Shown: positions 1-64,000 of the stretch, in pieces
Position numbering within the stretch: position 1 is the first letter of the stretch
Layout: the number at the start of each line of letters is the position of its first letter
Source: an uncultured Bacilli bacterium
GTDB lineage: Bacteria > Bacillota_I > Bacilli_A > RF39 > UBA660
Direction of reading: 5' to 3'
Length of the DNA stretch: 64,000 nucleotides
NCBI GenBank assembly: GCA_963931065.1
Contig: OZ006970.1
Span: 139,458-203,457, forward strand
Program-made: the position numbers and the translations under genes
Notes under the pieces: generated by a model
Told to the model about the DNA's origin: nothing
What the model saw: the letters and a program-made list of their open reading frames with translations, nothing else
Database searches by the model: none

Positions 1-932
1 GGATTCAAATATTCTTGACTAACAGAAGAATACTCTTGATGTTGTGATAAATCATAATTAGTTCTATTATGAGTACCATTTATCTCTCCCCAACCAAAAG
101 GAAATAAATATTCTATATCACATGCCTCTTTAGCATAAAATACTAATTTTTCATGGTCGTGAAATCTAAGTTTATCTTCTGGCAATCCTAAATCCATAAA
201 ATACTTTTTAGCATATTCTTTAAAATATTTATATAATTCACTATCTTCTCCCTCTTTACAAAAAGTTTGATATTCCATCTGTTCAAATTCAATAGTTCTA
301 AAAGTAAAATTACCAGGAGTTATTTCATTTCTAAAAGCTTTACCAATTTGTCCAATACTAAATGGTACTTTCGCTCTCATACTTCTCCCTACATTTAAAA
401 AATTAACATACTCACCCTGAGCATTTTCAGGCCTTAGATAAATAGTATTTTTACTATCATTTGTTACTCCTCTTTTAGTTTCAAACATTAAATTAAATTC
501 TCTAATATCAGTATAATCAGTTCCACCACAGTTAGGACAAGGAACTTTATGTTTCTTAATATAATCGACCATCTCATCTTCACTCATACCATCAGCATGA
601 GCATTAGAATCAAAATCATCAATCAAATTATCAACTCTATGTCTCATTTTACATTTCTTACAATCTATTAAAGGATCAGAAAAACCAGAAACATGGCCTG
701 ATGCTTCCCATACTCTAGGATGCATTAAAATCGCTGCATCTATTTCGTATGCATTTTTTCTTTCTTGTATAAATCTTTTTCTCCAAGTATCTTTAATAGC
801 ATTTTTTATTCTACTACCAACAGGACCATAATCCCAAGTATTAGCAAGACCACCATATATTTCACTACCTTGGAATATGATTCCATATTGTTTACAATAA
901 TTAACTAACTCATCCATCTTAATATTACTCAT
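1..932 (-). CDS. glyQS: glycine--tRNA ligase (dimeric GlyQS type), 3' end truncated by window edge
   Basis: Minus-strand translation from ATG at 930-932 gives MSNIKMDELVNYCKQYGIIFQGSEIYGG... including the class II aaRS motif FRNEITPGNFTFRTIEFEQME. Start overlaps the LOG stop by 1 nt. Confidence 0.8.
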   Translation of the reverse strand, partial: MSNIKMDELVNYCKQYGIIFQGSEIYGGLANTWDYGPVGSRIKNAIKDTWRKRFIQERKNAYEIDAAILMHPRVWEASGHVSGFSDPLIDCKKCKMRHRVDNLIDDFDSNAHADGMSEDEMVDYIKKHKVPCPNCGGTDYTDIREFNLMFETKRGVTNDSKNTIYLRPENAQGEYVNFLNVGRSMRAKVPFSIGQIGKAFRNEITPGNFTFRTIEFEQMEYQTFCKEGEDSELYKYFKEYAKKYFMDLGLPEDKLRFHDHEKLVFYAKEACDIEYLFPFGWGEINGTHNRTNYDLSQHQEYSSVSQEYLN

Positions 933-1510
933 TATCTTACTTTTCCCCTCTCTAAAGTATCTTTATTAACTTTATTCTCAGCTTTTTCTAAATACATTGC
1001 TAACTCTTCTATATTTTTAGCCTCATCAAAATATAATTTATAACTACTATCTATAAGTCCTTCTTTTCTTTTAACTTCTAAGTCTTTAAGTATATAATTA
1101 TACATACCACTCTCATTATATAAAATTAAAGGTTTCTCTTCTTTAGTTTCAATACTATTATTTAAAAATGCCATAAACTCTGATAAAGTACCCATACCAC
1201 CATCTAAGAAAATAATAACATCACTATTTTTATAAATTTCTGCTAATCTTTCAAAAGTAGACGTTACAGACACTTTAACATCAGCCTCAGTTCTAGCAAG
1301 TTCAAAAGAATTACCAACACTTATAAGAAATCTACCATTTTCTCTTATTATTTCCTTAGCATCCATCATAGAGCCAGTTTCCCCTGATCCCATAACAAAA
1401 CTATAATCTTTCATTGTAAGTAATCTAACTATTTTTGAATTATTATCACGAGATTCCAAACTAGCACTATCATAACTTCCACACATAATTCCTACATTCA
1501 TTAAAAACAC
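932..1510 (-). CDS. LOG family protein (cytokinin riboside 5'-monophosphate phosphoribohydrolase-like, TIGR00730)
   Basis: 192 aa with GGMGTLSEF and PLILYN motifs typical of LOG/YvdD proteins. Confidence 0.7.
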   Translation of the reverse strand: MFLMNVGIMCGSYDSASLESRDNNSKIVRLLTMKDYSFVMGSGETGSMMDAKEIIRENGRFLISVGNSFELARTEADVKVSVTSTFERLAEIYKNSDVIIFLDGGMGTLSEFMAFLNNSIETKEEKPLILYNESGMYNYILKDLEVKRKEGLIDSSYKLYFDEAKNIEELAMYLEKAENKVNKDTLERGKVR

Positions 1511-1549
1511 CTCCGATTATACTCCTTGTTCATAAACATATTATATATA

Positions 1550-2500
1550 TTATAATTCTAAAAGTCTAGGTAAAAATATTGATATCCCAATAATTACTGC
1601 AAATATCGCAGCGACAAGTACTGCCCCTGCTGATGCATCTTTTGCAACTTTCGCCTTAGGCTTTTTCTCATCTGTTACAAGATCAACTACATTTTCCAAA
1701 GCTGTATTCATAAGTTCAAGAGATAAAACTAAAGCGAAAAGGACAAAACAAACACCCCACTCAACAAATGTAATTTCAAAGACTATCCCTGCTATTATAA
1801 CAAGTATCATAACAAGAAAATGAATTACCATATTTCTTTCATGTTTTAAAGTATAAAAGATTCCATTAAAGCCATATGATAATGTTTTAAGTAAAGGTTT
1901 CTCCTTTTCTTTAGGTCTAAATGTCTTTTCAAAAAAGTAAATTAACACTAAAAGAATTATAAATCCTAAAATAACTCCCCCAACTACATCAGTTACATAA
2001 TGAACATTAAGTATTAATCTACTTAAACAAATCAAAACAATTAATGTAGTTAAAAATGTTGTACCTATTACTTTATATTCTTCCTTACATTTACTTCTTC
2101 TGAGTAAATATATCAAAAACCCATAATAAGTAGTTGCAATTAAACTATGTCCGCTAGGAAAACTATAACTTGATAAAAGTTCACTTCCAATTAAAGGTCT
2201 CTCTCTTAAAAAGATATTCTTACTTAATATAATAATGCCTGCACTGATTAAGGTATTTATTATTACAAATAATCTTTGATGATTAGTATTAAGTAAGAAT
2301 ATAAGTATAAGAGTAATAATAATTATCGCTTCACTAGATGCAAAAGATGTTATAACATTAGAACACACTGTTAAAAACTCTATCTCATTAGTTGATAATA
2401 TATTATATATATTATAATCTATCACTCCTGTTATATCTAAAAGTACACAAATAGTTAAAATAACAAATAAACTTATAAGAACTATTATTTTCTTCTTCAT
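1550..2500 (-). CDS. membrane protein fusion: N-terminal PAP2 phosphatase (PSGHS motif) plus C-terminal DgkA-like undecaprenol/diacylglycerol kinase
   Basis: 316 aa, multi-TM. N-terminal half has the PAP2 motif SFPSGHS. C-terminal 120 aa (LELMNTALENVVDLVTDEKKPKAKVAKDASAGAV) parallels the standalone DgkA at 7513..7905. Confidence 0.65.
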   Translation of the reverse strand: MKKKIIVLISLFVILTICVLLDITGVIDYNIYNILSTNEIEFLTVCSNVITSFASSEAIIIITLILIFLLNTNHQRLFVIINTLISAGIIILSKNIFLRERPLIGSELLSSYSFPSGHSLIATTYYGFLIYLLRRSKCKEEYKVIGTTFLTTLIVLICLSRLILNVHYVTDVVGGVILGFIILLVLIYFFEKTFRPKEKEKPLLKTLSYGFNGIFYTLKHERNMVIHFLVMILVIIAGIVFEITFVEWGVCFVLFALVLSLELMNTALENVVDLVTDEKKPKAKVAKDASAGAVLVAAIFAVIIGISIFLPRLLEL

Positions 2501-2512
2501 AAAACCACTACC

Positions 2513-3259
2513 TTACTTCAATTTTATCACATTCTTTAACATTTTTTTACTATTTAAATAAATACCAGTATATCTATCATAATAATCTTCTAAAAATTTA
2601 TTTATTTCTTCATTTACTTTAGAATTAACATCTATTTTAGTAATTTTCTCTAAATCAACATAGTAATACATCTGCAGTAGTTTAATTGCTTTTTCACTAT
2701 AATATCCTTCATTTTGATAGCAATCTTTACAAATAAATCCCCCTGCAGTTGGACTTAAACTAACTATATTAGTAGTTTTTCCACAGATTGCACAACCCGT
2801 AACAATTGGACTAACTCCCAAAAAGTCTAAATATTTAAGTTCTAATATATTAGTAATAACACTAGGATTTAACCCTTTTTCTATCTTATCTAAAGCTGAG
2901 GTTATTAAAGTTAATATATCTTTATCTTTAGACTGTTTAACCACTTGCCTTGTAAGATCTAACAAGTATGAGGCATACACTACTTTCTCTAAATCCATAA
3001 TAGTCTTAGGATAATCACTAATAACATCAATACTAATTAAGTTAGATAAACCATTCTCTTTATAATAAAAGTGAAATGTTCCATAAACAAGTTTTCTAGA
3101 AGCACCTCTAAGTTTACTTTTTAAGTTACGACATCCTTTAGAAATAATGCCAATAAGACCATATTCACTAGTCAAAACATTTAATATTTTACTAGAATCA
3201 CTATAATTAGTTTCATTTAAGACTAGTCCCTTCACATCCACTATCTTCATTAACTTCAC
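2513..3259 (-). CDS. recO: DNA repair protein RecO
   Basis: 248 aa with N-terminal OB fold and C-terminal Cys cluster (CAICG...CKDC). Conserved position downstream of era. Confidence 0.8.
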   Translation of the reverse strand: MKLMKIVDVKGLVLNETNYSDSSKILNVLTSEYGLIGIISKGCRNLKSKLRGASRKLVYGTFHFYYKENGLSNLISIDVISDYPKTIMDLEKVVYASYLLDLTRQVVKQSKDKDILTLITSALDKIEKGLNPSVITNILELKYLDFLGVSPIVTGCAICGKTTNIVSLSPTAGGFICKDCYQNEGYYSEKAIKLLQMYYYVDLEKITKIDVNSKVNEEINKFLEDYYDRYTGIYLNSKKMLKNVIKLK

Positions 3260-3384
3260 TTTCCTTTATAGACTTTGCTAAAAGAAAATATCTAATATCA
3301 CCAGTCTTCTTAAATAAATTCCATACTATTTCATAATTATTCATAATCATCACCTATTAATATAATGATTAATAAATAATTTTT

Positions 3385-4275
3385 TTATTCATCTTCACTA
3401 TCAATTCCAAGTTCTATTAAATATTTTTCTTTATCACGCCAATTTTCAATTACTTTAACATGAGTTTCTAAGAATACTTTTTTCCCTAAAAATTCTTCCA
3501 TATCATTACGAGCAAGTATACCAATACGTTTTAACATATTACCATTCTTACCAATAATAATTTTCTTTAAACTATCTTTATCCACTACTATTAAGACTTG
3601 TATATGTACCAAATCATCATATTCTTCAAAGTTCTCCACATAACAAGTAACACTATGAGGAATCTCTTGTTTAGTTAACATCATTATTTTTTCGCGAACA
3701 AACTCACCCATAATAAATTTAGTAGAAACATTAGTAAGTTCATCATTATCAAATATCGCTTCATCTAGTGGCAGATATTTTTTTAATGTCTTAATTAAAT
3801 CATCTATTGCTTTCTTCTTTAACGCAGATATAGGAATAATCTCATCAAAATCATACAATTCTTTCGCTTCATCTATTACTTTAAGTAGTTTCTCACTACC
3901 TACTTTATCAATTTTATTTAGAATCAAGAAGACTTTAGCATCTTTATTTTCTTTAATTTTATTTAAAACAAACCTATCTCCCTTACCAATACCACTGTTT
4001 ACATCTATCAACAAAAGGATAATATCAGCATTATCTATATTCTGATAAGCTTTTTTATTTAAAACACTACCAAGCTTATTCATAGGTTTATGAATACCTG
4101 GAGTATCTATAAAGACAATCTGAGCCTCATCATCTTGATAAATTCCTTGTATAATATTTCTCGTAGTACCTGCTTTATCAGTTGTAATAGCAAGTTTCAT
4201 ATTAAGTATTGCATTTAATAATGTACTCTTACCTACATTAGGTCTTCCCATTATTGATACAACTCCACACTTCAT
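3385..4275 (-). CDS. era: GTPase Era
   Basis: GRPNVGKSTLLN G1 motif, DTPG, NKID, and a C-terminal KH domain. 296 aa. Confidence 0.9.
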   Translation of the reverse strand: MKCGVVSIMGRPNVGKSTLLNAILNMKLAITTDKAGTTRNIIQGIYQDDEAQIVFIDTPGIHKPMNKLGSVLNKKAYQNIDNADIILLLIDVNSGIGKGDRFVLNKIKENKDAKVFLILNKIDKVGSEKLLKVIDEAKELYDFDEIIPISALKKKAIDDLIKTLKKYLPLDEAIFDNDELTNVSTKFIMGEFVREKIMMLTKQEIPHSVTCYVENFEEYDDLVHIQVLIVVDKDSLKKIIIGKNGNMLKRIGILARNDMEEFLGKKVFLETHVKVIENWRDKEKYLIELGIDSEDE

Positions 4276-4320
4276 AAAATTACCTCCTCATATAAATTCT
4301 AATACTAGAATAATCAAATA

Positions 4321-5145
4321 TCATTCTACTTTTACATTTTCTTCATTATGTTCTAAAAAGTTAACATTACTTTCCATCAGTATATTCATTTGTGAAATAG
4401 CTATTTTATTAAGTCTATCTAACCTCTCAGCTTGACTTAATCCATCATTTATAAATACTGAATTCAAATTTTCTAAATTAGCTAAGCAAATTAACTCATC
4501 TATTGTTGCATAATCTCTCATATTTCCTTTCTTTTCCGGATTATTTTTTCTCCATTCTTTAGCAGTCATTCCAAATAATGCCATATTAAGAACATCAGCC
4601 TCTTCTGCATAAATATGATTTATTTGTTCTTTTGTAAGTTTTTTAGGTACTAAATTATTCTTAATTGCATCAGTATGAATTCTATAATTAATTTTAGATA
4701 ATTCTCTTTTGGCACTCCAACCTAACTTTTTTTGCTCAAGAGCTTTTAATCTCTCAAATTCTTTAATAAGTAATATTTTAAATTTTGGACTAATCCACAT
4801 GCCAAACTCAAATGCAATATCTTTATGAGCATATGTTCCACCATATCTGCCCACCTTTGATACAATACCAATTGCATTAGTTTTAGAAGTCCATTCTTTA
4901 ACACTAATCTTATAACTATTTAAACCTGCTTGACTTTTAATTATGGCGAATTCGCCATAATTAAAATTTGGATTATGTATTTCTTCCCAAATCCCTAAAA
5001 ATTCAATCGTATTTCTATTTCTAAGCCAATCTGATACAAAAAAATCACCATCTTTAGATTTTAACATATCAGTTATAGAAATATAATCCTCATCATTGAT
5101 TTTAATATAATTTATTATTTGATTTTCTATTTTTAATTCTGCCAT
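4321..5145 (-). CDS. KilA-N domain protein (phage-associated)
   Basis: N-terminal 100 aa resembles the KilA-N DNA-binding domain. C-terminal region is helical. Inserted between era and a HAD gene, where conserved Firmicute operons carry cdd. Confidence 0.45.
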   Translation of the reverse strand: MAELKIENQIINYIKINDEDYISITDMLKSKDGDFFVSDWLRNRNTIEFLGIWEEIHNPNFNYGEFAIIKSQAGLNSYKISVKEWTSKTNAIGIVSKVGRYGGTYAHKDIAFEFGMWISPKFKILLIKEFERLKALEQKKLGWSAKRELSKINYRIHTDAIKNNLVPKKLTKEQINHIYAEEADVLNMALFGMTAKEWRKNNPEKKGNMRDYATIDELICLANLENLNSVFINDGLSQAERLDRLNKIAISQMNILMESNVNFLEHNEENVKVE

Positions 5146-5203
5146 ATAAGAACTCCTAATTTTCTATTTTATTTACACTCACACTAAAATCCCCTTTACT
5201 ATA

Positions 5204-5848
5204 TTAATTTAAATCTAACAATTCACTAATATCATCAATTTTATAATCAAAGCTTTCTACATCACCAAAACCATAAGCTGCATATACAAAAGGAATACCA
5301 GCTATTTTTGCTCCTGCCATATCACCACTTGTATCTCCAACATATATAGGATTTTGCAAATTATTACGTTCTATAACAAGCTTAATATTTTCTCCTTTAC
5401 TAAGAAGAGTGTTACCATAACTTTCATAATCATCAAAAAAATCCTTAAGTCCACTTGTATTTAAAAAAGATTCAATATATCCTTTAACACAATTACTAAC
5501 AATATATAATTTATATTTTTTACTTAACTTCATAATAGTTTCTCTAGTATTAGGATATAATCTTCCTCCTTCTTTTAACAAGTTTTCCACATTTTTATTA
5601 AAAGCCTCATTAGCATACTCTTCACCTTTTTCTCTTGGAAGATAGCCATAATATATATTAATAATCTCATCAGATGTTTTTCCCATTGCCGACTCGATTT
5701 GTTCTCTTGTAACATCTCTAGTGATATCTTTATGTTCTTCTTTTACAAGACTTGTCGCTTTAAGACAACTATCAACAGTATTCCACAAAGTTCCATCTAA
5801 ATCAAAGATTATTGCATCTATTTTTTCCATGTCTATCACTCTTTTCAA
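5204..5848 (-). CDS. HAD-IA family hydrolase
   Basis: IIFDLDGTLWNT motif I and C-terminal GD(T/S)xxD motif (VGDTSGDMAGAK). Confidence 0.75.
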   Translation of the reverse strand: MKRVIDMEKIDAIIFDLDGTLWNTVDSCLKATSLVKEEHKDITRDVTREQIESAMGKTSDEIINIYYGYLPREKGEEYANEAFNKNVENLLKEGGRLYPNTRETIMKLSKKYKLYIVSNCVKGYIESFLNTSGLKDFFDDYESYGNTLLSKGENIKLVIERNNLQNPIYVGDTSGDMAGAKIAGIPFVYAAYGFGDVESFDYKIDDISELLDLN

Positions 5849-5929
5849 AAAATTTATTTTTCTTCTTTACTCATTTCTTCTAACAACATCAATTCCTAAT
5901 ATTTTTCTATATATTTAACCAAAATATCA

Positions 5930-6925
5930 TTAGTTATTTTTTTCTATTTCCATAAGTTCTATATTCATAATTTCCAAATAATCTTTTTCTGCTCTAGTTA
6001 AATGAGATTGCATATATTTATCATATTCCTCATGAGCTTTCTTTAAAGCCTCTTCATGAGAAACAGAACCAGCATTTGTTAAAATATTTTTTCTAGTCAT
6101 TTTTAAAAATGAATCCAGTTCCATAATCCAATCTTTCATTGTCATCGGATGTCTATCTAAAGCATTAATTTCAGCAACATCTAAATAAGCAGATACCATA
6201 CGATTTAATATATTCAACTCTTCTTCTGTTAAATAGTTTTTAGCAATCTCAGTTTCTTCTCTTGTTGGCATATCTCCTTTAAAATTTGTAAGTCCCAGAT
6301 TGTCTTTATTAGCATCTACCCTGGTGAAAATAACTTCTGCTGCAGTATTACCATGTGCAGCATAGTGCATTTTATTTTGAACTGTTTTAAAAAAATTTAT
6401 TGATATTTCACTTTTTGGATTATAATCAATAGAGGTTGCATAAATATCTAATACTTTTCTCCAAAACACTTTTTCACTACTTCTTATTTCTCTTATTCTA
6501 GCAAGTAATTCTTCAAAATATGGACTTTCTCCATTATTCTTTAGAAACTCATCATTTAAAGAAAAACCTTTAATCATATATTCTTTTAATATTTTTGTTG
6601 CCCATATTCTAAAATCAGTAGCTCTTTTGGAATTAATTCTGTATCCTACAGCAATTATAGCATCCAAATTATAGTGAGTGACCATTCTTTTAACATTACG
6701 TGTTCCTTCTTTTTGAACTGTTAAGAAATTCTTAACAGTTGAACTTTCTTCTAACTCACCACTTTCAAAAATATTTTTCATATGTGACGAAATATTATTC
6801 TTGGTTGTATCAAATAATTTAGCAAGTTCATTTTGACTCATCCAAATTGTATCATCAACTATTGTAGTGTCAACTTTAATCACACCATCTTTTGATGTAT
6901 AAATTACTATATTACTTTTTGACAT
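5930..6925 (-). CDS. RhuM family virulence/phage-associated protein
   Basis: 331 aa with the characteristic YNLDAIIAVGYRINSKRATDFRIWATKIL segment. Confidence 0.65.
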   Translation of the reverse strand: MSKSNIVIYTSKDGVIKVDTTIVDDTIWMSQNELAKLFDTTKNNISSHMKNIFESGELEESSTVKNFLTVQKEGTRNVKRMVTHYNLDAIIAVGYRINSKRATDFRIWATKILKEYMIKGFSLNDEFLKNNGESPYFEELLARIREIRSSEKVFWRKVLDIYATSIDYNPKSEISINFFKTVQNKMHYAAHGNTAAEVIFTRVDANKDNLGLTNFKGDMPTREETEIAKNYLTEEELNILNRMVSAYLDVAEINALDRHPMTMKDWIMELDSFLKMTRKNILTNAGSVSHEEALKKAHEEYDKYMQSHLTRAEKDYLEIMNIELMEIEKNN

Positions 6926-7021
6926 ATTTAAGCACCACCTTCATTGACAATATATTATGCATAATTATAATTAATATTTTTTCTATTTATGTTATTTAAT
7001 ACAACCTAGCAAAACCCTAAA

Positions 7022-7390
7022 TCACATATTATCTTTTAAAACATTAGTAGCCCATCTTCTAAACTGAATTGCTCTATCAGAATTAACTCTATAACCAACT
7101 GAAATAACAGCATCTAAATTATAATATTTTAATTTTCTATTAACTTCTCTATTGCCCTCTTTTTGAACTACCAAGAAATCCTCGGTAGTTGAATTTTTAT
7201 CAAGTTCCATATCATTATAAATATTCTTTAAATGCAACCCTTATCAGAAGAACAATTATAAAGTTCAGCCATCGCTTTTTGTGTTAACCACAAGTCTCCT
7301 CCACGGAATCTAACTTGAATACCTTCACTATGACTTTGTCTTTCAAAAATCAAAAACTAGAGCACTGCTGCTTCTAACAACTAAATTTTT
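7022..7390 (-). pseudogene. degraded second RhuM-family gene (frameshifted remnant)
   Basis: The 71-aa ORF 7022..7237 carries YYNLDAVISVGYRVNSDRAIQFRRWATNVL. An upstream out-of-frame segment (about 7240-7330) encodes RFRGGDLWLTQKAMAELYNCSSDKG, matching the N-terminus of the intact paralog. Confidence 0.55.
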
Positions 7391-7512
7391 CTAAAAGAGT
7401 ATCTCCTCCTAACTTATTATTAAATTTTACTATTCATTATTATGATATACTAGTCTCTTAAAAAGTTTTTTCAAAATTCAAAAAAACTTCAATACTCTTA
7501 GATTTATAATTA

Positions 7513-7905
7513 TTAAAATAATTCCATAATCTTAGGAATAAAAATCATTAAAGCAATAACCGCACTAGTAATTGTCAATATAAACTCTGCCGCACTCGCT
7601 GTATCTTTAGCAACTTTAGCAAGAGGATGAAACTCATTAGTAACAAGGTCAACTGTACTTTCTATCGCTGTATTAAGAAGTTCAACTACTAAAGTTAATC
7701 CAATAATTGCAATTATAATTAACCACTGTATCATTGATGTTTCAAGTAGAAAACTAAGTACTAGCAAAATAACAGTACATACTAAATGAATATACATACT
7801 CTGTTCATTTTTATATGCTACCTTTAATCCATTAAAAGAATTCCTAACACTTGCAAAAATTCTCTTAATACCAAAACTTTTATTCTTTCTATCTAATGAT
7901 GCCAT
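7513..7905 (-). CDS. dgkA: diacylglycerol/undecaprenol kinase DgkA
   Basis: 130 aa, 3 TM, ELLNTAIESTVDLVTNEFHPLAKVAKD motif. Canonical position after ybeY. Confidence 0.8.
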   Translation of the reverse strand: MASLDRKNKSFGIKRIFASVRNSFNGLKVAYKNEQSMYIHLVCTVILLVLSFLLETSMIQWLIIIAIIGLTLVVELLNTAIESTVDLVTNEFHPLAKVAKDTASAAEFILTITSAVIALMIFIPKIMELF

Positions 7906-8347
7906 ATTCCATCAAAACCTCCTCTTGTTTTTTAAACATAACTTCTGCCTCTTCTTTAGTTTCATGATCATAACCTAACAAATGATAAAGCCCATGAACT
8001 GCTAAAAAACATAGTTCCCTCTCCAAAGAATGCCCATACTCCTTCGCTTGTTCCTTTGCTTTATCCAAACTTATATAAATATCTCCTAATAATCTTATCT
8101 CATCAGGAATAACCATACTCTTCTCATCTTCTAAAGCAAAACTAATAACATCAGTTACTCTATCAATACCCCTATATTCTTTATTTAATTTATGAATATA
8201 GGAGTTATCTACAATTATTATACTACAACTTGCCTTTTCTACTTTCTCAGTTTCTAAAGCCTTATTACTAACTTTTTTTATTATATCTTCATATAAAAAC
8301 TCTTCATCTGTCTCATTATAGATAGTAACACAATTCAAATTAAACAC
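7889..8347 (-). CDS. ybeY: rRNA maturation RNase YbeY
   Basis: HGLYHLLGYDH metal-binding motif. 152 aa. Confidence 0.9.
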   Translation of the reverse strand: MFNLNCVTIYNETDEEFLYEDIIKKVSNKALETEKVEKASCSIIIVDNSYIHKLNKEYRGIDRVTDVISFALEDEKSMVIPDEIRLLGDIYISLDKAKEQAKEYGHSLERELCFLAVHGLYHLLGYDHETKEEAEVMFKKQEEVLMEYGIIR

Positions 8348-8391
8348 CAGTCCTTTCTAATGCATAAATTATAACACAGAAAAAGAGAGTT

Positions 8392-8991
8392 TTAAAGTAA
8401 TGTAATTAATCCTATTAAAAGAATAATAGACACTAAATTCAAAAACCACTCTCTTTGTAATACTCTAGGACACATCTCTCCTATTTTTAAAATACCAATA
8501 TATAAATAATGTCCTAATACTCCTCCTACTATATTTAATAAAATATCATCTATATCAAAAACTCTACCTATCATTAATTGTGTAGATTCAATAGTTAAAG
8601 ATGTAACTATAGTTAATATGAATATAGGAAGTAATTTCTTTTCTTTTAAAAAGTAACTAGTAAAAAAACCATATGGTAAAAACATAATAATATTACCTAA
8701 AACATTTTTTAAAAATAATCTACTCCCTAAATCATATCTAAACATCTCTCTAAAAGGAATTAAATTATTACTAGAAATATTATTATTATCTTGAAAAGTA
8801 ACTACCTGAAACAAACAAAGTATATAAATAATAAATGATAGAGCGATTAACTCTTTATAAAAACAAAACTCTTTTTTATTTTTAACTATATCAGCAACTC
8901 TTAAAGTAATTGCAACTACTACTGATATTATTATCATAGGTAAACTAAATTCAAAAACATTACCAATAGTACGTCCTAAACTTGTAAACAT
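8392..8991 (-). CDS. VanZ-like family membrane protein
   Basis: 199 aa, 4-5 TM, with the LPYGFF...GRVFDIDDILLNIVGGVLG pattern typical of VanZ-like proteins. Confidence 0.55.
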   Translation of the reverse strand: MFTSLGRTIGNVFEFSLPMIIISVVVAITLRVADIVKNKKEFCFYKELIALSFIIYILCLFQVVTFQDNNNISSNNLIPFREMFRYDLGSRLFLKNVLGNIIMFLPYGFFTSYFLKEKKLLPIFILTIVTSLTIESTQLMIGRVFDIDDILLNIVGGVLGHYLYIGILKIGEMCPRVLQREWFLNLVSIILLIGLITLL

Positions 8992-9001
8992 AGTATCACC
9001 T

Positions 9002-10180
9002 CTAGTTACTTTCTTCTTCTAATTTTTTATTTGCATCTTCTATATTAAAATCTTTTAAAGATTTATAACTAGTAATATCTTCTTCTACTTTAAAAAAGAT
9101 TTCTATATCTATTCTATCAGTATTCATTTCTTTTTTCAAAACTTTTTCTGAAAGTATCTTAATATCATTACCTAATTTATTTTTTAACTTCTCTACTGCT
9201 AAAGGTTTTATATTATCTTTATAATCTTCCCTAAAATCTATATCAGTAGATTTAATCTCTTCTTTTTTTGTTAAATTAATACTAATAGGTAACAAAGGAT
9301 GTTTATAAAGAACTTTTTTTGTATCTTTTGAATGTTTATATTTATCAAATTCTGTAATAGCAATATCATTACTTAAAAAGCTAATTTCAACTACATTTTT
9401 ATTATTACCAGTTTTTATCTCTTCATGATAAGTAAAAGGTACTGACAGTGATACTTTATACCATACTTCAGCATATACAAAACCCTCTGCCCTAACTTTA
9501 CTAACAATATTATCTTTATTTTTAATAAGACCACTTATTAAAGTATCTCCCTTCTTAACATAAGCATTTTTCTTAGTAATAACTTCCCCACTCTCTGCTA
9601 CAATTCTTGTAACAAGTCCTGTTTTCTTAGCAATAATATCTTGTGGTTCTTTTTCTTTTTTTATATCCTCCTTAACTCTTCTAATAAGTTTAACCTCATA
9701 ACTAACACCAACTTCTTCTATTTCTATCCACTCTAATATATCTTTTTCTTTTTTTAGTATCGCTTCTTCTATTTTTTCTTTTTCTTTATAACTTATTTTA
9801 AAACTATATTTTCTAAGACCTAAATCTTCTAAATCATTTAGTATTCTATCTCTTAATTCACTATCAGTATCAATAACTTTAATTGAAAAGACCATATTAG
9901 TAAGAAGATTAAAAAAAACAAACCCAAGTAAAGCTATTGTTATAAAAATCTTTCTAGTCTTAATAAAATGAACTATATTAAGAAATCCCTTTCTTTTAAG
10001 TATCTCTATTTTATAAGTAGTATTAATTTTTAAAATATTATTATAATCTTCTTCTAATACTTCTATTATAATAAAATCTCTTCCTCTTTTAAGTACTTTA
10101 AAATTAATACTGAATCTAACTAATAACATTAAAAAGGTATCTATTCTCTTACCAGTTATTTTAAGTATATAACTACTCAT
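9002..10180 (-). CDS. yqfD: sporulation protein YqfD (stage IV)
   Basis: 392 aa. Segment GDTLISGLIKNKDNIVSKVRAEGFVYAEVWYKVSLSVPF parallels B. subtilis YqfD. Sits between yqfC and ybeY as in Bacillus. Confidence 0.65.
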   Translation of the reverse strand: MSSYILKITGKRIDTFLMLLVRFSINFKVLKRGRDFIIIEVLEEDYNNILKINTTYKIEILKRKGFLNIVHFIKTRKIFITIALLGFVFFNLLTNMVFSIKVIDTDSELRDRILNDLEDLGLRKYSFKISYKEKEKIEEAILKKEKDILEWIEIEEVGVSYEVKLIRRVKEDIKKEKEPQDIIAKKTGLVTRIVAESGEVITKKNAYVKKGDTLISGLIKNKDNIVSKVRAEGFVYAEVWYKVSLSVPFTYHEEIKTGNNKNVVEISFLSNDIAITEFDKYKHSKDTKKVLYKHPLLPISINLTKKEEIKSTDIDFREDYKDNIKPLAVEKLKNKLGNDIKILSEKVLKKEMNTDRIDIEIFFKVEEDITSYKSLKDFNIEDANKKLEEESN

Positions 10181-10415
10181 ATTTAATCTCCATATTATAA
10201 AGTCTTCCTGATATTAATAACTCTCTATCAGCTAATTTATTTAAAGAAAAATCTCTTCCTTCCAATATTATCTTACAAGATTCAACTTGTATAATTATTT
10301 TATTACAACTAAGCGTTAATATTTTTAGATAATTAGTAATATGAATAAATTTCCCATAAATATCAATATGAAAATCTATAGGATCTAAAAAGTTTCTTAA
10401 ATAATTATAAGCCAT
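10173..10415 (-). CDS. yqfC: sporulation protein YqfC (YabP/YqfC family)
   Basis: 80 aa with the ...ILEGRDFSLNKLADRELLISGRLYNMEI pattern. Overlaps the yqfD start. Confidence 0.6.
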   Translation of the reverse strand: MAYNYLRNFLDPIDFHIDIYGKFIHITNYLKILTLSCNKIIIQVESCKIILEGRDFSLNKLADRELLISGRLYNMEIKYE

Positions 10416-10476
10416 AAAACTTCACCTATAAAATTTTATGTTTTATCTAAGAAAAAAAGAAAAGAAAGATTAATCG

Positions 10477-11905
10477 GTTCTTCGACATTAAAGGGTGCTG
10501 AGTAAATTTTCAGCATTCTTTTTTGCTGGTCTAAAAAGATTAGTAATAATTAAAATTCTAGCTTTGAAATTATCAAAATTTCTATATCCAAAACCAATAC
10601 GTTTTATCAATTTACAAGTATTATTATTTCTTTCCATAACACCATTACTATATGGCTGTTCCATTGTATTTTTTATATATGGGCTAAATTCTTTTAAAGT
10701 ATTAAGTGAAGTCTGCATATATGTAGAAATTCCACTATATTCTTTGTCTATCATTTCTTTAAATAGTATATAATTTTTTCTTTGTAATGCATATAAAAGA
10801 TTTTGATATAAATCATATGTGTTTTTTAATTCTTCATTTTCATTTAATATATAATCAACTACATCGACTTCTGTCATTAAATTTTTAAAACATAGAAACT
10901 TTCTCCATTTACTACAATCAAGTTCTAATCTGGCTTTTAATAACAATTTTCCATATCTTTTTATTTTCCTATAATTAGCTTTATCTTTTTTCATCGCTTG
11001 CACTCTAGTTTTATTAAGACTTCTACTAATTAGTTGTACAATATGAAACATATCTATAATGATATTTGCATTAGGAAAATTATCTTGTACTAATTTTATA
11101 TATGGCTTATACATATCCATAACTACATTTTCTACCTTTAGTTTGTTCTCACTTAAATAATAACTAAAATATTTATTTAAATTTTCTGTTGTTCTATCTT
11201 CTACTAAATCTAATGTTTTACCAGTTTCTGCATCACATATATTAAATGCCATTGTTTTCTTTTTCCAAGTGAATTCATCAATACATATATTTATTGGAAT
11301 ATAATTTTTATATAATTTATCTTTATCATATATTTTATTAACTTGCCTCTGAACTGTTTTATCACTTACATTATGAAGCTTTGCAATAAACTTATAAGTA
11401 ATTGTTTCTTTTGCAAACATTATTATTGAATGTTTAGTATTATTACTAATTCTACATCTATAGTCAACTTCATCAGTTTGAGGAGTTATCTTATGTTTGC
11501 AGTTATTACATCTATATAATTGTTTTGTTATTTCTAAATAACTATTCAATCCTGAAATGCTTGGTATTTTTATAGGCTTGAGAGTAACAGTACCATTTTT
11601 CTTTATATTATCTACACATCCACATTTAGGACAACAATTAGGATTTTTATCTAAAAATGTTTTTATGACTAATGATCTTCTATTCTTTATATTTCTTTCT
11701 TCAACAAAATTCTCAGTAAAATTTAAATTTTTATCTTTCATATTTAGTAATTTTAATATAGAATTATTTATAGACATCACAACACCCTCTATTCTGTATT
11801 TTTTATTCTTTTAAAACATTATAGCAGGTTTGTGTTATGATGTCTTTTTTTGGTATTAAAAAGAATGCTGAAAATTTACTCAGCACCCTTTAATGTCGAA
11901 GAACC
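10477..11905 (-). mobile_element. ISL3-family insertion sequence (about 1.43 kb) with 48-bp perfect terminal inverted repeats
   Basis: 10477-10524 (ggttcttcgacattaaagggtgctgagtaaattttcagcattcttttt) is the exact reverse complement of 11858-11905. Encodes one ISL3 transposase. Confidence 0.8.
10488..11780 (-). CDS. ISL3 family transposase
   Basis: 430 aa with N-terminal zinc-finger (CPKCG...CNNCKH) and C-terminal NGVMERNNNTCKLIKRIGFGYRNFDNFKARILI, typical of ISL3 transposases. Confidence 0.85.
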   Translation of the reverse strand: MMSINNSILKLLNMKDKNLNFTENFVEERNIKNRRSLVIKTFLDKNPNCCPKCGCVDNIKKNGTVTLKPIKIPSISGLNSYLEITKQLYRCNNCKHKITPQTDEVDYRCRISNNTKHSIIMFAKETITYKFIAKLHNVSDKTVQRQVNKIYDKDKLYKNYIPINICIDEFTWKKKTMAFNICDAETGKTLDLVEDRTTENLNKYFSYYLSENKLKVENVVMDMYKPYIKLVQDNFPNANIIIDMFHIVQLISRSLNKTRVQAMKKDKANYRKIKRYGKLLLKARLELDCSKWRKFLCFKNLMTEVDVVDYILNENEELKNTYDLYQNLLYALQRKNYILFKEMIDKEYSGISTYMQTSLNTLKEFSPYIKNTMEQPYSNGVMERNNNTCKLIKRIGFGYRNFDNFKARILIITNLFRPAKKNAENLLSTL

Positions 11906-12097
11906 TCTTCTTCTCTTACGTTCATTCTTACGAGCATTCTTAATGGCTTCTTTCTTAGCCTTTCTTCTTCTTACTCCTGGTTTATCATAAGCATCATGCT
12001 TCTTTGCTTCAGAAGGGACACCACTACGAGCTAATTTTTGTTTATATCTTTTAATCGCTCCATCAAGATTACCGTTTTTTACAGTTACCTGTGCCAT
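11876..12097 (-). CDS. rpsU: 30S ribosomal protein S21 (3' end fused to the IS terminal repeat)
   Basis: MAQVTVKNGNLDGAIKRYKQKLARSGVPSEAKKHDAYDKPGVRRRKAKKEAIKNARKNERKRRR, then 9 codons (GSSTLKGAE) and the stop lying inside the ISL3 right inverted repeat. RBS aagggaggg precedes the MAQ start. Confidence 0.8.
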   Translation of the reverse strand: MAQVTVKNGNLDGAIKRYKQKLARSGVPSEAKKHDAYDKPGVRRRKAKKEAIKNARKNERKRRRGSSTLKGAE

Positions 12098-12284
12098 TAC
12101 TATTATCCCTCCCTTCACGTTTTACTACAACTGATTATAACACTAAGAACATTTAAAGTACAACATTTTTTTGACATTTTTTACATTTTTTGTAACATTT
12201 CTCCTAAAAATAGACCAAAATTATAAAAAGTAAGCACTAATATAACATTAAGTAAGCTAAAACCCACTAATTTAGTAAATCTCT

Positions 12285-12455
12285 TTAATCTAAGGGACAT
12301 ACCTCACCACTTCCTATTCTTCTAAGGGAACTTCCAAGTTTTCTACCTGCTAATATTAATATTTCAATTAAGTCTCCTACATATTTAATAGCAGTTGATG
12401 TTAAAGAAAATCCCCCTTTAATATTTTTTAATTCATAAATACTTAAATCTCTCAT
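12285..12455 (-). CDS. bacteriocin-like prepeptide 1 with double-glycine leader (MRDLSIYELKNIKGG | FSLTSTAIKYVGDLIEILILAGRKLGSSLRRIGSGEVCPLD)
   Basis: Leader matches the double-glycine consensus (L-12, S-11, E-8, L-7, I-4, GG-1). Strong RBS (gaggaggtga) 6 nt upstream of ATG at 12455. Immediately downstream of prepeptide 2 and the C39 ABC exporter. Confidence 0.6.
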   Translation of the reverse strand: MRDLSIYELKNIKGGFSLTSTAIKYVGDLIEILILAGRKLGSSLRRIGSGEVCPLD

Positions 12456-12456
12456 T

Positions 12457-12612
12457 CTAATCACCTCCTCCACATGGTTCTGGATTAGTAAAGCCACTAA
12501 TTACTCCTACAACGAATGCAATAAGAATAGATACTCCAATACCAACAACTGTACCTGATATAGCCGCTCCACCTTTAATATTCTTCATTTCATTTTTTGT
12601 TAATTCTTTCAT
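12457..12612 (-). CDS. bacteriocin-like prepeptide 2 with double-glycine leader (MKELTKNEMKNIKGG | AAISGTVVGIGVSILIAFVVGVISGFTNPEPCGGGD)
   Basis: Not in the ORF track (51 aa); found by manual translation. RBS ggagggtaaa precedes ATG at 12612. Mature part is Gly-rich and hydrophobic with GxxxG motifs, as in class IIb peptides. Stop lies 1 nt before the peptide-1 start. Confidence 0.6.
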   Translation of the reverse strand: MKELTKNEMKNIKGGAAISGTVVGIGVSILIAFVVGVISGFTNPEPCGGGD

Positions 12613-12989
12613 TTTACCCTCCAACTATCAATTATCAAACTAAATATATTAACCCGTTTATTAGGTAAAAGTATCATCATATCATCATTAATTAATTTAA
12701 AAGACTTTTCTAATTCTAAACTCAAGATAACCCCTTCTTCGAAATTATCTTTACTATTTATTTTATAATTATATTTTAAATTATCATAATAGAAGAAGTT
12801 ATTATCTATAAACAATTCTAAATCTAAAGTAGTATAAACACTAATAACATTATCATCTATATTTAAGATACTAACAGAATTATAAGTCCACAGTTTAATT
12901 GATATTAATAGATAAAAGAACACTATAGTTAAAATAAAGGTAATAATTATAGATACTAAAAGTAGTCCTTTCTTCTTATAATTCTTCAT
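12609..12989 (-). CDS. small membrane-anchored protein (candidate bacteriocin immunity/accessory protein)
   Basis: 126 aa, one N-terminal TM helix, no recognisable family. Start/stop overlap the ABC exporter and prepeptide 2, implying translational coupling in one operon. Confidence 0.4.
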   Translation of the reverse strand: MKNYKKKGLLLVSIIITFILTIVFFYLLISIKLWTYNSVSILNIDDNVISVYTTLDLELFIDNNFFYYDNLKYNYKINSKDNFEEGVILSLELEKSFKLINDDMMILLPNKRVNIFSLIIDSWRVK

Positions 12990-15069
12990 GACATTTACCT
13001 TTCTTTAAATAAAATACTCTATTAAACAAGTCTTTATTATTAAGTCGATGAGAAATATAAATAATTATCTTATCTTGATAATAATTTATAATATTTTTTA
13101 ATATCTCTCGTTCTAAAGCAACATCTACATTACTAAGACATTCATCTAATATATAAATATAACTAGGTTTAAACAAAGCTTGAGCAAGATTAATTCTTGA
13201 CCTTTCTCCCATACTAATATTTTCCCCATCTTCTAAAAGAATAGTATCAAGACTATAATTCTTATCTTTAAATAACTTCTTTACTCCTGTAATAGATAAA
13301 AGTGTATTCTGATTAAAATAAGGCTTTCTAGATAAATAAATATTATCTTTAATATTAGTATTACTAAACATCTCTTTATTAGAAACATAAGTAACAATAT
13401 CTCTAAGATCAGCAAGATTATAATGAGTTAAGTCAATATTACCAAGTTTAATATGTCCAAATGATAATGGTAAAAATCTCCCTAATAATTTAACAAGAGT
13501 ACTTTTTCCACTACCAGAATCTCCATAAATAAATACTTTATCACCTGATTTAATTTTCATATTAATATTATCAAGTACAAGATTATCTCTATATTTAAAG
13601 TATAAATTAGATATAGTTATATCCATATTTTTAGAAAGATAATTAGAATTAGGAAAAGGTAACAACAATTCCTTCTCATAATTAAAGATATCATCTAATC
13701 TCATTTTTATTTTTCTAACATTTTGATATTTAAATATTATTAAAATTAAGTTTTCTACATTCTTCAAACCCATAAAGATAAAACTCTCTAATAATAAAAA
13801 TGTCGCTAAACTTATTTGTATTGTAGTTATTAAAAGAACTCCTCCAACACCTAAAACTAATAAATAGATAATACCTTCTAATAGACTTAAAACATTTCTT
13901 ATAAACTCACTATATCTACTAACTCTATAACTTTCATCTTCCAAATTATCTGTTACTTTTCTAGTTTTCTTAAACATTACCTCCTCTAAATGTAGACCCT
14001 TAATCTTATCATTATTAATAACTACTTGTTGTAATCTATTATTATAAGTATCTCTAACTTTATAATATTTAGATAATAAATTAATACTTAATTTCTTCTG
14101 AGAATAGATAAATATAAATAAGATTATACTACTAATTATAAGGATTAATGCTAAAGAACTTGATAAGTTTAAAAAGAATAAATAGATAAATGTCAAGATA
14201 ATAATACTATTAATAAATGTTAGTACTCCACTTAATAAAGAATCTGCAAAAGTATCAATATCATTAAACAAAGATATAATAATCCCCCTTTCCTTAGTTT
14301 GATAATATAAATTAGGAAGTGATAATAACTGTTTAATTAAATTAAGTTTTAATTGATAACTAAATCTCTTTGTAAGTTTCATTGTAATAAGTTGTATAAA
14401 ATAAGAATAAATTGTCTTTAATACTAAAAGATAAAAAAAGATAAACAGTAAAACTCCCAAATTATAAATAGATTGAACTGTCAAAGCATTATTAATAATT
14501 ATCTTTAAAGAAAATAAATTCAAAAGTTCAAGACTAATACTAATTATTATAGAGATTACCATTAAAATAAGAATATTTTTATTATTAGTTATTAATTTAA
14601 GTATCTCATTTTTAATAGTTTTAATCTTTACGAATCTCTTAATATTAGCAGTCTTCTCAATAAAAAGATAATTCCCTGTCGCTATTTTATTAAACTCTTC
14701 TATTGAAAGAGACTTAATAAGATTACTAGGGTCTTTAATAATAACTTTCTTATTAGTAATATTAGTAATCACTACATAATGATAAAGATTTTTCTTATCA
14801 TCTATTTTTATATGAGCAATTACAGGTAGTGATATTTTAGGTATATCACTAACATTACCACTCTTACCATAAGCATTAAAGCCAAGGGACAGAAGAACTT
14901 CTCTAAGCCCATACATTGTTGTACCATCATAAATAGTCTCACTAACTCTTTCTAAGTAATCTCTTGAAACATTACAACTATAATATTTTGATATCATAAA
15001 AAGGCAAGAAATCCCACAGTCATAAGTTGATTCCTGCGAAACCAATTTTAATCTTTTGATTATTAACAC
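12976..15069 (-). CDS. peptidase C39-domain bacteriocin ABC transporter (processing/export ATPase-permease)
   Basis: 697 aa. N-terminal C39 Cys motif QESTYDCGISCLFMISKYY, a 6-TM permease region, and C-terminal ABC ATPase (GDSGSGKST Walker A, LSGGQ-like ISMGERSRINLAQAL, ILDE Walker B). Confidence 0.85.
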   Translation of the reverse strand: MLIIKRLKLVSQESTYDCGISCLFMISKYYSCNVSRDYLERVSETIYDGTTMYGLREVLLSLGFNAYGKSGNVSDIPKISLPVIAHIKIDDKKNLYHYVVITNITNKKVIIKDPSNLIKSLSIEEFNKIATGNYLFIEKTANIKRFVKIKTIKNEILKLITNNKNILILMVISIIISISLELLNLFSLKIIINNALTVQSIYNLGVLLFIFFYLLVLKTIYSYFIQLITMKLTKRFSYQLKLNLIKQLLSLPNLYYQTKERGIIISLFNDIDTFADSLLSGVLTFINSIIILTFIYLFFLNLSSSLALILIISSIILFIFIYSQKKLSINLLSKYYKVRDTYNNRLQQVVINNDKIKGLHLEEVMFKKTRKVTDNLEDESYRVSRYSEFIRNVLSLLEGIIYLLVLGVGGVLLITTIQISLATFLLLESFIFMGLKNVENLILIIFKYQNVRKIKMRLDDIFNYEKELLLPFPNSNYLSKNMDITISNLYFKYRDNLVLDNINMKIKSGDKVFIYGDSGSGKSTLVKLLGRFLPLSFGHIKLGNIDLTHYNLADLRDIVTYVSNKEMFSNTNIKDNIYLSRKPYFNQNTLLSITGVKKLFKDKNYSLDTILLEDGENISMGERSRINLAQALFKPSYIYILDECLSNVDVALEREILKNIINYYQDKIIIYISHRLNNKDLFNRVFYLKKGKCHEEL

Positions 15070-15191
15070 CTCCTATTATAATAATTAACAATATCTTTTT
15101 TTTTGCTCCAAAAATTTTTTGTTTATCAGTTATTTTGACAAAACTCTTAATATTTAAATGACTGTAATAAAATATGGTTAAGGTGGTAAAG

Positions 15192-15650
15192 ATGCAGTTG
15201 GGGAAAATTAGAGATTTAAGAGAAGATCATGATTTAAAACAAATAGATGTTGCTAAAATTCTTGGTGTCAAAAGAACAACCTATGCTATGTGGGAATTAG
15301 GTGATGTTAACTTTCCAATAGAAAAGTTAGTAGAACTTGCTAGATATTTTCATACTAACGTAGAATATTTACTTAACTTAACTCCTGATAAAAGAGAAAT
15401 TATTTATGAGAAAGATATAAGTGTAGAATTTATTGGAAATCAACTTAAAAGATATCGCCTAAAATTAAAGAAAACACAAAGAGAATTTGCCAAAGTTTTA
15501 AACATTAGACAATCTAGTTATTCTTACTATGAAGATGGTAAAACAAGAATACCAACTAACAAACTTGTTATACTAGCAATTACATATCACATTCCTATAA
15601 ATTATATTTGTGGTGGTAAAAGGAAAGAAAATATTAGTATCACACTATAA
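15192..15650 (+). CDS. XRE-family transcriptional regulator with two HTH domains
   Basis: Two Cro/C1-type HTH repeats (DLKQIDVAKILGVKRTTYAMWE and LKKTQREFAKVLNIRQSSYSYYE). RBS aaggtgg precedes ATG 15192. Divergent from the bacteriocin operon. Confidence 0.7.
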   Translation: MQLGKIRDLREDHDLKQIDVAKILGVKRTTYAMWELGDVNFPIEKLVELARYFHTNVEYLLNLTPDKREIIYEKDISVEFIGNQLKRYRLKLKKTQREFAKVLNIRQSSYSYYEDGKTRIPTNKLVILAITYHIPINYICGGKRKENISITL

Positions 15651-15727
15651 AATTTTAAAAAAGTGTTGACAAGTACCTTTTCTTTTCATATAATTGTAAA
15701 TGTCAATACAAATTGATGTTTACTTAT

Positions 15728-15801
15728 GCGGATGTAGTTTAATGGTAGAACCTCAGCCTTCCAAGCTGACTACGGGAGTTCGATTCTCCTCATCCGCTCC
15801 A
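15728..15801 (+). tRNA. tRNA-Gly (anticodon UCC)
   Basis: gcggatgtagtttaatggtagaacctcagccttccaagctgactacgggagttcgattctcctcatccgctcca. Cloverleaf arms pair, anticodon loop is cuUCCaa, T-loop is GTTCGATTC, and CCA is encoded. Confidence 0.85.
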
Positions 15802-15840
15802 TTAGATAATTCTGTTCGAACTATTCGGACATTAAATAGA

Positions 15841-15869
15841 AATCAATCTCAAAAGGATTGATTTTTTTG
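15841..15869 (+). terminator. rho-independent terminator after tRNA-Gly
   Basis: aatcaatc / gattgatt stem followed by a T7 run. Confidence 0.5.
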
Positions 15870-16232
15870 TTGTATAAAAAATCAACCTACTCTTAAAAGA
15901 AAGGTTGGTGAGAAAATGAAACATTACAAAATGTACAAGTCTATTATGAAGTATCTTACTGATACTAACATCAATAAGTGTTAAAGACGAAACTTTATTA
16001 CATGAATGAAAATAATGAATTAGTTAATATAGATACATCTACACTTAAGAAAGGATTATTAAAATGAAAACCAAGAAATAGAAAGATTATTAAATAGTGC
16101 CAAAAATTATTTTGGTAAAGATGAAAAATATACATTTTTAAATGTAAGAAGTGTGGCAAGTTAGATCCTGTTCCTGAATTTATTGTTAATGAACAGATTG
16201 GATTTTTAAAATTTATCGCTATGTTGTAGAAT

Positions 16233-17436
16233 TTGAGGGATAGTGATATAATAGTAGTGTCGAGAATGGATTTAGAAAGGAATATCTTTGATTGGCCAGT
16301 CAATCTAAATTCATTCTCGACAAATGAAATTTTAGGCTGGCCAATCAAAGATATTTTTTTAGGTTTTTTTATGATATTAGAAATTGATAATTTATTGCCA
16401 AATGAATTACGTACTATTATTAAAAAATTACAAAAATTATTAGATATGCAAGAAAATAGTAAAAGTATTATTAATGAAGTTATAGGTAATGAAAGACAAA
16501 ATATCTGCTGTCCAAAATGCAAAAGTACTAACATTGTTAAAGATGGTACTTACAAAGGCAGACAAAAAATTCAAATGTAAAGATTGTAGTAAAAAGTTTA
16601 ATGCTTTAACTAATACACCATTTCATCATACAAGGTTAACATATGGTCAAATAGAAGAATCTTATCAATGTTTAGTTGATAAACATACAATCAGAAAAAG
16701 TGCAAAAAGAATTGGAGTTAGTACCAAAACTGCTTTTACTCTGAGATTTAAATTAATAAACTGTTTAAAATTCATTAGAACTAATGCTAAATTAGAGGGT
16801 GACATGGAATTAGATGAGTACTATTTATCTATTAATTTAAAAGGAACAAAGAAAGAAAATATGCCACGTGCTTCTAAAAAAAGAAAAAGCGGTGGTTCTA
16901 GTAAAAGGGGAATAAGTAAACATAAAGCTTGTGTTACTTCAGGAATTGATGAATGTGATAATCTTTTTCTAGAGCTTGCTAGTACAGGCCCTGTTACCTC
17001 TGACATGATTAAAAAGACTATTGCACCTAAAATTGTTAATCCAAAAAAAGTTACTACCGATTGTAAAAGTTCTTATGAAAGTATCGCTAAAGAAAATAAC
17101 TGGAATCTTAAACAAGTAAAATCTGATACATATGTTGATTACGAAAGAAACAATCTTGCAAATATAAACTCAATACATTCTGAACTCACTTCTTTTCTTA
17201 GTTCTTTTCATGGCATTTCTACTAAACACCTACAAGAATATTTAGATTGGTTTGTTTATTTAAAATACCTAAATTATAGTGTTGATTATTTAGATCAAGC
17301 TAACTATTTTCAAAAATGTACTATAACAAAACAAACAGACATTAAATTTGATAATGTTTGCGACAATCACAGTATATTAGATTTCTATGATGTCTATGAA
17401 AATTATAACTACCATCCCTCAAATTCTACAACATAG
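16233..17436 (+). mobile_element. IS1595-family (ISXO2-like) transposase gene, interrupted by a frameshift in an A7 run (ORFs 16233..16580 and 16489..17436)
   Basis: N-terminal zinc finger CCPKCKSTNIVKDGTYKGRQK continues in another frame as FKCKDCSKKFNALTNT. C-terminal ISXO2-like DDE domain (HGISTKHLQEYLDWFVYLKYL). Frame switch is at gacaaaaaattc (about 16560). Element ends not resolved. Confidence 0.6.
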
Positions 17437-17520
17437 CGAAAATTAATAAAAAATTATAAACATTGGCTATTAATTTTAAAATATAATAGTATAATATTAA
17501 ACAAGAAAGTTGGTGACTTT

Positions 17521-18312
17521 ATGCTTACAATAAATTGGAAACAAGTTTACGAAGTAAATACTAATAACAATACTCAATGGGTTTTAATACTTTATGATAT
17601 ATCAAAAAATCATTATGTCGGAGTTCCAGTATATAATTACAATGTCAAAAATAGCATATTAATAAATTCAATAAATAAATATATAATATTAGATGAAATT
17701 AGTGATTATAATAGAAGTCATATTAAAAAATGCATTTATATTAAAGGCAAACCATTAAAAATCAAAGATAATGAATTTAACGATATTTTATTAAAAAGCA
17801 AAACTAATTTCTGTGACTATATAAAAAATAATACCGATAATACACCTGATGGCATATCTTATAACAAGTGGTGTAAAGATAAGTTAATTTTAATGAATAA
17901 AAAAAGTCAAAATTTCAATCTTAAAATTGGTGCTATATGTTGGGTAGATTTAGGTTACAATATAGGAAATGAACTTAGAAAATTAAGACCTGCAATACTA
18001 TGGCGAAGTTCTTCTAATAAACAAATGTGGACTGTCATACCTCTTACATCTAAAAGAAAAAGCGACAATTATTATTTTCACTATGATATGGAAGATGATA
18101 CTCTAGGAACAGCTAGAATTGAAAATTTGATTAATATCAGTTCTAATAGAATAAGAGAACCCTATTTTGTTAATAATAAAATAGCAACAATCACTAAAAA
18201 AGACAATGATTCAATACTTAAAATTATTAAAAAATACTATGCTTTTGAAAATATTGATAACACAAAAAATAATATTAGAAAGGCAAAAAAATCCGAAAAA
18301 GTATTGACTTAG
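17521..18312 (+). CDS. protein with C-terminal PemK/MazF-like (toxin-fold) domain fused to an unknown 130-aa N-terminal domain
   Basis: Residues 135-215 (IGAICWVDLGYNIGNELRKLRPAILWRSSSNKQMWTVIPLTSKRK...LGTARIENLINISSNRI) follow the MazF/PemK pattern (G-x-I-x-V-D-f ... E-x-x-K-x-RP-a-l-v ... v-x-v-P-x-TS). No adjacent antitoxin-sized ORF. Confidence 0.4.
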   Translation: MLTINWKQVYEVNTNNNTQWVLILYDISKNHYVGVPVYNYNVKNSILINSINKYIILDEISDYNRSHIKKCIYIKGKPLKIKDNEFNDILLKSKTNFCDYIKNNTDNTPDGISYNKWCKDKLILMNKKSQNFNLKIGAICWVDLGYNIGNELRKLRPAILWRSSSNKQMWTVIPLTSKRKSDNYYFHYDMEDDTLGTARIENLINISSNRIREPYFVNNKIATITKKDNDSILKIIKKYYAFENIDNTKNNIRKAKKSEKVLT

Positions 18313-18416
18313 TTACTATAAATGGTATAATTAAGTTACTTTAGATTGTTGCAGGTGCTTTATGCACTTGGTAGAAGTAATTTCAAAAGGAAGAGTAAAA
18401 CTCTTCCTTTTGCTTC

Positions 18417-19096
18417 TTAATTATTAATATTTTTAATACCCACTTCTAGAATCATAACATCAGAAGGTGTATCAATTATAAATTTAATTAATCTGGCCAC
18501 TTCTTTAGTATCAATACCATTTTCCATATTTTTTTGAATATTCATTTTATTAAACATATCAGTTTTCATCATACCAGGCATAACATTAGTAACTCTTATT
18601 CCATATTTTGCTACTTCATCTGCTAAAGATTTACAAAACCAGTTACTCCCCATTTCGTAGCATTATAAACAACTCTTTCAGCTTTATGATTAATTCCTGC
18701 TTGTGAATTAATATTAATAATTAAGGCATCTTTATTCTTCTTCACAATTGGTATAACTGCTTTAGAACAATTAATAACTCCTAGCAAATTAACATCTATA
18801 ACATCATTAATTCTATCACTATCATTAGTATCTAATTCTTCTTGAATCCATAATCCAGCATTATTAATTAAAACATCAATTTTTCCAAATTTTTCAATAA
18901 TTTCATTAATACATTGTTCTACTTGAAAATAATTACTTACATCACAAACTTTATAATTGCAATTATTATTTGCAACTTTTATCAGTTTTTCTTCATTAGT
19001 AGCCAAAATAATTATCTCCTTTTCTTTTGATAATGATTCAGTCAAAGTTTTTCCTAAACCATCATTTCCACCTGTTATTATGATTACTTTTTTCAA
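18417..19096 (-). pseudogene. SDR family oxidoreductase, frameshifted (ORFs 18623..19096 and 18417..18653)
   Basis: TGGNDGLGKTL Rossmann motif and the YNATK catalytic motif are in the upstream ORF. The remainder (CKSLADEVAKYGIRVTNVMPG) continues in another frame. Confidence 0.6.
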
Positions 19097-19612
19097 CCTT
19101 TTTCTCTACCTTAATCATATTTCTATTTCTTCTTCTATATCTAATACTTTTTATCAGTCAATTTAACTTTAAATTCATTTCTAACATCTTCAATCACATC
19201 TAGCATAAGTTTACTTCCATTAGATACATTTTACCAAATAAAAGAAAATATCACAACTCATGTCACCAAAATGTCAAAATGCTGCAAATGTGTCGTGATA
19301 AATATTTCCTAACAAACTTCCTAATAAATATTAATTAAATAATAAAATTATCATATAAACTATTTAACGAGTAAGGAATATTTTTTTTAGATTTTAGGTT
19401 TAAAATCCTATTATCATCCGCTCCAATTGATAACAAATAAAGGCAAGCTTTATTTGAATAAATATTATAATTAAATAATAAAAAATAGTTCTTTTTATGA
19501 TGTCTCCTAAATGGGGTTCACATCAGTTCATACTAAGTTCTTTTTTATTATCTCCCGTAACAAGCTTGGAAGTATAAGGAAAATATCTAAAAACTTTATT
19601 AAAGGATGAGCT

Positions 19613-20044
19613 TTACTTCTCATCCTTTAATTCCATCATCGCACTAGTTATTTTTTCTTCTATCTCAGGCAACGCACTTTTACTAATATTAGAAAGTATA
19701 ACAAGTTCCCTAACTGTATCTATTATAATATTACCCCAAATAATACCACTTCTTACTTTTAAATCATTAAATAAATCAGGAGTAATACTATCAAAGAAAT
19801 AACCAATTACAACTCTATCTCTTGCAATCACCAATCTTTTATTAGTAACTGCAATTATCCCACTACTAGTAACATCTAAAGAACTCTTATTTTTCTGAGC
19901 ATAAAAAGCATATCTAATAACTTCATCATCATGTAAATGTTCAAGTAATATCTTAGAATGTCTTTTTAATCTCCAACCTATAGTCAAAGGATACTTTCTC
20001 TTAAAACTAGATAATTGTTCTTTTAAAATCTCTTCATTATTCAT
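19613..20044 (-). CDS. bacterial PH-domain (bPH_2/YdbT-like) protein
   Basis: 143 aa; pattern consistent with bacterial pleckstrin-homology-like domain proteins. The stop codon lies within a hairpin (ggatgag/ctcatcc, 19604-19625) that may serve as its terminator. Confidence 0.45.
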   Translation of the reverse strand: MNNEEILKEQLSSFKRKYPLTIGWRLKRHSKILLEHLHDDEVIRYAFYAQKNKSSLDVTSSGIIAVTNKRLVIARDRVVIGYFFDSITPDLFNDLKVRSGIIWGNIIIDTVRELVILSNISKSALPEIEEKITSAMMELKDEK

Positions 20045-20052
20045 AAATGCCC

Positions 20053-20610
20053 CTATTCTTCAATAATACCATTATCTTTAAAGAAATTAACAACAGTATC
20101 TTTATCAGTTAAACCTTCTATAACGTCAACAAAATCATTATCTTTAACTATTATTAACATAGGTGTTCCATATCCACCCTTTTCATCAAAATAATCATTA
20201 GACTTAATAAAATCTGCTTGACCTTCATCATCTAACTCATCTGTATTTAAATAATGAACTTTAACATTATATTCATATACTACATTTCTAACAATAGGTT
20301 CCATCTCTTGACAATAATGACACGTTGGTCTAGCTACATAAATTATAGATGCTTCATCATCTTTTAATAAATCCAAATATTCATCTATACCAATTTCATC
20401 TAAATCTCCTTGTTCATCTTCTGAAATATCACTATCTGTAGAAGTTGCAGCATTAGAACTATTAGTATCAGTAGAACTTGTACCAGTACTAACATCTTTA
20501 TTATTACATTCCTTTAATTCTGATATAAAATAACTTGCACCAAATACTATTATTAAAACTAAAACTACTATAGTAGTGCTCTTAATTTTTTCAATTGTTC
20601 CCTTCTTCAT
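20053..20610 (-). CDS. membrane-anchored thioredoxin-family protein
   Basis: N-terminal TM helix, acidic Ser/Thr-rich linker, thioredoxin fold with a CHYC (CxxC) motif. Confidence 0.6.
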   Translation of the reverse strand: MKKGTIEKIKSTTIVVLVLIIVFGASYFISELKECNNKDVSTGTSSTDTNSSNAATSTDSDISEDEQGDLDEIGIDEYLDLLKDDEASIIYVARPTCHYCQEMEPIVRNVVYEYNVKVHYLNTDELDDEGQADFIKSNDYFDEKGGYGTPMLIIVKDNDFVDVIEGLTDKDTVVNFFKDNGIIEE

Positions 20611-20748
20611 AAACTTCTCCCTCCGTCTACAATTATATCACAAAATATTTAAAATTTAAGTATTATTAATTAATTTCTTCTAAATTTCAAAAAAATTAAA
20701 TATAAAAAGTCTTTCTTTCATAGATTATAAAGAAAGGAATGATTCCAA

Positions 20749-21654
20749 ATGAAAATAGGCCTTCCCAAAACACTACTTTACTACTACTATGCTCCTTTAT
20801 GGAAAGCGTTCTTTAATGAACTTGATGTAAATATTATTGAAAGTAATGATACTACTTTTAAAACTCTAATACAAGGTAAAGAAAAAAGTATTGACGAATC
20901 TTGTCTTGCTTTAAAAATATATTTAGGTCATATAGAAGAATTAAAAGATAAATGTGATTATATTTTAGTACCAAGAATCTATTCTCTAGTAAAAACAGAA
21001 CAAGTATGTACTAATTTTAATGCTTTATATGATATTGTAAGAAATACTTTTCCTAATATAAAGATTCTAAATTATAATATTGATATTAAAAATCATCACA
21101 ATGAAAAAAGTGCCTTTTTAAAGATAGGTAAAGAATTAGGTTTTAGTATTATAGAGTCTCTTAATGCTTACAAAAAAGCGAAAGTTATTGAAAATAATTA
21201 TTATAAAAGTGAAGAAAAAAAAGCTAAAGAAAGTTTAAAGAGTAATAAAACAAAAATACTTTTATTAGGACATCCCTATATCTTAAAAGATAATCTTATC
21301 GGTAAAAATATTATAAACTATCTTGAAAAAAATAATATCTCTATTATCTACAGTTACCAAATACCTAGAGAATTAATAGAATTTAATTGTAATAAAATAT
21401 CAGAGAAAGTCCATTTTACTATGAATAAAAAACTAATCGCAGCCTTTAATTATTTTAAAGGAAAAGTAGATGGTACTATTATTTTAACAGCATTCCCTTG
21501 TGGACCAGATTCTCTTGCTAATGAAATGATTATAAGAAAAAGAGGAAACCATCCTACACTACTTCTAACTTTTGAAGACTTAACTAACAATACTGCCATT
21601 ATTACAAGACTAGAAAGTTTTCTTGATATGTTAAAAGGAGGTATACACTTATGA
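20749..21654 (+). CDS. acyl-CoA dehydratase-like / activase-associated (DUF2229-type) protein, subunit 1 (tentative)
   Basis: Three-gene arrangement with a BadF/BadG/BcrA/BcrD-type ATPase downstream. Start/stop overlap indicates an operon. Confidence 0.4.
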   Translation: MKIGLPKTLLYYYYAPLWKAFFNELDVNIIESNDTTFKTLIQGKEKSIDESCLALKIYLGHIEELKDKCDYILVPRIYSLVKTEQVCTNFNALYDIVRNTFPNIKILNYNIDIKNHHNEKSAFLKIGKELGFSIIESLNAYKKAKVIENNYYKSEEKKAKESLKSNKTKILLLGHPYILKDNLIGKNIINYLEKNNISIIYSYQIPRELIEFNCNKISEKVHFTMNKKLIAAFNYFKGKVDGTIILTAFPCGPDSLANEMIIRKRGNHPTLLLTFEDLTNNTAIITRLESFLDMLKGGIHL

Positions 21655-22739
21655 TGCAGTTAGTAGCATTTCCAAGATTAGGTAATTACTTTAATCCTAT
21701 AAAAAAACTAATAGTAAATACAACTCATCTAAAAGTAATAGAAATACCTAAAATAACTAAAAAGACTATCTATTTAGGCTCTAAAAACTCTCCTGATACT
21801 GTTTGTGTTCCTTTTAAATATAATTTAGGTAACTTAATAGAAGCTTTAGATAAAGGAGCGACAGTATTATTTCAAGCAGGAGGCGGATGTAGATATAGAT
21901 ATTATGCTGAAGTACAGGAGACTATCCTTAAAGATTTAGGATATAATTTTACAATGTATCAAGTTATAGAAAAAGATCATGCTAAGTTTTCTGAATTATA
22001 TAAAATTTTATTAAAGTTAAATCCCTATCTTTCAAGAAGAAAACTTATAAAAGAGATAATAAGTACTCTTCTATATATTTACTATCTAGATAAAATAGAT
22101 ATCTACATAAGAAAAAGAATTGGTTTTGAAAAAGATAAAAATAGTTTTAAAAAAATAAAAGATGATTTTATAAAAAAGGTAGACAAAGAAAATAGTATTA
22201 TTAAATTAACAAGGCTATATTACAAAACAAAAAAAGAATTAAGAAAAGTAAAAATAAATAAACCTAAAAATACTATAAAAATAGGAATTATTGGAGAATT
22301 ATATACATCTATGGAACCATTCTCTAATTATGAACTTGAAAAACTACTAGCTAGTTTCAACATTGAGATAAAAAGATTTACTAATTTAAGTTATTTATTA
22401 TGGCAAAAGAAATTAATTGAAAAATATATAAAATTTAAAATAAGAAAGTATTGTAAATACACATTAGGGGCAGATGGACTTGATAATGTATATAGAGTCT
22501 ATTATCTAAAAAAACACAAATATGATGGTATTATTCACATAAAACCAACAGGATGTACTCCTGAAATTGGTGCAATGCCTATAATAATGAGAATTGCCAA
22601 AGATTTAAATATACCTATTATATTTTTATCTTTTGATGAACAAACAGGAGTTGAAGGATTAAATACAAGAATTGAAGCATTCTATGATTTATTAAAAATA
22701 AAGAAGGAGGAAGAAAATGGAAACAAGCTTAGGAATTGA
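21651..22739 (+). CDS. acyl-CoA dehydratase-like / activase-associated protein, subunit 2 (tentative)
   Basis: Coupled to flanking genes by ATGA overlap. Lys-rich central region. Family assignment by context only. Confidence 0.35.
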   Translation: MMQLVAFPRLGNYFNPIKKLIVNTTHLKVIEIPKITKKTIYLGSKNSPDTVCVPFKYNLGNLIEALDKGATVLFQAGGGCRYRYYAEVQETILKDLGYNFTMYQVIEKDHAKFSELYKILLKLNPYLSRRKLIKEIISTLLYIYYLDKIDIYIRKRIGFEKDKNSFKKIKDDFIKKVDKENSIIKLTRLYYKTKKELRKVKINKPKNTIKIGIIGELYTSMEPFSNYELEKLLASFNIEIKRFTNLSYLLWQKKLIEKYIKFKIRKYCKYTLGADGLDNVYRVYYLKKHKYDGIIHIKPTGCTPEIGAMPIIMRIAKDLNIPIIFLSFDEQTGVEGLNTRIEAFYDLLKIKKEEENGNKLRN

Positions 22740-23667
22740 TATAGGATCTATTTCTACTAAAGGAGTAATACTTGATAATGATAATAATATACTAGCTTCT
22801 ACTTATCTTTGGACTGAAGGTAATCCTATTAAAGCCGTAAAAGAGGTTTTAATAGATTTAGAAAGTCAAATTACAAAAGATATAAAAGTAACATCAGTTG
22901 GTACTACAGGCTCAGCTAGAAAACTTATTGGAACTATGTTAGGAGCAGTATCTATAAAAAATGAGATAACTGCCCATGCCATAGGTACTCTATCTAAATA
23001 TCCTGATATAAGGACTATCTTAGAAATAGGAGGACAAGACTCTAAGATTATTTTACTTGATAACGGAATAGTTACTGACTATGCGATGAATACCCTCTGT
23101 GCTGCAGGAACAGGAAGTTTTCTATCTAGTCAAGCGAAAAGATTAGGACTTGATGTTGAAGACTTTGGTAAGATAGCCTTAACTAGTAAAAACCCTACTA
23201 ATATCGCTGCAAGATGTACAGTCTTTGCCGAGTCTGATTTAGTTCATAAAATCCAAATGGGATATAAAAGAAATGATATTATCGCTGGATTATGTTACAG
23301 TGTAGCAAGTAATTATCTTAATAATGTTGGTAAAGGTAAAAAAATAGAAGGCCCTATTATCTTTCAAGGTGGAGTCTCTAAAAATATTGGTGTAAAAAAA
23401 GCTTTTGAAGACTTATTACATGAAAATATTATAGTAGATCAAAATGGTCATTTAATGGGTGCTATAGGCAGTGCTATACTAGCTAGAAAAACAGGTATAA
23501 AAAAAGAATTTAATTTTAAAATAACAAACTCTAACTTTGAAACAAGTGGTATTGAATGTAAAGGATGTCCTAATCACTGCGAAATAATAGTAGTTAAAAA
23601 AGATAATAAGGTATTAGATTACTGGGGAAATAGATGTGATAAAGGAAGTCTAAAAGTAAAAGAGTGA
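22717..23667 (+). CDS. BadF/BadG/BcrA/BcrD-type ATPase (CoA-substrate-specific enzyme activase, HgdC-like)
   Basis: LGIDIGSISTKGVIL and EIGGQDSKIILLDNG acetate/sugar-kinase-fold motifs. C-terminal Cys cluster (CKGCPNHC...C) fits a [4Fe-4S] activase. Confidence 0.6.
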   Translation: METSLGIDIGSISTKGVILDNDNNILASTYLWTEGNPIKAVKEVLIDLESQITKDIKVTSVGTTGSARKLIGTMLGAVSIKNEITAHAIGTLSKYPDIRTILEIGGQDSKIILLDNGIVTDYAMNTLCAAGTGSFLSSQAKRLGLDVEDFGKIALTSKNPTNIAARCTVFAESDLVHKIQMGYKRNDIIAGLCYSVASNYLNNVGKGKKIEGPIIFQGGVSKNIGVKKAFEDLLHENIIVDQNGHLMGAIGSAILARKTGIKKEFNFKITNSNFETSGIECKGCPNHCEIIVVKKDNKVLDYWGNRCDKGSLKVKE

Positions 23668-23669
23668 TT

Positions 23670-24029
23670 CTAATTCACTCTTTTATTAAGTCTTAAATTA
23701 TTTCTTCTATTTTGCATTTTAAGTAACTTCTTTTTATTAATATTATATCCTGGTATTAAATTCTTATTAACAACACTTTCTTCTCTAACAATAAATCTAT
23801 CATCAATAAATAATTTCCTAGAAATTTCTAGTTCATTTAAACTATTAAAAACTTCTTCTAACTCACTATCCAAACTATTAACTTTACTATCATAAAATCT
23901 ACATATTTTATCTAAAAAATGAATTTCATCATCTACTCTTACATAACTAATATTATGTAAAGATAAATATCTTAATAAAAAATCAATAATTTCTTCTTTA
24001 GTATTAGTATATATATTTTTAATATCCAT
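23670..24029 (-). CDS. hypothetical protein
   Basis: 119-aa ORF with no recognisable motif; convergent with the activase gene. Confidence 0.3.
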   Translation of the reverse strand: MDIKNIYTNTKEEIIDFLLRYLSLHNISYVRVDDEIHFLDKICRFYDSKVNSLDSELEEVFNSLNELEISRKLFIDDRFIVREESVVNKNLIPGYNINKKKLLKMQNRRNNLRLNKRVN

Positions 24030-24031
24030 AA

Positions 24032-25615
24032 CTAACCTCTTTCATAATATTCATCAAAACTAAGTCTTCTATCAATAATAGATCCATCTTCTAATATTTC
24101 AATAATTCTATTACAAACAGTCTGATTTAATTCATGGTCCCTAGATGTTAAAATTAACTCCCCTTCAAAGTTTTCTAAACCTTTATTTAAAGATGTAATA
24201 CTCTCTAAATCCAAATGATTAGTAGGCTCATCTAATATAAGAAAATTAGGTTCTTCTAACATTAATTTACTTAACATACATCTTGCCTTCTCTCCACCAG
24301 ATAAAACACTAACCTTCTTAAATACATCTTCACCACTAAATAACATTCTACCTAAAAAACTTCTTAAATGTGTCACATCATCTATCTTTTTAAACTGTCC
24401 TAACCAATCTAAAATATTTTTTTCCTGCTCAAAATAACTACTATTATCTTGAGGTAAATATGAAGGACTTATTGTTTTACCAAACACTACTTCTCCTTCA
24501 TAATCTTTAATATTACCTGCTAATATCTCAAAAAGAGTAGTCTTTGCTAAATCATTATCAGAAATAATAGCAATCTTATCACCACGTAAAACAGTAAATG
24601 ATATTTTATTAAGTAGTTTTTTACCATTAATTTCTTTACTTAAATTCTCTACTTTAAGTACTTCTTTACCAATACTTTTAGTAATATGAAAGTCTATATA
24701 AGGATACTTCCTAGAAGATGGTACTATCTCATCAAGTTCAATTTTATCTAACATTTTCTTCCTAGAAGTTGCCTGTTTACTTTTAGAGGCATTAGCAGAA
24801 AATCTAGCGATAAAGTCTTTAAGTTCTTTAATCTTCTCTTCCTTCTTTTTATTAGAATCTCTCATCTGTTTTAATAAAAGTTCACTAGATTCATACCAAA
24901 AGTCATAATTACCAATATACATCTTCATCTTACCATAATCTATATCTACAATATGGGTACAAACTTTATTTAAAAAATGTCTATCATGACTAACAACAAT
25001 TACTGTGTTAGGATAATTAATAATAAACTCTTCTAACCAACTAATAGCATTAATATCTAAACTATTAGTAGGCTCATCTAATAAAAGTATATCAGGATTA
25101 CCAAATAAAGCACTAGCAAGCATTACTTTAACTCTTAACTTAACAGGAATATCTTTCATACATTTATCAAAATATTTATCATTAACACCTAAATTAGTAA
25201 GAAGTATTGAAGCATCACTCTCTGCATTCCAACCATCCATCTCTAAAAACTCTGCTTCAAGATCTGCTAATCTATAACCATCTTCTTCAGTAAATTCACT
25301 ATGAGAATATAACTCTTCTTTTTCCATCATTATCTTATATAACTTATCATTACCCATAATAACAACATCTAAGACTCTCATATCATCATACTCATAATGA
25401 TCTTGTTTTAATATAGAAACTCTCTCTCCCTTACTAACAATAACATCTCCTGTAGTAGTATCAATCTCTCCTGTAAGAAGCTTTAAAAAAGTACTTTTCC
25501 CTGCCCCATTCGCTCCTATTATTCCATAACAATTACCACTAGTGAATTTCAAATTAACATCACTAAAAAGAGTTCTTTTATCAAACTTTAAACTAACATT
25601 ATTAACTTGTAACAT
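24032..25615 (-). CDS. ABC-F family ATPase (tandem ABC domains, no TMD)
   Basis: Two Walker A motifs (GANGAGKST; second ABC domain also present), two LSGG signature motifs, and a charged interdomain linker of about 55 aa. Confidence 0.85.
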   Translation of the reverse strand: MLQVNNVSLKFDKRTLFSDVNLKFTSGNCYGIIGANGAGKSTFLKLLTGEIDTTTGDVIVSKGERVSILKQDHYEYDDMRVLDVVIMGNDKLYKIMMEKEELYSHSEFTEEDGYRLADLEAEFLEMDGWNAESDASILLTNLGVNDKYFDKCMKDIPVKLRVKVMLASALFGNPDILLLDEPTNSLDINAISWLEEFIINYPNTVIVVSHDRHFLNKVCTHIVDIDYGKMKMYIGNYDFWYESSELLLKQMRDSNKKKEEKIKELKDFIARFSANASKSKQATSRKKMLDKIELDEIVPSSRKYPYIDFHITKSIGKEVLKVENLSKEINGKKLLNKISFTVLRGDKIAIISDNDLAKTTLFEILAGNIKDYEGEVVFGKTISPSYLPQDNSSYFEQEKNILDWLGQFKKIDDVTHLRSFLGRMLFSGEDVFKKVSVLSGGEKARCMLSKLMLEEPNFLILDEPTNHLDLESITSLNKGLENFEGELILTSRDHELNQTVCNRIIEILEDGSIIDRRLSFDEYYERG

Positions 25616-25667
25616 ATTATCACCGTCTCCCGTTAAAATTTTAACAAAAAACCAAAGAAAAAGAAAG

Positions 25668-26312
25668 CTATTTCAAAACTTTCTTTAAAGTAACTTCTAT
25701 AGGATAAGCTTCTCCTATCTTAGATACTTCTGTCATACCTACTAACTTATGTATATTAACACATTCTAAATTTTTTGATATAAAGAAATGATTTACTATC
25801 TCTCTATTATTCTTAGCATGACTATCTTGTCCTACTAAAGTAGAAATATCTTCTAAATCAAACATGGAACAAAAATTATTTGTATCAACTTCCTTAGGGA
25901 ACTTTCCCGTAATAATTCTAGTTTTAATTGTATGTATAGTATCACTTTTACTATAAGCATTACACACTTCAAATACATCTTTCATACCACTAATCTTATC
26001 ACAACATACATTAATACAAGCAATAGGAGATTTATTATATATTATAGTTGAACTAACTACAGGAGATTCACTTTTAATATCAAATCCTTTTAATTCATTA
26101 TCATATAACACAGCCATTCTATTTAAATATCCTATCGTTTCATAATTCAATTTACTAAAATCTATATTACTAGATAAATTTTTACCCTGTAACATAACTA
26201 TATCATAAGCTTCTTCATTTATATATGAAGTTACCAATTCTTTTTTATTTTTTATAGGAATAAATCTTCTTCCTAAGTTCATACTAAGTATTTTCAAATT
26301 TTCCATAATCAT
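25668..26312 (-). CDS. hypothetical protein, possibly a degenerate endonuclease/exonuclease/phosphatase-like fold (paralog A)
   Basis: N-terminus MENLKILSMNLGRRF resembles EEP-family starts. Tandem paralog of the adjacent gene. Confidence 0.3.
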   Translation of the reverse strand: MIMENLKILSMNLGRRFIPIKNKKELVTSYINEEAYDIVMLQGKNLSSNIDFSKLNYETIGYLNRMAVLYDNELKGFDIKSESPVVSSTIIYNKSPIACINVCCDKISGMKDVFEVCNAYSKSDTIHTIKTRIITGKFPKEVDTNNFCSMFDLEDISTLVGQDSHAKNNREIVNHFFISKNLECVNIHKLVGMTEVSKIGEAYPIEVTLKKVLK

Positions 26313-26892
26313 TTCTCACTTTCTTATATGTAATATCAACAACCATAGGTTGTACATCAACAGAAGGAATTATTGGTACATTAACAACTTTAACATCTAA
26401 TTCTTTAGATACAAGAATATGATTACTTCTAGGTTTACTACAAATATTATCAAGATTATATTTATTACAAAAAGAATCTATACCTACATCTTGTAAAGTT
26501 CCTCCTACTACATTATAATCTATATTTTTATATTCTTTAATCATATTTCTAAACTCCCACAAACTTTCTTTTTTATATTTTTTAATATTATAAAATGCAA
26601 TATCTTCATAACCTAATTTAGTAACAAAAGCACCACTATTTATAAAGTAATAATCATCAACAAAGTCTAAAATAGGATTCATTAAAAACAAATAATTTGA
26701 ATAATTATAAACAACCCCATAGTCTTTAATCATAAACAAAAGATTATAAATCAATTCTTTATCTCCTTGTAATAAAGCTAAATCTATATCTAAATTTCTA
26801 ATATAATTAATTACTCTTTTAGACCTTTCTACTTTACTTTTAACTAAAGTAAAAGAATCTAAATCAAAACTCATAATCCTTAAATTTTCCAT
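26284..26892 (-). CDS. hypothetical protein, possibly EEP-like (paralog B)
   Basis: N-terminus MENLRIMSFDLDSF; C-terminal ...SNHILVSKELDV. Overlaps paralog A. Confidence 0.3.
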   Translation of the reverse strand: MENLRIMSFDLDSFTLVKSKVERSKRVINYIRNLDIDLALLQGDKELIYNLLFMIKDYGVVYNYSNYLFLMNPILDFVDDYYFINSGAFVTKLGYEDIAFYNIKKYKKESLWEFRNMIKEYKNIDYNVVGGTLQDVGIDSFCNKYNLDNICSKPRSNHILVSKELDVKVVNVPIIPSVDVQPMVVDITYKKVRNDYGKFENT

Positions 26893-26930
26893 AACTCCTC
26901 CAGTGCTTTATATTATACAACTAATATTAT

Positions 26931-29606
26931 TTAAACACAACCAAGTTTTCTTTTACTTTTAAGATATATTTTTCTAATAAGTTCTACTGGTATTACAGAA
27001 AAAGCACAGATTAACATTATTTCTATTTCTTTTAGACTCAAAGATGTTGTTCTAAATAAATCTCCCCCATAGTAGATAAGGATAACTTGTACTATTACAA
27101 TAAAGATAATTACTCCTAAAAAGACTTTATTAGATAAAAGATTTGCAAAAATATTAAGTCTACTTGTCCTTGCATTAAAACTATTAAATATCATCATAAA
27201 GATAAATAGTCCAAAAAAAGCACTCGTAAAATAAATATCATCTCTTCCCTCTCTAAAAAATGAATGAATAAATGGACTTTTTAAAAAGAAAACACAAACT
27301 AAAAATGAATAAATACTAGTAAATACTATTTCATGAATCATATAACTATTAAGTATTTTCTCATCCCTTTTCTTAGGTGGTTCTTCCATATATTCTAAAA
27401 GTGGTGGTTCGTAAGAAAAAGCAATACCAGCTAGAGTATCCATAACCATATTAACCCAAAGCATTTGAATAACTGTAACAGGAGTCTCTACCCCAATAAA
27501 TGGTCCTACTATTGATAAGAAAACAGCACAGAAATTAACTGTTAATTGAAAAATAATAAACTTACGAATACTTTTAAAGATTGTTCTTCCATAAATAATC
27601 GCTTTTACAATAGAATTAAAATTATTATCAAGTAAAACTATATCACTAGCTTCCTTACTAACTTCAGTACCACTTCCCATAGAAAAACCAACATCACTAG
27701 ATTTTAAAGCAGGAGCATCATTAACACCATCACCAGTCATACCAACAACAAGTCCTAACTCTTGACTAAGTCTTACTAATCTACTTTTATCAGTAGGTAG
27801 AGCCCTAGCAACAACAGATAGATTTGGAATAATCTCTTTAATCTTTTCATCACTTAAATTATTTAATTCACTACTAGTAAGAACAATATCTTTATCACTT
27901 TTTATAATACCAGCATCTTTAGCAATAGATTTAGCAGTTTTCTTATTATCACCAGTTATCATAACTGTCTTAATACCAGCTTTTCTGACTAATTCTATAC
28001 CACCTCTAACTTCTTCTCTTAACTCATCTTTAATAAATAATAATGATAAAAAAGAAAGTCCTTCGCCTTTATCAACACATAACATTAAAACTCTAATACC
28101 CATATTAGCATAATTATCTATTACATCACTAATTCTCTTTTTATTAACAAATAATACACTTCTCCCACTAGAAGATATATAGTATTTACACTTATCAAGT
28201 AATACTTCAGGAGCCCCTTTATAATAAGTTATCTCCTTACCTTCTTCTAATACTTTAGTATAAGAATATTTATTTTTACTATCAAAAGGAACTTCTTTAA
28301 GTTTTTTAACACTATAATTACCACTTTCTATATAATTAACTAATGCCTTATCAGTAGCATTTCCTCCTATCCATACATTTTTATCATCATCAAAAACACA
28401 ATTAGTATTAGATAAAATACACTTTTTTAAAAGATTATAGTAAGTTACACTACTCTTAAGTCTCTTCTTTTCTTTATAATAATCTAAATTACCAAACATA
28501 ACCCCTACTACTTCAAGTTCTCCTTTAGTAAGAGTACCTGTTTTATCAGTAAATAATATATTTAAACTACCAGCAGTTTCTATTCCTGTAAGTTTTCTAA
28601 CTAAGACATTATCTTTTAACATTCTCTTCATATTACTAGATAAAACAAGTGTTATCATCATAGGTAATCCTTCAGGAACAGATACTACTATAATTGTAAC
28701 TGCAAGTGTTAATGACTGAAGAAAATAGGCAAAAAGTAAAGATGTATCAGATAAAGTATTAACAATTCTATTAATATCAAAGTTATTATTTATAACAAGA
28801 ACAGAAAAAAGATAAGAAAAAGCGACAAGAAATGCTCCAATATAACCAATTTTACTAATAGTTTTAGCAAGATCTCTTAGTCTTATCTTTAAAGGACTTT
28901 CTCTTGTCTTTTCTTGTAATTCTAAAGATATCTTTCCATAAAAAGTATTTACTCCTACTTTAGTAACTATCATCTCTCCAACTCCATGATAAATTACACT
29001 ACCTCTTAAAAGTTCATTACAATTACTAGGATTAATACCCCCTATAAAAGGTTTCTTATAGACTTCTTTACTTTCCCCTGTAATAGATGCCTCATCTACA
29101 CTAAGTTCTCCTTTAATTAAAACTCCATCAGAAACTACCCTATCACCACTTTCAAGTAAAATAATATCTCCTACTACCACATCATTAATATCTATTAACA
29201 TTACTTTACTATTACGTCTTACTTTTACTTTAATAGATTCCGCTTCACTTTGTAATTTTAAAAAAGCTTTTTCACTTCCATACTCTGATATAGTAGAGAT
29301 AAATGATGCAAGAAAAATAGCGATTACAATACCAACAGTTTCATACCAATCAAAGTCTTGAATTAAAAAGATTGTTTTAATACCAAGAGCAATTAAAAGT
29401 ATTTTAATAATAGGATCACCTAAACTTCTAATTAAACTCTTAAAAAAACTATCTTTTTTTATCATTACTAAAGCATTACTACCATACTTATCACGGGATT
29501 TAATTACTTCTTCATTACTAAGACCATTACTATTTATTTTCATAAGTATCCTCCTATAAGATACTATGAAAATAATAAGGAGAATAAGATAATTAAAGAA
29601 TGACAA
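26931..29606 (-). CDS. calcium-translocating P-type ATPase (PMCA/YloB-like)
   Basis: DKTGTLT phosphorylation motif, MITGDN, GDGVNDAPAL hinge motif, 10 predicted TM segments. 891 aa. Confidence 0.85.
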   Translation of the reverse strand: MSFFNYLILLIIFIVSYRRILMKINSNGLSNEEVIKSRDKYGSNALVMIKKDSFFKSLIRSLGDPIIKILLIALGIKTIFLIQDFDWYETVGIVIAIFLASFISTISEYGSEKAFLKLQSEAESIKVKVRRNSKVMLIDINDVVVGDIILLESGDRVVSDGVLIKGELSVDEASITGESKEVYKKPFIGGINPSNCNELLRGSVIYHGVGEMIVTKVGVNTFYGKISLELQEKTRESPLKIRLRDLAKTISKIGYIGAFLVAFSYLFSVLVINNNFDINRIVNTLSDTSLLFAYFLQSLTLAVTIIVVSVPEGLPMMITLVLSSNMKRMLKDNVLVRKLTGIETAGSLNILFTDKTGTLTKGELEVVGVMFGNLDYYKEKKRLKSSVTYYNLLKKCILSNTNCVFDDDKNVWIGGNATDKALVNYIESGNYSVKKLKEVPFDSKNKYSYTKVLEEGKEITYYKGAPEVLLDKCKYYISSSGRSVLFVNKKRISDVIDNYANMGIRVLMLCVDKGEGLSFLSLLFIKDELREEVRGGIELVRKAGIKTVMITGDNKKTAKSIAKDAGIIKSDKDIVLTSSELNNLSDEKIKEIIPNLSVVARALPTDKSRLVRLSQELGLVVGMTGDGVNDAPALKSSDVGFSMGSGTEVSKEASDIVLLDNNFNSIVKAIIYGRTIFKSIRKFIIFQLTVNFCAVFLSIVGPFIGVETPVTVIQMLWVNMVMDTLAGIAFSYEPPLLEYMEEPPKKRDEKILNSYMIHEIVFTSIYSFLVCVFFLKSPFIHSFFREGRDDIYFTSAFFGLFIFMMIFNSFNARTSRLNIFANLLSNKVFLGVIIFIVIVQVILIYYGGDLFRTTSLSLKEIEIMLICAFSVIPVELIRKIYLKSKRKLGCV

Positions 29607-29634
29607 AAAAATACATATAAATTAATATATGTAT

Positions 29635-31458
29635 TTATTGTATGGTAATCTCGAAAGGTTGTTCTTTAGTACCTAGACCTCCTGTTATTATTACGTTAGA
29701 TTTTAGATTGATAGTTGGTTTAACTGCAACAGAATTTGTCGTAGATACAACATACCTACCATAATTGTCAACATAAACAGTACGAATATTATATGAATTA
29801 TAAGGTGTTAAAGTCCAATACCATATATCATTTGTATATATATCAAATTGACCAGCCATTAATTCTCCATATCTTAACAAACCCACTTTAGCATCAGTTG
29901 TTGTAACATATCCTGACATACTAGTATCTCTATATTTTGCTAATTTATAACTTGCACCGCTTCCTACTGTTCCTAGATACCATGTTGTACTATCTTCTAT
30001 CATATCACTATATGTACTATCTACATAACTATTTAAATATTCCCCATTTAAAAATGTACCAATTACACTATTAGTTGAATAATTAACTTCAATATTTGAA
30101 CTTCCAAATGCACTTGTTATAAAGGTACCAGAACTCTTTAATGGTTCGGCACTTACTATTTTTGTTCCTGTTCCATTTTCATGGCTTACTATTCTATATA
30201 GATTATTTTCATCATTTCCAAATCTTACATACTCACCACTATATCTTGTATTAAGCATAGTCCCTGATAAATTACTGTCATTATCTCCTTCTAAGCGATA
30301 GGGATTATCTAAAGTTCCATTACCATCAACGATTTTGACACTAAATTTTAGATTTATTGATGGTCTAATGCCAAATGTATAGCTTGACACAGAAGTATAG
30401 CGATTTATATTTCCAAAATTTTCAATAATTAAACATGGAGTTAAAGTCCACCACCAAAGTCCATTATTTAAATATCCATTACCATAGGTTGTTCCCGTAT
30501 AACTAGACTGATATTCATATATATTAAGTAGACCAACTGCATCAGTTACAGTCGTTGTTCCATTCGGTCTTGTTATACTTCCTAATTCTGTAGAACCCAA
30601 TGTCGCATCCCATACACTATCTGTTACGATAAAGTTTTCATAATCTCTTAAATTTCCTAGAAAACCATCTATACTAGTATCATTTAACCAGTCTTCCATA
30701 TGACTTTCTTCAAATGCACCACTATCATCATCATAACTGATTGCACTTATATTCCATTGTGTTACTAACTTAGTTGTCTTGGCATCATTATTTACAGACA
30801 CCGCTCTCCATAATTTACCAGAGTACCATATATAATTATTAGGGTCTTCTCCTGTTATGAAGGTATCTTCTCCATCATCATAAGTTGAACCATTTTCTCC
30901 TGGTTCTAATACATAATCTGCAACAGTCTCCTTTTTTGCTTCTTCAAATAAATGCCCATTACTAGGTAAACTTAAATCATTATAATCTAGCCCTACTCCT
31001 ACTCCTAATGTAATTGTTACACTACTACTAGATTCATTCTTTACTCTTATCTTATATATATTACTAGAACCAGAACTACCACTTGCTGTTAAATTAGCAC
31101 CTTTCTCCCCCATTGGTATATTTATTCCTTCTCCTGTTTTATAACCTACTTCTACACCACTAGCTAAACTTCCTTCATAATAAAAGTTAAATCTTGCTTC
31201 TCTATTATTAGGATTAGATAATGTTACTGTAAATTCTTTAGTTTCTTTCGCTCCTACTACTAACTTATTACTTTCTACATTATCTACAGTAAGCTTATAC
31301 GTTAAATTACCCGTTACTATACTAATAGCATTACCCTTTTCTTTTGATACTGTAAACATTGCATAAGAAAAGTATCCTCCTAACATTAATAGAGTTACTA
31401 TAATCATTACTATCATATATATTTTACTAAAACTTGTTTCTAATAATAACTTCTTCAT
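29635..31458 (-). CDS. secreted/surface protein, paralog 1 of a tandem-repeat family (unassigned domain family)
   Basis: Start taken at MKKLLLE (RBS gaaaggag), N-terminal signal anchor. Two internal repeats, each with the motifs GLL(N/R)xYE(Y/L), WWTLTP, G(I/V)RP(S/T)INLKS, ending GGxGT(K/L)(E/D)xP(F/Y). Paralogs at 38300..40132 and 60165..63570. Confidence 0.6.
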   Translation of the reverse strand: MKKLLLETSFSKIYMIVMIIVTLLMLGGYFSYAMFTVSKEKGNAISIVTGNLTYKLTVDNVESNKLVVGAKETKEFTVTLSNPNNREARFNFYYEGSLASGVEVGYKTGEGINIPMGEKGANLTASGSSGSSNIYKIRVKNESSSSVTITLGVGVGLDYNDLSLPSNGHLFEEAKKETVADYVLEPGENGSTYDDGEDTFITGEDPNNYIWYSGKLWRAVSVNNDAKTTKLVTQWNISAISYDDDSGAFEESHMEDWLNDTSIDGFLGNLRDYENFIVTDSVWDATLGSTELGSITRPNGTTTVTDAVGLLNIYEYQSSYTGTTYGNGYLNNGLWWWTLTPCLIIENFGNINRYTSVSSYTFGIRPSINLKFSVKIVDGNGTLDNPYRLEGDNDSNLSGTMLNTRYSGEYVRFGNDENNLYRIVSHENGTGTKIVSAEPLKSSGTFITSAFGSSNIEVNYSTNSVIGTFLNGEYLNSYVDSTYSDMIEDSTTWYLGTVGSGASYKLAKYRDTSMSGYVTTTDAKVGLLRYGELMAGQFDIYTNDIWYWTLTPYNSYNIRTVYVDNYGRYVVSTTNSVAVKPTINLKSNVIITGGLGTKEQPFEITIQ

Positions 31459-31473
31459 AAACTTCTCCTTTCT

Positions 31474-31512
31474 AAAACACAAAAAAGAATAGAATAATCC
31501 TATTCTATTCTT
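31474..31512 (-). promoter_or_regulatory. conserved 12-bp-stem hairpin plus T-run (terminator/attenuator-like) in the leader of paralog 1
   Basis: aagaatagaata-ggat-tattctattctt followed by ttttgtgtttt on the minus strand, 15 nt before the RBS. A near-identical hairpin lies at 63684-63713 upstream of paralog 3. Confidence 0.5.
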
Positions 31513-31559
31513 ACATAACAAAAGAAAGTAATATTATTACTTAAATATTTATAAAGCTG

Positions 31560-31568
31560 CCCCCCCCC
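31560..31568 (-). repeat. G9 homopolymeric tract (C9 on plus strand) upstream of paralog 1
   Basis: The only long G/C homopolymers in this AT-rich window are this one and 63759-63767. Both sit in the same conserved module upstream of paralogous genes. Confidence 0.8.
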
Positions 31569-31670
31569 ATGTAGCATTTATGATATATTTATCCATAAAA
31601 TTTACCTTCTTTCTTACTATTTTTATTAACTTAATAATATCAAAAAAATAGAACTTAAACAAGTCCTATT

Positions 31671-32405
31671 TTATCTACTTTTAATTAAAGCTATATAATT
31701 GTTAACCTTACTAGCCCAAGTAGGACTAGCAGCATATTTTGGACCAATAGATTCTGGTGTAGTTAATCCATAAGCATAATAATTACGATATAAGTTATCT
31801 AAATAACCCATAATTCCTTCATCTAGTGTAGCATATGCTTTATAACTTCCTCCACCACAACTAGGTCCACCTTTTTGACCACCTACATTATTACATTCAC
31901 GAACTAAACTACTACAAGTACCATTACATCCAGTCTCATGAAGAATAATAGCAGTTGCCATATAAGGATCAATTCCTAACTGTAAAGAATAACTTGCAAT
32001 TAAGTATCCTTTACCAGAAATAGTAGACTTTAGTGAACGATTAAGCTTATCAGCTAACTCTCCCATAGTTAATCCATCATAAACAATAGGGTCAACTGGA
32101 ACAGTATTAACTTCATCATAAGTCTTAACATCTTCTAACTCTTCTTCAATAACTACTTCTTCAACCTTTTCAATATCAGTAGTAGTTACATCTTCTACTT
32201 TATTATTAGATTCTTCTTTAGTAATATTTTTATTCTTATTATTATCTTCTTTATTACCAGCATAAGAATCATTCATTGTCACAGTTTCATAAGCTACAGT
32301 ATTCTCTTCTATTTGAAAAGCTTTATACTGTAATACTCCAGCCAAGCCTATCATAAAAACACCAATAGATGCCAACGTAAGACTCAGCTTACTAACTTTT
32401 TTCAT
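31671..32405 (-). CDS. membrane-anchored glucosaminidase-domain protein (LytD/FlgJ-type N-acetylglucosaminidase-like)
   Basis: Start at MKKVSKLSL (RBS gaaggagg). C-terminal AIILHETGCNGTCSSLVRECNNVGGQKG matches the glucosaminidase (PF01832-like) pattern. Confidence 0.5.
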   Translation of the reverse strand: MKKVSKLSLTLASIGVFMIGLAGVLQYKAFQIEENTVAYETVTMNDSYAGNKEDNNKNKNITKEESNNKVEDVTTTDIEKVEEVVIEEELEDVKTYDEVNTVPVDPIVYDGLTMGELADKLNRSLKSTISGKGYLIASYSLQLGIDPYMATAIILHETGCNGTCSSLVRECNNVGGQKGGPSCGGGSYKAYATLDEGIMGYLDNLYRNYYAYGLTTPESIGPKYAASPTWASKVNNYIALIKSR

Positions 32406-32485
32406 AGTTCCTCCTTCAAATAAGAACAATATAATTGTACCAAATATCTATATATTTGTCAAATTTGACACCCGAACCTATTATA

Positions 32486-35400
32486 TTATATGTTTTTTAT
32501 TGACTTTTTATTGTTTTTATTTCTATAAGAAATATACATCAAAGTACCACCTATTATAATCAACAATCCACCTATTAAATAAATATATGTAGCATTACTT
32601 CCTGTATTTGGTACTTCTACTGGTTTTGAATTAAACATTACTTCACTTTGAATATCTCCTGTCTCTAAAACATTAAATTCAACTACTGATGTATTTAAGA
32701 TATATCCATCTGGTGCTATTGTTTCAGTAAGAGTATATTTACCAACTGGAAGCTTTTCTATATAATGTGGAGTATTACTTGATATCCATTCTTCTACAAT
32801 ATTACCATTACTATCTCTAATTACTAAATGAGCCCCTTCTACTTCTACACTATTGGCCATATCAAGTTTACTTATATTTATCTTTGTAAAGTCATTAACA
32901 TAATTTATTATACTTACATTACTATCATCAGTAACACTAAAGTATATAGGACTATTATTAACAATTACTCCATCTGGTGTATCTAATTGTTTTAATACAT
33001 AGTCACCCAACTCTAAAGTATCACTAATATAACCATCTTTAGTAGTCTCAAACTCATCAACTACTTCTCCTGTTCTAGTCTCTAAGCTATACTTATATCC
33101 TTCTTCTGCATCTACTACTAATTTTCTATCATTAACACTAACAGTAGTAACATCATTACTAATATTAACAGTCTGAACTTTACCTGTCTCTAATACTTCA
33201 AAAGTAATTTTAGAACCCGTTCCCACATAACCAGCTGGAGCCTCTAATTCTTCTAAAATATAAATACCAGCTGATAATCTAACTTGATAAGGCTCATTTG
33301 TACTAATAAACTCTATAGAATCAAAATCTCCATTTTCTTTAGTCAATCTCATTCGAGCCCCTGCTATATATTCTCCATTCCTAGCATCTATCTTACCTAA
33401 GTTTACTATTATTGGTTTATTTTCAATTTCAAGATTAATTTCTTCTGTAGTATCTTCAATAACTAATTCATGAAAACTCTCATCTAAAATATACCCATCA
33501 GGAGCTTGTTTTTCTTTTATATAATAAGTACCAACTTCTAAAGTAGATAAATCTATACTACTTACATCAGTTAAATCTATATCTCTAATATATTCTTTAT
33601 TATTATTGTATAAGCCTAATATTGATCCTAAAATAGGCTCTTTACTTTCACTATCTATCTTTGTAACAGTAACTTTTCTTTTTTTATTAGATAATTTATA
33701 TACAAAAGTACTATCACTATTAGCATTAAAATCTATTTCTAATACTTCACTAGTTCTAACATAACCATCAGGAGCTTTAACTTCTTCTAATTTATATTTC
33801 CCATAAGGAACATTTATTTCTGTTGGAACATTACTACTTGTAAATGTTTCAACTTCATCTCCATTACTATTGGTAAGTCTCAATGTTGCATCTGCAACAT
33901 ATTCTTCAGTATCAGCATCTACTTTTCCAATATTTATAAAAGATTTAACATTTTTCATTGTTACTTGAATACTTGTAGTATTTTCATCTATCGTAAAGCT
34001 TTCTCTTTCTTTATTTAAAGCATAACCACTAGGTGCCTCTATTTCTTCTACATAATATGTACCTGGACTTAATTTATCAAGAGTATATGCTTCTTTAATA
34101 GTAGTAAATGTCTCTATCTCATCACCAATACTATTAGTAACTCTTAACTTTGCTCCACTTAAAGGATTACCTTCTTCATCAACTTTATTTATAACTACTT
34201 GATTATTTGAATTATAGAATGTTACAGTCTTAGCTTCTTCCTCTTCACCAGTAATAGTAACAGGAACTTCACTATTACTAAGAGTATACCCATTTGGAGC
34301 TTCTACTTCTATTACTTTATATTCTCCTTTAACAAGCCCTTTTATACTATGTGCACTATCATCACTAGTCCACTCATCAATAATTTGATTATCACTTACT
34401 CTTACAAGTCTTAATCTTGCCCCACTAACAAACTTATTATCTAAATCTTTTTTCTCTATCAAAACTTCATTTTTTTCGTCTTTAAAATCAACAGTAACAC
34501 TAGTATTATTTTTATCAATAGTAAATTCTTTTTCTTTACTATTTATAAAATAACCATCAGGTGCACTTACTTCTACTACTTTATAAGTACCTTCTTGCAT
34601 TTTAGAAGTATCAACTTCTACATAATCATTAGTTGTTGTTATTGTATCAACTACTTCATTATTACTATTAACTATATTTAATACTGCTCCACTAACTACA
34701 TTACCTGTATCACTATCTATTTTTCTTATTCTTACATCATACTTTGAATTAGTAATCGTACTACTAATATTTAAATCACTATCACTTATTACTACATTAG
34801 TACTCTCTTTATCTATATAATATCCATTAGGAGCTTTTACCTCTTTTATCTCATACTCTCCTGGTAATAAGTTATCTATTACATAATCCTCAGTTGTAGT
34901 AATAAAGTTTGCTACACTCTTATTTGTTGCCTTTCTAATTACTTCTATACTAGCACCTTCCAAAGGAGTATTATCACTACTATCTACCTTTTTTATTGTT
35001 AAACTTCCACTTGGCATTTTAACACTAGCAGATACGGTCTTCTGTTTAGGTACACCTACAAGTGTACTAACAACTGACTGTTGCATTGTATCTACCATAT
35101 CACTAGGAGGATCATAACTGTAAGCAACATATTCTGTATAATTTACTATCACATTTATATTTACATTTATAGGATTATCTATCTTAGATAAATCTACTCT
35201 TAATTTAAAACCTTCTCCACTATTTATAGTATTAGTACCTACTACAACATCACTACTATTAAGAACTTCAACTGCACTATTATCTATACTAACAGCATAA
35301 CTATCATAACTAACATTACTATTTACAGTTATTAAATCAGTAATTAAATATCTATTATCACTACTTAATTTAAAATCACTAGTAGAAATATTAAAACTAG

Positions 35401-36016
35401 GATTAATTGTAACAGGATTATTTTTAGCATAAACTGCCCCTGTTATTAATGGTTCTATAACACTATAATAAGAACTGTTTTTAATAACTTTTTTTTGATT
35501 AGCAGTTAAAACTCCATCAATATCATCACTAACACCACTTACCCTATCTTGATAAAACCAAATTGCAACTTGTGTTAAATAATCATCATTTTTATCATTA
35601 CCAGTTAAACTTTTATTAGGATAAGCATTTTGTAAGATATAAACATAACCTGCATCAAGAGGAACTTCATTTTTAGTAATAGTTTTAGGACTATCATTCT
35701 TTGGCCAATCTTTATCTTTTTCTAGACAATAAACTGTATATCTATTACTACCATCATAAGCATAATATGGTACTAAAGATATAATTTCATCTTCACTTAA
35801 TCCCTCACTAAATAAAGTAACCCTATCAGTAAGAATATCTCCCATACCAGTCGTTAATGTATCAGGTAACTCCGTTGGAATAGCATATGAACTTGCTACT
35901 GTTTTACCTAAAAATATAATCATAATAATTGAAAAGAAGATACTAACTGTAACTTTCATCCAATCATTTTCACTTTTCTTAAATAAACTACCAATCTTAC
36001 CTAACATATTCATCAC
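32486..36016 (-). CDS. sortase-anchored surface adhesin: N-terminal thioester domain, multiple CnaB/SpaA-type Ig-like repeats, VPNTG sorting signal
   Basis: 1176 aa. N-terminal region has TVYCLEKD (Cys) and TQVAIWFYQD (Gln), the thioester-domain hallmarks. At least 7 repeats carry the GEYK(I/V)(V/I)EVxAP(N/D)GY motif. C-terminus is VPNTG plus hydrophobic stretch plus KNNKKS. Confidence 0.7.
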   Translation of the reverse strand: MMNMLGKIGSLFKKSENDWMKVTVSIFFSIIMIIFLGKTVASSYAIPTELPDTLTTGMGDILTDRVTLFSEGLSEDEIISLVPYYAYDGSNRYTVYCLEKDKDWPKNDSPKTITKNEVPLDAGYVYILQNAYPNKSLTGNDKNDDYLTQVAIWFYQDRVSGVSDDIDGVLTANQKKVIKNSSYYSVIEPLITGAVYAKNNPVTINPSFNISTSDFKLSSDNRYLITDLITVNSNVSYDSYAVSIDNSAVEVLNSSDVVVGTNTINSGEGFKLRVDLSKIDNPINVNINVIVNYTEYVAYSYDPPSDMVDTMQQSVVSTLVGVPKQKTVSASVKMPSGSLTIKKVDSSDNTPLEGASIEVIRKATNKSVANFITTTEDYVIDNLLPGEYEIKEVKAPNGYYIDKESTNVVISDSDLNISSTITNSKYDVRIRKIDSDTGNVVSGAVLNIVNSNNEVVDTITTTNDYVEVDTSKMQEGTYKVVEVSAPDGYFINSKEKEFTIDKNNTSVTVDFKDEKNEVLIEKKDLDNKFVSGARLRLVRVSDNQIIDEWTSDDSAHSIKGLVKGEYKVIEVEAPNGYTLSNSEVPVTITGEEEEAKTVTFYNSNNQVVINKVDEEGNPLSGAKLRVTNSIGDEIETFTTIKEAYTLDKLSPGTYYVEEIEAPSGYALNKERESFTIDENTTSIQVTMKNVKSFINIGKVDADTEEYVADATLRLTNSNGDEVETFTSSNVPTEINVPYGKYKLEEVKAPDGYVRTSEVLEIDFNANSDSTFVYKLSNKKRKVTVTKIDSESKEPILGSILGLYNNNKEYIRDIDLTDVSSIDLSTLEVGTYYIKEKQAPDGYILDESFHELVIEDTTEEINLEIENKPIIVNLGKIDARNGEYIAGARMRLTKENGDFDSIEFISTNEPYQVRLSAGIYILEELEAPAGYVGTGSKITFEVLETGKVQTVNISNDVTTVSVNDRKLVVDAEEGYKYSLETRTGEVVDEFETTKDGYISDTLELGDYVLKQLDTPDGVIVNNSPIYFSVTDDSNVSIINYVNDFTKINISKLDMANSVEVEGAHLVIRDSNGNIVEEWISSNTPHYIEKLPVGKYTLTETIAPDGYILNTSVVEFNVLETGDIQSEVMFNSKPVEVPNTGSNATYIYLIGGLLIIIGGTLMYISYRNKNNKKSIKNI

Positions 36017-36053
36017 CTATTATAAATAAAGTATATCACAAAAAAAATAGTAA

Positions 36054-38207
36054 TTAAATACTATTTTTTAACAAACTAAGACTAACTTTTTTCTTATCTA
36101 AATCTATAGAATCTACATAACAATCAACTATATCACCAACACTAAATAAATCGCTAGGATTTTTAATATACTCATTAGTTAATTTTGAAATATGAGCAAG
36201 ACCATCATTTTTTAAACCTATATCAATAAATAGACCAAAATCGACTACATTACGTACTGTTCCTTGTAATTTATCACCTATTTTTAAATCTTCTATATGT
36301 AAGATATCACTTCTTAAAATTGGTTGTGGATAATTATCACGTAAATCCCTCATAGGTTTTTCTAAAGACTCTATAATATCAGTCAAAGTATATTTATCAA
36401 TATCAATTTCTTTACTAAGACTCTCTATATCTAAACCATTAAGTTTATTAATAAGTTCACTACTACCTAAATCATTAACACTAAATCCTAAATAATTAAG
36501 AAGTTTAAGAGTCTTATCATAACTTTCAGGATGAATAGAAGTTTTATCTAAAGGATTATTACCATCAAATATTCTAAGAAAACCGACTGATTGTTCATAA
36601 ACCTTATCAGTAACTCCTTTAATACTATGAAGCTCATCTCTATTTTTAAATTTACCATATTTATCTCTAAAAGAAATAATATTATCTATTACTTTTTTAT
36701 TAAGACCAGAAATATATTTTAATAGTGAAGGACTAGCAGTGTTTATATTAACACCAACACCATTAACTGCTTTACTAACAACAAAGTTTAATGATTCATC
36801 TAGTTTTTTAACAGGTACATCATGTTGATAAAGACCAACACCTATACTTTTAGGATCTATTTTAACTAGTTCAGATAAAGCATCTTGTACACGTCTTCCG
36901 ATACTAACTGCACTTCTTTTTTCTACAGTCAAATCAGGAAACTCTTCTATTGCAAGTTTACTAGCTGAATAAACTGATGCCCCTGCTTCACTTACAATTA
37001 TATAAGAAACATCCTTTTTAGCATCTTTAATTGCCTCTGCTACAAAAGCTTCACTTTCACGAGATGCTGTACCATTACCAATGGCGATTACATCTATATT
37101 GTATTTATCAATAAGTTCAAGTAACTTTTTCTTAGAACCTTCTATATCATTATGAGGTTCTGTTGGATAGATTACATCAATATCTAACACTTTACCAGTC
37201 TTATCTAAAACAGCAAGTTTACATCCTGTTCTAAAAGCAGGGTCATATCCTAGCACAATTTTATCTTTTAATGGAGGAGTAAGTAAAAGTTTCTCTACAT
37301 TAGTAGAAAAATTATCTATAGCACGTACCTCACCTTTTTCTTTAAGTTCAGCCCTAATCTCTCTATCTACACTAGGAAGTATTAAACGTTTAAGACTATC
37401 ATTAATTGCCTCAAGTATTATTTGATAACAAAAACTCTCTTTATTTTTAATTACTTTAGTTTCTAAATACTTAACTATTTTTTCTACATCATAATCTAAT
37501 TTAACAGAAAGTACTCCTTCTTTTTCTCCTCTATTAATCGCTAAAATTCGATGTGGTTTAATATATTTAACTGTTTCACTAAAATCATAATAGTTACTAT
37601 AAGTCTTATTAACATCTTCTATATTCTTCTTTAATTTACTAACAATAACTCCTTCTTTAAAGATATAACTTCTAATCCATTTACGATAATATGCATTATC
37701 ACTAATCCATTCAGCGATTATATACTTTGCCCCAGTAATAGCATCTTCAACACTCTTAACTTTATCAGAAATGTATTTAGAAGCAATTAGATTAATATCT
37801 CCCTTAGTAGGACAAGACATAATAATTTTAGCAAGAGGCTCCAATCCATTATTAATAGCATCAGTCGCTTTAGTCTTTTTCTTCTCTTTATAAGGGCGAT
37901 ACAAATCATCTACTTCAACAAGTTTAATACATTTCATAATAGAAGATTTTAACTCTTCTGTAAGTAGTCCTTTCTCATCAATTAATCTAATAACATCTTC
38001 TTTTCTTTTCATTAAATTAACTTGATACTCGTAAACATCATTAATAGATTTAATAACTTCTTCATTTAAAGCACCTGTCGCTTCTTTGCGGTATCTTGCA
38101 ATAAAAGGAATAGTATTACCTTCCTCTAATAATTTTAAAACAGTCATAACTTGTTTTTTACTAATATTTAAATCTTTACTAATCCCATCAATAATTACTT
38201 CATTCAT
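36054..38207 (-). CDS. tex: Tex-like RNA-binding transcription accessory protein
   Basis: 717 aa with YqgF/RNaseH-like, HhH and C-terminal S1 domains (GDKLQGTVRNVVDFGLFIDIG...AHISKL). Confidence 0.85.
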   Translation of the reverse strand: MNEVIIDGISKDLNISKKQVMTVLKLLEEGNTIPFIARYRKEATGALNEEVIKSINDVYEYQVNLMKRKEDVIRLIDEKGLLTEELKSSIMKCIKLVEVDDLYRPYKEKKKTKATDAINNGLEPLAKIIMSCPTKGDINLIASKYISDKVKSVEDAITGAKYIIAEWISDNAYYRKWIRSYIFKEGVIVSKLKKNIEDVNKTYSNYYDFSETVKYIKPHRILAINRGEKEGVLSVKLDYDVEKIVKYLETKVIKNKESFCYQIILEAINDSLKRLILPSVDREIRAELKEKGEVRAIDNFSTNVEKLLLTPPLKDKIVLGYDPAFRTGCKLAVLDKTGKVLDIDVIYPTEPHNDIEGSKKKLLELIDKYNIDVIAIGNGTASRESEAFVAEAIKDAKKDVSYIIVSEAGASVYSASKLAIEEFPDLTVEKRSAVSIGRRVQDALSELVKIDPKSIGVGLYQHDVPVKKLDESLNFVVSKAVNGVGVNINTASPSLLKYISGLNKKVIDNIISFRDKYGKFKNRDELHSIKGVTDKVYEQSVGFLRIFDGNNPLDKTSIHPESYDKTLKLLNYLGFSVNDLGSSELINKLNGLDIESLSKEIDIDKYTLTDIIESLEKPMRDLRDNYPQPILRSDILHIEDLKIGDKLQGTVRNVVDFGLFIDIGLKNDGLAHISKLTNEYIKNPSDLFSVGDIVDCYVDSIDLDKKKVSLSLLKNSI

Positions 38208-38299
38208 ATAATCACTCTTTCTAACAATATTATTTTAATATAAATAACAAAATGATTAAAGAAAAAGAGAATAATTTGACGTAAAAAGAACTAAGATAT

Positions 38300-40132
38300 T
38301 TATCCTAGTTCTATTATAAAAGGATCTAATTTAGTACCTGTACCTCCAGTTATTATGACATTTTCTTTAAGACTTAATGTTGGTTTTATTGCATTAGTTG
38401 TTGTTGGAGCGACATTAAAACTACTACCATATTGTCCAATACGGCGCATTACATACTGGTTATTCGGAGTTATAAGCCAATATGATGTATTATTTTCTTC
38501 TCTATCAAATTGGCCTGCCATTAACTCCCCTAATCTTAATAACCCTACTGTAGCATTTGTTGTATTTGAAGTTAATGTATTACCAGTTTCATCTGTGTAT
38601 TTAGCTAACTTATATGAAATGCCACCTTCACTTACACCTCCTAGATACCAAATTGTATCATCTACTATCATGGCACTATAATTATTGTCAACATAATTTG
38701 TTAAGTATTCACCATTAAGAAAACTTCCTATTGTATTTGTACTTGAAAAAGCTATATCATCACCAAAAGGAGTTACTTTAAATGTTTCAGAGTCTTTAAG
38801 GGAAATATCACTTGTTATTTTTGTTAAACTATTAGTCTCATGACTCACTATTCTATAAAGATTATTATTATCAGTTCCAAACTTAACATATTCTCCACTA
38901 TAACGAGTATTAAGTTTTACACCATTTAGATCTTTATCATTATCTCCTTCAAGGCGATAAGGATCATCTAATGTTCCATTGCCATCTACAATCTTAACAT
39001 TAGATTTTAAATTTATGGAAGGACGTATCCCTAAAGCATTTTTACCATCAAAACAATTACTATTTCCCAAATTATCTATTTCATTCATACTTATATCACT
39101 ATATGGTGTTAATATCCACCAATGAAGACCATTATTTAAATAACCATCACTATTGCTTGTTCCTTTAAAACTCTCTTGATATTCATATAAATTAAGTAAC
39201 CCTACTGTAGCAGTTACAATAGTACCACTATCACTAGGTCTTTTTACATTTCCTAAACTAGAAGAATCCGTTGTTGCATTCCATTTAGAATTTGTTACAA
39301 TAAAATTATCAACATCTCTTAAATTATATAAAAAACCATCTACTGTCATATCATTTAACCATTCTTCCATATAACTTCCTTCAAAAACTGTGTTATCCTT
39401 GGAATAAGGAATTGTACTTATATCCCATTGAGTTACTACTTTAGCTGTTTTTTCTTCATTATTAACACTAACTATCCTCCATAGTTTTCCACTATACCAA
39501 AGATAATTATTAGGAAATTGTCCTGTTGTAAAAGTATCTACTGTATCGTTATATATATTATCCTTACTGATATTACTAAGTGCAACTGTTCCTATTTCTC
39601 CTTCATGGGTTATTTCTTCTAATATGTGACCATTACTTGGTAAAGATAAATCATTATAATCTAACCCTACCTCTACACCTAAATTAATCGTTACACTACT
39701 TCCTGAATTATTTATTACTCTTATTACATAAGTATTACTTGAACCTACTGTTCCTGTTTTTTCTAAATTTATCCCTTTTTCGGTAGGTAAAACATTTGTT
39801 TCTTCTTTATTTATATATCCTATTTTAATGTTAGTTGGTAAATCATCCAAATAATAAAAATTGAATCTTGCTTTTCTATTATTAGGGTTACTTAACTCAA
39901 CTTTAAAATCTTTTACCGTATTTGAAGGAACAGTTAGAGTATTATTTTCTATATCATCAATAGTGAGATTATAAATTAAATTACCTGTTACAATCGTTAT
40001 AGCATTATTCTTTTCTTTTGTTACTGTAAACATAGCATAAGAGAAATATCCTCCTAATACTAATAAAATTACTATAATCATTACTATTATATACATTTTA
40101 GTAAAACTTACCTCTAAGAATAATTTTTTCAT
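38300..40132 (-). CDS. secreted/surface protein, paralog 2 of the tandem-repeat family
   Basis: N-terminal 60 aa nearly identical to paralog 1. Same internal repeat motifs (GLLNLYEYQES, HWWILTP, LGIRPSINLKSN, GGTGTKLDPF). Confidence 0.6.
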   Translation of the reverse strand: MKKLFLEVSFTKMYIIVMIIVILLVLGGYFSYAMFTVTKEKNNAITIVTGNLIYNLTIDDIENNTLTVPSNTVKDFKVELSNPNNRKARFNFYYLDDLPTNIKIGYINKEETNVLPTEKGINLEKTGTVGSSNTYVIRVINNSGSSVTINLGVEVGLDYNDLSLPSNGHILEEITHEGEIGTVALSNISKDNIYNDTVDTFTTGQFPNNYLWYSGKLWRIVSVNNEEKTAKVVTQWDISTIPYSKDNTVFEGSYMEEWLNDMTVDGFLYNLRDVDNFIVTNSKWNATTDSSSLGNVKRPSDSGTIVTATVGLLNLYEYQESFKGTSNSDGYLNNGLHWWILTPYSDISMNEIDNLGNSNCFDGKNALGIRPSINLKSNVKIVDGNGTLDDPYRLEGDNDKDLNGVKLNTRYSGEYVKFGTDNNNLYRIVSHETNSLTKITSDISLKDSETFKVTPFGDDIAFSSTNTIGSFLNGEYLTNYVDNNYSAMIVDDTIWYLGGVSEGGISYKLAKYTDETGNTLTSNTTNATVGLLRLGELMAGQFDREENNTSYWLITPNNQYVMRRIGQYGSSFNVAPTTTNAIKPTLSLKENVIITGGTGTKLDPFIIELG

Positions 40133-40182
40133 AACACTCCTCCTTCATACAGTATTAAGATATAATTGTTCACAATTATATC

Positions 40183-40863
40183 TTAATAACCAACTCTTAA
40201 TATTTTAAAAGTGGCATTCAAACTACTACCATAATTTATCGCTTCCCTACTTGTTTCAAATAATAAATCAAAATCATATAATCTATCAAAACCTATATTT
40301 CCACCTCTATCTAACACTATCGCTTTAAAACTACCTATCTTACTATTACTTACTTCTATAACTGTCCCAAAAGGAATACATTTATCACTAGCAAGTATTC
40401 TTAAAGAACCATAAGTAGAATCTTCATAATAAATAGTTTCACTTATATTATACTCTGATGCAGTTAAATCACCTATATCAGAGCCATAACCACTCATAGT
40501 ACCAGTAAAAGTAGAGCCTACTGTAATAGATGGAATATATACTTCCTCTTTAGGAGTTTCATATTCTATTTTCTCATCTTTTCCTATAACTTCATCTTCT
40601 TTAGGTCCCTCTACTACTTTTGGTACTTCCTCTACTACAGATTTCTCTTCTTCTTTAACTTCTTCTTTTTCTTCTAAAGAAACATCTTCAAGAGGTACAA
40701 CTTCTATAACTTCTTCTTTTACAATAGCATCACTATTTACATAAGTAATCTTATTATTTACATCTATATTTTTTACATCAGGTTTAGTGGTACTAACAAG
40801 TAAACAACACCCCATAAATATAATAGCATTAATAATATAAATAGTTTTTCTCATAAATATCAC
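40183..40863 (-). CDS. 3D-domain (RlpA-like double-psi beta-barrel) cell-wall-associated protein with signal peptide
   Basis: Signal peptide, acidic E/K/V-rich linker, and C-terminal GTMSGYG...ASDKCIPFGTVIEV...AIVLDRGGNIGFDRLD matching 3D-domain proteins such as YocH/YabE. Confidence 0.5.
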   Translation of the reverse strand: MIFMRKTIYIINAIIFMGCCLLVSTTKPDVKNIDVNNKITYVNSDAIVKEEVIEVVPLEDVSLEEKEEVKEEEKSVVEEVPKVVEGPKEDEVIGKDEKIEYETPKEEVYIPSITVGSTFTGTMSGYGSDIGDLTASEYNISETIYYEDSTYGSLRILASDKCIPFGTVIEVSNSKIGSFKAIVLDRGGNIGFDRLYDFDLLFETSREAINYGSSLNATFKILRVGY

Positions 40864-40936
40864 TACTTTCTATAGTAATATTATCTTATCATATTGACAC
40901 TTCTTATACAATAAATTGACAAAACAAAAGTGTAAA

Positions 40937-42349
40937 CTACTGTTCATAATAACTCTTAATAACATCATAATCACAGTATGGCAGATACTTATCATCAATA
41001 GCCATATAATCATCTCTACCCTTACCTGCAATTAAAACTATATCTTTATCCTCTGCCATATCTAAAGCTTTATATATCGCTTTCTTTCTATCGATAATCC
41101 TCTCATAATTAGTTTTATCTGAACCACTAACTAAATCATCTATAATTTGATTAGGATCTTCAAATCTTGGATCATCCATGGTAAATATAACATAATCAGA
41201 CTTTTCCAAAACAACTTTACCCATTAAAGGTCTTTTACTAGTTTCTCTTCCTCCAGCACTACCAGTAACTGTAATTATTCTAGACTCTTTTACATCATTT
41301 AAAAATGTTAATATATTAAGAAGTGCATCAGTAGTATGAGCATAATCTAATATAACTGTATATTTAGAGACAAAAGGCATTATCTCCATTCTTCCCTCTA
41401 TTTGTTTAATCTTACTAACCCTTTTAATTATCTCATCAAAACTAAATCCTTTACATAAAAGGCAAAGAATAGCAGCAGCTAAATTCTCTACATTAAATCT
41501 ACCAAGCAATAAAGATATAACATCATAAGTTTTATTATTATATTTAAAAGTTATAATAGTCTTATCCCTTTTTAAAGTATAATCAACTATTTTTAAAGTA
41601 TCACTATCTTTATAACCATAACTAAGAACATTCCCACTCGCTTCTTTTTTAAACTTATCAAAGTATTTATCACTACTATTTAATATAGAGTATCCTTCAT
41701 CTTTAACTTGTCTAACCAACTGACATTTAGAATCTACATAATTTTCAATTGTCTTATGAACATTCAAATGATCTTCCGAAATACTAGTAACTATTCCTAC
41801 ATCATACTTTATATCATCGAGTCTATGTCTAAAAAACGCTTCACTAGATGCCTCCATACAAACAGTATCACAACCATTATCAATAAACTCTTTAAAATAT
41901 TTATATAATCTATCTACATCAGGGCAAGTATTTTTAATACTAACTTTCTCATTTTTATATTTTTTACCATTAGTACCTATATAAGCACAACTTTCTCCTA
42001 AAAGCCCATAAATAATCTCTGCTACGGTAGTCTTTCCATTAGTACCAGTAACACCTATTATATAAAGATTATCACACGGATAATCATAGAATTTAGCACA
42101 AATTTTTCTAAGCTCTAAATTAGTATCTTTAACTTTTATAACAGGAACAGTTTTTTTTGACACATCACGGCTAACTACAACAGCACTAGCACCGTTTTTA
42201 ATCGCTTCATCTATAAAATCATGCCTATCAGCAGTAACACCCATTGTACACACAAATAAATCCATAGGCTCCACTTCTTTTGAATTTATTTTAATATCTT
42301 TAATTAATCTATCATCATTAATATCATATAATTCACTTAACTTTTTCAT
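40937..42349 (-). CDS. murE: Mur ligase MurE (UDP-MurNAc-tripeptide synthetase)
   Basis: GVTGTNGKTT P-loop, Mur ligase middle and C-terminal domains; N-terminal domain typical of MurE. Confidence 0.75.
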   Translation of the reverse strand: MKKLSELYDINDDRLIKDIKINSKEVEPMDLFVCTMGVTADRHDFIDEAIKNGASAVVVSRDVSKKTVPVIKVKDTNLELRKICAKFYDYPCDNLYIIGVTGTNGKTTVAEIIYGLLGESCAYIGTNGKKYKNEKVSIKNTCPDVDRLYKYFKEFIDNGCDTVCMEASSEAFFRHRLDDIKYDVGIVTSISEDHLNVHKTIENYVDSKCQLVRQVKDEGYSILNSSDKYFDKFKKEASGNVLSYGYKDSDTLKIVDYTLKRDKTIITFKYNNKTYDVISLLLGRFNVENLAAAILCLLCKGFSFDEIIKRVSKIKQIEGRMEIMPFVSKYTVILDYAHTTDALLNILTFLNDVKESRIITVTGSAGGRETSKRPLMGKVVLEKSDYVIFTMDDPRFEDPNQIIDDLVSGSDKTNYERIIDRKKAIYKALDMAEDKDIVLIAGKGRDDYMAIDDKYLPYCDYDVIKSYYEQ

Positions 42350-42562
42350 AACATCAACACCTTCTAATATAAAATATAAAAGATATATTAATCTTGTTAC
42401 TTATATTATATACCATCACAAAAATAATTAAAAGAAAAAGACTTCACGCCCAAGAAATCTTTAACTTATAATAAATATAAACTCTAACTCTCTTTACATC
42501 TATTTGTTAACTATATATTAACATATTTCATATACTATTATCAACTACTTATTTTAAACTTG

Positions 42563-44062
42563 TTAAAGCTTTTTTAAAATGTTACATAGAGATTTTTTTA
42601 AAATGTTACATTTATTATATAATATACCTCTAGAGAAAGAGGTGTTTTATTTTGATAAAAAACAAGAAAAAAGCTTTAGAACTATTAAAGCAAAAAAATA
42701 ATGGTGAAATTAAAATCACCTTTAGTGAAATTTCTAATCAAACTGGTTATTCTAGAATGCATTTAAATCGTTTGATTAAAGAAGTTGAAAAAAAGGATAT
42801 TGATAACCTGTTAGTTCATGGACTCACAGGTAAAAATTCTAATAATTCCGCTCCCAGCCAAGAGATTGAATATATTAAGAATTTTAAAAATCAATATCCA
42901 GTTATTAGTATATCACAGTTTATGGATATTTATCATGAAGATGTTATTTGGAATAAAGAAAAGCAAGCCGATGTAAAAAAATATAATCTTAAAGTTAGAA
43001 GTAAATCTTTCTTTCAACAATTATACAAAAAAGAAGGATGGAAAAGTCCAGTTAAACACAAAAGTTTTAAAAATGATTCTAATCAACATCCTTTAAGAGA
43101 TCCTTCTCCACGAAGAGGAATACTTATTATGACAGATGGTACTCCACACGACTGGTTTGGTAATGGAAAACTATTTTCATTGCATATGACTTTAGATGAT
43201 GCTACTGATGAAATACTTTCAGGATGGTTTATGCCTACAGAATGTCAATTAGGTTATTGTTATGCTTTTAAAATAATGTTTGAAAAATATGGACTACCAC
43301 AATCAATATATTCAGATAGAACAACAATTTTATGGAATCAAAAAGATGGTGAATTAACTCAAGTTGGAAGAATGTTAGATGAACTCGGTATTGAATTAAT
43401 ATACGCAAATACACCACAAGCTAAAGGTAAAATTGAAAACAAAAACAAAGTTGTACAAAACAGATTGTTAAACGATATTAAACGATTTAATATTAAAACA
43501 TATGATGAATTAAATAAATGGTTTAACGATTATTACATTGATTATCTAAATAAAAAGTTCTCCTATCCACCACTAGAAGAAGAGACAGATTTTATTCCTT
43601 TAGATAATACAGACTTATCTACAATAATGTGCATTAAAGTAGATAGAAAAATATTAAATGGCAACATGATATCCATTAATAATAATTATTATATCCCTAT
43701 AAATAGTGATGGCAGTGACTTTGTATTTTATAAAGGAACAACTGTTGAAGTTTGGCAAGATGTATTTACTAATGATATTAGAATTTTTAAAAACAATAAA
43801 ATATATAATACAAGAAAAATTGAAGGACACAGGGTTGATATGAAGAAGAAAGAACAAAAAATAATTGATGACCAAAAACAATTAGAAGTATTATTGAGAG
43901 AAAGAGATGAAAGATTAAAAGCAAGGGCGAAACATAGTTGAGTTCATCTTGACCCTTGCTTTTTAACTTTCATAAATTATAATTATTCTTCAAACAAAGT
44001 TCGCCTTTGTTTGTTATCAATTTAATAATTTAAAAATGTAACATTTCTAAAAAATCTTAACA
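42563..44062 (+). mobile_element. IS element (IS1202/ISNCY-like) flanked by 18-bp direct repeats
   Basis: Direct repeat actacttattttaaactt at 42545-42562 and 44063-44080. Imperfect terminal IRs of about 28 bp (gttaaagcttttttaaaatgttacat... vs RC gttaagattttttagaaatgttacat...). Single 429-aa DDE transposase. Long target duplications are characteristic of the IS1202 group. Confidence 0.7.
42652..43941 (+). CDS. DDE transposase (rve/integrase-core type; IS1202/ISNCY-like)
   Basis: N-terminal HTH (ISNQTGYSRMHLNRLIKE), then catalytic core with MTDGT...HMTLDDATDE...YSDRTT. 429 aa. Confidence 0.65.
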   Translation: MIKNKKKALELLKQKNNGEIKITFSEISNQTGYSRMHLNRLIKEVEKKDIDNLLVHGLTGKNSNNSAPSQEIEYIKNFKNQYPVISISQFMDIYHEDVIWNKEKQADVKKYNLKVRSKSFFQQLYKKEGWKSPVKHKSFKNDSNQHPLRDPSPRRGILIMTDGTPHDWFGNGKLFSLHMTLDDATDEILSGWFMPTECQLGYCYAFKIMFEKYGLPQSIYSDRTTILWNQKDGELTQVGRMLDELGIELIYANTPQAKGKIENKNKVVQNRLLNDIKRFNIKTYDELNKWFNDYYIDYLNKKFSYPPLEEETDFIPLDNTDLSTIMCIKVDRKILNGNMISINNNYYIPINSDGSDFVFYKGTTVEVWQDVFTNDIRIFKNNKIYNTRKIEGHRVDMKKKEQKIIDDQKQLEVLLRERDERLKARAKHS

Positions 44063-44182
44063 CTACTTATTTTAAACTTCTACATTCTCTTTAGATAACC
44101 AAGTAATATTCATAACTTCATCAATAGAGAAAGTTTTTTAGCAATTAGTAAAGTATACCCCCTCTTAATTAAATACTTTCAA

Positions 44183-44228
44183 GAAAAAAAGAGTGAAAAT
44201 TAGTAAAAATAGCCCCTAAAATTCACTC
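44183..44228 (-). terminator. putative rho-independent terminator of ileS
   Basis: gagtgaa/ttcactc stem with a large loop, followed by a U7 run on the minus strand. Confidence 0.35.
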
Positions 44229-44245
44229 CAAAAATCATATAAATT

Positions 44246-47200
44246 TTATTTTTTTCTAACCTCTACTTTTAATCCCATCATTAAATCATTAACAGGAATA
44301 CTCTTCTCTAATTTTTCATCTTTAATGACATCAATAGATAAAGTTTCTTCTTTAACATAATTCATATATTTATCAAGCATCCTATCAACAATTTCTTCTC
44401 CATTATAGTAAAGATTAATTCTATCAGTAATAACAAAATCAGCTTCTTTTCTAAGACTTTGGACTTTTCTAACTACTTCACGAGCAAGTCCTTCAAGAAT
44501 TAAATCATCAGTTAATGTAGTATCAAGTACAACGCTTATATTTCCATTACTAGAAGCACAATATCCTTCCTTATTTTTAAGAGTTGTTATAATCATATCT
44601 TCTGTAATCTTTAACTCTTTACCTAAGAATTCTGTTGTATAGTAACCTGATTTAATTCTATTAACATCATTAATATTAAACTTACTAACTAATTCTCCAA
44701 AAGCTTTAATATCACTACCAAACATCTTACCAACAACTCTAAAGTTAGGCTTAACAATATAATCCATATAAAGACTCATATCATCTTCATAAACTACTTC
44801 TTTAACATTTAATTCTTCTAAAATAATAGATTCTAACTCTCCTACAACACTTTGAAATACTTTAGGAACTAAAATGAAATGAAGTGGTTGTCTAACTTTA
44901 ATAGATACATCTTCTCTAGCATTACGGCCTAAACTACAAATATCTCGAACAACATTCATTCTATTTTCTAATTCATTTGATATTAATGATGTATCTACTT
45001 TAGGAAAATCCCTTAAATGTACACTCTCACCATCAGTCAAATTACGATAAATTTCTTCTGTAACAAATGGTGTAATAGGTGCAGCCATAAGACAAAGTGT
45101 AAGTAAAACTTCATAAGTAGTTTGATATACGGCCTTTTTACTTTCAGTAAGTTCACTATCCCAAAATCTTTTTCTATTACTTCTAATATACCAGTTAGAA
45201 AAATCATCATTCAAAAAATCTACTATATAATGAACTACTTTATTCAAGTCATAATCTTCATATGCTTTAGTTACTAAATCTAAAGTATTATTTAAACGAG
45301 ATAATAACCATTTATCAACTAGTTCTCTATCTTTAACAGGAACATTATAATCTCTTGGATCAATTTTATCAGCATTAGCATACATCTCAAAGAATGAATA
45401 TGCATTTTTTAAAGTTGATAAGTATTTAGAATTAACTTCTTTTAAGCCATCATTATCAAACTTAATAGGAGTCCATACAGGAGATACATAAGGTAAATAG
45501 AATCTAATAACATCACTTCCAAACTCATTCATTAAATCAACTGGTTTAACTATATTACCTTTACTTTTACTCATCTTTTTACCATACTTATCAAGTAATA
45601 AGTCATTAACTAAGACATTTTTATAAGGACTCTTACCAGTAACAAAAGTAGAAATTAGCATAAGAGTATAAAACCATCCCCTAGTCTGATCAATTCCTTC
45701 ACTAATAAAATCAGCTGGAAATTGTTCTTCAAATAACTCTTTATTTTCAAATGGATAATGATACTGAGCAAAAGGCATTGAACCAGAATCAAACCAACAA
45801 TCAATTACTTCACTAACACGGCTCATCTCTTTACCACAGTTTTTACATTTAATATGAATATCATCAACATATGGTCTATGTAATTCTATACTCTCATCTA
45901 TATCTTCAATCGCTTTCTCAATAAGTTCAGCACGTGAACCTATCATCTCTTGGTGCCCACAACTACATTTCCATAAAGGAAGAGGTGTCCCCCAATATCT
46001 ATTTCTTGATATAGCCCAATCATTCATATTTAATAACCAGTTACCAAATCTTTTTTCACCAACAAAAGATGGATACCAATTAACTTCATTATTATTTTTA
46101 ACAACAGCATCTTTTATTTTAGTAACTTCTAAGTAATATGATGGTTTAGCATAATATAAAAGTGGTGTATCACATCTCCAACAATGTGGATAATTATGAG
46201 TCATCTTAATTTTCTTAAATAGTTTACCATTTTCTTTTAAGTATTTAATAACTTCTATATCAGCATCAAATACCCTCATACCTTTCCATAAACCTTCAGT
46301 ATATTTACCATCTTCTCCTACAGGGTTTAAAACAGGTAAATTATATTTCTTACCAACATTATAATCATCTTGTCCAAAAGCAGGTGCAATATGAACAATA
46401 CCAGTACCATCTTCCATAGTTACATAATCATCTACTGTTACAAAGAAAGCTTTCTTATCTACTTTTAAACTAGGTATTAACTGTTCATATTCCATATATT
46501 CTAAGTTCTTACCACTATATTCTTCTAAGACTTTATAGTCATCTCCTAATACTTTAGAAGCTAACTTTTTACCAACAATAAACTTATTACCTTGACTTTC
46601 AACAAGTACATATTCTTCTCTTGGATTAACACAAAGTGCTACATTACTAATTAAAGTCCAAGGAGTAGTAGTCCAAACAAGGAAGTATACATCTTCTCCC
46701 TTTTTCTTCATAGGAACTATAACTGTGTTAGCAGTTACTTCTTTATAACCCTGGGCAACTTCATGAGAAGCAAGACCTGTACCACATCTAGTACAATATG
46801 GAAGAATCTTATGTCCTTCATAAAATAATCCTTCATCAAAGAATTTCTTTAAAATCCACCATTCTGTTTCTATATAGTTATTATCATAAGTAACATAAGG
46901 ATGCTCTAAATCAATAAACTGTCCCATTTCTTTAGTCAAATCAGAAAAAGCCTTCTCATTTTCCCAAACACTCTCACGACACTTCTGATTAAATTCTTTT
47001 ATACCAAACTCTTCGATATCTTTTTTATTACTAAAGCCTAGTTCTTTTTCTACTTGTAACTCTACAGGAAGTCCATGAGTATCCCAACCTACTTTACGAA
47101 GTACTCTATATCCCCTCATAGTTTTATATTTACAAAAAGTATCTTTTAAAAACTTAGCCATCATATGATGAAGTCCTGGTTTACCATTAGCAGTAGCAGG

Positions 47201-47338
47201 TCCATCATAAAAAACAAAGTTTTCACAATCTTTTCTATTATCAATACACTCCTTTAATATATCCATCTTCTCCCATGACTTTAAAATATCCATCTCAACC
47301 TCATGAGTCTTACCTTTTTTTAATTCTTTAAATGCCAT
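44246..47338 (-). CDS. ileS: isoleucine--tRNA ligase
   Basis: 1030 aa with HIGH-type motif (PATANGKPGLHHMMAK), KMSKS motif (KMSKSKGN), editing domain, and C-terminal zinc-binding Cys pairs. Confidence 0.9.
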   Translation of the reverse strand: MAFKELKKGKTHEVEMDILKSWEKMDILKECIDNRKDCENFVFYDGPATANGKPGLHHMMAKFLKDTFCKYKTMRGYRVLRKVGWDTHGLPVELQVEKELGFSNKKDIEEFGIKEFNQKCRESVWENEKAFSDLTKEMGQFIDLEHPYVTYDNNYIETEWWILKKFFDEGLFYEGHKILPYCTRCGTGLASHEVAQGYKEVTANTVIVPMKKKGEDVYFLVWTTTPWTLISNVALCVNPREEYVLVESQGNKFIVGKKLASKVLGDDYKVLEEYSGKNLEYMEYEQLIPSLKVDKKAFFVTVDDYVTMEDGTGIVHIAPAFGQDDYNVGKKYNLPVLNPVGEDGKYTEGLWKGMRVFDADIEVIKYLKENGKLFKKIKMTHNYPHCWRCDTPLLYYAKPSYYLEVTKIKDAVVKNNNEVNWYPSFVGEKRFGNWLLNMNDWAISRNRYWGTPLPLWKCSCGHQEMIGSRAELIEKAIEDIDESIELHRPYVDDIHIKCKNCGKEMSRVSEVIDCWFDSGSMPFAQYHYPFENKELFEEQFPADFISEGIDQTRGWFYTLMLISTFVTGKSPYKNVLVNDLLLDKYGKKMSKSKGNIVKPVDLMNEFGSDVIRFYLPYVSPVWTPIKFDNDGLKEVNSKYLSTLKNAYSFFEMYANADKIDPRDYNVPVKDRELVDKWLLSRLNNTLDLVTKAYEDYDLNKVVHYIVDFLNDDFSNWYIRSNRKRFWDSELTESKKAVYQTTYEVLLTLCLMAAPITPFVTEEIYRNLTDGESVHLRDFPKVDTSLISNELENRMNVVRDICSLGRNAREDVSIKVRQPLHFILVPKVFQSVVGELESIILEELNVKEVVYEDDMSLYMDYIVKPNFRVVGKMFGSDIKAFGELVSKFNINDVNRIKSGYYTTEFLGKELKITEDMIITTLKNKEGYCASSNGNISVVLDTTLTDDLILEGLAREVVRKVQSLRKEADFVITDRINLYYNGEEIVDRMLDKYMNYVKEETLSIDVIKDEKLEKSIPVNDLMMGLKVEVRKK

Positions 47339-47620
47339 AAACTATCTCCTCCTAAACAAAAAATCTATGAATCATAAGGGAGTATAAAAGGAGTATACTC
47401 GGTACCACCTTAGTTCATAGATTTTATCTATCTTATATTTATAACGGTATTACCCGGCTTTAACTTATCCTTAAAGCACATATGAAAGTGATTCGAAATA
47501 AGTTCCTTTATTAGTTTCCACCATCCACTAACTCTCTTAAAAATTTCCTTATTTCCGTCTTTCTCATTTGTTTTAAATAAAACTAAACAAAATATATCAC
47601 AAACAAATGGTATTATGCAA
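47339..47620 (-). ncRNA. T-box riboswitch leader of ileS
   Basis: Conserved T-box sequence aaggtggtaccgag on the minus strand (plus 47398-47411), immediately upstream of a palindromic terminator/antiterminator segment and the ileS RBS. Exact 5' end not determined. Confidence 0.6.
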
Positions 47621-47637
47621 CTGTTTTTTTAATTATT

Positions 47638-48804
47638 TTACCTTATAACTCTACTAGTATCTAAACTAGGAGGTTTTGAAAAAGCATTCTCAGTACTATT
47701 AATTGATTCTAAAGCCTCTCTCATACTATCTAATTGCGCTCTTTTAATAGCAATATCTTGTTCTTTCTCTTTTCTTTTTTCTAGAGTTTTATCTTTATAT
47801 TCTTGATGAGCATAAGAAATACTATCTATATTATTTTTAATATCACTTTTAATAGAATTATATCTATCTACTCCAATATCTTTAATCTCTTTTAATTCTG
47901 TATTAAACTTAGTAACTATTCTACTCTTAGTACTTGATACTTTACCTATAACTTCATAAGTATTTAAAGCTACATTAAATTTAAATGTATTAACTTTATC
48001 ATTAAAATTATCTATTAAATTATCTTTCTTACTCTTAAAATATTTAACAACTCTATTAGTAGCTTTACCAAGATAACAAGATTGCCTCTTCGCTTTTTGC
48101 ATTTTCTCATTTATATTAGAAAAAGGAATATCTCGATTCTTAAGTTCTATTTTAACACCTTCATCAAAATTAATAGCATTATTTAACTCTTGTTCTTTCA
48201 CTTTTTCTTCTTCTTTTTTAGCCATCTCTACTATTTTATTATATTTATTAGTCTCATATTTTAGTTTAACACTTTCTATAGCATTCTTAATCGTTAAATC
48301 AATTGTAGTATTTTCTCTAACTTTTTTAATAGCAGAGTTTTTAACATTAATAGCAAAAGATGAAGCACGACTAACTTTACTAGCTCCCATTTCTTTTATA
48401 TGTAAAAAAGTATTACTAACTTCACTTCCTAAATTAATAACATCATCTTTTTTATCATTAACAAAATTAATAATATCTTCTTTTCTTTTATCTCTTATAG
48501 CAGCCTTAAAATCTTCTTTCGCTTGTTTTCTTTCTAATTTTTGTTCCTTTTCCTGCAACTTTTCTGCTTTTCTAATTTCTTTTTCCCGTTTCTTTTCAAT
48601 TTTCTCCATCATTGCATCATATTTAGCGATAGCTTTCTCTATTTTAAAGCGTCTATATGGTGCAAGTAATTTATTAGAAATAGAAGTAATTCTTGCTTTT
48701 CTAAGTTCTGCTTTAGCCTTCTTATACTCATCTAAACTAGAAACTAATCTCTCTTCATTAGATTTAAGCTCTCTTTCTAATTCTTCTAAAGTCATTTTTA
48801 TCAC
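47638..48804 (-). CDS. hypothetical coiled-coil protein (Lys/Glu-rich)
   Basis: 388 aa, strongly charged, predicted long coiled coils. No enzymatic motifs. Confidence 0.35.
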   Translation of the reverse strand: MIKMTLEELERELKSNEERLVSSLDEYKKAKAELRKARITSISNKLLAPYRRFKIEKAIAKYDAMMEKIEKKREKEIRKAEKLQEKEQKLERKQAKEDFKAAIRDKRKEDIINFVNDKKDDVINLGSEVSNTFLHIKEMGASKVSRASSFAINVKNSAIKKVRENTTIDLTIKNAIESVKLKYETNKYNKIVEMAKKEEEKVKEQELNNAINFDEGVKIELKNRDIPFSNINEKMQKAKRQSCYLGKATNRVVKYFKSKKDNLIDNFNDKVNTFKFNVALNTYEVIGKVSSTKSRIVTKFNTELKEIKDIGVDRYNSIKSDIKNNIDSISYAHQEYKDKTLEKRKEKEQDIAIKRAQLDSMREALESINSTENAFSKPPSLDTSRVIR

Positions 48805-48809
48805 ACACC

Positions 48810-49052
48810 TTATGAAAACATTGCATTTACTATATCTTTTATCTTAGCTTTCTCTAAATCAGTCTCTAAATCAACTAATATATCTTTACCATCACTATCT
48901 TTAACTATACGAGAAGCTAGAATATCACTAGTCTCATCCCCTTTATCAATAGCATAAATAGCATAATCATTACCATCAAGACTAATAGTCTTTAACATTT
49001 CTGCTTCCTTAACCTCACCATCTACTTCAATTTTAAATTTAACATCATCCAT
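48810..49052 (-). CDS. DUF1292 family protein
   Basis: Start taken at MDDVKFKIEVDGE. The acidic pattern ...DGNDYAIYAIDKGDETSDILASRIVKDSDGKDILVDLETD matches DUF1292. Confidence 0.5.
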   Translation of the reverse strand: MDDVKFKIEVDGEVKEAEMLKTISLDGNDYAIYAIDKGDETSDILASRIVKDSDGKDILVDLETDLEKAKIKDIVNAMFS

Positions 49053-49112
49053 AGTTTCAACTCCTTTTATCTTATATAAATATATTAACATAAAGATAGA
49101 AAAAAAGAAATA

Positions 49113-50672
49113 TTATCTTTTCTTTAAAGTATAAACTTTATTATTAGATAATATTTCTTTATCAACTATAACTTCACTATATTTACCTCTATTACTTTTA
49201 GATTGCAAAGCATGACTAACATCAAGTAATGATGTATAAACTAATTGTTTTAACTCTCTAGCACCTGTATCATTTGAAGTAGCAATTTCTAAGATGCCAT
49301 CAATATAATCATCTGTACACTTTAAATCAATATTATAAACATCTTTATAAAACTGTTGTTTTAAAAGTATTGGACTTAACTTACCTTTTTTCAAAATATT
49401 TTTTAAGTCTTCTTTAGTAAGATTATTATACATAATCTTAGGACTAATTCTTCCCACAATCTCTGGAATAAATCCAAAGTCTATTATATCTTTATCAGTA
49501 ACAGTTAAATCTTCTTCACTACTATTATTGAAACCTAATTTTTTATTTTTATCTTTTAATATATCAACAAAGGCCCCACCTAAAACTATATTCATAAATG
49601 TTGTATCTATTTTAATTTTATCATAACTAGTTAAACTAACATCATAAACTGTTCCATCAAGGAAATTAAGTAATAAATTTTGAACTGCTACATCAGAAAC
49701 TTCTAAACCTCGATTAGCAATCTTATCAAACTCATCTAAAAATATTAAAGACTCTTCACATTTTTTAATATTTCTACTAGCATTTTGATAAGCCATTTTT
49801 AAAATATCATCTATATCTTTACCGACATAACCAGAACCTGATAAAGTTGGTGTAGAATATTTTGTGAATGGTATTTCCAAATATTCTGCTAAAAGCTTTA
49901 ATGTTTCTGTTTTTCCAACCCCACTAGGTCCCATAATCAAAGGTCTCACAATCAAATGTGGATCATTAGTCTTATAATTATCACTAATAACAGTAACAAG
50001 GCTTTCTATCGCTTCATCTTGACCAATAATTCTATCTTTTAAATAAGCCTCTAATTCATCTGTATCTATATCTCTTCTAATATTTTTACTTTTTAAAGTA
50101 CTAGTATCTTTAGATTTCATCGCTAAAGAAACTTTTTTAATTTCTTCTTTCGCTTTTTGTTCTGCTTCAAGTTTTTCTATTTCTTTCATATCTTTTATAG
50201 TTTGATCTATAAAATCCCTTAATTTTTTCTCGTCTTTACATTGTGTTAACATATATAATCTTCTCTTAGGAATACTAATACTACCATTATAATAACTAGA
50301 AGATAAATTAATATTACTAACTAATTCTTTTAAATCAGTTAAAGATAGTTGATAAACATCCATTTTTACTTTACCAGTATTAACTGCAAAAGTAAAACTA
50401 GAAAACATATCATCTTGATAAAAATTTAAAGCTTCTCCTAAATCATTAGTACCATATTTATAAAGTAATTCTTTATCCGTAATAGTAAAATAAACTCCTT
50501 CAGTCAACTCACTAATAGCAAAATCAAGATCATCAACACTACAAAACTCATTATTAAATTTATCCATAAAATAACCATTTTTTTCATCAAAACTGCCTTC
50601 TATAACTGTTACAGGATTAAATAAAAATACTTCATTAGATAATACTTCTTTTTTCATTAACATTGCATACAT
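49113..50672 (-). CDS. AAA+ ATPase with ClpX/HslU-like ATPase domain and a novel 230-aa N-terminal region
   Basis: LIMGPSGVGKTETLKLLAEYLEIPF (Walker A), SGYVGKDIDDILK, LIFLDEFDKI (Walker B), and C-terminal sensor-2 region. No ClpX zinc-binding N-domain. Confidence 0.5.
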   Translation of the reverse strand: MYAMLMKKEVLSNEVFLFNPVTVIEGSFDEKNGYFMDKFNNEFCSVDDLDFAISELTEGVYFTITDKELLYKYGTNDLGEALNFYQDDMFSSFTFAVNTGKVKMDVYQLSLTDLKELVSNINLSSSYYNGSISIPKRRLYMLTQCKDEKKLRDFIDQTIKDMKEIEKLEAEQKAKEEIKKVSLAMKSKDTSTLKSKNIRRDIDTDELEAYLKDRIIGQDEAIESLVTVISDNYKTNDPHLIVRPLIMGPSGVGKTETLKLLAEYLEIPFTKYSTPTLSGSGYVGKDIDDILKMAYQNASRNIKKCEESLIFLDEFDKIANRGLEVSDVAVQNLLLNFLDGTVYDVSLTSYDKIKIDTTFMNIVLGGAFVDILKDKNKKLGFNNSSEEDLTVTDKDIIDFGFIPEIVGRISPKIMYNNLTKEDLKNILKKGKLSPILLKQQFYKDVYNIDLKCTDDYIDGILEIATSNDTGARELKQLVYTSLLDVSHALQSKSNRGKYSEVIVDKEILSNNKVYTLKKR

Positions 50673-50732
50673 AATAACTCCCCCTAATACTAGTATAGAA
50701 GAAAATTAAAAATATGCAAGAAAAAAGCTAGA

Positions 50733-51284
50733 TTATATAAATAAATAATCTGGCTTTTTATAAGGCTCATCATAACTTTTATCTTTCATATATTTATCTA
50801 TTAATACTATCTCATCTTGTTCTAAACTCTTAGGAACATCTATAACTCTTTGATTTCTAGAACCTCTATAATAAATATTTAAACTTTTCTCTTCTAAGAT
50901 AAATTTACCATCTACTAAGACATCTACTTCACTAAGTAATTTCTTCATCTTAGGATTTTTAAGCATTGCTTCATAAGTATACCCTGTATAACACCATACA
51001 TTAAGTCCCATAGAATGAGCTGCTTTGCTAATTTCATAACATGCTTCACTCTGGCATACTGGATCTCCTCCAGATAAGGTAATACCATCTTGATTTTTAA
51101 TAGTCTTTAACTCATCTATTACTTCACTAACATCAAACAAAGCACCACCATCAAAGTCATGAGTACCAGGATTTTGACACCCTGGACATGCATGAGGACA
51201 CCCTTGTGTCCAAATAACAGTTCTTACCCCTTCTCCATCTACAATAGAATCAGGTTGTAATGATGCCGCTAGTCTTATTTTCAT
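50733..51284 (-). CDS. nrdG: anaerobic ribonucleoside-triphosphate reductase activating protein (copy 1)
   Basis: Radical-SAM CPHACPGC cluster motif; 183 aa. Confidence 0.85.
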   Translation of the reverse strand: MKIRLAASLQPDSIVDGEGVRTVIWTQGCPHACPGCQNPGTHDFDGGALFDVSEVIDELKTIKNQDGITLSGGDPVCQSEACYEISKAAHSMGLNVWCYTGYTYEAMLKNPKMKKLLSEVDVLVDGKFILEEKSLNIYYRGSRNQRVIDVPKSLEQDEIVLIDKYMKDKSYDEPYKKPDYLFI

Positions 51285-51285
51285 C

Positions 51286-51456
51286 CTACTTACCTTCTTT
51301 TTTATTTTTTACAACATCATTTAAACCACTATGTTTAACACGGTCAGCTTCTTCAGCACGTTTACCATTATTAAATCTATCAACATCACCTACTAAATAA
51401 CCTGTAATACGTCTAATCCTTTCAAATTTTTGTCCTTCTCCAACTATTTTTTTCAT
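51286..51456 (-). CDS. stand-alone NrdD C-terminal glycyl-radical domain peptide (56 aa)
   Basis: Not in the ORF track; found by manual translation. MKKIVGEGQKFERIRRITGYLVGDVDRFNNGKRAEEADRVKHSGLNDVVKNKKEGK. RxxGY...FNxGKxxExxxRxxH is the canonical NrdD glycyl-radical C-terminus. Own strong RBS (gaaggagga). Different frame from nrdD; its stop lies 1 nt before the nrdG start. Confidence 0.6.
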   Translation of the reverse strand: MKKIVGEGQKFERIRRITGYLVGDVDRFNNGKRAEEADRVKHSGLNDVVKNKKEGK

Positions 51457-51482
51457 ATATAATTCCTCCTTCTTATTTTTTA

Positions 51483-53813
51483 TTATTCACAACAATTATT
51501 ATCTAATGAAGTTATTACTTCCATTGGAACCCCTTCAAATTCATGACGTCCACATTTAGGACAAACATCATTAATCACTCCAACATAACCACAAACAGGA
51601 TCTCTATCAACTGGATGGTTAATCGCACCATAACCAATACCTGCTTCTTTCATAACGCGAATTACTTTCTCAAATGCCTCAACATTAGAAGCAGCATCAC
51701 CATCTAACTCAATATAAGAAATATGTCCTCCATTAGTAAGTTCATGGAAAGGTGCCTCTTTTTCAATTTTATTAGTAATGCTTATATTATAATAAACTGG
51801 TACATGGAATGAATTTGTATAATACTCTCTATCAGTAACACCTTTAATCTTTCCATATATCGCTCTATCAATACCAGTAAATCTACCACTTAACCCTTCT
51901 GCAGGTGTAGCAAGACAAGTAAAGTTTAAGTTATATTTACGAGAATACTCATCACAACGTTTTCTCATAAATTTAATAATTTCTAAACCTAACTTTTCAC
52001 TCTCTTCACTTTCACCATGATGTTTACCAGTTAAAGCTTTTAAACATTCTGCAAGTCCAATAAATCCTGTAGATAAAGTACCATGTTTCCATACTTTTCT
52101 AAGTCTATCAGTTGGTTTTAACTTCTCACCATTAGTCCAAATACCTTGTCCAAGTAAGAATGGAAAGTTATAACTATGTTTACTGCATTGTACTTCAAAT
52201 CTTTCAAGTAATTGATCTTTAACCATATCCATAATATCGCTAAGTTCTTTATAGAACCCATCCATATCTGCCTTATCTCTTTCTTTTAAAGCGATACCAT
52301 ATTTAATGCCCAATCTTGGTAAGTTAATAGTAGTAAAAGATAAATTACCACGACCAGTTACTATCTCATTATCTGGACTAGTAACATCTCCTATTACTCT
52401 TGTTCTACATCCCATATAAGCAATTTCTGTATTGAAATCTCCCTCTTTATAATATTTCTTATTGAATGGAGCATCTATAAATGCAAAGTTAGGGAAAAGT
52501 CTTTTAGCAGATACTTTACAAGCAAGTTTAAATAAATCATAGTTAGGCTCTCCTGGATTATAATTAACTCCTTCTTTTACTTTAAATATTGATACTGGAA
52601 ATATCGGAGTTTCTCCTTTTCCAAGACCTCTATCTAAAGAAAGTAAGAAATTTTTAATAACCATTCTACCTTCTGGAGTTATATCTGTTCCAAAGTTAAC
52701 TGATGAAAATGGAACTTGTGCTCCTGCTCTAGAATGCATTGTATTTAAATTATGAATAAATGCTTCCATCGCTTGCCCAGTCGCTCTATCAGTTTTTTGC
52801 ATGGCCTTAAGATAACTCTTCTCAAATATTTCATGAACTCTACTAGAGCCTTTCTTATAATCACTAAATTCTTTAATATCGAATTCAATTGATTCTTGTT
52901 TATCTATTTCTCTAACAATTCTATCTATATTAATACCTGGAATAAATCCCTCTAAATCAAGAAAATCATAGATTGTTTGTTTAAATTGTTTTTTAAATGT
53001 TTTAAGTACACCTGGTGCAAGATAATAGTCTAAAGCAGGTATTGCTTGTCCACCATGTTGATCATTTTGATTAGCTTGAATAACGATACAAGCAAGTGAT
53101 GCATAAGTTGAAATATCTTGAGGTGGTCTAACATATCCATGTCCTGTATCAAAACCATTTTTAAATAGTCTTGCTAAATCTATCTGACAACAAGTAGTAG
53201 TACCCATCGCTAAGAAGTCCATATCATGAATATGTATAGTACCATTATCATGAGCTTCAGCATATTCTTTTCTCATTAAGTATGCTTTTGCAAACTCTTT
53301 AGATACTGTCGCTCCATATTGTAACATCGTACCCATTGGACTATTTCCATCAATATTAGCATTCTCTCTTTTAGCATCTTCTTCATTAGCAGACTTAAGC
53401 CCAAGGTTTTCTAATGATTTTAAGAACTTATGAGTTTTATTATCTCCGAAGAAAGATTCTCTAGATTGATTTCTTCTTTCTCTATATTCAGAAAATGATT
53501 TATAAACATCATCATAACCCTTACTAGACAATTCACTTTCTATATAATCTTGAATTTCCTCTATTTTAAAGCGATTATTTTTCTCTTCTGCATCTTTCTT
53601 TATTTTCTTTAAAACTGCACTATATACTTTTTGAATATCAGAAGAGTTATATTTCTTTTCTTTTTCACTCTCATCATCATCTACTTCAACACTATCAAAA
53701 CCTTTTTTTATGGCTAAAGCTATTTTCGCTCCATCAAAGTCTACTTTTTTACCATTTCTTTTAATTACTGTAACCCCTTCTAATTGGTCATTTAATTCAT
53801 TTACTCCTGTCAT
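51483..53813 (-). CDS. nrdD: anaerobic ribonucleoside-triphosphate reductase catalytic subunit (copy 1), ending after the zinc ribbon without the glycyl-radical segment
   Basis: 776 aa with N-terminal ATP-cone and class III RNR core. Ends ...CGYVGVINDVCPKCGRHEFEGVPMEVITSLDNNCCE (zinc-ribbon cysteines) with no RxxGY...GK...R segment. Confidence 0.85.
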   Translation of the reverse strand: MTGVNELNDQLEGVTVIKRNGKKVDFDGAKIALAIKKGFDSVEVDDDESEKEKKYNSSDIQKVYSAVLKKIKKDAEEKNNRFKIEEIQDYIESELSSKGYDDVYKSFSEYRERRNQSRESFFGDNKTHKFLKSLENLGLKSANEEDAKRENANIDGNSPMGTMLQYGATVSKEFAKAYLMRKEYAEAHDNGTIHIHDMDFLAMGTTTCCQIDLARLFKNGFDTGHGYVRPPQDISTYASLACIVIQANQNDQHGGQAIPALDYYLAPGVLKTFKKQFKQTIYDFLDLEGFIPGINIDRIVREIDKQESIEFDIKEFSDYKKGSSRVHEIFEKSYLKAMQKTDRATGQAMEAFIHNLNTMHSRAGAQVPFSSVNFGTDITPEGRMVIKNFLLSLDRGLGKGETPIFPVSIFKVKEGVNYNPGEPNYDLFKLACKVSAKRLFPNFAFIDAPFNKKYYKEGDFNTEIAYMGCRTRVIGDVTSPDNEIVTGRGNLSFTTINLPRLGIKYGIALKERDKADMDGFYKELSDIMDMVKDQLLERFEVQCSKHSYNFPFLLGQGIWTNGEKLKPTDRLRKVWKHGTLSTGFIGLAECLKALTGKHHGESEESEKLGLEIIKFMRKRCDEYSRKYNLNFTCLATPAEGLSGRFTGIDRAIYGKIKGVTDREYYTNSFHVPVYYNISITNKIEKEAPFHELTNGGHISYIELDGDAASNVEAFEKVIRVMKEAGIGYGAINHPVDRDPVCGYVGVINDVCPKCGRHEFEGVPMEVITSLDNNCCE

Positions 53814-54241
53814 ATTTTACCTCCTATTTAAGTCAATTGTAAGAGCTGTGTTTTCAAAAATCAATAGGTAATTTTAAGAAAAAAATCAGTATTTTTATAA
53901 AAGCATTGATATATATAGATTTCCTAAAAAAATTTAATTTGTTCGATTTACGACAATTTACATTTATATACATTTTTTGTATTTTCCAAAAAGCCGTTTT
54001 TCATTTTTTTAAAAAATATCAAATTAAAACAATGTCGTTTCCTTTGTTTTTCAACGAATTGATTAAAAAAATATATTATTTTTTGTTTTTTTGAAAAAAA
54101 TCATTTTTTAGTTTTTTATAAAAATCAAGCAAAACACAAGCATATAATTTATCAGAATATTTTTTATATTTTACAAAAAAAGCAAATTTTATTTTACATT
54201 TTGAGAAAATATTTGTTCTAGTTGATTTTACTTCTTACCAA

Positions 54242-54835
54242 TTATTTTTTTCTTTTTAAAATTTTTTCTTGTTCTTCTATATAACAAATGCCACATAAAG
54301 ATTCATATATAACCTCACTATTATCATCAATAACAATACTATCTCCATCAAAAGTAAATTTACCATCAACTTTCCTAGCATTAAAGCGTGCTTTCTTTCC
54401 ACACCGACAAATTGTTGGCATTTCTTCTAAAGCATCAGCAAGTTCTAACAAACGTATTGAACCCTCAAATCCATTAGATTTAAAATCAGTTCTAAGTCCA
54501 AAAGCAATAACAGGAATATCCATTATTTTAGAGATATAAAATAGCTCATCTACTTGGTTACTTTTTAAAAATTGTGCTTCATCAACTAAAATACAATCAA
54601 TAGATATAATATTATCCCCTAATATTGAAATAATACTATCATTATCACCAATTAAATAATCAACTTTTCTTTCAAGACCAATACGAGAAACTATTTTTTC
54701 ATCACCTTTAGTATCAACACTAGGCTTTAAGAGTATCACTTTCTTACCTTTTTCTTCATAATTATAAGCAGTCTGTAAAAGAATAGTAGACTTTCCTGCA
54801 TTCATCGCTCCATATCTAAAATGAAATTTAGCCAT
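54242..54835 (-). CDS. tdk: thymidine kinase
   Basis: GAMNAGKST P-loop and C-terminal zinc ribbon (CRCGKKA...CGICY); 197 aa. Confidence 0.85.
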   Translation of the reverse strand: MAKFHFRYGAMNAGKSTILLQTAYNYEEKGKKVILLKPSVDTKGDEKIVSRIGLERKVDYLIGDNDSIISILGDNIISIDCILVDEAQFLKSNQVDELFYISKIMDIPVIAFGLRTDFKSNGFEGSIRLLELADALEEMPTICRCGKKARFNARKVDGKFTFDGDSIVIDDNSEVIYESLCGICYIEEQEKILKRKK

Positions 54836-54837
54836 TA

Positions 54838-55305
54838 TTATTTATCCTTCTTATCAGTAGAACCAAATCCTCCGGTTCTTATTCCCTCTGCATTATCATT
54901 ATCAACAATTAAATATTTTTGAAACATTACTTGACCAATAACATCACCCTTTTTAACTTCAATATCATGATCACTACAATTAAAATATGCAAAGTAAAAA
55001 TGTCCATCATTAGATTCATTTCCATAATAATCATGATCAATCAATCCCACACTATTAGCAAGTATAAAACCTTTCTTAGGACCACTACTTCTATTAAGCA
55101 AAAGATAACATTCATCTTCCATACAATATGCTTTTAATCCTGTAGGAATTAATGTTGGTTTAATCCCTGGATAATATTTAGGAATAACTATATCCTCTGC
55201 TGCTGCCACATCATATGCCGCTGCATATTTTGTCTTTCTAACTGGTAAATTAATCCCTTTATCTTCATATCCTTTTACTACTTCAAATCCTCTTTTTCTA
55301 ATCAT
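54838..55305 (-). CDS. dut: dUTP diphosphatase (trimeric dUTPase)
   Basis: Motifs RSSGPKKG, GLIDHDY, GGFGSTD; 155 aa. Confidence 0.75.
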   Translation of the reverse strand: MIRKRGFEVVKGYEDKGINLPVRKTKYAAAYDVAAAEDIVIPKYYPGIKPTLIPTGLKAYCMEDECYLLLNRSSGPKKGFILANSVGLIDHDYYGNESNDGHFYFAYFNCSDHDIEVKKGDVIGQVMFQKYLIVDNDNAEGIRTGGFGSTDKKDK

Positions 55306-55321
55306 CTTAAACTCCTTCTTT

Positions 55322-56293
55322 CTATCTTAATTTAATCACTTTTCTAAACACTTTTTCTGTATCTTCATTTTTAGGCATATCTTCGTTTATAACAGCATCA
55401 GTTATATAAGAATTAATCACATCATCATAAGTTTCTATTGTATAAATAACAAGTGAATCTCTACTAATAGCATTTAAAAAATAATTGATTCTATCATAAT
55501 AATACAATGAACCATTCTCTATATAAAAACAACTTTTTTCTATTGAATTATTGCTAATAACAAAAACTTTCTTATCATCACTATAACTTGTTAACAAGCG
55601 ATTTCTCTTAATACCTTCTATATCTACCTCTTGACCATTTTTTAGTTGTTCTTCTATTTTTTTAAAATCATCTAAAGACACATTATAAGCGATAAAATCT
55701 TCATCAGAATATAGTCTTATCATATCGTATAACGAATACTCTTTTTCCTTCCAACTATTATTACGTTCAAAAATAACAGATTGTTCTTTTACTTTATCAT
55801 TAACTACTAAATCAGTAGAATTTTCTTCTATCATATTTTCTATTTCTTGATAATAACTAACTACTTCTTCATGTTTTTCTCTAACTAAAGAAACATTTTG
55901 GTGAAAATTATCATCTACTCTTATATAAGAGAGTTCCTTAAATAATATTTCTTTATTTTTCTTTTCAGTTTCCTCTTTCGCTTCCTCGAAACTATCAAAG
56001 ACTTTATCTACATCAATAGAATTATTGCATCTCCCATTCATTAAACAAAACTCTGGTTCTACTCTAGATAAGTCTACATATTGATTATCTTTTCCATAAG
56101 AAAAAACAACTTTATATTCACAAATAGTATTACCATATCTATTATATTTTTCTTCCCTACCTACTACATAACATTTAGATACTATATAACAAACTATCCC
56201 ATATTCTCTTTCTAACTCATGAAGACCAGGGTACCATCCAGTTTGTTCTATAATAGGCATAACTGCATACTTTATTGGATAATTATTTTTCAT
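55322..56293 (-). CDS. hypothetical protein
   Basis: 323 aa with no recognisable motifs. Lies in the apparent nrdD2-nrdG2-...-dut-tdk operon. Confidence 0.3.
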   Translation of the reverse strand: MKNNYPIKYAVMPIIEQTGWYPGLHELEREYGIVCYIVSKCYVVGREEKYNRYGNTICEYKVVFSYGKDNQYVDLSRVEPEFCLMNGRCNNSIDVDKVFDSFEEAKEETEKKNKEILFKELSYIRVDDNFHQNVSLVREKHEEVVSYYQEIENMIEENSTDLVVNDKVKEQSVIFERNNSWKEKEYSLYDMIRLYSDEDFIAYNVSLDDFKKIEEQLKNGQEVDIEGIKRNRLLTSYSDDKKVFVISNNSIEKSCFYIENGSLYYYDRINYFLNAISRDSLVIYTIETYDDVINSYITDAVINEDMPKNEDTEKVFRKVIKLR

Positions 56294-56730
56294 TGCGAAC
56301 CTCCCATATTTTTCTTTATAAACTCTCTTGTATAAAACTGATATTTATCACTATGAGAAAGTTTATAAGCTTTTCTATAACCTTTATCTTTTTTATTTTC
56401 TAACTTTTTATTAAGTTCATCTAAACTAAGAAAAACACTTGTTCCAAAAGATGTCTCTAAAACATTTAAGTATTCCATATCTACATCTTTATCATAGCAT
56501 CTTTCTCCTAACATTCCTACAATACCATTATTAACAGAATATAATTGTAATATTTTCTGTTCTTCTAAATTACTAAAAACTTCAGAATAAGACTTCAACA
56601 ATTCTATCTCATCACCATCTAAACAAATAGGATAAACTCCATCTTCTGTAGTCTTTAAATACCCTCCAGAAATATTTCCATACTCACCACTAATTCCTAA
56701 GGTATAACCCTGTTCTAATTTCTTAATCAT
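56290..56730 (-). CDS. hypothetical protein
   Basis: 146 aa. Overlapping start/stop with flanking genes (ATGA couplings) implies co-translation with nrdG2. Confidence 0.3.
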   Translation of the reverse strand: MIKKLEQGYTLGISGEYGNISGGYLKTTEDGVYPICLDGDEIELLKSYSEVFSNLEEQKILQLYSVNNGIVGMLGERCYDKDVDMEYLNVLETSFGTSVFLSLDELNKKLENKKDKGYRKAYKLSHSDKYQFYTREFIKKNMGGSQ

Positions 56731-57275
56731 ACTAGTTCCTCCTCTAATATTTTACTATTATCTATATATAATACCTTCTTATTCTTTTTTAAACTATTAG
56801 GAACATCAATAATACACTGATTACTACTACCTACATAATGTATTTTCTCTGAAGCTAGTTTCAAAACAAATCTCCCATCAAGTAATACATCTATATTATT
56901 TAAAATAGTATCTAAATCTTTATCAGTCTTCATCTGTTCTAACAACTCTTCCCATGTATAACCTGTATAAAGCCAAATAGTTTTATCTCTAAACTTCTCT
57001 CTAATCTCTTTAACTAATTTAGATATTTCTTCTCTATTTCCAAAAAACAAAGGATCCCCCCCTGATAAAGTTATACCACTACACCATTCTTTCTCTAATT
57101 CATCGAAAATTTCTTTTTTAGCATCTTCATCAAAGACTAAACCATCATTAGGATCCCAAGTCATAGCATTTTGACAAGCATGGCAATGATGAGAACAGCC
57201 TGATACCCACAAAACAACTCTAAGTCCTTCACCATTAAGCATATCTGCCTTTGTTATATTATGATATCTCATCAC
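56727..57275 (-). CDS. nrdG: anaerobic ribonucleoside-triphosphate reductase activating protein (copy 2)
   Basis: CSHHCHAC radical-SAM motif; 182 aa; overlaps the nrdD2 stop. Confidence 0.8.
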   Translation of the reverse strand: MMRYHNITKADMLNGEGLRVVLWVSGCSHHCHACQNAMTWDPNDGLVFDEDAKKEIFDELEKEWCSGITLSGGDPLFFGNREEISKLVKEIREKFRDKTIWLYTGYTWEELLEQMKTDKDLDTILNNIDVLLDGRFVLKLASEKIHYVGSSNQCIIDVPNSLKKNKKVLYIDNSKILEEELV

Positions 57276-59410
57276 ATAGACTTCCTTTCAGATATTTCTA
57301 CCATCTTTGCATTACCAAGCATCGTATCACCATGAACTCTTGAGTAAGAAAGGTATCCATTCATTCTATCTATCTTCGTCAAATCACTACTTCCACACTT
57401 AGGACAAGTATCCATATCTAATTCTTCATGTCCACAGTTATTACAGTAAGCAAGTGAAAGATTAACTCCTTCATAAAAACCTTTATCCATCGCTCTTTCT
57501 ACATAAGTAAGCATTGCCTTAGTATTATAACTCAAATTATAACGAACATACTGTATTCTTCCCCCTTTAAATAGTTCCCAAAATCTATCTTCCAAGTCTT
57601 GTTTTTCTATACCACTAATATCTTCCCAAACTCCACAATGGAAGCTGTTAGAAACGTATTCACGAGAACTAACTCCAGGAATAATACCATATTTCTTACG
57701 GAATTGTTTTATTTGAAGTCCACATAAACTCTCAGCAGGTGTTCCATATATTGCATAAAGAATATTATCTTCTTTTTTAAACTCAGTAGTCTTCTTATTA
57801 ATATATTTCATAACTTCAAGAGCAAAAGATCCATCTTCAACAATACTCTTACCATTATATAGAACTTGTAATTCATTTAAAGCCGTAATACCAAAAGATG
57901 CTGTAGAGCTTTTCAAAATAGGTTCAATAGATTCTTCTGGTTTCAAATTACCTCCGTAAAAACCACCTTGACAGTAAGCTAGAGGATTAGTAGAAGCTTT
58001 ACGTTTAGATAGATATCGATAAGTACGAATATGAATCCTACGTATCATCTCTAAGTAATAATCAAGTACCTCATAAAAGTCTTTTTGTTCTTCCCTTGCC
58101 TTAGCAAGTATCATAGGTAAATGCAATGATATCGCCCCTATATTAAATCTACCAATAAAGACAGGTTTATCTTTTTCATCAGCTGCATCCATTCCCCCAC
58201 GTTCATACCAAGGAGAAAGAAATGCACGGCATCCCATAGGACTAACAATTCTCTTATATTTCTTATACATCTCTCCCACATAACCTTCTCCTGATAATGA
58301 TAAATAATCAGGATACATTGTCTTCTCACTACATCTAATAGCAGTAAGAAAACTATCTCTTAACTCTCCCCCTTCACCATGTACTTTCTTATCATATAAG
58401 AACACAAGTTTAGGAAATACAGTAGGTCGCTTAAACCCTTTCTTACCTTGACCTTTTCTATGTACATCTAATATAGTCTTAGTAATCATAACCGCAAACT
58501 TATCTTTATCTACACCAAAAGTAAGAGTAACAAAAGGATAATCCCCTCTACTAGATGAAACAGTATTTAATTTATATTCAAATCCCTGATAACCCTGCTC
58601 ACACTCTCTTACTGTCTTCTTCCAAGCATAATCCTCCGCTTCAGAAACATATTCTTTTCCTTTAATATTTAAATACTCTTTATAATACATATCATAACTT
58701 TTCTTAGCATATTTCTTTAATACAGTATCAATCTCAGGAAGAGTAAAACCACCATACTGCATTGCAGTAGTATTAATAGTAACATCTCCTACTACATTAA
58801 AAGCAGTCTGTAATGTTTTAGGTTCTGTATACCAAATATTACTCATCTCAAAACCATCTTTTAAGACATTACCAATATCAAACAAACAACAATTCATCGT
58901 ATCACGTCTTGCACTCATATCATGAATATAGATATAACCATCTTTACAAGCTTCTATTTCAGCACTAGTTAAAAAGAATTTCTTATATAACTCTTTATTA
59001 AGACTATTATATATTAAACATCTTTGTGTCGTAACCAAAGCACTATCCATATTAGCACAATCTTTATCACCTATATAAGTAATAACCTGGCTCTTTTTAT
59101 AAACTTCATCTAATATATGAATAATATCTTTCTTATAATCTCTATACTCTCTATAACTCTTTGCAACCAAAGGATTAATAGTCTCTAAAGCTACTTCACA
59201 ACAACTATGTACTTGTTCAACAGTAGGATTACTTGTCTGTGTTTCTAAAAGTTCAACTACTTTATTAACAATTTTCTCCATCGCTTCATCAGTTAAATCA
59301 ACCATGACTCTCTCAGCACTACTTCTAACTGCTTTCCTAACTCGTTCAGAATCAAACTTTTCCAAATTACCATTTCTTTTTACAATCATAATATCCTTCA
59401 TGTACATCAA
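57272..59410 (-). CDS. nrdD: anaerobic ribonucleoside-triphosphate reductase catalytic subunit (copy 2, intact with fused glycyl-radical C-terminus)
   Basis: 712 aa ending CNNCGHEELDMDTCPKCGSSDLTKIDRMNGYLSYSRVHGDTMLGNAKMVEISERK, i.e. zinc ribbon plus glycyl-radical motif. Confidence 0.85.
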   Translation of the reverse strand: MMYMKDIMIVKRNGNLEKFDSERVRKAVRSSAERVMVDLTDEAMEKIVNKVVELLETQTSNPTVEQVHSCCEVALETINPLVAKSYREYRDYKKDIIHILDEVYKKSQVITYIGDKDCANMDSALVTTQRCLIYNSLNKELYKKFFLTSAEIEACKDGYIYIHDMSARRDTMNCCLFDIGNVLKDGFEMSNIWYTEPKTLQTAFNVVGDVTINTTAMQYGGFTLPEIDTVLKKYAKKSYDMYYKEYLNIKGKEYVSEAEDYAWKKTVRECEQGYQGFEYKLNTVSSSRGDYPFVTLTFGVDKDKFAVMITKTILDVHRKGQGKKGFKRPTVFPKLVFLYDKKVHGEGGELRDSFLTAIRCSEKTMYPDYLSLSGEGYVGEMYKKYKRIVSPMGCRAFLSPWYERGGMDAADEKDKPVFIGRFNIGAISLHLPMILAKAREEQKDFYEVLDYYLEMIRRIHIRTYRYLSKRKASTNPLAYCQGGFYGGNLKPEESIEPILKSSTASFGITALNELQVLYNGKSIVEDGSFALEVMKYINKKTTEFKKEDNILYAIYGTPAESLCGLQIKQFRKKYGIIPGVSSREYVSNSFHCGVWEDISGIEKQDLEDRFWELFKGGRIQYVRYNLSYNTKAMLTYVERAMDKGFYEGVNLSLAYCNNCGHEELDMDTCPKCGSSDLTKIDRMNGYLSYSRVHGDTMLGNAKMVEISERKSM

Positions 59411-59522
59411 CTACCTCTCTTATCTTACAAAAAATATTCTAACTCACAAGCTAAAAATATTACTGTTGCATTTGCAACAATAATAAAAATTTGATAAAAT
59501 TTGATAAATGAGGTGATACAAA

Positions 59523-60149
59523 ATGACGAAAACTTTAGATGAAACAAGACTTTTACAATTTAAAAAAAATTTGTCAAACTGTGTCAATGTTAAGAGTAAA
59601 GTATTTTACAACAAGGAACTAATACTTAGTTATTCTCCTATTAAAAAGAAAATAGGTTTTATTACTAAAGGCAAAGCGAACATAGTAAAGACTGATAAAG
59701 AAGGTAACACTACTATTATGAGAGATTTAAAAGAAAATGACATTTTCTCTAATCTTTTCTTTCAAGAGACAGAAGATGAAATTTACATTATCAGTAATGA
59801 AGAAACAGAAGTTATTTTTATAGATTATTATAATATTATCAAAAATTGTAATCAAAATTGTCCTTTTCATAACATTATAGTTTTAACATTATTTGATTTA
59901 TTAATAGAAGATAACAAACAACAAAATGAAAAGATTGAACTACTATCAAAAAGAACAGTAGAAGATAAAATATTATTTTTTCTAAAGCAAAGAATGAATA
60001 AGAATAATATCTTCAAGGTTACTACTTCTTATAAAGCAATTGCAGAATATCTCTTTGTAGATAGAGCAAACCTTATGAGAGAATTAAAAAAGATGGAAGA
60101 AAAAGGATTAATTGAAAGATATGAAAAAACAATTAAGATTAACTCCTAA
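59523..60149 (+). CDS. Crp/Fnr family transcriptional regulator
   Basis: N-terminal cNMP-binding-like beta-roll and C-terminal HTH (TSYKAIAEYLFVDRANLMRELKKMEEKGLI). Divergent from nrdD2. Confidence 0.65.
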   Translation: MTKTLDETRLLQFKKNLSNCVNVKSKVFYNKELILSYSPIKKKIGFITKGKANIVKTDKEGNTTIMRDLKENDIFSNLFFQETEDEIYIISNEETEVIFIDYYNIIKNCNQNCPFHNIIVLTLFDLLIEDNKQQNEKIELLSKRTVEDKILFFLKQRMNKNNIFKVTTSYKAIAEYLFVDRANLMRELKKMEEKGLIERYEKTIKINS

Positions 60150-60164
60150 TTGTTTAATATTATA

Positions 60165-60590
60165 TTATTGAAGTGCTAATGTAAACGGTTTCTCCTTAGT
60201 TCCTAGGCCTCCAGTTATTATTACATTAGATTTTAGATTTACAGAAGGCCGGACGCCGAGCGCGTACGAAGGAGAGTAGTTGTTCGCGCCACCACCGATG
60301 TTGACGAAACGCACGCGAGACGTACTATATGGTGTTAAGGTCCAATAAGTTGTATTATTACTATATCTATCAAATTGCCCTGACATTAATTCTCCAAAAC
60401 GAAGTAAGCCTACTTTAGCTTCTGTAGTTGAACTAGTTAAACTACTCATAACAGTATCTGTATATTTGGCTAATTTATATGATGTACCATCTCCTACAGT
60501 ACCTAAATACCACGTTGTACTATCTTCTATCATATCACTATATATACTGTCAACATAACTTGTTAAATATTCTCCATTTAAGAATGTTCC
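60165..60590 (-). pseudogene. 3' fragment of surface-protein paralog 3 (second repeat domain), separated from its 5' part by an IS insertion
   Basis: Reading frame is open from 60590 (AIGTFLNGEYLTSYVDSIYSDMIEDSTTWYLG...) to the stop at 60165. Aligns to the C-terminal 140 aa of paralog 1. Confidence 0.65.
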
Positions 60591-60595
60591 TATAG

Positions 60596-62092
60596 CTTAT
60601 AACCGGACAGTTTTTAAAATGATATAAAAATGACCTAGAGATTATCTAAGTCATTTTGTCTCTTAAAATTGAAATAAACAACCTTTTTTGATATTCTTAT
60701 ATAGAAAACAAAATAAAGAATAGAGGTTGTTTATGAATAAAGTATATAATACACAAGAAGAAATCGCAAGTAAAATGAAAGAAATTTTATTAAAAAGTAA
60801 TCCTTATATCAGAAAGACACAACTTAAAATTATTCCTTATATATCTTTAGGTATGATTTTATCTGAATCTTCTGTTGCAAGTGACATCGCAAAACATCTT
60901 AAAAATGATTTTTCTTTAGTTCAATTTGATTCTGTTATCAGAAGAATTAAACGTTTCTTTAAAAATAAATTATTTAATCCTTATGAATTTTATGATCAAA
61001 TTATTAAATATGTTATCTCTAATTATAAAACTAAACATTCTGACAAGACTGTTCATATTACTTTTGATCATATGTTTTCTCATGATAATTATACTGTTTT
61101 TATGATTTCTATGAGAGTTGGTAAACAAGGTATTCCTTTATGGTTTAGATGTTTTGAAAACAAAGATGATTCTGATGCTTTTAGTGAAGAACTGATTAAA
61201 GAAGGTATTTCTTATGTTTCTAATCTTTTTGATTCTTCCTATAAATTAATATTTCTTGCCGATAGATGGTTTAAATCCATTTCTTTGATGCAACACATTG
61301 ATTCATTAGGACATACTTTCTGTATTAGACTAAAAAATAACATTAAAGTATTTGTTTATGATAAAAAAGAGGGTCATAGGATTTGGAAATTTATTGAAGA
61401 TATAAAACCTCTTATGTATCACTCTAGAATTTTTAGAGATGTTTTACTTACTAATTACTCTTATAAAACTAACATAGTTATTAGTAAAAAAGATAGTGTT
61501 GATGAGCCTTGGATTATTGTCACTAACGGAGATCCTAAAAGAGCCATTAAAGATTATGGTTACCGTTTTGGTTCTATTGAAACTTTATTTAAAAATCAAA
61601 AATCTAACGGGTTTTATATAGAGTCCGTTGTTAAAGCAGGATTAGATTATTTTACCTCAATGTATTCTATAACCTGTTTTACAATTCTTTTCTTAACTAT
61701 ATTAGGTGCAGATTATTCTAAAAACACAAAATGTTATAAAAAAGTAAAAATAACTACTCATAAACACTTTATTCAAAATGGAGTTAGAATAAAGAAAAGA
61801 GTAATGTCTTTATTTAACACAGGACTTACTCTATTTCATCTTGCCTTTAACTCCTCGAGATACATTAGACTACCCTTTTCTTTTATTCTTTATGACATCT
61901 AAAAAAATTGAAAAAATTAAAGTTCTTTTTGTCGTGTATTAATTTATGTAAAAAGTGTAACTTTTAGTATCAAAAGTTACACTTTTTCTTCATTTAATCA
62001 TCTTTGCTACCAATTCATATACTGTTGGTCGTACTTTTATATCTATTTTCCCTTTGTTTTCCAACACTTTAATTAGAACTGTCCGTTGCTAA
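60596..62092 (+). mobile_element. IS4-family-like insertion sequence (about 1.5 kb) with 10-bp target site duplication
   Basis: Duplicated target gttcctatag at 60586-60595 and 62093-62102. Imperfect terminal IRs (cttataaccggacag / ctgtccgttgctaa). Rejoining the flanks restores ...SNTIGTFLNGEY..., the intact paralog sequence. Confidence 0.7.
60727..61902 (+). CDS. DDE transposase (IS4-like, DDE_Tnp_1 type)
   Basis: 391 aa with IFLADRWF and a C-terminal Y-x2-R-x4-E-x6-K-like signature (YGYRFGSIETLFKNQK). Confidence 0.55.
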   Translation: MFMNKVYNTQEEIASKMKEILLKSNPYIRKTQLKIIPYISLGMILSESSVASDIAKHLKNDFSLVQFDSVIRRIKRFFKNKLFNPYEFYDQIIKYVISNYKTKHSDKTVHITFDHMFSHDNYTVFMISMRVGKQGIPLWFRCFENKDDSDAFSEELIKEGISYVSNLFDSSYKLIFLADRWFKSISLMQHIDSLGHTFCIRLKNNIKVFVYDKKEGHRIWKFIEDIKPLMYHSRIFRDVLLTNYSYKTNIVISKKDSVDEPWIIVTNGDPKRAIKDYGYRFGSIETLFKNQKSNGFYIESVVKAGLDYFTSMYSITCFTILFLTILGADYSKNTKCYKKVKITTHKHFIQNGVRIKKRVMSLFNTGLTLFHLAFNSSRYIRLPFSFILYDI

Positions 62093-63570
62093 GTTCCTAT
62101 AGTATTACTACTTGAAAAACTAGTATTACTTCCAAAAGTGCTTTCTATATGAGATCCACTATTTTTTAAAGGAACAGCACTTACTATCTTTGTTCCTGTA
62201 CCATTTTCGTGACTTACTATCCTATATAGATTATTTTCATCATTACCAAATTTTATGTATTCTCCACTATATCTACTTGAAAGAAGTGTTACTGAAAGAT
62301 TAGTATCATTATCTCCGTTTAATCTATATGGATCATCTATTGTTCCATCACCGTCTACAATACGAACGCTAGATTTTAGATTTATTGATGGCCGGACGCC
62401 GTGCGCGCCAGACGGACTATAGTAGTCCACGATACCCATGTCGTTCACGCGACGCACGACCGACGCACCGTATGGTGTTAAAGTCCACCAAGTAAGTCCA
62501 TTATTTAAATAACCATTTGTTTCTCCATTATTACTAGACTGATATTCATACATATTTAAAAGTCCTACTGCATCTGTTACTATTGTACCACTATCGCTAG
62601 GTCTTGTTATACTTCCTAAACTAGTTGCATCTAATGTGGCATTCCATTTAGCATCTGTTACAATGAAATTCTCATAATCTCTCAAATTACCTAAGAAACC
62701 ATCTACTGTTGTATCATTTAACCAATCTTCCATATAACTTCCTTCAAAATTAGTTTGTTTCACAGGATTGTATATAGTTGCACTTATATTCCATTGTGTC
62801 ACTAACTTAGTAGATTTCGCTTCATTATTTACAGACACTGCTCTCCATAACTTACCACTATACCATACATAGTTATTAGGGTCAGTGCCAGTTATAAATG
62901 TATCTATATCATCATCATATTGGTTTTCTTTTGGTATATTATTAAGCAAAACAGTTGATACTTCCTCTGCTACTCTATCTTGTCCATATACATTTATCTT
63001 TACACTAAATTGTAAGTTACCTCCATCGCCTTGTGGATTATATTCTTCTGTTACATACATTCTAAGTCTATATCTATTTGTCTCACTAGAATTCATGCTA
63101 CTTGTATATAAACTCATCTCTCCTGATGGTCTTCCTGTGTAATCATTAGCAGTTGCCTCTTCGTTATATACTTCTGGTGTCATTAATTCTTCTTCACCAT
63201 CATCTGTTAATCTTGTTAGATATAATTTTATATTTGAACCATCTATCTTTCTATCTGATGTTGTTACATCTTTCGCGCTTATCTCATAGTTAATATTAAC
63301 ATCTCCTGCTATCTTACTACTTACTGTAAAATCAAAATACTCTCCATCTGTTAATCTTGTCTTACCTGTTTTATCTGTTGTTGGTAAAGCCCCTGTTAAA
63401 CTTATTGTATTATCTGTCTCTTCATAAGACATTGTTATTGATCCTGTTGTTATTGAGTTTAGTTTAGTACCTGTAGCACTATAATTAAATACAGCCCAAC
63501 TTACCCCTATTACTGCTATTACCATTACCATTAACAATACTATTATTATGATATTTTCCTTTTTCTTCAT
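62089..63570 (-). pseudogene. 5' fragment of surface-protein paralog 3 (signal anchor plus first repeat domain), truncated by the IS insertion
   Basis: 493 aa ending ...SSSNTIGT* where the stop is created at the IS junction. Shares the N-terminal architecture and repeat motifs (GLLNMYEYQSS, WWTLTPY, GVRPSINLKSS) with paralogs 1 and 2. Confidence 0.65.
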
Positions 63571-63758
63571 TTTTTACTCCTCCTTTTATTTTTAATAGAC
63601 TTTCCCAAATTACTATCTTTCATACTATATAAATAGTATCATAGGCACCTGCAAATATCAATAATCTTGACATTATAAAAGAATAGAATACCTCTCTACT
63701 CTATTCTTCTTGCACTATAAAAGAAAGTAATTTTATTACTTAAATTACTACTAAACTG

Positions 63759-63767
63759 CCCCCCCCC
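63759..63767 (-). repeat. G9 homopolymeric tract (C9 on plus strand) upstream of paralog 3
   Basis: Second G9 tract, embedded in a module (63684-63770) that is about 85% identical to 31481-31568. Confidence 0.8.
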
Positions 63768-63910
63768 AGATAACATTTTGTAAACACGGAATTTTAGAAA
63801 AATGACGAATTATTTTACCCCAAAAATTAAAATTAGTCATATCTATACCTCCACTTCTCTTATCTTTGTTAACTTAATATTATCATAATCTAAATAATTT
63901 ATGCAATAAC

Positions 63911-64000
63911 TATTTTCCTCTACTATGTAAATTATTAATATCTTCTAATTCATTATGAACTTGCTTAACTACTTTATAATTAATACCATCAGAACTCTCT
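63911..64000 (-). CDS. 3' end of an unidentified CDS (continues beyond window)
   Basis: Open minus-strand frame ...ESSDGINYKVVKQVHNELEDINNLHSRGK* ending at the stop at 63911-63913. Confidence 0.3.

Follow-up and report, generated by a model that had tools for sequence, protein, structure and literature searches.

Do the small genes beside a peptide exporter in an uncultured chicken-gut bacterium, a member of a lineage with a reduced genome, encode a two-peptide bacteriocin, and how is such a system built? The window, meaning the whole stretch of DNA analysed, is 64,000 nucleotides long. It carries a five-gene operon on the minus strand that is chromosomal and vertically inherited, and whose product, judged by gene content and sequence, is probably a class IIb-like two-peptide bacteriocin. 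The operon is a new variation on class IIb-like two-peptide systems that are already known.

Organization of the locus

The locus comprises the following features (coordinates are those of the window):

15174..15650, plus strand: 158-aa XRE-type regulator in which Pfam finds two HTH_3 domains (two stretches, E 1.5e-24)
15070..15173, no strand assigned: putative control region lying between, and common to, the XRE gene and the exporter, strongly conserved (alignment of 20 loci; TTGTCAAAATAACTGATAAAC ... TTATTATAATAGGAGGTG)
12976..15069, minus strand: peptidase-containing ABC transporter (PCAT), 697-aa ORF (Peptidase_C39, ABC_membrane, ABC_tran)
12609..12989, minus strand: 126-aa single-pass membrane protein in the accessory-gene slot (AlphaFold2 pLDDT 89.7)
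12457..12612, minus strand: prepeptide 1 (pep1), 51 aa, a 15-aa double-glycine (GG) leader and a predicted 36-aa hydrophobic helix (TIGR03949, TIGR01847)
12285..12455, minus strand: prepeptide 2 (pep2), 56 aa, a 15-aa GG leader and a predicted 41-aa amphipathic peptide (leader homology to pep1)
12181..12300, minus strand: 39-aa single-pass membrane peptide MSLRLKRFTKLVGFSLLNVILVLTFYNFGLFLGEMLQKM, candidate immunity protein (conservation, position)

The minus-strand genes run from the exporter (15069..12976) through the 126-aa gene (12989..12609), pep1 (12612..12457) and pep2 (12455..12285) to the 39-aa ORF (12300..12181). The exporter gene overlaps the 126-aa gene by 14 nt, and the latter overlaps pep1 by 4 nt (ATGA); a single nucleotide separates pep1 from pep2 on the same strand, an arrangement kept in every related locus inspected, and the Shine-Dalgarno (SD) sequence of pep2, GGAGGTGAT, lies within the GGGD codons of pep1. 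The 39-aa ORF overlaps the final 16 nt of pep2. An earlier note on this DNA had placed two small ORFs with GG leaders here, translationally coupled downstream of a C39 ABC exporter and a 126-aa gene, and both the ORFs and their setting are borne out. Its bounds for the locus, 12285-15650, take in four minus-strand genes and the XRE gene but overlook the fifth, so that the region should reach 12181. The gene order that it called unusual is real in that the exporter comes first; the content is merely that of the lactococcin G operon, permuted. Its description of the 51-aa prepeptide as unannotated is only partly true: the gene has been called in several public assemblies (L002, L003 and L005), and close variants are present in the protein collection. 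A PedC-like extracytoplasmic thioredoxin (CHYC) is located 5 kb upstream in the same genome.

The exporter and the divergent regulator

By its sequence the exporter is a divergent PCAT with an N-terminal C39 domain, a six-helix transmembrane domain (TMD), a nucleotide-binding domain (NBD) and the catalytic Cys/His/Asp. Its Pfam scores all exceed the gathering cut-offs (Peptidase_C39, 103.7 bits; ABC_membrane, 60.5; ABC_tran, 77.8), and the expected residues are in place: Q12, C18 (YDCG), the HYVV histidine, the KDPS aspartate, Walker A (GDSGSGKST), and Walker B (IYILDE). The nearest solved relatives are ComA of S. pneumoniae (8hf7, 220 bits) and PCAT1 of C. thermocellum (4ry2, 188 bits), which align over the full length, including all three domains and the DCG, H and D residues, albeit at only ~25-30% identity. 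The protein stays under the curated cut-offs of TIGR01193 (281 bits; subfamily cut-off 524) and of the mycoplasma PCAT model NF045998. Its exact start is uncertain, since the GTG at 15069 is itself part of a perfect SD (AGGAGGTG) and, of 20 loci, 19 have ATA as their third codon and one (L038) has ATG. Public calls of 673 aa begin at M25 and would lose both Q12 and the catalytic C18.

The divergent double-HTH regulator that had been proposed is confirmed by the two HTH_3 domains; no sensor or peptide-binding domain was found in the protein with Pfam. Most related loci keep its gene in divergent orientation, with 75-96% identity between nearer species; in L046 it is not present upstream. The protein is probably a repressor of the operon. 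The conserved stretch between the two genes would serve as their shared control region; it contains a promoter-like TTGTCA/AAAAAT at 15141..15114 on the minus strand, and a search for an operator palindrome gave none that was convincing.

The two prepeptides

Pep1 reads MKELTKNEMKNIKGG (leader) followed by AAISGTVVGIGVSILIAFVVGVISGFTNPEPCGGGD (mature part), and pep2 reads MRDLSIYELKNIKGG followed by FSLTSTAIKYVGDLIEILILAGRKLGSSLRRIGSGEVCPLD. Both leaders have 15 residues and end in GG, and hhalign shows them to be homologous (probability 96.7%). The predicted helix of pep1 carries a ladder of small residues spaced as small-xxx-small (G5, G9, S13, A17, G21, G25) with an invariant GxxxG and then xxNPExC, while the mature part of pep2 carries an invariant G(R)KLGS..RR motif and a cysteine four residues from the end (CPLD). 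In precursor numbering the invariant residues are F33, G36, G40, P44 and C47 in pep1 (GxxxG, G36xxxG40) and G37, G41, S42, R45, R46, C53 and L55 in pep2 (GxxxG, G37xxxG41). The distance from the GxxxG to the cysteine is 7 residues in all 16 pep1 variants and 12 residues in all 8 pep2 variants. The single cysteine of pep1 is near the C-terminus, with four more residues after it. Net charge is -2 for pep1 (-1 to -3 across variants, thus anionic) and +1 for pep2 (0 to +3, near neutral). The contrast between the peptides that the earlier note had drawn is softened: pep2 does appear amphipathic, but the GxxxG is found in both peptides, as is a single cysteine that is not terminal (four residues beyond it in pep1, three in pep2), and "cationic" overstates the charge of pep2.

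The pep1 precursor matches TIGR03949 with 24.3 bits (cut-off 21.5) and the leader model TIGR01847 with 19 bits (cut-off 15.7). All 13 pep1 variants match TIGR03949, the five scored singly reaching 22.4-27.8 bits. This score is mainly driven by the leader, as four mature pep1 variants stripped of it match no bacteriocin model, TIGR03949 included, with E values up to 10 allowed. With the lactobin A/cerein 7B family that this 45-position model describes, pep1 shares a GG leader and, after it, a hydrophobic stretch rich in Gly; its conserved NPExC tail is without counterpart there. Pep2 has no Pfam match, resembles TIGR03949 at the level of the leader only (E 0.056), and without its leader matches no bacteriocin model. 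The proposed two-component bacteriocin gains from the anatomy of two GG-leader peptides with a C39 exporter, and loses from mature peptides that match no bacteriocin model. The motif of pep2 is present in 24 GTDB species genomes; no homologue was found on plasmids, and the motif was not found in the literature.

Conservation and distribution

Candidatus Onthousia and its relatives account for 24 species-representative MAGs with the same gene order, and some 10 other metagenome loci show it as well; in those 24 MAGs, and in more distant relatives, the module lies upstream of rpsU. The four small genes are under purifying selection, with dN/dS values of 0.19 for mature pep1, 0.15 for mature pep2, 0.34 for the 126-aa gene, and 0.35 for the 39-aa ORF outside the overlap. 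From this recurrence in 24 species genomes and distant loci, and from dN/dS of 0.15-0.35, the genes are real and not chance ORFs. The peptides are conserved like core proteins, and where they keep 56-93% identity the 126-aa protein keeps 39-84%. In one strain of the same species homology is lost inside pep1, and in one variant (P0128) pep1 is frameshifted; the locus is hence dispensable, as expected for a bacteriocin locus.

Candidate immunity and accessory proteins

Class IIb immunity genes stand after the peptide genes in the same operon (PMC2850506). Here this slot is held by a conserved ORF of 36-50 aa across loci, with one transmembrane segment, that immediately follows pep2. Of the 24 genome loci, 23 have an ORF with the motif FYNFGxFLG (in the remaining one, L018, the stretch covered ends there), and an ORF of this type occurs also in L021, L041, L044 and L046; the distant loci L043 and L045 lack it. 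It has no NCBIfam match. Its position and size are like those of CbnZ, an experimentally proven immunity protein of 42 aa with one TMD, and BrcI and AbpIM are further parallels (PMC6957408).

The 126-aa protein has a basic N-terminus, a TM helix, a small extracytoplasmic beta-barrel, and a conserved C-terminal helix (IIDSWR); in the AlphaFold2 model these appear as helix 3-29, six to seven strands, and helix 114-123. It belongs to no Pfam family and has no PDB match by sequence or fold (best Foldseek E 0.049), no membrane-fusion protein being among the Foldseek PDB results. The earlier note was right that the locus lacks an HlyD/LcnD-type accessory: no HlyD domain is found in it, and of 29 relatives of the 126-aa protein one touches HlyD_2, at a non-significant E of 0.017. 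The family forms 31 clusters at 50% identity, with an identical context in every locus inspected. Its closest likeness is to the mycoplasma MAG1140 family (NF045999), with which it shares its length and an end-to-end alignment (positions 1-125 of 126 in the profile), though the score of 16.8 bits (E 0.0055; cut-off 35) makes the resemblance no more than remote. Of 29 representatives of the 126-aa family, 18 match the same model weakly (E no higher than 0.1, 2e-5 at best). The PCAT whose gene the 126-aa gene overlaps scores 233 bits on NF045998 (Mbov_0121-family), likewise far below the cut-off of 500. In NCBIfam the MAG1140 accession comes straight after that PCAT model, which hints that the 126-aa protein may be an exporter partner.

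The earlier note had taken the 126-aa protein for the immunity protein, which we now regard as unlikely. In favour of that role, it is a membrane protein from this operon and evolves fast, as a protein tracking its peptides might; L043 and L045, which lack the 39-aa ORF, do have its gene. Accessory proteins may moreover contribute to class IIb immunity (PMC2850506). On the other hand, the gene sits in the accessory slot between exporter and peptides, overlapping the former, whereas the canonical immunity position is occupied by the conserved 39-aa ORF, and its full-length, if weak, resemblance to MAG1140 hints at a partner of the exporter. By analogy with CbnZ, the 39-aa ORF is therefore the better candidate.

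Comparison with known two-peptide systems

In class IIb bacteriocins, by definition, the two peptide genes stand side by side in a single operon, both peptides have a GG leader of 15-30 residues and GxxxG motifs, and export falls to an ABC transporter of their own; an HlyD/LcnD-type accessory is usual but not universal (PMC2850506). The locus has this anatomy: adjacent peptide genes, 15-residue GG leaders on both with predicted cleavage after GG, GxxxG in both mature peptides, and a C39 ABC exporter in the operon; of the accessory, none was found at the locus. The operons of lactococcin G (lagABCDE), carnobacteriocin XY (cbnXYZ), brochocin-C and ABP-118 share with it two adjacent prepeptide genes, 15-residue GG leaders, GxxxG in both peptides, mature peptides of 30-45 residues, a C39 exporter, and a small membrane protein directly after the second peptide. 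The locus differs from them in several respects: the exporter comes first; the ~450-aa HlyD-type accessory is replaced by the unrelated 126-aa protein (the transporter partner is ComB for ComA, and PCAT1 has none); no curated bacteriocin is related in sequence to the mature peptides; pep1 is anionic and pep2 near neutral, each with one invariant cysteine at a set distance from the GxxxG; and the module is fixed beside rpsU throughout the lineage rather than strain-variable or plasmid-borne. Characterised class II bacteriocins are usually cationic.

A more distant parallel is offered by CdzC/CdzD of Caulobacter. Two GG-leader-type exported partners, repeated small-xxx-small (glycine-zipper) motifs, a dedicated exporter, and a small immunity protein (here a candidate one) are common to both systems; the Caulobacter system, as described (PMC5380434), differs in being proteobacterial, in needing an HlyD partner, and in forming surface aggregates for contact-dependent killing. 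Pep1 and pep2 have no sequence similarity to CdzC/CdzD.

Proposed mechanism and alternative functions

If the peptides act as a bacteriocin, the operon would probably be repressed by the divergent XRE protein and, once expressed, its five translationally coupled genes would give roughly matched amounts of product. The PCAT would recognise the 15-residue leaders, cleave after Gly-Gly with its Cys18/His/Asp peptidase, and export mature peptides of 36 and 41 aa. Pep1, as a membrane-spanning helix with its small-residue ladder, and pep2, as an amphipathic helix, would join in the target membrane by way of their invariant GxxxG motifs and make it permeable, the single cysteines, at their set distances from the GxxxG, being brought close at the C-terminal side. 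The 39-aa single-pass peptide would protect the producer, and the 126-aa protein (N-terminus inside, beta-barrel outside) may assist the exporter instead of the usual accessory of about 450 aa.

The strongest alternative, which we hold to be a minority possibility, is that the exported peptides are no weapon: they would be conserved components of membrane or surface, or factors directed at the producer itself (e.g. in envelope or sporulation), delivered outside by the PCAT with the 126-aa and 39-aa proteins as membrane partners. The module keeps one site upstream of rpsU-yqfC-yqfD to a depth at which YqfD identity is 37-47%, and the mature peptides are better conserved than the 126-aa and 39-aa proteins; a fixed site together with core-like conservation would sooner be expected of a housekeeping function than of a weapon in an arms race. 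That the peptides are anionic or neutral and unlike known bacteriocins fits as well, as does the weak resemblance of the 126-aa protein to a family of mycoplasmas, whose genomes are minimal. Against this, the anatomy agrees with class IIb operons point for point, and loss or breakage of the locus in individual strains marks it as dispensable. Bacteriocin loci can also be species-wide, e.g. blp in pneumococci, and we know of no non-bacteriocin function for paired GG-leader peptides with GxxxG in Firmicutes.

The cysteines lead to a rather doubtful extension. With one invariant cysteine in each peptide at a fixed distance from the GxxxG, a disulfide between the peptides is possible; after GxxxG pairing they might form a covalent heterodimer by this interchain bond, with the MAG1140-like 126-aa protein providing a minimal PCAT partner system shared with mycoplasmas, and the clade-wide retention beside rpsU reflecting a conserved physiological role beyond that of a weapon. 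To our knowledge no other disulfide-linked two-peptide bacteriocin has been described.

That one peptide is a bacteriocin and the other a secreted pheromone inducing the operon, as the earlier note had also suggested, is very improbable: PCATs do export pheromones (ComC, BlpC, PlnA) and some pep2 variants weakly match the ComC, BlpC and EntF-inducer models, but these matches are driven by the leader and the mature peptides match nothing, neither this locus nor related ones encode a histidine kinase or response regulator, the XRE protein consists of two HTH domains with no peptide-binding domain, and the peptides, long at 36 and 41 aa, are conserved together with matching invariant GxxxG and cysteine, as for partners.

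Significance

On the bacteriocin interpretation, the immunity candidate, with 39 aa, is smaller than any proven for the class, of which CbnZ (42 aa) is the shortest. The orphan family of 126-aa single-pass proteins would gain its first functional context, that of a PCAT partner in place of an HlyD-type accessory, and both the paired invariant cysteines and the core-like conservation are peculiarities that can be tested. In other respects the locus is of the kind that genome-mining tools routinely report. If the peptides prove active, they would constitute a new two-peptide bacteriocin from an uncultured chicken-gut lineage with a reduced genome, with mature sequences unrelated to those known.

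Organization of the locus

The locus consists of five minus-strand genes that abut or overlap one another, with a divergently oriented regulator gene:

Genes of the locus and coordinates in the window
15069..12976, minus: exporter gene (peptidase-containing ABC transporter, PCAT), 697 codons
12989..12609, minus: 126-aa ORF, overlapping the exporter gene by 14 nt
12612..12457, minus: prepeptide 1 (pep1), 51 aa, its start overlapping the 126-aa ORF at ATGA
12455..12285, minus: prepeptide 2 (pep2), 56 aa, starting 1 nt past the pep1 stop
12300..12181, minus: 39-aa ORF, overlapping the final 16 nt of pep2
15174..15650, divergent from the operon: XRE-type protein of 158 aa with two HTH_3 domains
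15728..15801, beyond the XRE gene: tRNA-Gly

The earlier note did not list the 39-aa ORF (12300..12181), which overlaps the end of pep2, and its gene list was to that extent incomplete. The ribosome-binding site of pep2, GGAGGTGAT, sits within the GGGD codons of pep1. Coding sequence doubles as translation signal at the next junction too: the GSG(D/E) codons of pep2 contain a Shine-Dalgarno-like GGTGA for the 39-aa ORF, the start of which (ATG or TTG) is built from pep2 codons for (I/V/L)-Cys. Between positions 11800 and 15900, including the interval between the operon and rpsU, no terminator-like sites were found. The control sequence between the XRE and exporter genes holds only weak AT-rich inverted repeats as possible operators, and a conserved region, TTGTCAAAATAACTGATAAAC, that is a candidate site for the XRE protein.

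The operon is followed downstream by rpsU, yqfC, yqfD, a vanZ-like gene and ybeY. Compared with a same-species assembly (L003, 99.5% identical), the last codons of rpsU are interrupted by an ISL3-family element (10476..11904; transposase ORF 11780..10488, minus), which carries the same ~45-nt terminal sequence at both ends in inverted orientation and changes the S21 C-terminus from ...RRRERD to ...RRRGSSTLKGAE. On the other side, between tRNA-Gly and a PedC-like gene, we find genes for a transposase of the IS1595 family (16489..17436) and for a 263-aa product bearing a PemK-toxin domain (17521..18312). A short-chain dehydrogenase gene in the same interval is split over two ORFs (18417..18653 and 18623..19096) and is probably a pseudogene. 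A horizontally acquired island is ruled out by the flat G+C content (22-29% across 6-22 kb) and by the synteny of the module in distant relatives.

Conservation and inheritance

A degenerate DNA pattern of the pep2 core, searched against species-representative genomes, found 24, all of them MAGs labelled Candidatus Onthousia, uncultured Bacilli or uncultured Tenericutes; the one exception, labelled Muribaculaceae, may be mis-binned. Wherever the fetched stretch was long enough, these loci carry, in this order, the exporter, the 126-aa gene, pep1, pep2, the small ORF and rpsU. An exhaustive HMMER search with the 126-aa protein returned only 31 clusters at 50% identity, and the eight that were looked up (down to E ~1e-3) keep the order exporter, 126-aa gene, pep1, pep2 as far as the contig reached, with rpsU next wherever it extended. 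The exporter and its core neighbour YqfD diverge in step (exporter/YqfD identities of 89/84%, 58/69%, 35/47% and 32/37%), so the module has been passed on vertically. Between the nearer species, identity is 56-93% for the mature peptides, 39-84% for the 126-aa protein and 36-77% for the 39-aa ORF. Pairwise dN/dS values (Nei-Gojobori estimates) amount to 0.19 for mature pep1, 0.15 for mature pep2, 0.34 for the 126-aa protein, and 0.35 for the 39-aa ORF outside the overlap. The genes are genuine, and the module has a long history.

Nevertheless the locus is dispensable, since a contig of the same species (L004) loses homology inside pep1 and one pep1 variant (P0128) is frameshifted. The L004 contig, 99.8% identical over 3.9 kb, loses all similarity from its position 3875 (12494 in the window), so that its pep1 ends in ...VISGHIAPK and is followed by unrelated genes (HTH_36, PemK-like, cold-shock, CAP). 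Either an inserted mobile element or a rearrangement has destroyed the peptide genes there, or the assembly is chimeric. A 175-aa entry of the protein collection that joins the 126-aa protein to pep1 (P0143; L014 1255..1782) is an artefact in which the TGA stop of the ATGA overlap is read through, presumably from gene calling with the mycoplasma genetic code; under table 11 the two genes are separate.

The exporter

The exporter has Peptidase_C39 (103.7 bits), ABC_membrane and ABC_tran domains (Pfam), and aligns end to end with Streptococcus pneumoniae ComA (8hf7, 220 bits) and PCAT1 (4ry2, 188 bits); its DCG cysteine, HY histidine and DP aspartate all line up with ComA. By sequence we class it as a divergent PCAT, because its scores fall short of the cut-offs for both TIGR01193 (281 bits, cut-off 524) and NF045998, a mycoplasma model (233 bits, cut-off 500). 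Several public gene calls begin at Met25 (673 aa), a start that would remove Gln12 and the catalytic Cys18. The opening GTG belongs to a perfect Shine-Dalgarno sequence, AGGAGGTG (15061..15075, minus; same site in 19 related loci). Of 20 loci, 19 have ATA as the third codon and L038 alone has ATG, so that any exact start is tentative; the arrangement suggests a non-canonical or deliberately weak start.

The two prepeptides

Both peptides carry the double-glycine leaders described in the earlier note: each is 15 residues long and ends in GG, which would leave mature peptides of 36 and 41 aa, and their profiles are homologous (hhalign probability 96.7%), while hhalign detects no homology between the mature parts. 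Pep1 scores above the cut-off of the leader model TIGR01847, and its precursor also exceeds that of TIGR03949, 'class IIb bacteriocin, lactobin A/cerein 7B family' (24.3 bits, cut-off 21.5), as does every pep1 variant examined. This membership is leader-driven and the mature sequences are new, since mature peptides of either kind, searched without leader, match no bacteriocin model at E up to 10. A literature search for the mature peptide motifs found no paper containing them, and a plasmid search gave no pep2 homologue. Eight of 13 pep1 variants weakly match NF045747 (MPN313 family, Mycoplasma pneumoniae; best E 0.0018, positions 1-41 of 87), a second faint link to Mollicutes-specific families beside that to MAG1140 (see below).

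Invariant residues are F33, G36, G40, P44 and C47 in pep1, and G37, G41, S42, R45, R46, C53 and L55 in pep2. The distance from the second glycine of GxxxG to the cysteine is fixed at 7 in pep1 (16 of 16 variants) and at 12 in pep2 (all eight variants examined). In the Onthousia-like group, mature pep1 has a small residue at every fourth position (G5, G9, S13, A17, G21 and G25 in the window), a ladder predicted to give a membrane-spanning helix a glycine-zipper face. Contrary to what had been noted for pep2, the pair is not cationic: the net charge is -1 to -3 for mature pep1 and 0 to +3 for mature pep2. Each mature peptide has one cysteine, with a second in two distant pep2 variants. That the pep2 cysteine is kept merely by its codon overlap with the start of the 39-aa ORF is rejected, because it is retained in two distant loci (L043 and L045) that lack this ORF.

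A 185-aa membrane-anchored thioredoxin-fold protein with a CHYC motif and Pfam matches to PedC-like and TraF is encoded 5 kb upstream (20053..20610, minus), on the operon's strand but separated from it by IS and toxin-like genes. Such a protein could oxidise the cysteines of the two peptides. We left it out of the module because the fetched flanks of the other species did not contain it.

The 126-aa protein and the fifth gene

The AlphaFold2 model of the 126-aa protein, from a 29-sequence family alignment, is confident (pLDDT 89.7) and comprises a basic N-terminus followed by a helix (3-29), a 6-7-stranded beta domain, and a C-terminal helix holding the most conserved segment, IIDSWR. Foldseek against the PDB returned only generic small barrels (best E 0.049), and sequence searches of Pfam and the PDB gave nothing. 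The protein matches NF045999 of NCBIfam (mycoplasma MAG1140 family) over positions 1-125 of that 126-position model at 16.8 bits, below the cut-off of 35; this match recurs in 18 of 29 family representatives (best E 2e-5), and the neighbouring accession, NF045998, is a mycoplasma PCAT family. A profile search of the protein collection for mycoplasma MAG1140 proteins gave only close relatives among the matches listed (at least 120), and in two papers that name Mbov_0121 the protein appears solely as a VFDB match. We regard the MAG1140 link as a lead.

In other systems, the slot between exporter and peptides is held by LcnD/LagE-type accessories. Since the 126-aa gene lies ahead of the peptide genes and shares an overlap with that of the exporter, we read its product, by analogy, as an exporter partner. 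The earlier note had taken it for a candidate immunity protein, which it may be, as accessory proteins of class IIb systems may contribute to immunity as well (PMC2850506), but position and analogy favour the 39-aa ORF. The latter (MSLRLKRFTKLVGFSLLNVILVLTFYNFGLFLGEMLQKM) has a basic N-terminus and a single hydrophobic span. Of the 24 genome loci, 23 have it together with its FYNFGxFLG motif, and the remaining one, L018, is cut off where the fetched sequence ends; the ORF is more diverged in L021, L041, L044 and L046 and absent from L043 and L045. We consider it the best immunity candidate, purely by position and analogy, because class IIb immunity genes share the operon of the two peptide genes (PMC2850506).

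Proposed function

The XRE protein would control the divergent promoters, and translational coupling would keep the products in matched amounts. The sequences establish the genes and how they are coupled, the protein domains with their catalytic residues, and the conservation and selection acting on them. From cleavage onward we infer the following as the most likely scheme: the PCAT would cut after GG and export both peptides, aided by the 126-aa protein; pep1 would span the target membrane, GxxxG motifs would hold pep2 to it, and together they would cause leakage, from which the 39-aa peptide would shield the producer. The module acts like a core locus and its peptides evolve slowly, which suits a conserved physiological role at least as well as a weapon. 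The lack of cationic charge and the absence of any kinship between the mature parts and known bacteriocins also call for caution. Against a physiological role stands the dispensability of the locus.

In the structural features examined here the locus is like class IIb two-peptide operons, save that the immunity gene is a candidate only and that an HlyD-type accessory is lacking, in agreement with the earlier note. It differs from known systems in its mini accessory protein (126 aa), its orphan mature peptide sequences, the invariant cysteine in both peptides, their charge, and the synteny across the whole clade. That a disulfide joins the two peptides into a heterodimer, and that mycoplasmas share the minimal PCAT-partner system which exports it, seems to us rather improbable. 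Returning to the bacteriocin reading, the operon would function in the manner of class IIb two-peptide systems, with new mature sequences and a small putative partner protein.

What the first reader, a model, noticed from the sequence alone, without database searches (positions are those of the whole stretch)
29635..40132. Cell-envelope cluster with a paralogous tandem-repeat surface-protein family, thioester adhesin, glucosaminidase and 3D-domain protein
Three members of an unassigned secreted-protein family (29635..31458, 38300..40132, 60165..63570) share a near-identical N-terminal signal anchor and two internal repeat domains with conserved motifs (GLLxxYEY, WWTLTP, GxRPxINLKS, GGxGTKxxPF). 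They flank a 1176-aa thioester-domain/CnaB-repeat adhesin with a non-canonical VPNTG sorting signal, a glucosaminidase-domain protein and a 3D-domain protein. This looks like an adhesion and cell-wall remodelling locus. The family's function is unknown, and the paralogy plus variable loops suggests antigenic or receptor-binding diversity.
Basis: partly seen in the sequence, partly recalled or inferred. Interest (0 to 1): 0.6.

Follow-up and report, generated by a model that had tools for sequence, protein, structure and literature searches.

The report
Orphaned retroelement-diversified lectin-like surface proteins
The repeated "unassigned" surface proteins are two-domain, lectin-like binding proteins that related gut bacteria hypermutate with a diversity-generating retroelement. 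In this genome the retroelement was not found, two copies have decayed target loops, and the copy with fresh-looking loops is split by an insertion sequence.

Summary
The three family members exist at the stated coordinates, but the family is not unassigned. Each protein has an N-terminal signal/anchor helix, a beta-sandwich and two tandem DUF6273 domains. In gut phages this domain is a known target of diversity-generating retroelements (DGRs).

Relatives from uncultured gut Bacilli carry complete chromosomal DGR cassettes: target, template repeat (TR), two small ORFs and a reverse transcriptase. One TR rewrites the loop between WWTLTP and GVRPSINLKS in both domains, and mismatches fall almost only at TR adenines.

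In this window only the third copy (C) carries that signature. It has two 79-nt islands of about 60% GC and 14% A in a 27% GC genome. Their differences from a relative's TR lie at adenines (16/26 versus 3-5/53). C is split by a 1,497-bp IS4-like element.

Copies A and B, which flank the adhesin, have AT-rich loops that are not templated. No TR or RT lies in the window. Neither the RT nor the Avd-like protein was found on the 1.52-Mb contig, so these are probably orphaned targets.

The "adhesion/cell-wall locus" is not a conserved unit. The thioester adhesin and its VPNTG motif are real, the glucosaminidase call is marginal, and the 3D-domain call fails. Verdict: a new member of a known kind, of moderate interest.

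The parts
29635..31458 (-). Paralog A, 607 aa: signal/anchor helix, beta-sandwich (residues ~55-157) and two DUF6273 domains (~186-395 and ~396-607)
   Evidence: Domain 1 model has pLDDT 94.3. Foldseek matches the DUF6273 N-terminal domain of PDB 9qa6 at E 3.3e-7.
30355..30435 (-). A domain-1 loop at the VR position; decayed (CLIIENFGNINRYTSVSSYTFGIRPSI)
   Evidence: GC 0.27, A 0.35. 35/53 mismatches at non-adenine positions of the L005 TR, which is random-like. No TR-like partner found.
29722..29802 (-). A domain-2 loop at the VR position; decayed
   Evidence: GC 0.28. 36/53 non-adenine mismatches.
38300..40132 (-). Paralog B, 610 aa, same architecture as A
   Evidence: No Pfam hit at E<=0.1.
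39023..39103 (-). B domain-1 loop at the VR position; decayed
   Evidence: GC 0.26, A 0.38. 36/53 non-adenine mismatches.
38384..38464 (-). B domain-2 loop at the VR position; decayed
   Evidence: GC 0.35, A 0.38. 36/53 non-adenine mismatches.
62103..63570 (-). Paralog C, 5' part (called ORF 62089..63570, 493 aa): a different N-terminal module, DUF6273 domain 1 and the start of domain 2
62391..62469 (-). C variable region 1: DGR-type, GC-rich and adenine-poor
   Evidence: GC 0.64, GC3 0.78, A 0.14 against 0.31/0.15/0.40 for the rest of the gene. 16/26 mismatches at L005-TR adenines against 3/53 elsewhere, Fisher p 1.5e-7.
60596..62092 (+). IS4-like insertion sequence (1,497 bp) interrupting paralog C; transposase ORF 60727..61902
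   Evidence: Terminal inverted repeats at 60596-60612 and 62077-62093. NF033591 scores 86 bits, below its 152 cutoff; DDE_Tnp_1 scores 20.6 bits. Excision restores the ORF.
60586..60595 (.). Target-site duplication GTTCCTATAG, copy 1
62093..62102 (.). Target-site duplication GTTCCTATAG, copy 2
60165..60595 (-). Paralog C, 3' part: the rest of DUF6273 domain 2 (called ORF 60165..60533, 122 aa)
60248..60326 (-). C variable region 2: DGR-type
   Evidence: GC 0.59, GC3 0.70, A 0.15. 16/26 mismatches at TR adenines against 5/53 elsewhere, p 2e-6. It has the same GGCGTCCGGCC 3' end as VR1, and that sequence occurs nowhere else in the window.
32486..36016 (-). Neighbour, not shown to be linked: 1176-aa thioester-domain adhesin with nine SpaA/CnaB repeats and a VPNTG sorting signal
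   Evidence: VPNT[S/K] also ends TED/SpaA proteins that sit next to sortases in L003 and L008.
31671..32429 (-). Neighbour: membrane-anchored glucosaminidase-domain protein (marginal hit)
   Evidence: PF01832, 30.9 bits against a cutoff of 30.2.
40183..40863 (-).
   Evidence: PF06725, 14.4 bits against 23.8, E 0.046. No PDB relative.

Best explanation
The family consists of exported, probably surface-exposed binding proteins. Each has a signal/anchor helix, a beta-sandwich spacer and two tandem DUF6273 domains, which the literature describes as C-type-lectin-like.

In this bacterial lineage (uncultured small-genome gut Bacilli near 'Candidatus Onthousia') the family is the target of a chromosomal DGR. 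An RNA copy of one template repeat is reverse-transcribed with errors at adenines, and the cDNA replaces the roughly 80-nt stretch encoding the loop between W[WY]TLTP and GVRPSxNLKS. This happens independently in each of the two domains and in copies scattered around the chromosome. The result is two hypervariable binding faces per protein. This part is shown in relatives.

In this window, paralog C carries two such retroelement-written variable regions, but an IS4-like insertion has inactivated it. Paralogs A and B have lost both the templated sequence and the GC-rich 3' end, and now evolve as ordinary genes. These points are shown directly by the sequence.

The DGR cassette itself appears to be absent from this 1.52-Mb genome, so all copies would be frozen, orphaned targets. 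This last step is inferred from negative searches.

The adjacency to the thioester adhesin, the glucosaminidase and MurE is gene-order coincidence in a compact, strand-biased genome, not a functional module.
For: **1. Domain identity**
- Pfam DUF6273 matches A, C, D and the L004 target.
- The AF2 model of A domain 1 (pLDDT 94.3) matches only the DUF6273 N-terminal domain of the T. ramosa IgA peptidase in the PDB (E 3.3e-7, TMq 0.66). It also matches 14 phage proteins in BFVD, mostly annotated DUF6273.
- DUF6273 is described as a C-lectin-like DGR target with the VR at its C-terminus (PMC10743442, bioRxiv 10.1101/2024.10.15.618418, PMC11792537).

**2. Position-specific hypervariability**
- Across 118 homologues, single positions with about 3 bits of entropy alternate with invariant ones in exactly these two loops.
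- Both loops share one scaffold, YSSSxVRxVxxxGxAxxxSPSxxxGVRPS.

**3. Complete cassettes in relatives**
- L004 has the target, the TR, ORFs of 115 and 114 aa, and a 304-aa RT (RVT_1, E 3e-17; IGNYTSQ and YMDD motifs). VR2 has 10 mismatches, all at TR adenines (0/52 elsewhere). VR1 has 17 at adenines and 1/52 elsewhere.
- L008 has the same layout between housekeeping genes.

**4. Activity in nature**
- L008 and L009 encode an identical RT protein. In the 1,113 nt encoding the two DUF6273 domains, 33 of 34 differences lie in the two 79-nt VRs.
- P0092 and P0096 are 99.6% identical outside the VRs. VR2 differs at 8 variable positions and VR1 at none.

**5. This window**
- C's loops are the only 81-nt windows in 64 kb with GC >= 0.5. 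The window mean is 0.272 (sd 0.058) and the maximum is 0.667, at 62390.
- C's differences from the L005 TR, which shares the GGCGTCCGGC end, fall at adenines: 16/26 against 3/53 and 5/53.
- The loops of A and B are compositionally ordinary and random-like against either TR.

**6. Absence of the machinery**
- There is no TR-like sequence in the window or in two further 21-kb stretches of the same genome, L003 and L006. The same search did find the L004 TR.
- None of the 120 best RT homologues (down to 42% identity) and none of the only 33 Avd-like homologues lies on a 1,519,355-bp contig.
- A, B, both C fragments and D are each a single sequence variant across 6-8 contigs.
Against: - The cognate TR of this genome was never seen. 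The adenine-specificity test for C used a TR from another MAG, so 3-5 non-adenine mismatches remain unexplained.
- I could not scan the whole 1.52-Mb contig. A diverged, fragmented or extrachromosomal RT would be missed.
- The 6-8 contigs with identical VRs may all come from one cohort or one strain.
- The Avd-like ORF scores below Pfam's cutoff (19.4 bits against 40).
- No ligand is known for any member.
- Surface location is inferred from the N-terminal helix alone.
Confidence: 0.72

Rival explanations
1. The DGR is still active in this genome. An RT and TR lie elsewhere on the chromosome, or on a phage or plasmid, and C (before the IS hit) and D are live remote targets, while A and B have escaped.
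For: - The VRs of C and D are still strongly adenine-depleted and GC-rich, with no visible drift towards the genome's composition.
- Remote targets more than 10 kb from any RT are the rule in relatives.
- Only about 100 kb of the 1.52 Mb was inspected directly.
Against: - No RT or Avd-like homologue was found on the 1,519,355-bp contig.
- No VR variants of C or D exist within 90% clusters across 6-8 contigs.
- The VRs of D are shared nearly unchanged with proteins about 95% identical to it, P0007 and P0013.
- C is already a pseudogene.
Confidence: 0.2
2. This is an ordinary paralogous surface-protein family diversified only by point mutation, recombination and positive selection on loops. No retroelement is involved.
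For: - A and B, the two copies in the reported interval, look exactly like this.
- P0002 is an exact mosaic of D and A, which could reflect recombination between paralogs.
Against: - It cannot explain 79-nt islands of 60% GC and GC3 0.7-0.8 in a genome with GC3 of 0.15.
- It cannot explain the identical scaffold in two domains that are otherwise 30% identical.
- It cannot explain adenine-specific TR/VR mismatches next to an RT in relatives.
Confidence: 0.04
3. The stretch 29635..40863 is a functional adhesion and cell-wall remodelling operon. In it the DUF6273 proteins cooperate with the thioester adhesin, the glucosaminidase and a 3D-domain hydrolase.
For: - All genes are co-directional with gaps of 28-212 bp.
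- Family members also lie within about 5 kb of a sortase and/or a TED/SpaA protein in L003, L004 and L008.
Against: - Tex and MurE are interleaved.
- Nearly every gene in the window is on this strand.
- Three of seven family loci have no sortase, SpaA or hydrolase gene within 10 kb.
- The 3D assignment fails and the glucosaminidase is marginal.
- The family proteins have no C-terminal sorting signal.
Confidence: 0.08

Closest known systems
DUF6273-domain DGR targets of gut phages: 'tentaclins' and Mtd-like targets of phages nd4/nd12, Faecalibacterium prophages Lelie/CP11/Roos/Pioen, and Toutatisvirus
   Same: - The same Pfam domain, with the VR at the C-terminal end of the domain.
- An AAC-rich TR.
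- One TR serving two VRs.
- Fold matches to phage DUF6273 proteins (PMC10743442, PMC11792537, bioRxiv 10.1101/2024.10.15.618418).
   Different: - Here the cassette is chromosomal, flanked by housekeeping genes in L008.
- The two VRs lie in one polypeptide, in tandem DUF6273 domains.
- The targets carry a signal/anchor helix and a beta-sandwich rather than phage tail or capsid modules.
- There are several scattered paralogs per genome.
- In this genome the RT was not found.
Classical DGR variable proteins with a C-type-lectin fold: Bordetella phage Mtd, Treponema denticola TvpA with its remote targets, and Legionella LdtA
   Same: - Mutagenic retrohoming at TR adenines.
- The VR lies at the C-terminal end of a ligand-binding domain.
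- Multiple non-adjacent targets, as in Treponema.
- Multi-VR genes have precedent: Wu et al. report one gene with three VRs and one with three tandem FGE-sulfatase domains (PMC5758913).
   Different: - No detectable sequence similarity to them, and no significant Foldseek similarity.
- The accessory protein is only weakly bAvd-like, and the cassette has an extra ORF of about 111-115 aa.
N-terminal DUF6273 domain of the Thomasclavelia ramosa IgA peptidase (PDB 9qa6; PMC12402451)
   Same: The only solved structure that matches the domain model (E 3.3e-7, TMq 0.66). It is also a surface protein of a gut Firmicute.
   Different: There it is a single, non-diversified domain fused to an M64 peptidase and anchored by SPXTG. 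Sequence identity is 17%.
Thioester-domain (TIE-type) sortase-anchored adhesins such as Cpa, SfbI/FbaB and SpaA-type pilins. This comparison applies to the neighbouring 1176-aa protein only.
   Same: A TED domain with Cys (YCLE) and TQVAIW, nine CnaB/SpaA repeats with matches to SpyCatcher-type CnaB2 structures, and a C-terminal sorting signal followed by a TM segment and a basic tail.
   Different: The sorting motif is VPNTG rather than LPXTG. VPNT[G/S/K] appears to be the lineage's norm. The sortase is not in the window.

Membership tests
Pfam DUF6273 (PF19789) | HMM score at or above the gathering cutoff of 23.5 bits | tested here: met
   A 25.3 bits, D 36.2, L004 target 41.6. C is just below at 22.6 and B has no hit at E<=0.1. 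Most of the 120 closest homologues are pre-annotated PF19789.
Pfam DUF6273 (PF19789) | Fold shared with proteins of known DUF6273 assignment | tested here: met
   The domain-1 model (pLDDT 94.3) matches the N-terminal domain of 9qa6 at E 3.3e-7, and BFVD 'DUF6273 domain-containing' proteins at E 1.7e-7 to 8e-4.
C-type-lectin fold (as in Mtd/TvpA) | Significant structural match to a solved CLec or FGE-type protein | tested here: inconclusive
DGR variable (target) protein | A VR paired with a TR that differs from it only at TR adenines | tested here: met
   Met for relatives: L004 VR2 10/27 adenine against 0/52 other, L004 VR1 17/27 against 1/52, L008 VR1 11/26 against 1/53. For window paralog C only a TR from another MAG could be used: 16/26 against 3/53 and 16/26 against 5/53. 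Not met for A and B (35-36/53 non-adenine mismatches).
DGR variable (target) protein | Cognate TR present in the same genome | tested here: not met
   No TR-like sequence in the 64-kb window, L003 or L006. The same search did detect the L004 TR. The rest of the 1.52-Mb contig could not be scanned.
DGR variable (target) protein | DGR-clade reverse transcriptase ([ILV]GxxxSQ and YxDD motifs) in the same genome | tested here: not met
   Present in relatives: L004 has IGNYTSQ and YMDD with RVT_1 at 3e-17, and L008 has P0287. None of the 120 best RT homologues is on the 1,519,355-bp contig. A fragment scoring under about 225 bits would not have been listed.
DGR variable (target) protein | Accessory variability determinant (Avd) next to the RT | tested here: inconclusive
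   The 114-aa ORF in L004 matches bAvd over its full length, but at 19.4 bits against a cutoff of 40. It has only 33 homologues, none on this genome's contig.
DGR variable (target) protein | IMH at the 3' end of the VR and a downstream hairpin | not tested
   A shared GC-rich 3' end (GGCGTCCGGCC) is present in both VRs of C and mutated in A and B. No structural or functional test was done.
DGR variable (target) protein | VR-restricted variation between otherwise identical genes in natural populations | tested here: met
   Met for relatives: L008 against L009, 33 of 34 differences in the VRs; also P0092 against P0096. Not seen for this species, where all copies are singleton clusters on 6-8 contigs.
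TasA/camelysin-type proteins with a SipW-cognate signal peptide | Match to TIGR04088 or Peptidase_M73, or a TasA-like fold for the N-terminal domain | tested here: not met
   No NCBIfam or Pfam hit at E<=10. The best Foldseek matches for the N-terminal sandwich are generic (GOLD and Fim-type, E>=6.5e-3). The resemblance of SYAMFTV and SWAVFNY to TasA's TWAAFND is from my memory only.
Thioester-domain sortase-anchored adhesin (neighbour 32486..36016) | TED domain with Cys and TQxA Gln, CnaB/SpaA repeats, and a C-terminal sorting signal | tested here: met
   TED 37.7 bits against 22, SpaA 420 bits in 9 stretches, Gram_pos_anchor 29.5 against 20. The TQXA model scores 24.1, below its 30.4 cutoff, but TQVAIW and YCLE are visible in the sequence.
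3D domain (PF06725; neighbour 40183..40863) | HMM score at or above 23.8 bits | tested here: not met
   14.4 bits, E 0.046. No PDB relative.
IS4 family insertion sequence (60596..62092) | DDE transposase matching a family model, terminal inverted repeats, and a target-site duplication | tested here: inconclusive
   NF033591 scores 86.1 bits (E 2.5e-24), below its equivalog cutoff of 152. DDE_Tnp_1 scores 20.6 against 23. The 17-nt inverted repeats (82% complementary) and the 10-bp duplication are present.

The most novel reading that the evidence does not exclude
This lineage of reduced-genome gut Bacilli may run a chromosomal, trans-acting DGR that writes two independent binding sites into each of several scattered double-lectin surface proteins. 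That would be a bivalent, antibody-like repertoire. This complete genome may then record the aftermath of losing the retroelement: one target recently frozen (D), one frozen and hit by an IS (C), and two fully ameliorated (A, B). If so, it offers a natural time series of VR decay. It would also imply that the proteins keep a function after diversification stops.
Probability: 0.35. Interest if true: 0.6.

Novelty: new member of a known kind. Interest (0 to 1): 0.45.

Why it matters
DGRs are the only known prokaryotic system for targeted protein hypermutation, and gut microbes hold most of them. DUF6273 targets have so far been described mainly in gut phages.

This case adds four things:
- A chromosomal version in uncultured small-genome Bacilli.
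- One template repeat that rewrites two tandem domains of one protein.
- A multi-copy target family.
- A complete genome in which the targets remain but the retroelement was not found.

Practically, it means these "hypothetical" genes should be annotated as DGR variable proteins. A short GC-rich, adenine-poor island inside a gene of an AT-rich genome is a simple flag for orphaned DGR targets, which RT-centred DGR finders miss. It does not open a new kind of biology.

Tried and rejected
1. **TasA/SipW-type signal peptide and fibre-forming N-domain.** I suspected this from memory of TasA's N-terminus. No NCBIfam or Pfam match appeared at E<=10, and no TasA-like fold match appeared. Dropped.
2. 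**Full-length AF2 model of A.** With 118 close homologues it was unusable beyond the N-terminal sandwich (pLDDT 42). A single-domain run with 50%-identity representatives worked.
3. **Profile search of the family against PDB sequences.** No hits at E<=10.
5. **Scan of viral contigs with the TR pattern.** No hits, so nothing suggests the cassette is phage-borne.
6. **Search for a different, AT-rich TR for the loops of A and B.** Only the conserved NLKS-coding flank matched.
7. **Functional link between the family and sortase/SpaA genes.** The genes are adjacent in four loci and not in three. Left as an observation.
8. **Looking 10 kb past the window end for the cassette.** L006 holds HtrA, Abi_2, phospholipase C and an IS110 element, but no RT.
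9. **P0002 as evidence of recombination between paralogs.** It is a 100%-exact D/A/D mosaic on a 9-kb contig, so an assembly chimera is at least as likely.

Full report
**What is at the coordinates**

The window is about 27% GC and almost every gene is on the minus strand. ORFs at 29635..31458 (A, 607 aa), 38300..40132 (B, 610 aa) and 60165..63570 (C) belong to one family, and tblastn finds no other copy in the window.

A and B are 58-60% identical along their whole length, including the N-terminus. C shares only the C-terminal two thirds (61-69% identity) and has a different N-terminal 200 residues.

C is not intact. A 1,497-bp element at 60596..62092 interrupts it. The element has 17-nt terminal inverted repeats, a 391-aa DDE transposase ORF (closest to IS4 models but below their cutoffs) and a 10-bp target duplication, GTTCCTATAG. 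Deleting the element and one copy of the duplication restores a 632-aa ORF.

Each protein contains an internal duplication. For A, domain 1 against domain 2 gives 30% identity and E 4e-11.

**The neighbours**

Read along the minus strand, the gene order is MurE, a 226-aa protein, B, Tex, a 1176-aa adhesin, a 252-aa glucosaminidase-domain protein, A, and a P-type ATPase.

- **Adhesin.** It has a thioester domain, nine SpaA/CnaB repeats, and a Gram-positive anchor match over VPNTG followed by a TM segment and a basic tail.
- **Glucosaminidase.** The hit only just passes (30.9 bits against 30.2).
- **'3D domain'.** The hit fails (14.4 bits against 23.8) and there is no PDB relative.
- **Sortase.** None is in the window. 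In the same genome, about 140 kb from A and B by the record coordinates, a sortase sits beside a 498-aa TED/SpaA protein that ends in VPNTS. A relative has a SpaA protein ending in VPNTK next to a sortase. VPNT[G/S/K] therefore looks like the lineage's sorting motif.

**What the family is**

Pfam places A, and most of its homologues, in DUF6273. The family is large: more than 3,200 proteins at 90% clustering, and 1,189 clusters at 50% identity with E<=1e-3. The double-domain module appears behind various N-termini.

A full-length AF2 model was poor except for the N-terminal helix and a beta-sandwich at residues 55-157. A model of domain 1 built on diverse representatives was confident (pLDDT 94.3, pTM 0.91). 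Its only significant PDB match is the N-terminal DUF6273 domain of the Thomasclavelia ramosa IgA peptidase, 9qa6 (E 3.3e-7). In the viral structure library it matches 14 gut-phage proteins at E<=1e-3, mostly annotated DUF6273, and one annotated 'Receptor Binding Protein' at E 8.8e-3.

Three papers describe DUF6273 as a C-type-lectin-like domain that is a recurrent target of diversity-generating retroelements, with the variable region at its C-terminal end (PMC10743442, PMC11792537, bioRxiv 10.1101/2024.10.15.618418).

**The DGR lead and its test**

Column entropy over 118 homologues shows a distinctive pattern. Single positions with about 3 bits alternate with invariant positions. This occurs only in the loop between W[WY]TLTP and G[VI]RPSxNLKS, and it occurs in both domains. 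Both loops share one scaffold, YSSSxVRxVxxxGxAxxxSPSxxxGVRPS, although the domains are otherwise only about 30% identical.

At the DNA level, the two loops of C are GC-rich islands.

| Region | GC | GC3 | A |
|---|---|---|---|
| C loop 1 | 0.64 | 0.78 | 0.14 |
| C loop 2 | 0.59 | 0.70 | 0.15 |
| Rest of C | 0.31 | 0.15 | 0.40 |

These two islands are the only 81-nt windows in the whole 64 kb with GC >= 0.5. With 60-nt windows the only other places reaching 0.5 are a tRNA-Gly at 15728..15801 and one spot inside nrdD (about 58181).

From the VRs I guessed a template repeat with AAC at the variable codons and scanned one genome per species. Two MAGs of 'uncultured Bacilli' matched.

L004 holds a complete cassette on one strand:
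- a family member as the target;
- 79 nt of TR encoding STSNVRNVNNNGNVNNNSPNNANGAR;
- ORFs of 115 and 114 aa, the second weakly bAvd-like;
- a 304-aa reverse transcriptase with IGNYTSQ and YMDD.

The mismatch pattern is adenine-specific. VR2 differs from the TR at 10 positions, all TR adenines (0 of 52 other positions). VR1 differs at 17 adenines and at 1 other position.

A second cassette, L008, comes from a 1.29-Mb genome and has the same layout between LtaS and RluB/PolC, so it is chromosomal.

Two observations show the system is active in nature. L008 and L009 encode the identical RT protein, yet 33 of the 34 differences in the 1,113 nt encoding the two DUF6273 domains fall inside the two 79-nt VRs. 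P0092 and P0096 are 99.6% identical outside the VRs and differ at eight variable positions of VR2 only. The two VRs are therefore rewritten independently.

**State of the copies in this window**

The TR in L005 ends in GGCGTCCGGC, as do the VRs of C. Mismatches of each copy against that TR are as follows.

| Copy | Mismatches at TR adenines | Mismatches at other positions | Fisher p |
|---|---|---|---|
| C VR1 | 16/26 | 3/53 | 1.5e-7 |
| C VR2 | 16/26 | 5/53 | 2e-6 |
| D VR1 | 17/26 | 11/53 | 1.6e-4 |
| D VR2 | 14/26 | 9/53 | 1.3e-3 |
| A and B (all four loops) | 10-15/26 | 35-36/53 | not computed |

D (P0009) is a fourth paralog about 120 kb from C (about 145 kb from B) in the same genome. 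It shows the same pattern more weakly and also has GC-rich islands.

A and B are different. Their loops have the genome's own composition and contain residues that NNC codons cannot encode (E, K, M, Q). They match either TR no better than chance, have lost the GC-rich 3' end, and have no TR-like partner anywhere in the sequence I hold. Only a faint skeleton survives, for example IR.V in A domain 2. They are best read as former targets that have drifted.

**Is the retroelement in this genome?**

The window matches a 1,519,355-bp contig (ERZ21564551, s19725.ctg025008c). From its name I read it as a circular long-read assembly, but I did not verify that.

- No TR-like sequence occurs in the window or in two further 21-kb stretches of the genome. 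The same search did recover the L004 TR.
- None of the 120 best homologues of the L004 RT (97% down to 42% identity) lies on a contig of that length.
- None of the only 33 homologues of the Avd-like protein does either.
- A, B, both fragments of C, and D are each a single sequence variant on 6-8 contigs, with no VR variants inside their 90% clusters.
- The VRs of D are nearly unchanged in proteins about 95% identical to it.

I therefore think the cassette has been lost and the copies are orphaned. I could not scan the whole contig, so I put this part at about 0.6-0.7.

**Is the 'cluster' a unit?**

Family members lie near a sortase and/or a TED/SpaA protein in four loci: this window, L003, L004 and L008. 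In L011, L012 and L013 they sit alone among housekeeping genes, with neither surface-protein genes nor an RT within 10 kb, and they still have GC-rich VRs. With Tex and MurE interleaved here, I see no evidence for an adhesion or cell-wall operon. The copies look like scattered remote targets.

**Comparison with what is known, and novelty**

Mechanistically this is a standard DGR. The target domain is already known from gut phages. Multiple remote targets are known from Treponema. Genes with several VRs or several tandem diversified domains have been reported once each (PMC5758913).

What is new:
- the host lineage;
- the chromosomal setting of a DUF6273 target;
- the regular two-VR, one-TR design across a large family;
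- a genome in which targets at different stages of decay persist without a detectable retroelement.

I file it as a new member of a known kind, interest 0.45.

**Limits**

- The ligand is unknown.
- Surface exposure is inferred from the N-terminal helix. The site [ST]-[YW]-A could be a signal-peptidase site, so the protein may be released rather than anchored.
- The cognate TR of this genome was not seen.

Noticed in passing
window 36016..32486 C-terminus; L003:14933-16429(-); L008:1498-3060(+): Three TED/SpaA-type surface proteins of this lineage end in VPNTG, VPNTS and VPNTK respectively, followed by a hydrophobic segment and a basic tail. The latter two sit directly beside small sortase genes. 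VPNTx may be the lineage-specific sortase motif.
   Followed up: partly
L004 ~6150-6060(-), L005 ~6950-7040(+), L008 ~9100-9190(+): Directly 3' of the TR, the three cassettes share a conserved non-coding stretch: CATTTCCT(T/C)TTAAAAC(C/T)TAG...TATAG.ATAG.TAAAAGGAACAG.TAATTTCCTTGTG. It may be the structured spacer of the DGR RNA needed for priming. No fold or covariation analysis was done.
   Followed up: no
P0002 (ENA contig of 9,182 bp) against window A and L003 D: P0002 is a 100%-exact mosaic. Residues 1 to about 150 equal D, about 151 to 465 equal A, and about 466 to the end equal D. It is either a recombinant between paralogs in another strain or a short-read assembly chimera.
   Followed up: partly
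window 50733..53813 and 56727..59410: There are two separate pairs of anaerobic ribonucleotide reductase (NrdD, 776 and 712 aa) and activase (183 and 182 aa). Between them lie thymidine kinase, dUTPase and two unassigned ORFs. This is an unusual duplication for a 1.5-Mb genome.
   Followed up: no
window 10488..11780, 16489..17436, 42652..43941; L006 2953-4155; L003 16718-18259: Besides the IS in paralog C there are several further transposase-like ORFs. IS110 and IS66 types are annotated in the flanking loci. The three in the window were only read by eye, and 42652..43941 has only weak HTH hits. The genome seems rich in IS elements for its size.
   Followed up: no
window 12976..15069 and 12609..12989: A 697-aa ABC transporter has an N-terminus that reads like a C39 peptidase domain (bacteriocin-type exporter). 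A small membrane ORF follows it. Next to them are a tRNA-Gly (15728..15801) and an HTH regulator. Read from the translation only.
   Followed up: no
L008 against L009, target gene nt 90-723: Apart from the VRs, the two alleles of the DGR target differ at 58 positions, all confined to the N-terminal beta-sandwich module. The rest of the gene is nearly identical. The N-module may be exchanged or under separate diversifying pressure.
   Followed up: no
window A residues 30-52, invariant in 118 homologues: The segment just after the hydrophobic helix (FSYAMFTVSKEKGNAISIVTGNL) is almost invariant across the family, with invariant K39 and E40. That is more conserved than a plain signal-peptide cleavage region would need. 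Its function is unknown, and the TasA-like idea found no support.
   Followed up: partly

Follow-up and report, generated by a model that had tools for sequence, protein, structure and literature searches.

A putative phase-variable transcription attenuator with a poly-G leader ORF upstream of DUF6273 genes in uncultured gut Bacilli

What does a run of nine G residues do in the leader of a gene, in DNA with a GC content of 27%? Two such runs occur in a 64-kb stretch from an uncultured Bacilli bacterium (64,000 nucleotides, hereafter the window), and a public assembly contains the genome that carries it as a circular contig of 1.52 Mb. The initial annotation had located the runs, read as C9 on the plus strand, at 31560-31568 and 63759-63767, and both are present there. 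Besides these two tracts, the window contains a single G/C run of seven or more, a coding C7 at 57056-57062, and the chance expectation for runs of nine or more is ~0.01. Within the window, GGGGGGGGCAG is confined to the two tract sites, and a 26-nt motif around the palindrome that accompanies the tract gave no match in 100 shuffles.

Anatomy of the two copies in the window

Both tracts are embedded in a larger module, of which a profile search found two copies in the window, both on the minus strand. From 5' to 3', each copy consists of a promoter, an SD, a short G9-containing upstream ORF (uORF), a small hairpin (hairpin 1), a CU-rich stretch, an intrinsic terminator and a DUF6273 gene. The features are listed below in the direction of transcription; the short and long frames to which they refer are the reading frames after the tract that are described in a later section.

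Copy 1
31634-31662, minus strand: predicted promoter P1, with -35 TTGTTT (31657-31662), a 17-nt spacer and a TG-extended -10 TATTAT (31634-31639); the -10 is followed by the conserved TAAGTTAA
31602-31613, minus strand: SD1 of the leader ORF, GAAAGAAGGTAA
31549-31596, minus strand: uORF of 15 codons, MDKYIINATWGGAAL and a stop, in a short frame at G9
31560-31568, minus strand: G9 tract (plus-strand C9), uORF codons W-G-G
31526-31542, minus strand: hairpin 1, AAGUAAU-AAU-AUUACUU
31520-31531, minus strand: CU-rich element, TTACTTTCTTTT, complementary to SD1
31481-31512, minus strand: intrinsic terminator, with a 12-bp stem (31501-31512 with 31485-31496), a GGAU loop and T6
31500-31502, minus strand: TAG stop of the long frame (G8 or G11), at the apex of the terminator stem
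31465-31470, minus strand: SD2, AAGGAG, starting 10 nt past the T-run
29635-31458, minus strand: regulated gene, with its ATG at 31458; 607 aa, an N-terminal hydrophobic segment and a DUF6273 domain

Copy 2
63877-63906, minus strand: predicted promoter P1, TTGCAT, an 18-nt spacer and a TG-extended TAATAT
63751-63840, minus strand: uORF of 29 aa, MTNFNFWGKIIRHFSKIPCLQNVIWGGAV, ending in CLQNVIWGGAV and a stop, in a short frame at G9
63759-63767, minus strand: G9 tract (plus-strand C9)
63725-63741, minus strand: hairpin 1, AAGTAAT-N3-ATTACTT
63719-63730, minus strand: CU-rich element, from sequence and fold
63677-63710, minus strand: terminator, with a 14-bp stem (63697-63710 with 63677-63690) whose 3' arm ends in U4
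63696-63698, minus strand: TAG stop of the long frame, from a scan for the first stop in each frame
63633-63661, minus strand: P2, a predicted promoter-like site (TTGATA-17-TG-TACTAT) between terminator and gene
62089-63570, minus strand: regulated gene, 493 aa, with a DUF6273 domain

The modules of the two copies match in 83 of 103 alignment columns, corresponding to 81% identity with gaps counted and 86% without, in line with the earlier estimate of about 85% and with the claim that three elements recur in the same order in the second module. These elements are themselves as described: the palindrome aagtaat-N3-attactt is found at 31526-31542 with its counterpart at 63725-63741, and in copy 1 it is followed by the 12-bp-stem hairpin and its T-run. 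The distance from the T-run to the ribosome-binding site of the gene had been given as 15 nt, but is 10 nt. Both uORFs had been called correctly and an SD precedes each of them; the uORF of copy 2 is annotated as a gene in one public assembly. In the minimum-free-energy fold of copy 1, SD1 pairs with 31520-31531, a complementarity that is also found family-wide. The gap between terminator and gene in copy 1 is too small to hold a promoter.

Rfam 15 at the gathering threshold returned one tRNA only for the whole window, and the best scores of a relaxed search over the module were 8.8-20 bits, where the gathering cut-offs are 48-180 bits.

The position of P1 bears on one of the roles first envisaged for the tract, in which slippage changes the spacing of a promoter. 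In the window copies, P1 lies 66-110 nt upstream of the tract, with an SD and an ATG in between. A promoter that straddles the tract can be drawn at G9, with TTACCT as a -35-like element separated by 17 nt from a -10-like TAAATA or TAGTAA, but these hexamers are poor, the segment after the tract is variable in sequence and length between copies, and a far better conserved promoter, SD and ATG sit upstream. A promoter at this site would still meet the terminator, and would leave the frame rule described below unexplained. A promoter-spacing role is thus unsupported, and we dropped the model because of the conserved upstream promoter and SD and the variable post-tract segment; we regard it as extremely improbable.

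A module family in uncultured gut Bacilli

About 90 copies of the module were recovered from metagenome-assembled genomes (MAGs) of uncultured gut Bacilli and 'Tenericutes'. A first scan, which covered one genome per species and used the palindrome and CU motif as query, gave 113 loci. Some 70 of these are clearly the same module and come from uncultured gut 'Bacilli', 'Tenericutes' MAGs and Candidatus Onthousia, with a single MAG having at least eight module-bearing contigs. A second scan, of metagenome assemblies, was anchored elsewhere in the module (GTTTACA-N4-GTTACCTGGGG) and yielded 22 further copies, 22/22 of them the same module and six labelled human gut. The profile built from the recovered copies has 91 matches overall, including the two in the window. 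The module was absent from the viral contigs scanned, and a metagenome scan with a pattern for the exact copy 1 flanks gave no match.

The anatomy of the window copies is shared by the family. Most copies keep a predicted promoter of the form TTTACA/TTGnnn-17/18-TGnTAATAT-TAAGTTAAC, and at some loci that have no promoter the module directly follows an upstream gene. The leader SD (AGAAAGAAGGTAA) lies ahead of the uORF, which occurs in a short form of 15 codons, M-R/K-K-x-C-L-Q-x-V-T-W-G-G-A-V, and a long form of 30-40 codons in which a 24-nt motif, GGTAAAATAATTCGTCAATTYT, occurs once or twice. The tract is followed by a variable spacer of 12-45 nt, and the module also contains a conserved element, GTTTACA-N4-GTTACC, and the CU-rich element with the consensus ACTTTCTTTC. 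A GUUUAC/GUAAAU stem that would enclose the tract fits some of the spacer variants, not all.

A terminator with a 12-16-bp stem and a T-run is found in every copy, and its stem covaries: UA (30) alternates with CG (27) at one pair, and AU with GC at another. Hairpin 1 is mostly one sequence throughout the family, partly because the first scan demanded it. Alternative stems are found at its position in L122 (TAGTT/AACTA), in L121 and L126 (GTACTT/AAGTAC) and in L120 (AAATTACCA/TGGTAGTTT).

Throughout the family, the leader SD has a 12-15-nt complement that is made up of the CU-rich element and the 3' arm of hairpin 1. The duplex of the CU element with the leader SD has a mean energy of -13.1 kcal/mol, against -6.2 kcal/mol for shuffled SD regions, and the element complements the leader SD better than it does the downstream gene's own SD. 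One possibility is that the CU element closes the leader ribosome-binding site once it has been transcribed.

Two other arrangements were considered and rejected. A pyrG-like pairing of the poly-G tract with a CU-rich terminator strand disagrees with the position of the CU element, which lies outside the terminator stem and matches the leader SD. A trp/his-type amino-acid attenuator was discarded since no conserved antiterminator was seen in the module folds and the sole repeated codons are the two GGG of the tract.

Reading frame after the tract and its natural variation

The first stop codon after the tract was located in each frame for 72 copies (68 unique sequences). In 72/72 copies, and 68/68 unique sequences, exactly one frame (the long frame) continues to a stop that lies 16-24 nt ahead of the T-run, in the terminator apex; the remaining two (the short frames) are closed ahead of hairpin 1 or at its start, again in all 72. 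The rule survives 18 different tract-to-terminator lengths (64-103 nt) as well as insertions of 10 and 27 nt. In a composition-matched shuffle null the pattern appears in 27% per sequence, and with 10 independent lineages the rule would arise by chance with a probability of ~2e-6; as the copies are related, 72/72 overstates their independence, and the true significance lies between this figure and the naive one. Of 48 long ORFs, eight end in TGA, which excludes a genetic code with UGA as Trp.

We consider it likely that the module is a phase-variable transcription attenuator, in which the frame of the poly-G tract sets where the leader stops. Judging from the sequence, it probably switches a large family of secreted binding proteins on and off in a heritable manner. 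Transcription would begin at the sigma-A-type promoter or come in from an upstream gene, and a ribosome would load on the strong SD and translate the leader ORF that bears the G tract. In two frames the ribosome would halt just past the tract, leaving the stem unreached, so that the terminator would form and the DUF6273 gene would be silent (OFF). In the third frame it would pass hairpin 1 and the CU element and halt at the terminator apex, covering the loop and the 3' arm, where it would physically block the stem and allow RNA polymerase to proceed into the gene (ON). Slipped-strand mispairing in the tract, by +1 or -1 G, would shift a lineage between frames, and since there are many paralogous loci per genome, each would switch independently and heritably. 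We infer three of these steps, namely the slippage rate, the blocking of termination by the ribosome and the equation of the long frame with ON. In Firmicutes such as B. subtilis, ribosomes often trail RNA polymerase, and ribosome-mediated antitermination would therefore be weaker.

In copy 1, the short-frame stops are 28-36 nt before the terminator stem. A tract of G8 or G11 would read QLYKYLSNNITFFCYVRIE up to the stop at 31500-31502 in copy 1, and QFSSNLSNKITFFYSARRIE up to the stop at 63696-63698 in copy 2. Both window copies, at G9, are thus predicted from their frames to be OFF. Across the 72 copies the uORF is in the long frame in 12, would need a shift of -1 nt to enter it in 36, and of +1 nt in 24. 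The share of 12/72 is below the one third expected for three frames (P = 0.0013), a bias toward predicted OFF.

Computed support for the attenuator comes from the anatomy and its conservation, the terminator covariation, the one-long-frame rule and natural variants in frame and tract. Tract length is the most variable feature of the otherwise conserved module: it ranges from G5 to G13 across copies with conserved flanks. Nine is the commonest length, followed by ten, and an A interrupts some of the tracts. Of the 64 copies in the first set, 28 had G9, 14 had G10 and five had G8, and 11 had an A-interrupted tract.

Among contigs encoding the same protein, the comparison of single loci between samples covered two of eight for copy 1 and one of seven for copy 2. 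At the copy 1 locus, two other assemblies have G9, and a fourth contig, from another sample, has G10; this is an error-prone long-read contig with other homopolymer differences, and its G10 is hence weak evidence. Clustering gave only four pairs of near-identical loci, with equal tract length in each pair, and these say little about slippage.

Orthologues of copy 2, defined by synteny (trypsin/PDZ protein, 239-aa protein, uORF, gene), were more informative. In contigs from four samples, one of which is the source sample of the 1.52-Mb genome, ATC-G6 replaces ATCT-G9 and the uORF is in the long frame (P0128); the next ~230 nt are identical to the window except for two homopolymer indels, each in a single contig. 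Two further orthologue contigs keep G9 and reach the long frame through an 11-nt insertion in the uORF (P0124). In two mosaics (L148 and L149), which are likewise in the long frame (P0121), the 5' half of copy 2 is joined to a 3' half from another paralogue type. Orthologous loci in other samples therefore differ in tract length or uORF frame, and natural relatives vary in the very property that the model deems critical. The proposal that tract length sets the uORF frame, and through it the reach of the uORF toward an attenuator-like hairpin, is in this way supported by the 72/72 frame rule, the variability of the tract and the orthologues, and also by the experimental precedent of S. gallolyticus pil1 (PMC3894217), which follows the same logic.

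The crossover in the two mosaics lies near the tract, as it might if the module were a conserved 5' cassette for recombination or gene conversion among paralogues, with the tract incidental. Such a cassette would explain neither the terminator covariation nor the frame rule, and the mosaics are more likely a by-product of sequence conservation; we give this reading next to no credence.

The frame states can also be read as a recoding rheostat, in which the G run is slippery for RNA polymerase or for the ribosome (by tRNA-Gly re-pairing on GGG GGG G) and in each cell a fixed fraction of transcripts or ribosomes ends up in the long frame, so that read-through is low and constant. Any shift along G9 or G10 re-pairs perfectly, hairpin 1 is placed 12-17 nt downstream in the manner of a frameshift stimulator, and the few near-identical loci agree in tract length. 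However, 36 copies would have to shift by -1 nt and 24 by +1 nt to enter the long frame, so that no single direction fits. Tract length also varies widely between copies, some tracts are interrupted, and natural variants are long-frame already at the DNA level. As the direction of the shift differs between copies, DNA-level switching fits better than recoding, which we consider rather unlikely as the main explanation, though recoding and DNA slippage can coexist.

In most copies, window copy 1 among them, the gene starts 21-42 nt past the T-run with no promoter in between, and would therefore depend on read-through. In copy 2 and some dozen further copies, the terminator is followed by a promoter-like site, and in these P2-bearing copies the module may add to or modulate expression, not gate it. 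Such sites would be expected if the unit from P1 to the terminator were a stand-alone small gene or sRNA, its RNA or peptide acting alone and the downstream gene being driven separately; the CU-rich anti-SD could target SDs, or the peptide of 15-50 aa could be the product. The complementarity of the CU-rich element to SD1, common to all copies, also agrees with this. On the other hand, most copies have no promoter between terminator and gene, some modules lie between two genes without P1, the peptide varies in length and at all codon positions, and the long-frame rule would be purposeless. A stand-alone role thus appears distinctly unlikely overall, though it is conceivable for the copies with P2.

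For the phase-variable attenuator itself, the SD complement raises one further idea, to which we assign a very slim chance: the modules might be a genome-wide network of cross-talking switches, in which terminated OFF leader RNAs of ~150 nt pair in trans with the SDs of sister leaders and bias which paralogue turns on. The 12-15-nt complement would then give mutual exclusion among 10-20 surface-protein genes on top of the frame switch.

Known systems and the regulated proteins

Phase variation through a repeat in a leader combined with a terminator has one precedent that we found in the literature, in one Streptococcus species. In the S. gallolyticus pil1 locus, GCAGA repeats in the leader-peptide gene shift its frame (Danne et al. 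2014, PMC3894217). Short leader peptides stop 39 nt before the terminator and pilus expression is low, whereas out-of-frame leaders end within or after the hairpin, the ribosome prevents termination and expression is high; the switch was confirmed by start-codon, stop-codon and terminator-deletion mutants (PMC3894217).

The module resembles pil1 and pil3 in having a promoter, a ribosome-binding site, a leader ORF with a slippage-prone repeat, an intrinsic terminator and a surface-protein gene, which here are sequence predictions. In both systems the short peptides stop well upstream of the terminator, by 39 nt in pil1 against 28-36 nt in copy 1, and, as in pil1, an out-of-frame change of the repeat would move the leader stop into the terminator, given the frame layout of 72/72 copies. 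Unlike pil1, the repeat is a mononucleotide G run instead of 13-22 GCAGA units, and there is neither a GCAGA array nor homology, so the resemblance is one of mechanism and not of descent. Further differences are the strict layout with one long and two short frames, and the additional hairpin 1, 12-15-nt leader-SD complement and GTTTACA-N4-GTTACC element. Copies of the module are numerous within a genome and precede one paralogous DUF6273 family, compared with one or two pilus operons, and the hosts are uncultured gut Bacilli, with a genome of ~1.5 Mb in the case of the window. A literature search for a homopolymer version of the leader-peptide switch returned only the S. gallolyticus paper (PMC3894217). 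The mechanism is not new; the poly-G, multi-copy version is undescribed, widespread and non-homologous to pil1.

Such a version, independent of pil1 and distributed among uncultured human and animal gut Bacilli, would make leader-peptide switching a recurring design. A rule that needs the sequence alone, relating the frame to the terminator-apex stop, would predict from a metagenome whether each paralogue is ON or OFF, and combinatorial surface variation in unculturable gut bacteria would become directly testable.

G/C homopolymers upstream of surface-protein genes are known from Treponema pallidum tpr (poly-G), Bordetella fim (poly-C) and Moraxella catarrhalis uspA1 (poly-G), where the tracts lie in promoters or 5' UTRs. 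Like these, the module occurs in a genome that is AT-rich or small, with ~8-12 nt of G/C homopolymer preceding a surface-protein gene, and slippage would make its switching stochastic, as it does theirs. Their tracts affect promoter spacing or activity, or the UTR, whereas that of the module lies in a translated leader and its readout is the frame. In Mycoplasma hyorhinis vlp, a poly-A tract occupies the promoter spacer and the products are lipoproteins. As in Mycoplasma vlp, the module is found in a reduced-genome Bacilli relative with many paralogous surface genes, each having a homopolymer 5' cassette, and such per-gene cassettes would allow combinatorial ON/OFF states; here, however, the switch consists of leader ORF and terminator, and the products are DUF6273 proteins. 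A leader terminator also operates in the OFF state of Clostridioides difficile cwpV, a phase-variable Firmicute surface protein that is controlled by site-specific DNA inversion. Unlike cwpV, no invertible element or flanking inverted repeats were seen at the module.

Ribosome-mediated attenuators provide the other half of the comparison. The pyrBI leader ORF of E. coli also runs through the terminator. In E. coli trp and pyrBI and in B. subtilis bmrCD (PMC4191407), the position of the ribosome on a leader ORF likewise decides terminator formation. The input there is amino-acid, nucleotide or antibiotic status, whereas that of the module would be a heritable change of frame, and unlike in these attenuators no clear antiterminator hairpin was found in the module.

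The downstream genes found all encode proteins of one superfamily, ~490-650 aa long, whose N terminus is basic and hydrophobic and followed by an S/T-Y-A-(A/M/F/L)-(F/L) motif. The superfamily has >3,189 relatives at E <= 1e-30, and the module guards a protein family with >3,000 relatives. Pfam matches to DUF6273 were obtained for the copy 1 and copy 2 proteins at E = 1.6e-5 and 1.1e-4, the second falling just under the gathering score (22.6 against 23.5 bits); an NCBIfam search of the regulated proteins returned nothing. In a published model, DUF6273 is a C-type-lectin-like domain, varied by diversity-generating retroelements in the receptor-binding proteins of gut phages (PMC10743442). From their sequences, the regulated proteins are plausibly secreted or surface binding proteins, and the DUF6273 link points to host, glycan or phage interactions.

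Within the window, the copy 1 and copy 2 genes are paralogues with 69% identity over 271 aa. A third paralogue, at 38300-40132, for which no module and no Pfam match was found, is 58% identical to the copy 1 protein, and all three have a basic, hydrophobic N terminus.

Mosaics and insertions in the module

Two loci, L148 and L149, carry mosaic modules when compared with copy 2, the module upstream of the 493-aa gene (63677-63906). Their 5′ half, comprising promoter P1 and the start of the upstream open reading frame (uORF), is identical to copy 2, and their 3′ half, together with the gene, derives from a different paralogue type. The crossover point lies near the G tract, suggesting that paralogous loci have recombined inside the conserved module. 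The module interior is also the start or end point of many short-read metagenome contigs (L116-L137), which fits assembly breaks at either a multi-copy repeat or a heterogeneous homopolymer.

Long uORFs contain a 24-nt motif, GGTAAAATAATTCGTCAATTYT, in one or two tandem copies (63790-63825 in the window; L004, L021, L058 and other loci), and the encoded peptide is QGKINRQF/WGKLIRQS. In L142 and L143, both orthologues of copy 2, an 11-nt insertion (GTCAATCTACA) inside this motif places the uORF in the long frame, the one open to the terminator apex and predicted to be ON, while the G tract is unchanged. The motif may be a second indel-prone site besides the G tract.

At L139, the locus of copy 1 (31474-31600 in the window) in another sample, an ISL3-family insertion sequence lies within the 5′ arm of the terminator (L139:606-2110). 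It is bounded by inverted repeats at its termini (GGTTCTTCGACATTAAAGGGTGCTGAG...) and has duplicated 8 bp of the target (AGAATAGA). The same end of this element is found at the equivalent terminator point in L046, an unrelated MAG, and thus insertion may favour this hairpin.

Family members without the module and neighbouring genes

The features concerned are as follows (plus-strand coordinates):
31671-32429, 252-aa glucosaminidase gene between copy 1 and the 1,176-aa protein gene
32486-36016, second gene upstream of copy 1; its 1,176-aa LPXTG-anchored product has a thioester domain plus nine SpaA-type repeats
40157-40184, perfect 12-bp palindrome AAGATATAATTG-tgaa-CAATTATATCTT, no T-run

No module precedes the third paralogue (38300-40132); the palindrome takes its place, after the upstream gene. 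That upstream gene has orthologues, ending ...FKILRVGY*, in other MAGs (L022, L037, L097 and L119), and there a full module does come next. A further paralogue, P0009 (L140:2250-2500), lies outside the window in the same 1.52-Mb genome and is 73% identical to the 607-aa protein. Its gene has its own promoter-like region and no module; not every family member is switched.

The 1,176-aa LPXTG protein, encoded without a poly-G module, is a further surface adhesin-like protein.

Sequence elements near the tract and terminator

Just 5′ of the tract, at 63769-63785, is the family consensus GTTTACA-N4-GTTA(C/T)CT, in which the nucleotides themselves are conserved, even those at third codon positions. 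Its TTACCT is complementary to AGGTAA of the leader Shine-Dalgarno (SD) sequence, a possible second SD-sequestering pairing. Copy 1 lacks the element and has GCTACAT there.

A promoter-like site, P2, lies 3′ of the copy 2 terminator, within 63633-63670:
63633-63661, TTGATA-17-TG-TACTAT
It overlaps a near-palindrome (ATGTCAAGATTATTGATAT), operator-like in appearance, and is kept in about 12 family copies.

The sole other G/C run of at least 7 in the window, a C7 at 57056-57062 (G7 on the coding strand), falls inside the coding sequence (...LSGGDPLF...) of ORF 56727-57275 and could either be unremarkable as coding sequence or serve as a second slippage site, this one within a gene.

Follow-up and report, generated by a model that had tools for sequence, protein, structure and literature searches.

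A short GC-rich patch within an AT-rich gene of an uncultured Bacilli bacterium is very probably a variable repeat (VR) of a diversity-generating retroelement (DGR), one of two such repeats in a gene for a 632-aa surface protein with two tandem DUF6273 domains. The gene, to which we refer as paralog 3, lies in the stretch of 64,000 nucleotides analyzed here (the window), and its two patches occupy equivalent sites, VR2 in the C-terminal loop of DUF6273 domain 2 and VR1 in the corresponding loop of domain 1 (Table 1). The window has a GC content of 27.2%, with 80-nt windows averaging 0.272 (sd 0.058), and GC exceeds 0.50 in such windows at two places only, namely, 60216-60356 (peak 0.625) and 62329-62511 (peak 0.66). 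With both patches excluded, the highest GC content of any 79-nt segment is 0.49, and the minor peaks correspond to a tRNA-Gly and to the Cys-rich motif of nrdG. Outside the patches, paralog 3 has a GC content of 0.31 and a coding-strand A content of 0.40 (40%), against 13-14% A in the two VRs.

The initial annotation of this stretch had singled out the patch in domain 2, and much of what it said of that patch stands. The sequence quoted there is present in the window, and the proposed span, 60241-60326, largely holds, the GC-rich run beginning at 60247/60248. Counted over 18 housekeeping ORFs of the window, the codons that had been called rare are indeed so (CGC 2%, CGG 0%, GTG 4%, GTC 5%, as well as GGC 4%, TCG 0% and CTC 0.4%), with AAC accounting for 8%. 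In paralog 3, as described, the patch stays within the hypervariable loop of the second repeat domain, between the motifs WTLTPY and GVRPSVNLKS; it is 33-38% identical to the loops of paralogs 1 and 2, both of them AT-rich as had been stated, with flanks that are 67-73% identical. Patches of this kind are not common in unrelated genes, a circumstance that the annotation had allowed for, the two places with GC above 0.50 being the only ones. What the annotation did not mention is the twin patch in domain 1 and the splitting of the gene by an insertion sequence (IS).

Table 1. Variable repeats, their host gene and the paralogs used for comparison, with positions counted from the first nucleotide of the window
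Feature	Coordinates	Strand	Properties	Product or remark
VR2	60248-60326	minus	79 nt, GC 0.62, coding-strand A 0.14	encodes STSRVRFVNIGGGANNYSPSYALGVR
VR1, twin patch	62391-62469	minus	GC 0.66, A 0.13	encodes GASVVRRVNDMGIVDYYSPSGAHGVR
GC-only 3' end of VR2	60247-60258	minus	CGGCGTCCGGCC	similar to the IMH (initiation of mutagenic homing) boundary seen in known DGRs
GC-only 3' end of VR1	62390-62401	minus	CGGCGTCCGGCC	exact 12-mer match
Paralog 3, 5' part	62093-63570	minus	ORF 62089-63570	gene start 63570
Paralog 3, 3' part	60165-60595	minus	remainder of DUF6273 domain 2, VR2, stop codon	
IS4-family insertion sequence	60596-62092	plus	1,497 bp	transposase ORF 60727-61902
Paralog 1	29635-31521	minus	same architecture, loops AT-rich (GC 0.27-0.29)	comparator without VR
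Paralog 2	38300-40132	minus	same architecture, loops AT-rich (GC 0.28-0.37)	second comparator

Both patches show the pattern expected of DGR variable repeats. They are 70-73% identical to each other and differ at seven NNC codons (CGC/GTC, TTC/CGC, ATC/GAC, GGC/ATC, AAC/GAC, AAC/TAC and TAC/GGC), in each case within positions 1 and 2, with other differences falling at four-fold degenerate third positions. Each ends in the same GC-only 12-mer, which occurs exactly twice in the window, once per VR end (chance expectation 0.02), and which corresponds to the IMH-type boundary of known DGRs (PMC5758913). Without its last base, this element, then reading CGGCGTCCGGC, is also the 3' end of the template repeat (TR) and the VRs of a related locus, L002; beyond it, the L002 TR continues with ATTTCC and the VRs with C(T/A)TC, that is, TR and VR diverge immediately. 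When both segments are compared with paralogs 1 and 2, the segments themselves are 27-38% identical and their flanks 67-78%, which argues for replacement of a block rather than for divergence in place.

Templates that fit this pattern were found in related genomes. The scaffold of the two VRs, written as a pattern with N wherever they differ, was scanned against species-representative genomes and matched three contigs, from uncultured low-GC Bacilli and 'Tenericutes' MAGs, whereas a scan of IMG/VR with the same pattern and a scan of JGI metagenomes with two TR-type patterns gave 0 matches each. At locus L001, a two-domain homolog with a VR in each domain is followed by a TR, orfX (115 aa), an Avd-like ORF (114 aa) and a reverse transcriptase (RT, 304 aa) that matches RVT_1 (3e-17) and contains the motifs IGNYTSQ and YMDD, in line with the (I/L/V)GxxxSQ and YxDD signatures of DGR-clade RTs. 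The TR of this locus is non-coding and located ~180 bp downstream of VR2, and its variable codons are AAC or AAT. Locus L002 consists of VR1, VR2 and a TR, after which the contig ends. Three further loci reached via RT homologs, L006, L007 and L009, are chromosomal and comprise a target, a TR, a 111-aa ORF, a 114-aa ORF and an RT, the RT being present in L006-L009. The 114-aa Avd-like ORF of the relatives matches the whole profiles of bAvd (E=1.6e-3) and DivGenRetAVD (E=1.2e-3), in both cases below the curated cut-offs. Among the 26 codons of the relatives' TRs, 10-12 are AAC or AAT; these TRs have 48-52% GC and 26-34% A, and the genomes of the relatives with VR patches are equally AT-rich (27-29% GC).

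VR2 and the TRs of L001 and L002 can be aligned codon by codon. Compared with the L002 TR, VR1 is mismatched at 16 of the 26 adenines and at 3 of the 53 other positions (Fisher p=1.5e-7), and VR2 at 16/26 and 5/53, respectively (Fisher p=2e-6). The differences between the two VRs are likewise concentrated at the positions of L002-type TR adenines (18/26 vs 8/53 elsewhere; p=4.8e-6). The non-adenine mismatches to the L002 TR fall at sites where the TRs of the relatives, or the VRs written from them, differ, for instance at codons 8 (GTC/GTG) and 14 (GTG/GCG/GAG) of the 79 nt, and the true template would be a close variant of the L002 type and not the TR of L002 itself. We infer from these alignments that both VRs of the window were written by an L002-type TR, which was not found in the ~118 kb of the contig covered. 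What counts against the assignment of the patches as DGR VRs is that their link to a template runs through the TR of another MAG, with 3-5 non-adenine mismatches.

A further 12-mer, AATCTAAAATCT, which comprises N-L-K-S codons, lies directly 3' of the VRs (60230-60241 and 62373-62384, minus strand). It follows nearly every VR examined, mostly in two copies per target gene, and is present also in paralog 1 and at loci L001-L014. Its Leu codon is always CTA, which represents 6% of the Leu codons in this genome. Such invariance points to a constraint at the nucleotide level, and AATCTAAAATCT is possibly a target-recognition element for homing.

In a DGR, a system that rewrites the binding loop of a protein, RT and Avd copy a TR-containing RNA, misincorporating opposite template adenines, and the cDNA replaces the VR up to the GC-rich 3' boundary. 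Such a process could also account for the GC richness of the patches. The TR would have to avoid adenine wherever variation is unwanted, AAC codons marking the sites meant to vary, hence the A-free scaffold codons (GTG, GTC, CGT, GGT, GCG, CCG, TCG and TCT), and AAC at the variable sites combined with an A-free scaffold would result in the GC content of ~52% seen in the relatives' TRs. Mutagenic copying would then have swapped ~60% of the adenines in the VRs of the window, bringing GC to 62-66% and A to ~13%, and through repeated overwriting from the TR, for as long as the DGR was active, the VR would escape the AT mutational pressure of the genome. The compositional anomaly, striking as it is, can be explained by a known mechanism, and no new one is implied. 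The initial annotation had described the segment as locally foreign and had proposed looking for a DGR template repeat among other possible sources. This lead pointed in the right direction, although the templates came from related genomes, the window itself containing neither a template copy nor a silent cassette; as for foreignness, the composition is atypical, but it is what a DGR template imposes rather than the trace of a foreign donor or of a chimeric assembly.

Indeed, a fragment horizontally acquired or gene-converted from a GC-rich donor, which would match the locally atypical composition and the sharp boundaries, is very improbable. This type of patch occupies the loops of both domains and those of thousands of homologs in genomes of 27-29% GC, the nearest relatives of the patches are non-coding TRs of AT-rich genomes from which they differ at adenines, and the reading frame and the scaffold residues are exactly preserved. 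The abrupt change in composition is also all that would speak for an assembly chimera or a sequencing artefact, the probability of which we consider close to nil: the exact 493-aa and 122-aa products are found on 7 and 8 contigs, respectively, from several samples, including the 1.52-Mb contig of an ENA metagenome assembly from which the window derives (ERZ21564551, s19725.ctg025008c), and homologous patches are present in many independent MAGs. Finally, one might invoke local selection for a GC-rich nucleic acid structure, be it a hairpin in mRNA or DNA or a site of translational pausing, with no retrohoming involved, since stable folding of such a tract within an AT-rich gene is conceivable. 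When the DNA was folded over 97 nt starting at the VR 3' end and compared with shuffles, for the VRs of the window and for the relatives having a TR, no significant BPP-1-like hairpin emerged (z -0.2 to +1.3); the end of each VR and its immediate 3' flank fold no better than shuffled sequence. Selection for structure, moreover, leaves the NNC codon pattern, the adenine depletion and the AAC-rich non-coding copies of the relatives unexplained, and is highly unlikely to have produced the patches.

The relatives also offer a view of the process at work. Their cognate TRs and VRs are mismatched at 8-17 TR adenines and at 0-6 non-A positions. Between loci L006 and L007, the RT proteins do not differ and the DNA is 97.5% identical; within the target gene, the two loci differ at 33 of 158 bases of the VRs (21%) versus 59 of 1678 (3.5%) elsewhere. 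Of these 33 differences, 29 coincide with TR adenines. They represent diversification in the relatives since the two loci diverged. In the TR of L007 (9021-9099), a non-adenine change, CCG to CAG, reappears in VR1 (8127-8205) but not in VR2; as a natural tag, this change records a recent transfer of information from the TR to VR1, and it shows that the two VRs of L007 are updated independently. More than 4,400 homologs of the target were found, thousands of them full-length and some annotated as Candidatus Onthousia, a Bacilli genus from MAGs of the chicken gut. The best 120 of the homologs are 73-85% identical, and in their alignment the column entropy averages 0.72 bits, rising to ~3 bits at ~11 positions per VR; these positions are exactly the AAC-templated codons.

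With regard to the genome at hand, we lean towards the view that its VRs are orphaned relics that are no longer diversified, because a TR and an RT are missing from the vicinity, the covered parts of the contig contain no detected RT, and the gene is split by an IS. An adenine-tolerant sliding scan for a TR on both strands of the window recovered the two VRs only, and tblastn with the relatives' RT, Avd and orfX gave no match in the window and the adjoining 10 kb, nor in L004, L010 and L011 (in total ~118 kb of the 1.52-Mb contig). Among the RT and orfX homologs listed, which comprise cluster representatives and some of the cluster members, none is located on the 1,519,355-bp contig, although an RT elsewhere in the genome may have escaped such lists. 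Given that RT, Avd and TR are all missing from the window, we classify the feature, on its signature and homology, as a DGR VR rather than as a complete DGR.

Alternatively, the same system might still be active, with the VRs served from a distance by an intact TR-Avd-RT cassette at another site of the 1.52-Mb chromosome; diversification would then have lasted until the recent IS insertion or would continue to this day. Several observations lend this scenario some weight. DGRs are known to act on targets >100 kb away (PMC5758913), at least 3 VR-bearing paralogs, including P0176 (L010) and P0202 (L011), are spread over 1.4 Mb of the genome, and the inspected part amounts to ~8% of the contig. 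Furthermore, the syntenic ortholog locus L014, which is ~90% identical and contains an intact 632-aa gene, has different VR types and no local TR or RT, and the locus may therefore always have depended on a remote template in trans, a possibility that also weighs against the orphan status of the VRs. Conversely, apart from the lack of RT and orfX homologs noted above, the sole TR seen on the contig, that of L010, is devoid of protein genes and has apparently drifted, and 6-8 contigs of public assemblies encode the VR-bearing proteins in identical form, although these assemblies possibly all represent one strain. On balance, an active cassette is possible but doubtful. No variants from the window's own strain were found in the protein clusters of the VR-bearing products, and L011 and L012 are 99.8% identical and thus uninformative as a comparison of independent strains.

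At L010 (same 1.52-Mb contig, ~68.5 kb), a TR (12018-12100) and a conserved spacer RNA region (12100-12336) lie behind P0176, orfX, Avd and RT are gone, and an opposite-strand DedA/VTT gene abuts the TR/spacer region. This is a cassette reduced to its TR. The TR differs from the adjacent VRs at three non-adenine positions at which both VRs agree with each other, suggesting that it drifted after the last homing event. As a template of the VRs in the window, it was rejected (13-19 non-adenine mismatches and a 3-nt indel), and a GC peak at 8805-8968 of L010, considered as an additional VR or TR, turned out to be the Gly-rich tail of a DUF2207 protein. Cassette decay is seen once more in another lineage of the clade, at locus L003: behind a target gene with two VRs, there is a truncated TR stub, CAGTACGTCTAACGTGCATAATGTTAGCC (~255-290, minus strand), which no RT follows.

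It is also conceivable, although improbable, that the several VR-bearing paralogs of this genome and its at least one TR with the spacer region form an RT-less, helper-dependent set of targets and templates, being rewritten only when RT and Avd are supplied in trans, the source of which could be a mobile element or another cassette. If so, the different VR types at the orthologous locus in relatives would reflect successive overwriting by different TRs.

Paralog 3 is currently interrupted. Its 5' part encodes a signal/transmembrane segment, an N-terminal beta domain, DUF6273 domain 1 and the beginning of domain 2. The IS transposase matches Pfam DDE_Tnp_1 and the NCBIfam IS4 family (E=2.5e-24), and the element has imperfect terminal inverted repeats and is flanked by a perfect 10-bp target-site duplication, GTTCCTATAG, at 60586-60595 and 62093-62102. 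Deletion of 60596-62102, i.e., of the IS together with one copy of the duplication, restores a single ORF of 632 aa, the length of the intact syntenic ortholog in L014. Because the duplication is perfect and both halves of the gene are still open, the insertion looks recent, and thus says little on how long the VRs have been static.

The domain assignment of the fragments is borderline: Pfam DUF6273 (PF19789) scores 22.6 bits with the 5' part (E=1.1e-4) and 19.9 bits with the other fragment, against a cut-off of 23.5 bits, with the matches covering profile positions 103-172 of 172. The cut-off is passed by paralog 1 (25 bits) and by the relatives (~40-42 bits). DUF6273 is a C-type-lectin-like DGR target domain of gut phages and Faecalibacterium prophages, in which the VR is C-terminal (PMC11792537, PMC10743442). 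Because the AlphaFold2 models of the whole N-terminal fragment and of domain 1 with a mixed domain alignment are both of low confidence (mean pLDDT of 44.7 and 35.3, respectively), the C-type-lectin fold is taken here from the literature (PMC10743442). A profile search of PDB sequences gave no match.

DGRs as such, DUF6273 as a target, remote targets and a rare gene with multiple VRs are already known, and it is against this background that the present system should be viewed. The DUF6273 DGRs of Faecalibacterium prophages and gut phages ('tentaclins'; PMC11792537, PMC10743442) have the same target domain, with the VR at its C-terminal end, and operate by the same logic, an AAC-rich TR with A-to-N changes in the VR. 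By contrast, the system described here is chromosomal and located among housekeeping genes, and the IMG/VR scan was empty; the target protein consists of an N-terminal signal/transmembrane segment, a beta domain and two tandem DUF6273 domains with a VR in each; and the window lacks template and enzyme. The DGR prototype is that of Bordetella phage BPP-1 (Mtd, TR, Avd, bRT). The features in common with BPP-1 are adenine-specific mutagenesis, the location of the VR at the end of a ligand-binding domain, a GC-only 3' boundary element common to VR and TR and, in the relatives, an Avd-like accessory gene upstream of the RT. A hairpin or cruciform just downstream of the IMH has been shown for BPP-1 but is not universal in DGRs, and none is detectable just downstream of the VRs here. 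The relatives further differ from BPP-1 in having an additional conserved orfX of 111-115 aa between TR and Avd, in that one TR serves two VRs in one gene, and in that the host is cellular, not a phage.

Closer in this last respect are TvpA of Treponema denticola and other cellular DGRs with remote targets (PMC5758913), which likewise diversify surface proteins and likewise have target genes far from the cassette, with several paralogous targets per genome. In Treponema, however, an intact RT and a TR in the same genome match all targets (Wu et al. 2018, PMC5758913), whereas no cognate TR or RT was found for the VRs of the window in the ~118 kb of the contig covered. The same survey (Wu et al. 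2018, PMC5758913) includes one CLec1 gene with three VRs, the only CLec1 target for which it reports multiple VRs. That gene resembles paralog 3 in having more than one VR per target gene, with internal VRs that appear mutagenized, but in the present family, with its thousands of homologs, two VRs per gene are the rule.

Our findings point to a large and apparently undescribed family of chromosomal DGRs in gut Bacilli that have small genomes and are related to Candidatus Onthousia. Here, the two repeats of the tandem DUF6273 domains are served by a single template, and the cassettes appear to be lost piecemeal, as in the case of the TR stub of L003 and of the TR without protein genes in L010. 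In practical terms, short A-poor, GC-rich islands at the C-terminal loop of the domain can serve as a marker of DGR VRs in very AT-rich genomes, even where the template and the RT lie elsewhere or have been lost.

The neighborhood of the gene is that of an ordinary Gram-positive chromosome, with genes for IleRS, Tex, a Mur ligase, a P-type ATPase and nrdD/nrdG, and several IS elements. Among the latter are one of the ISL3 family (10467-11914; inverted ends of 57 nt) and one of the IS1595 family (16203-17452; inverted ends of 42 nt). Two nrdD/nrdG pairs, encoding anaerobic ribonucleotide reductase and its activase, are located within a stretch of 9 kb (57272-59410 and 56727-57275; 51483-53813 and 50733-51284), with genes for a dUTPase (54838-55305) and a thymidine kinase (54242-54835) between them; this region looks like a duplicated or imported island of nucleotide metabolism. 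Between paralogs 1 and 2 lies a gene for an LPXTG-anchored adhesin of 1,176 aa (32486-36016, minus strand) that combines a thioester domain with nine SpaA-type repeats, the period of which is ~264 nt in the DNA. A 48-nt inverted-repeat pair (19425-19472 and 43975-44022), 85% complementary over a distance of 24.5 kb, brackets the same two paralogs.

Some of the paralogs also share sequence features upstream of the coding region. A G9 tract is located ~190 nt upstream of paralogs 3 (63759-63767, minus strand) and 1 (31560-31568, minus strand) as well as of P0176 (L010, 9840-9848); the one upstream of paralog 3 is inside a small ORF of 29 aa. In all three paralogs (1, 3 and P0176), the tract is followed by a conserved near-palindrome, AAGTAATAATATTACTT, and upstream of paralog 3 a hairpin is seen after the near-palindrome. 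Similar G tracts occur at a different gene in the relatives, G8 in L006 (19514-19521) and G9 in L007 (19446-19454) and L008 (9493-9501). The variation in tract length suggests slipped-strand phase variation of this surface-protein family.
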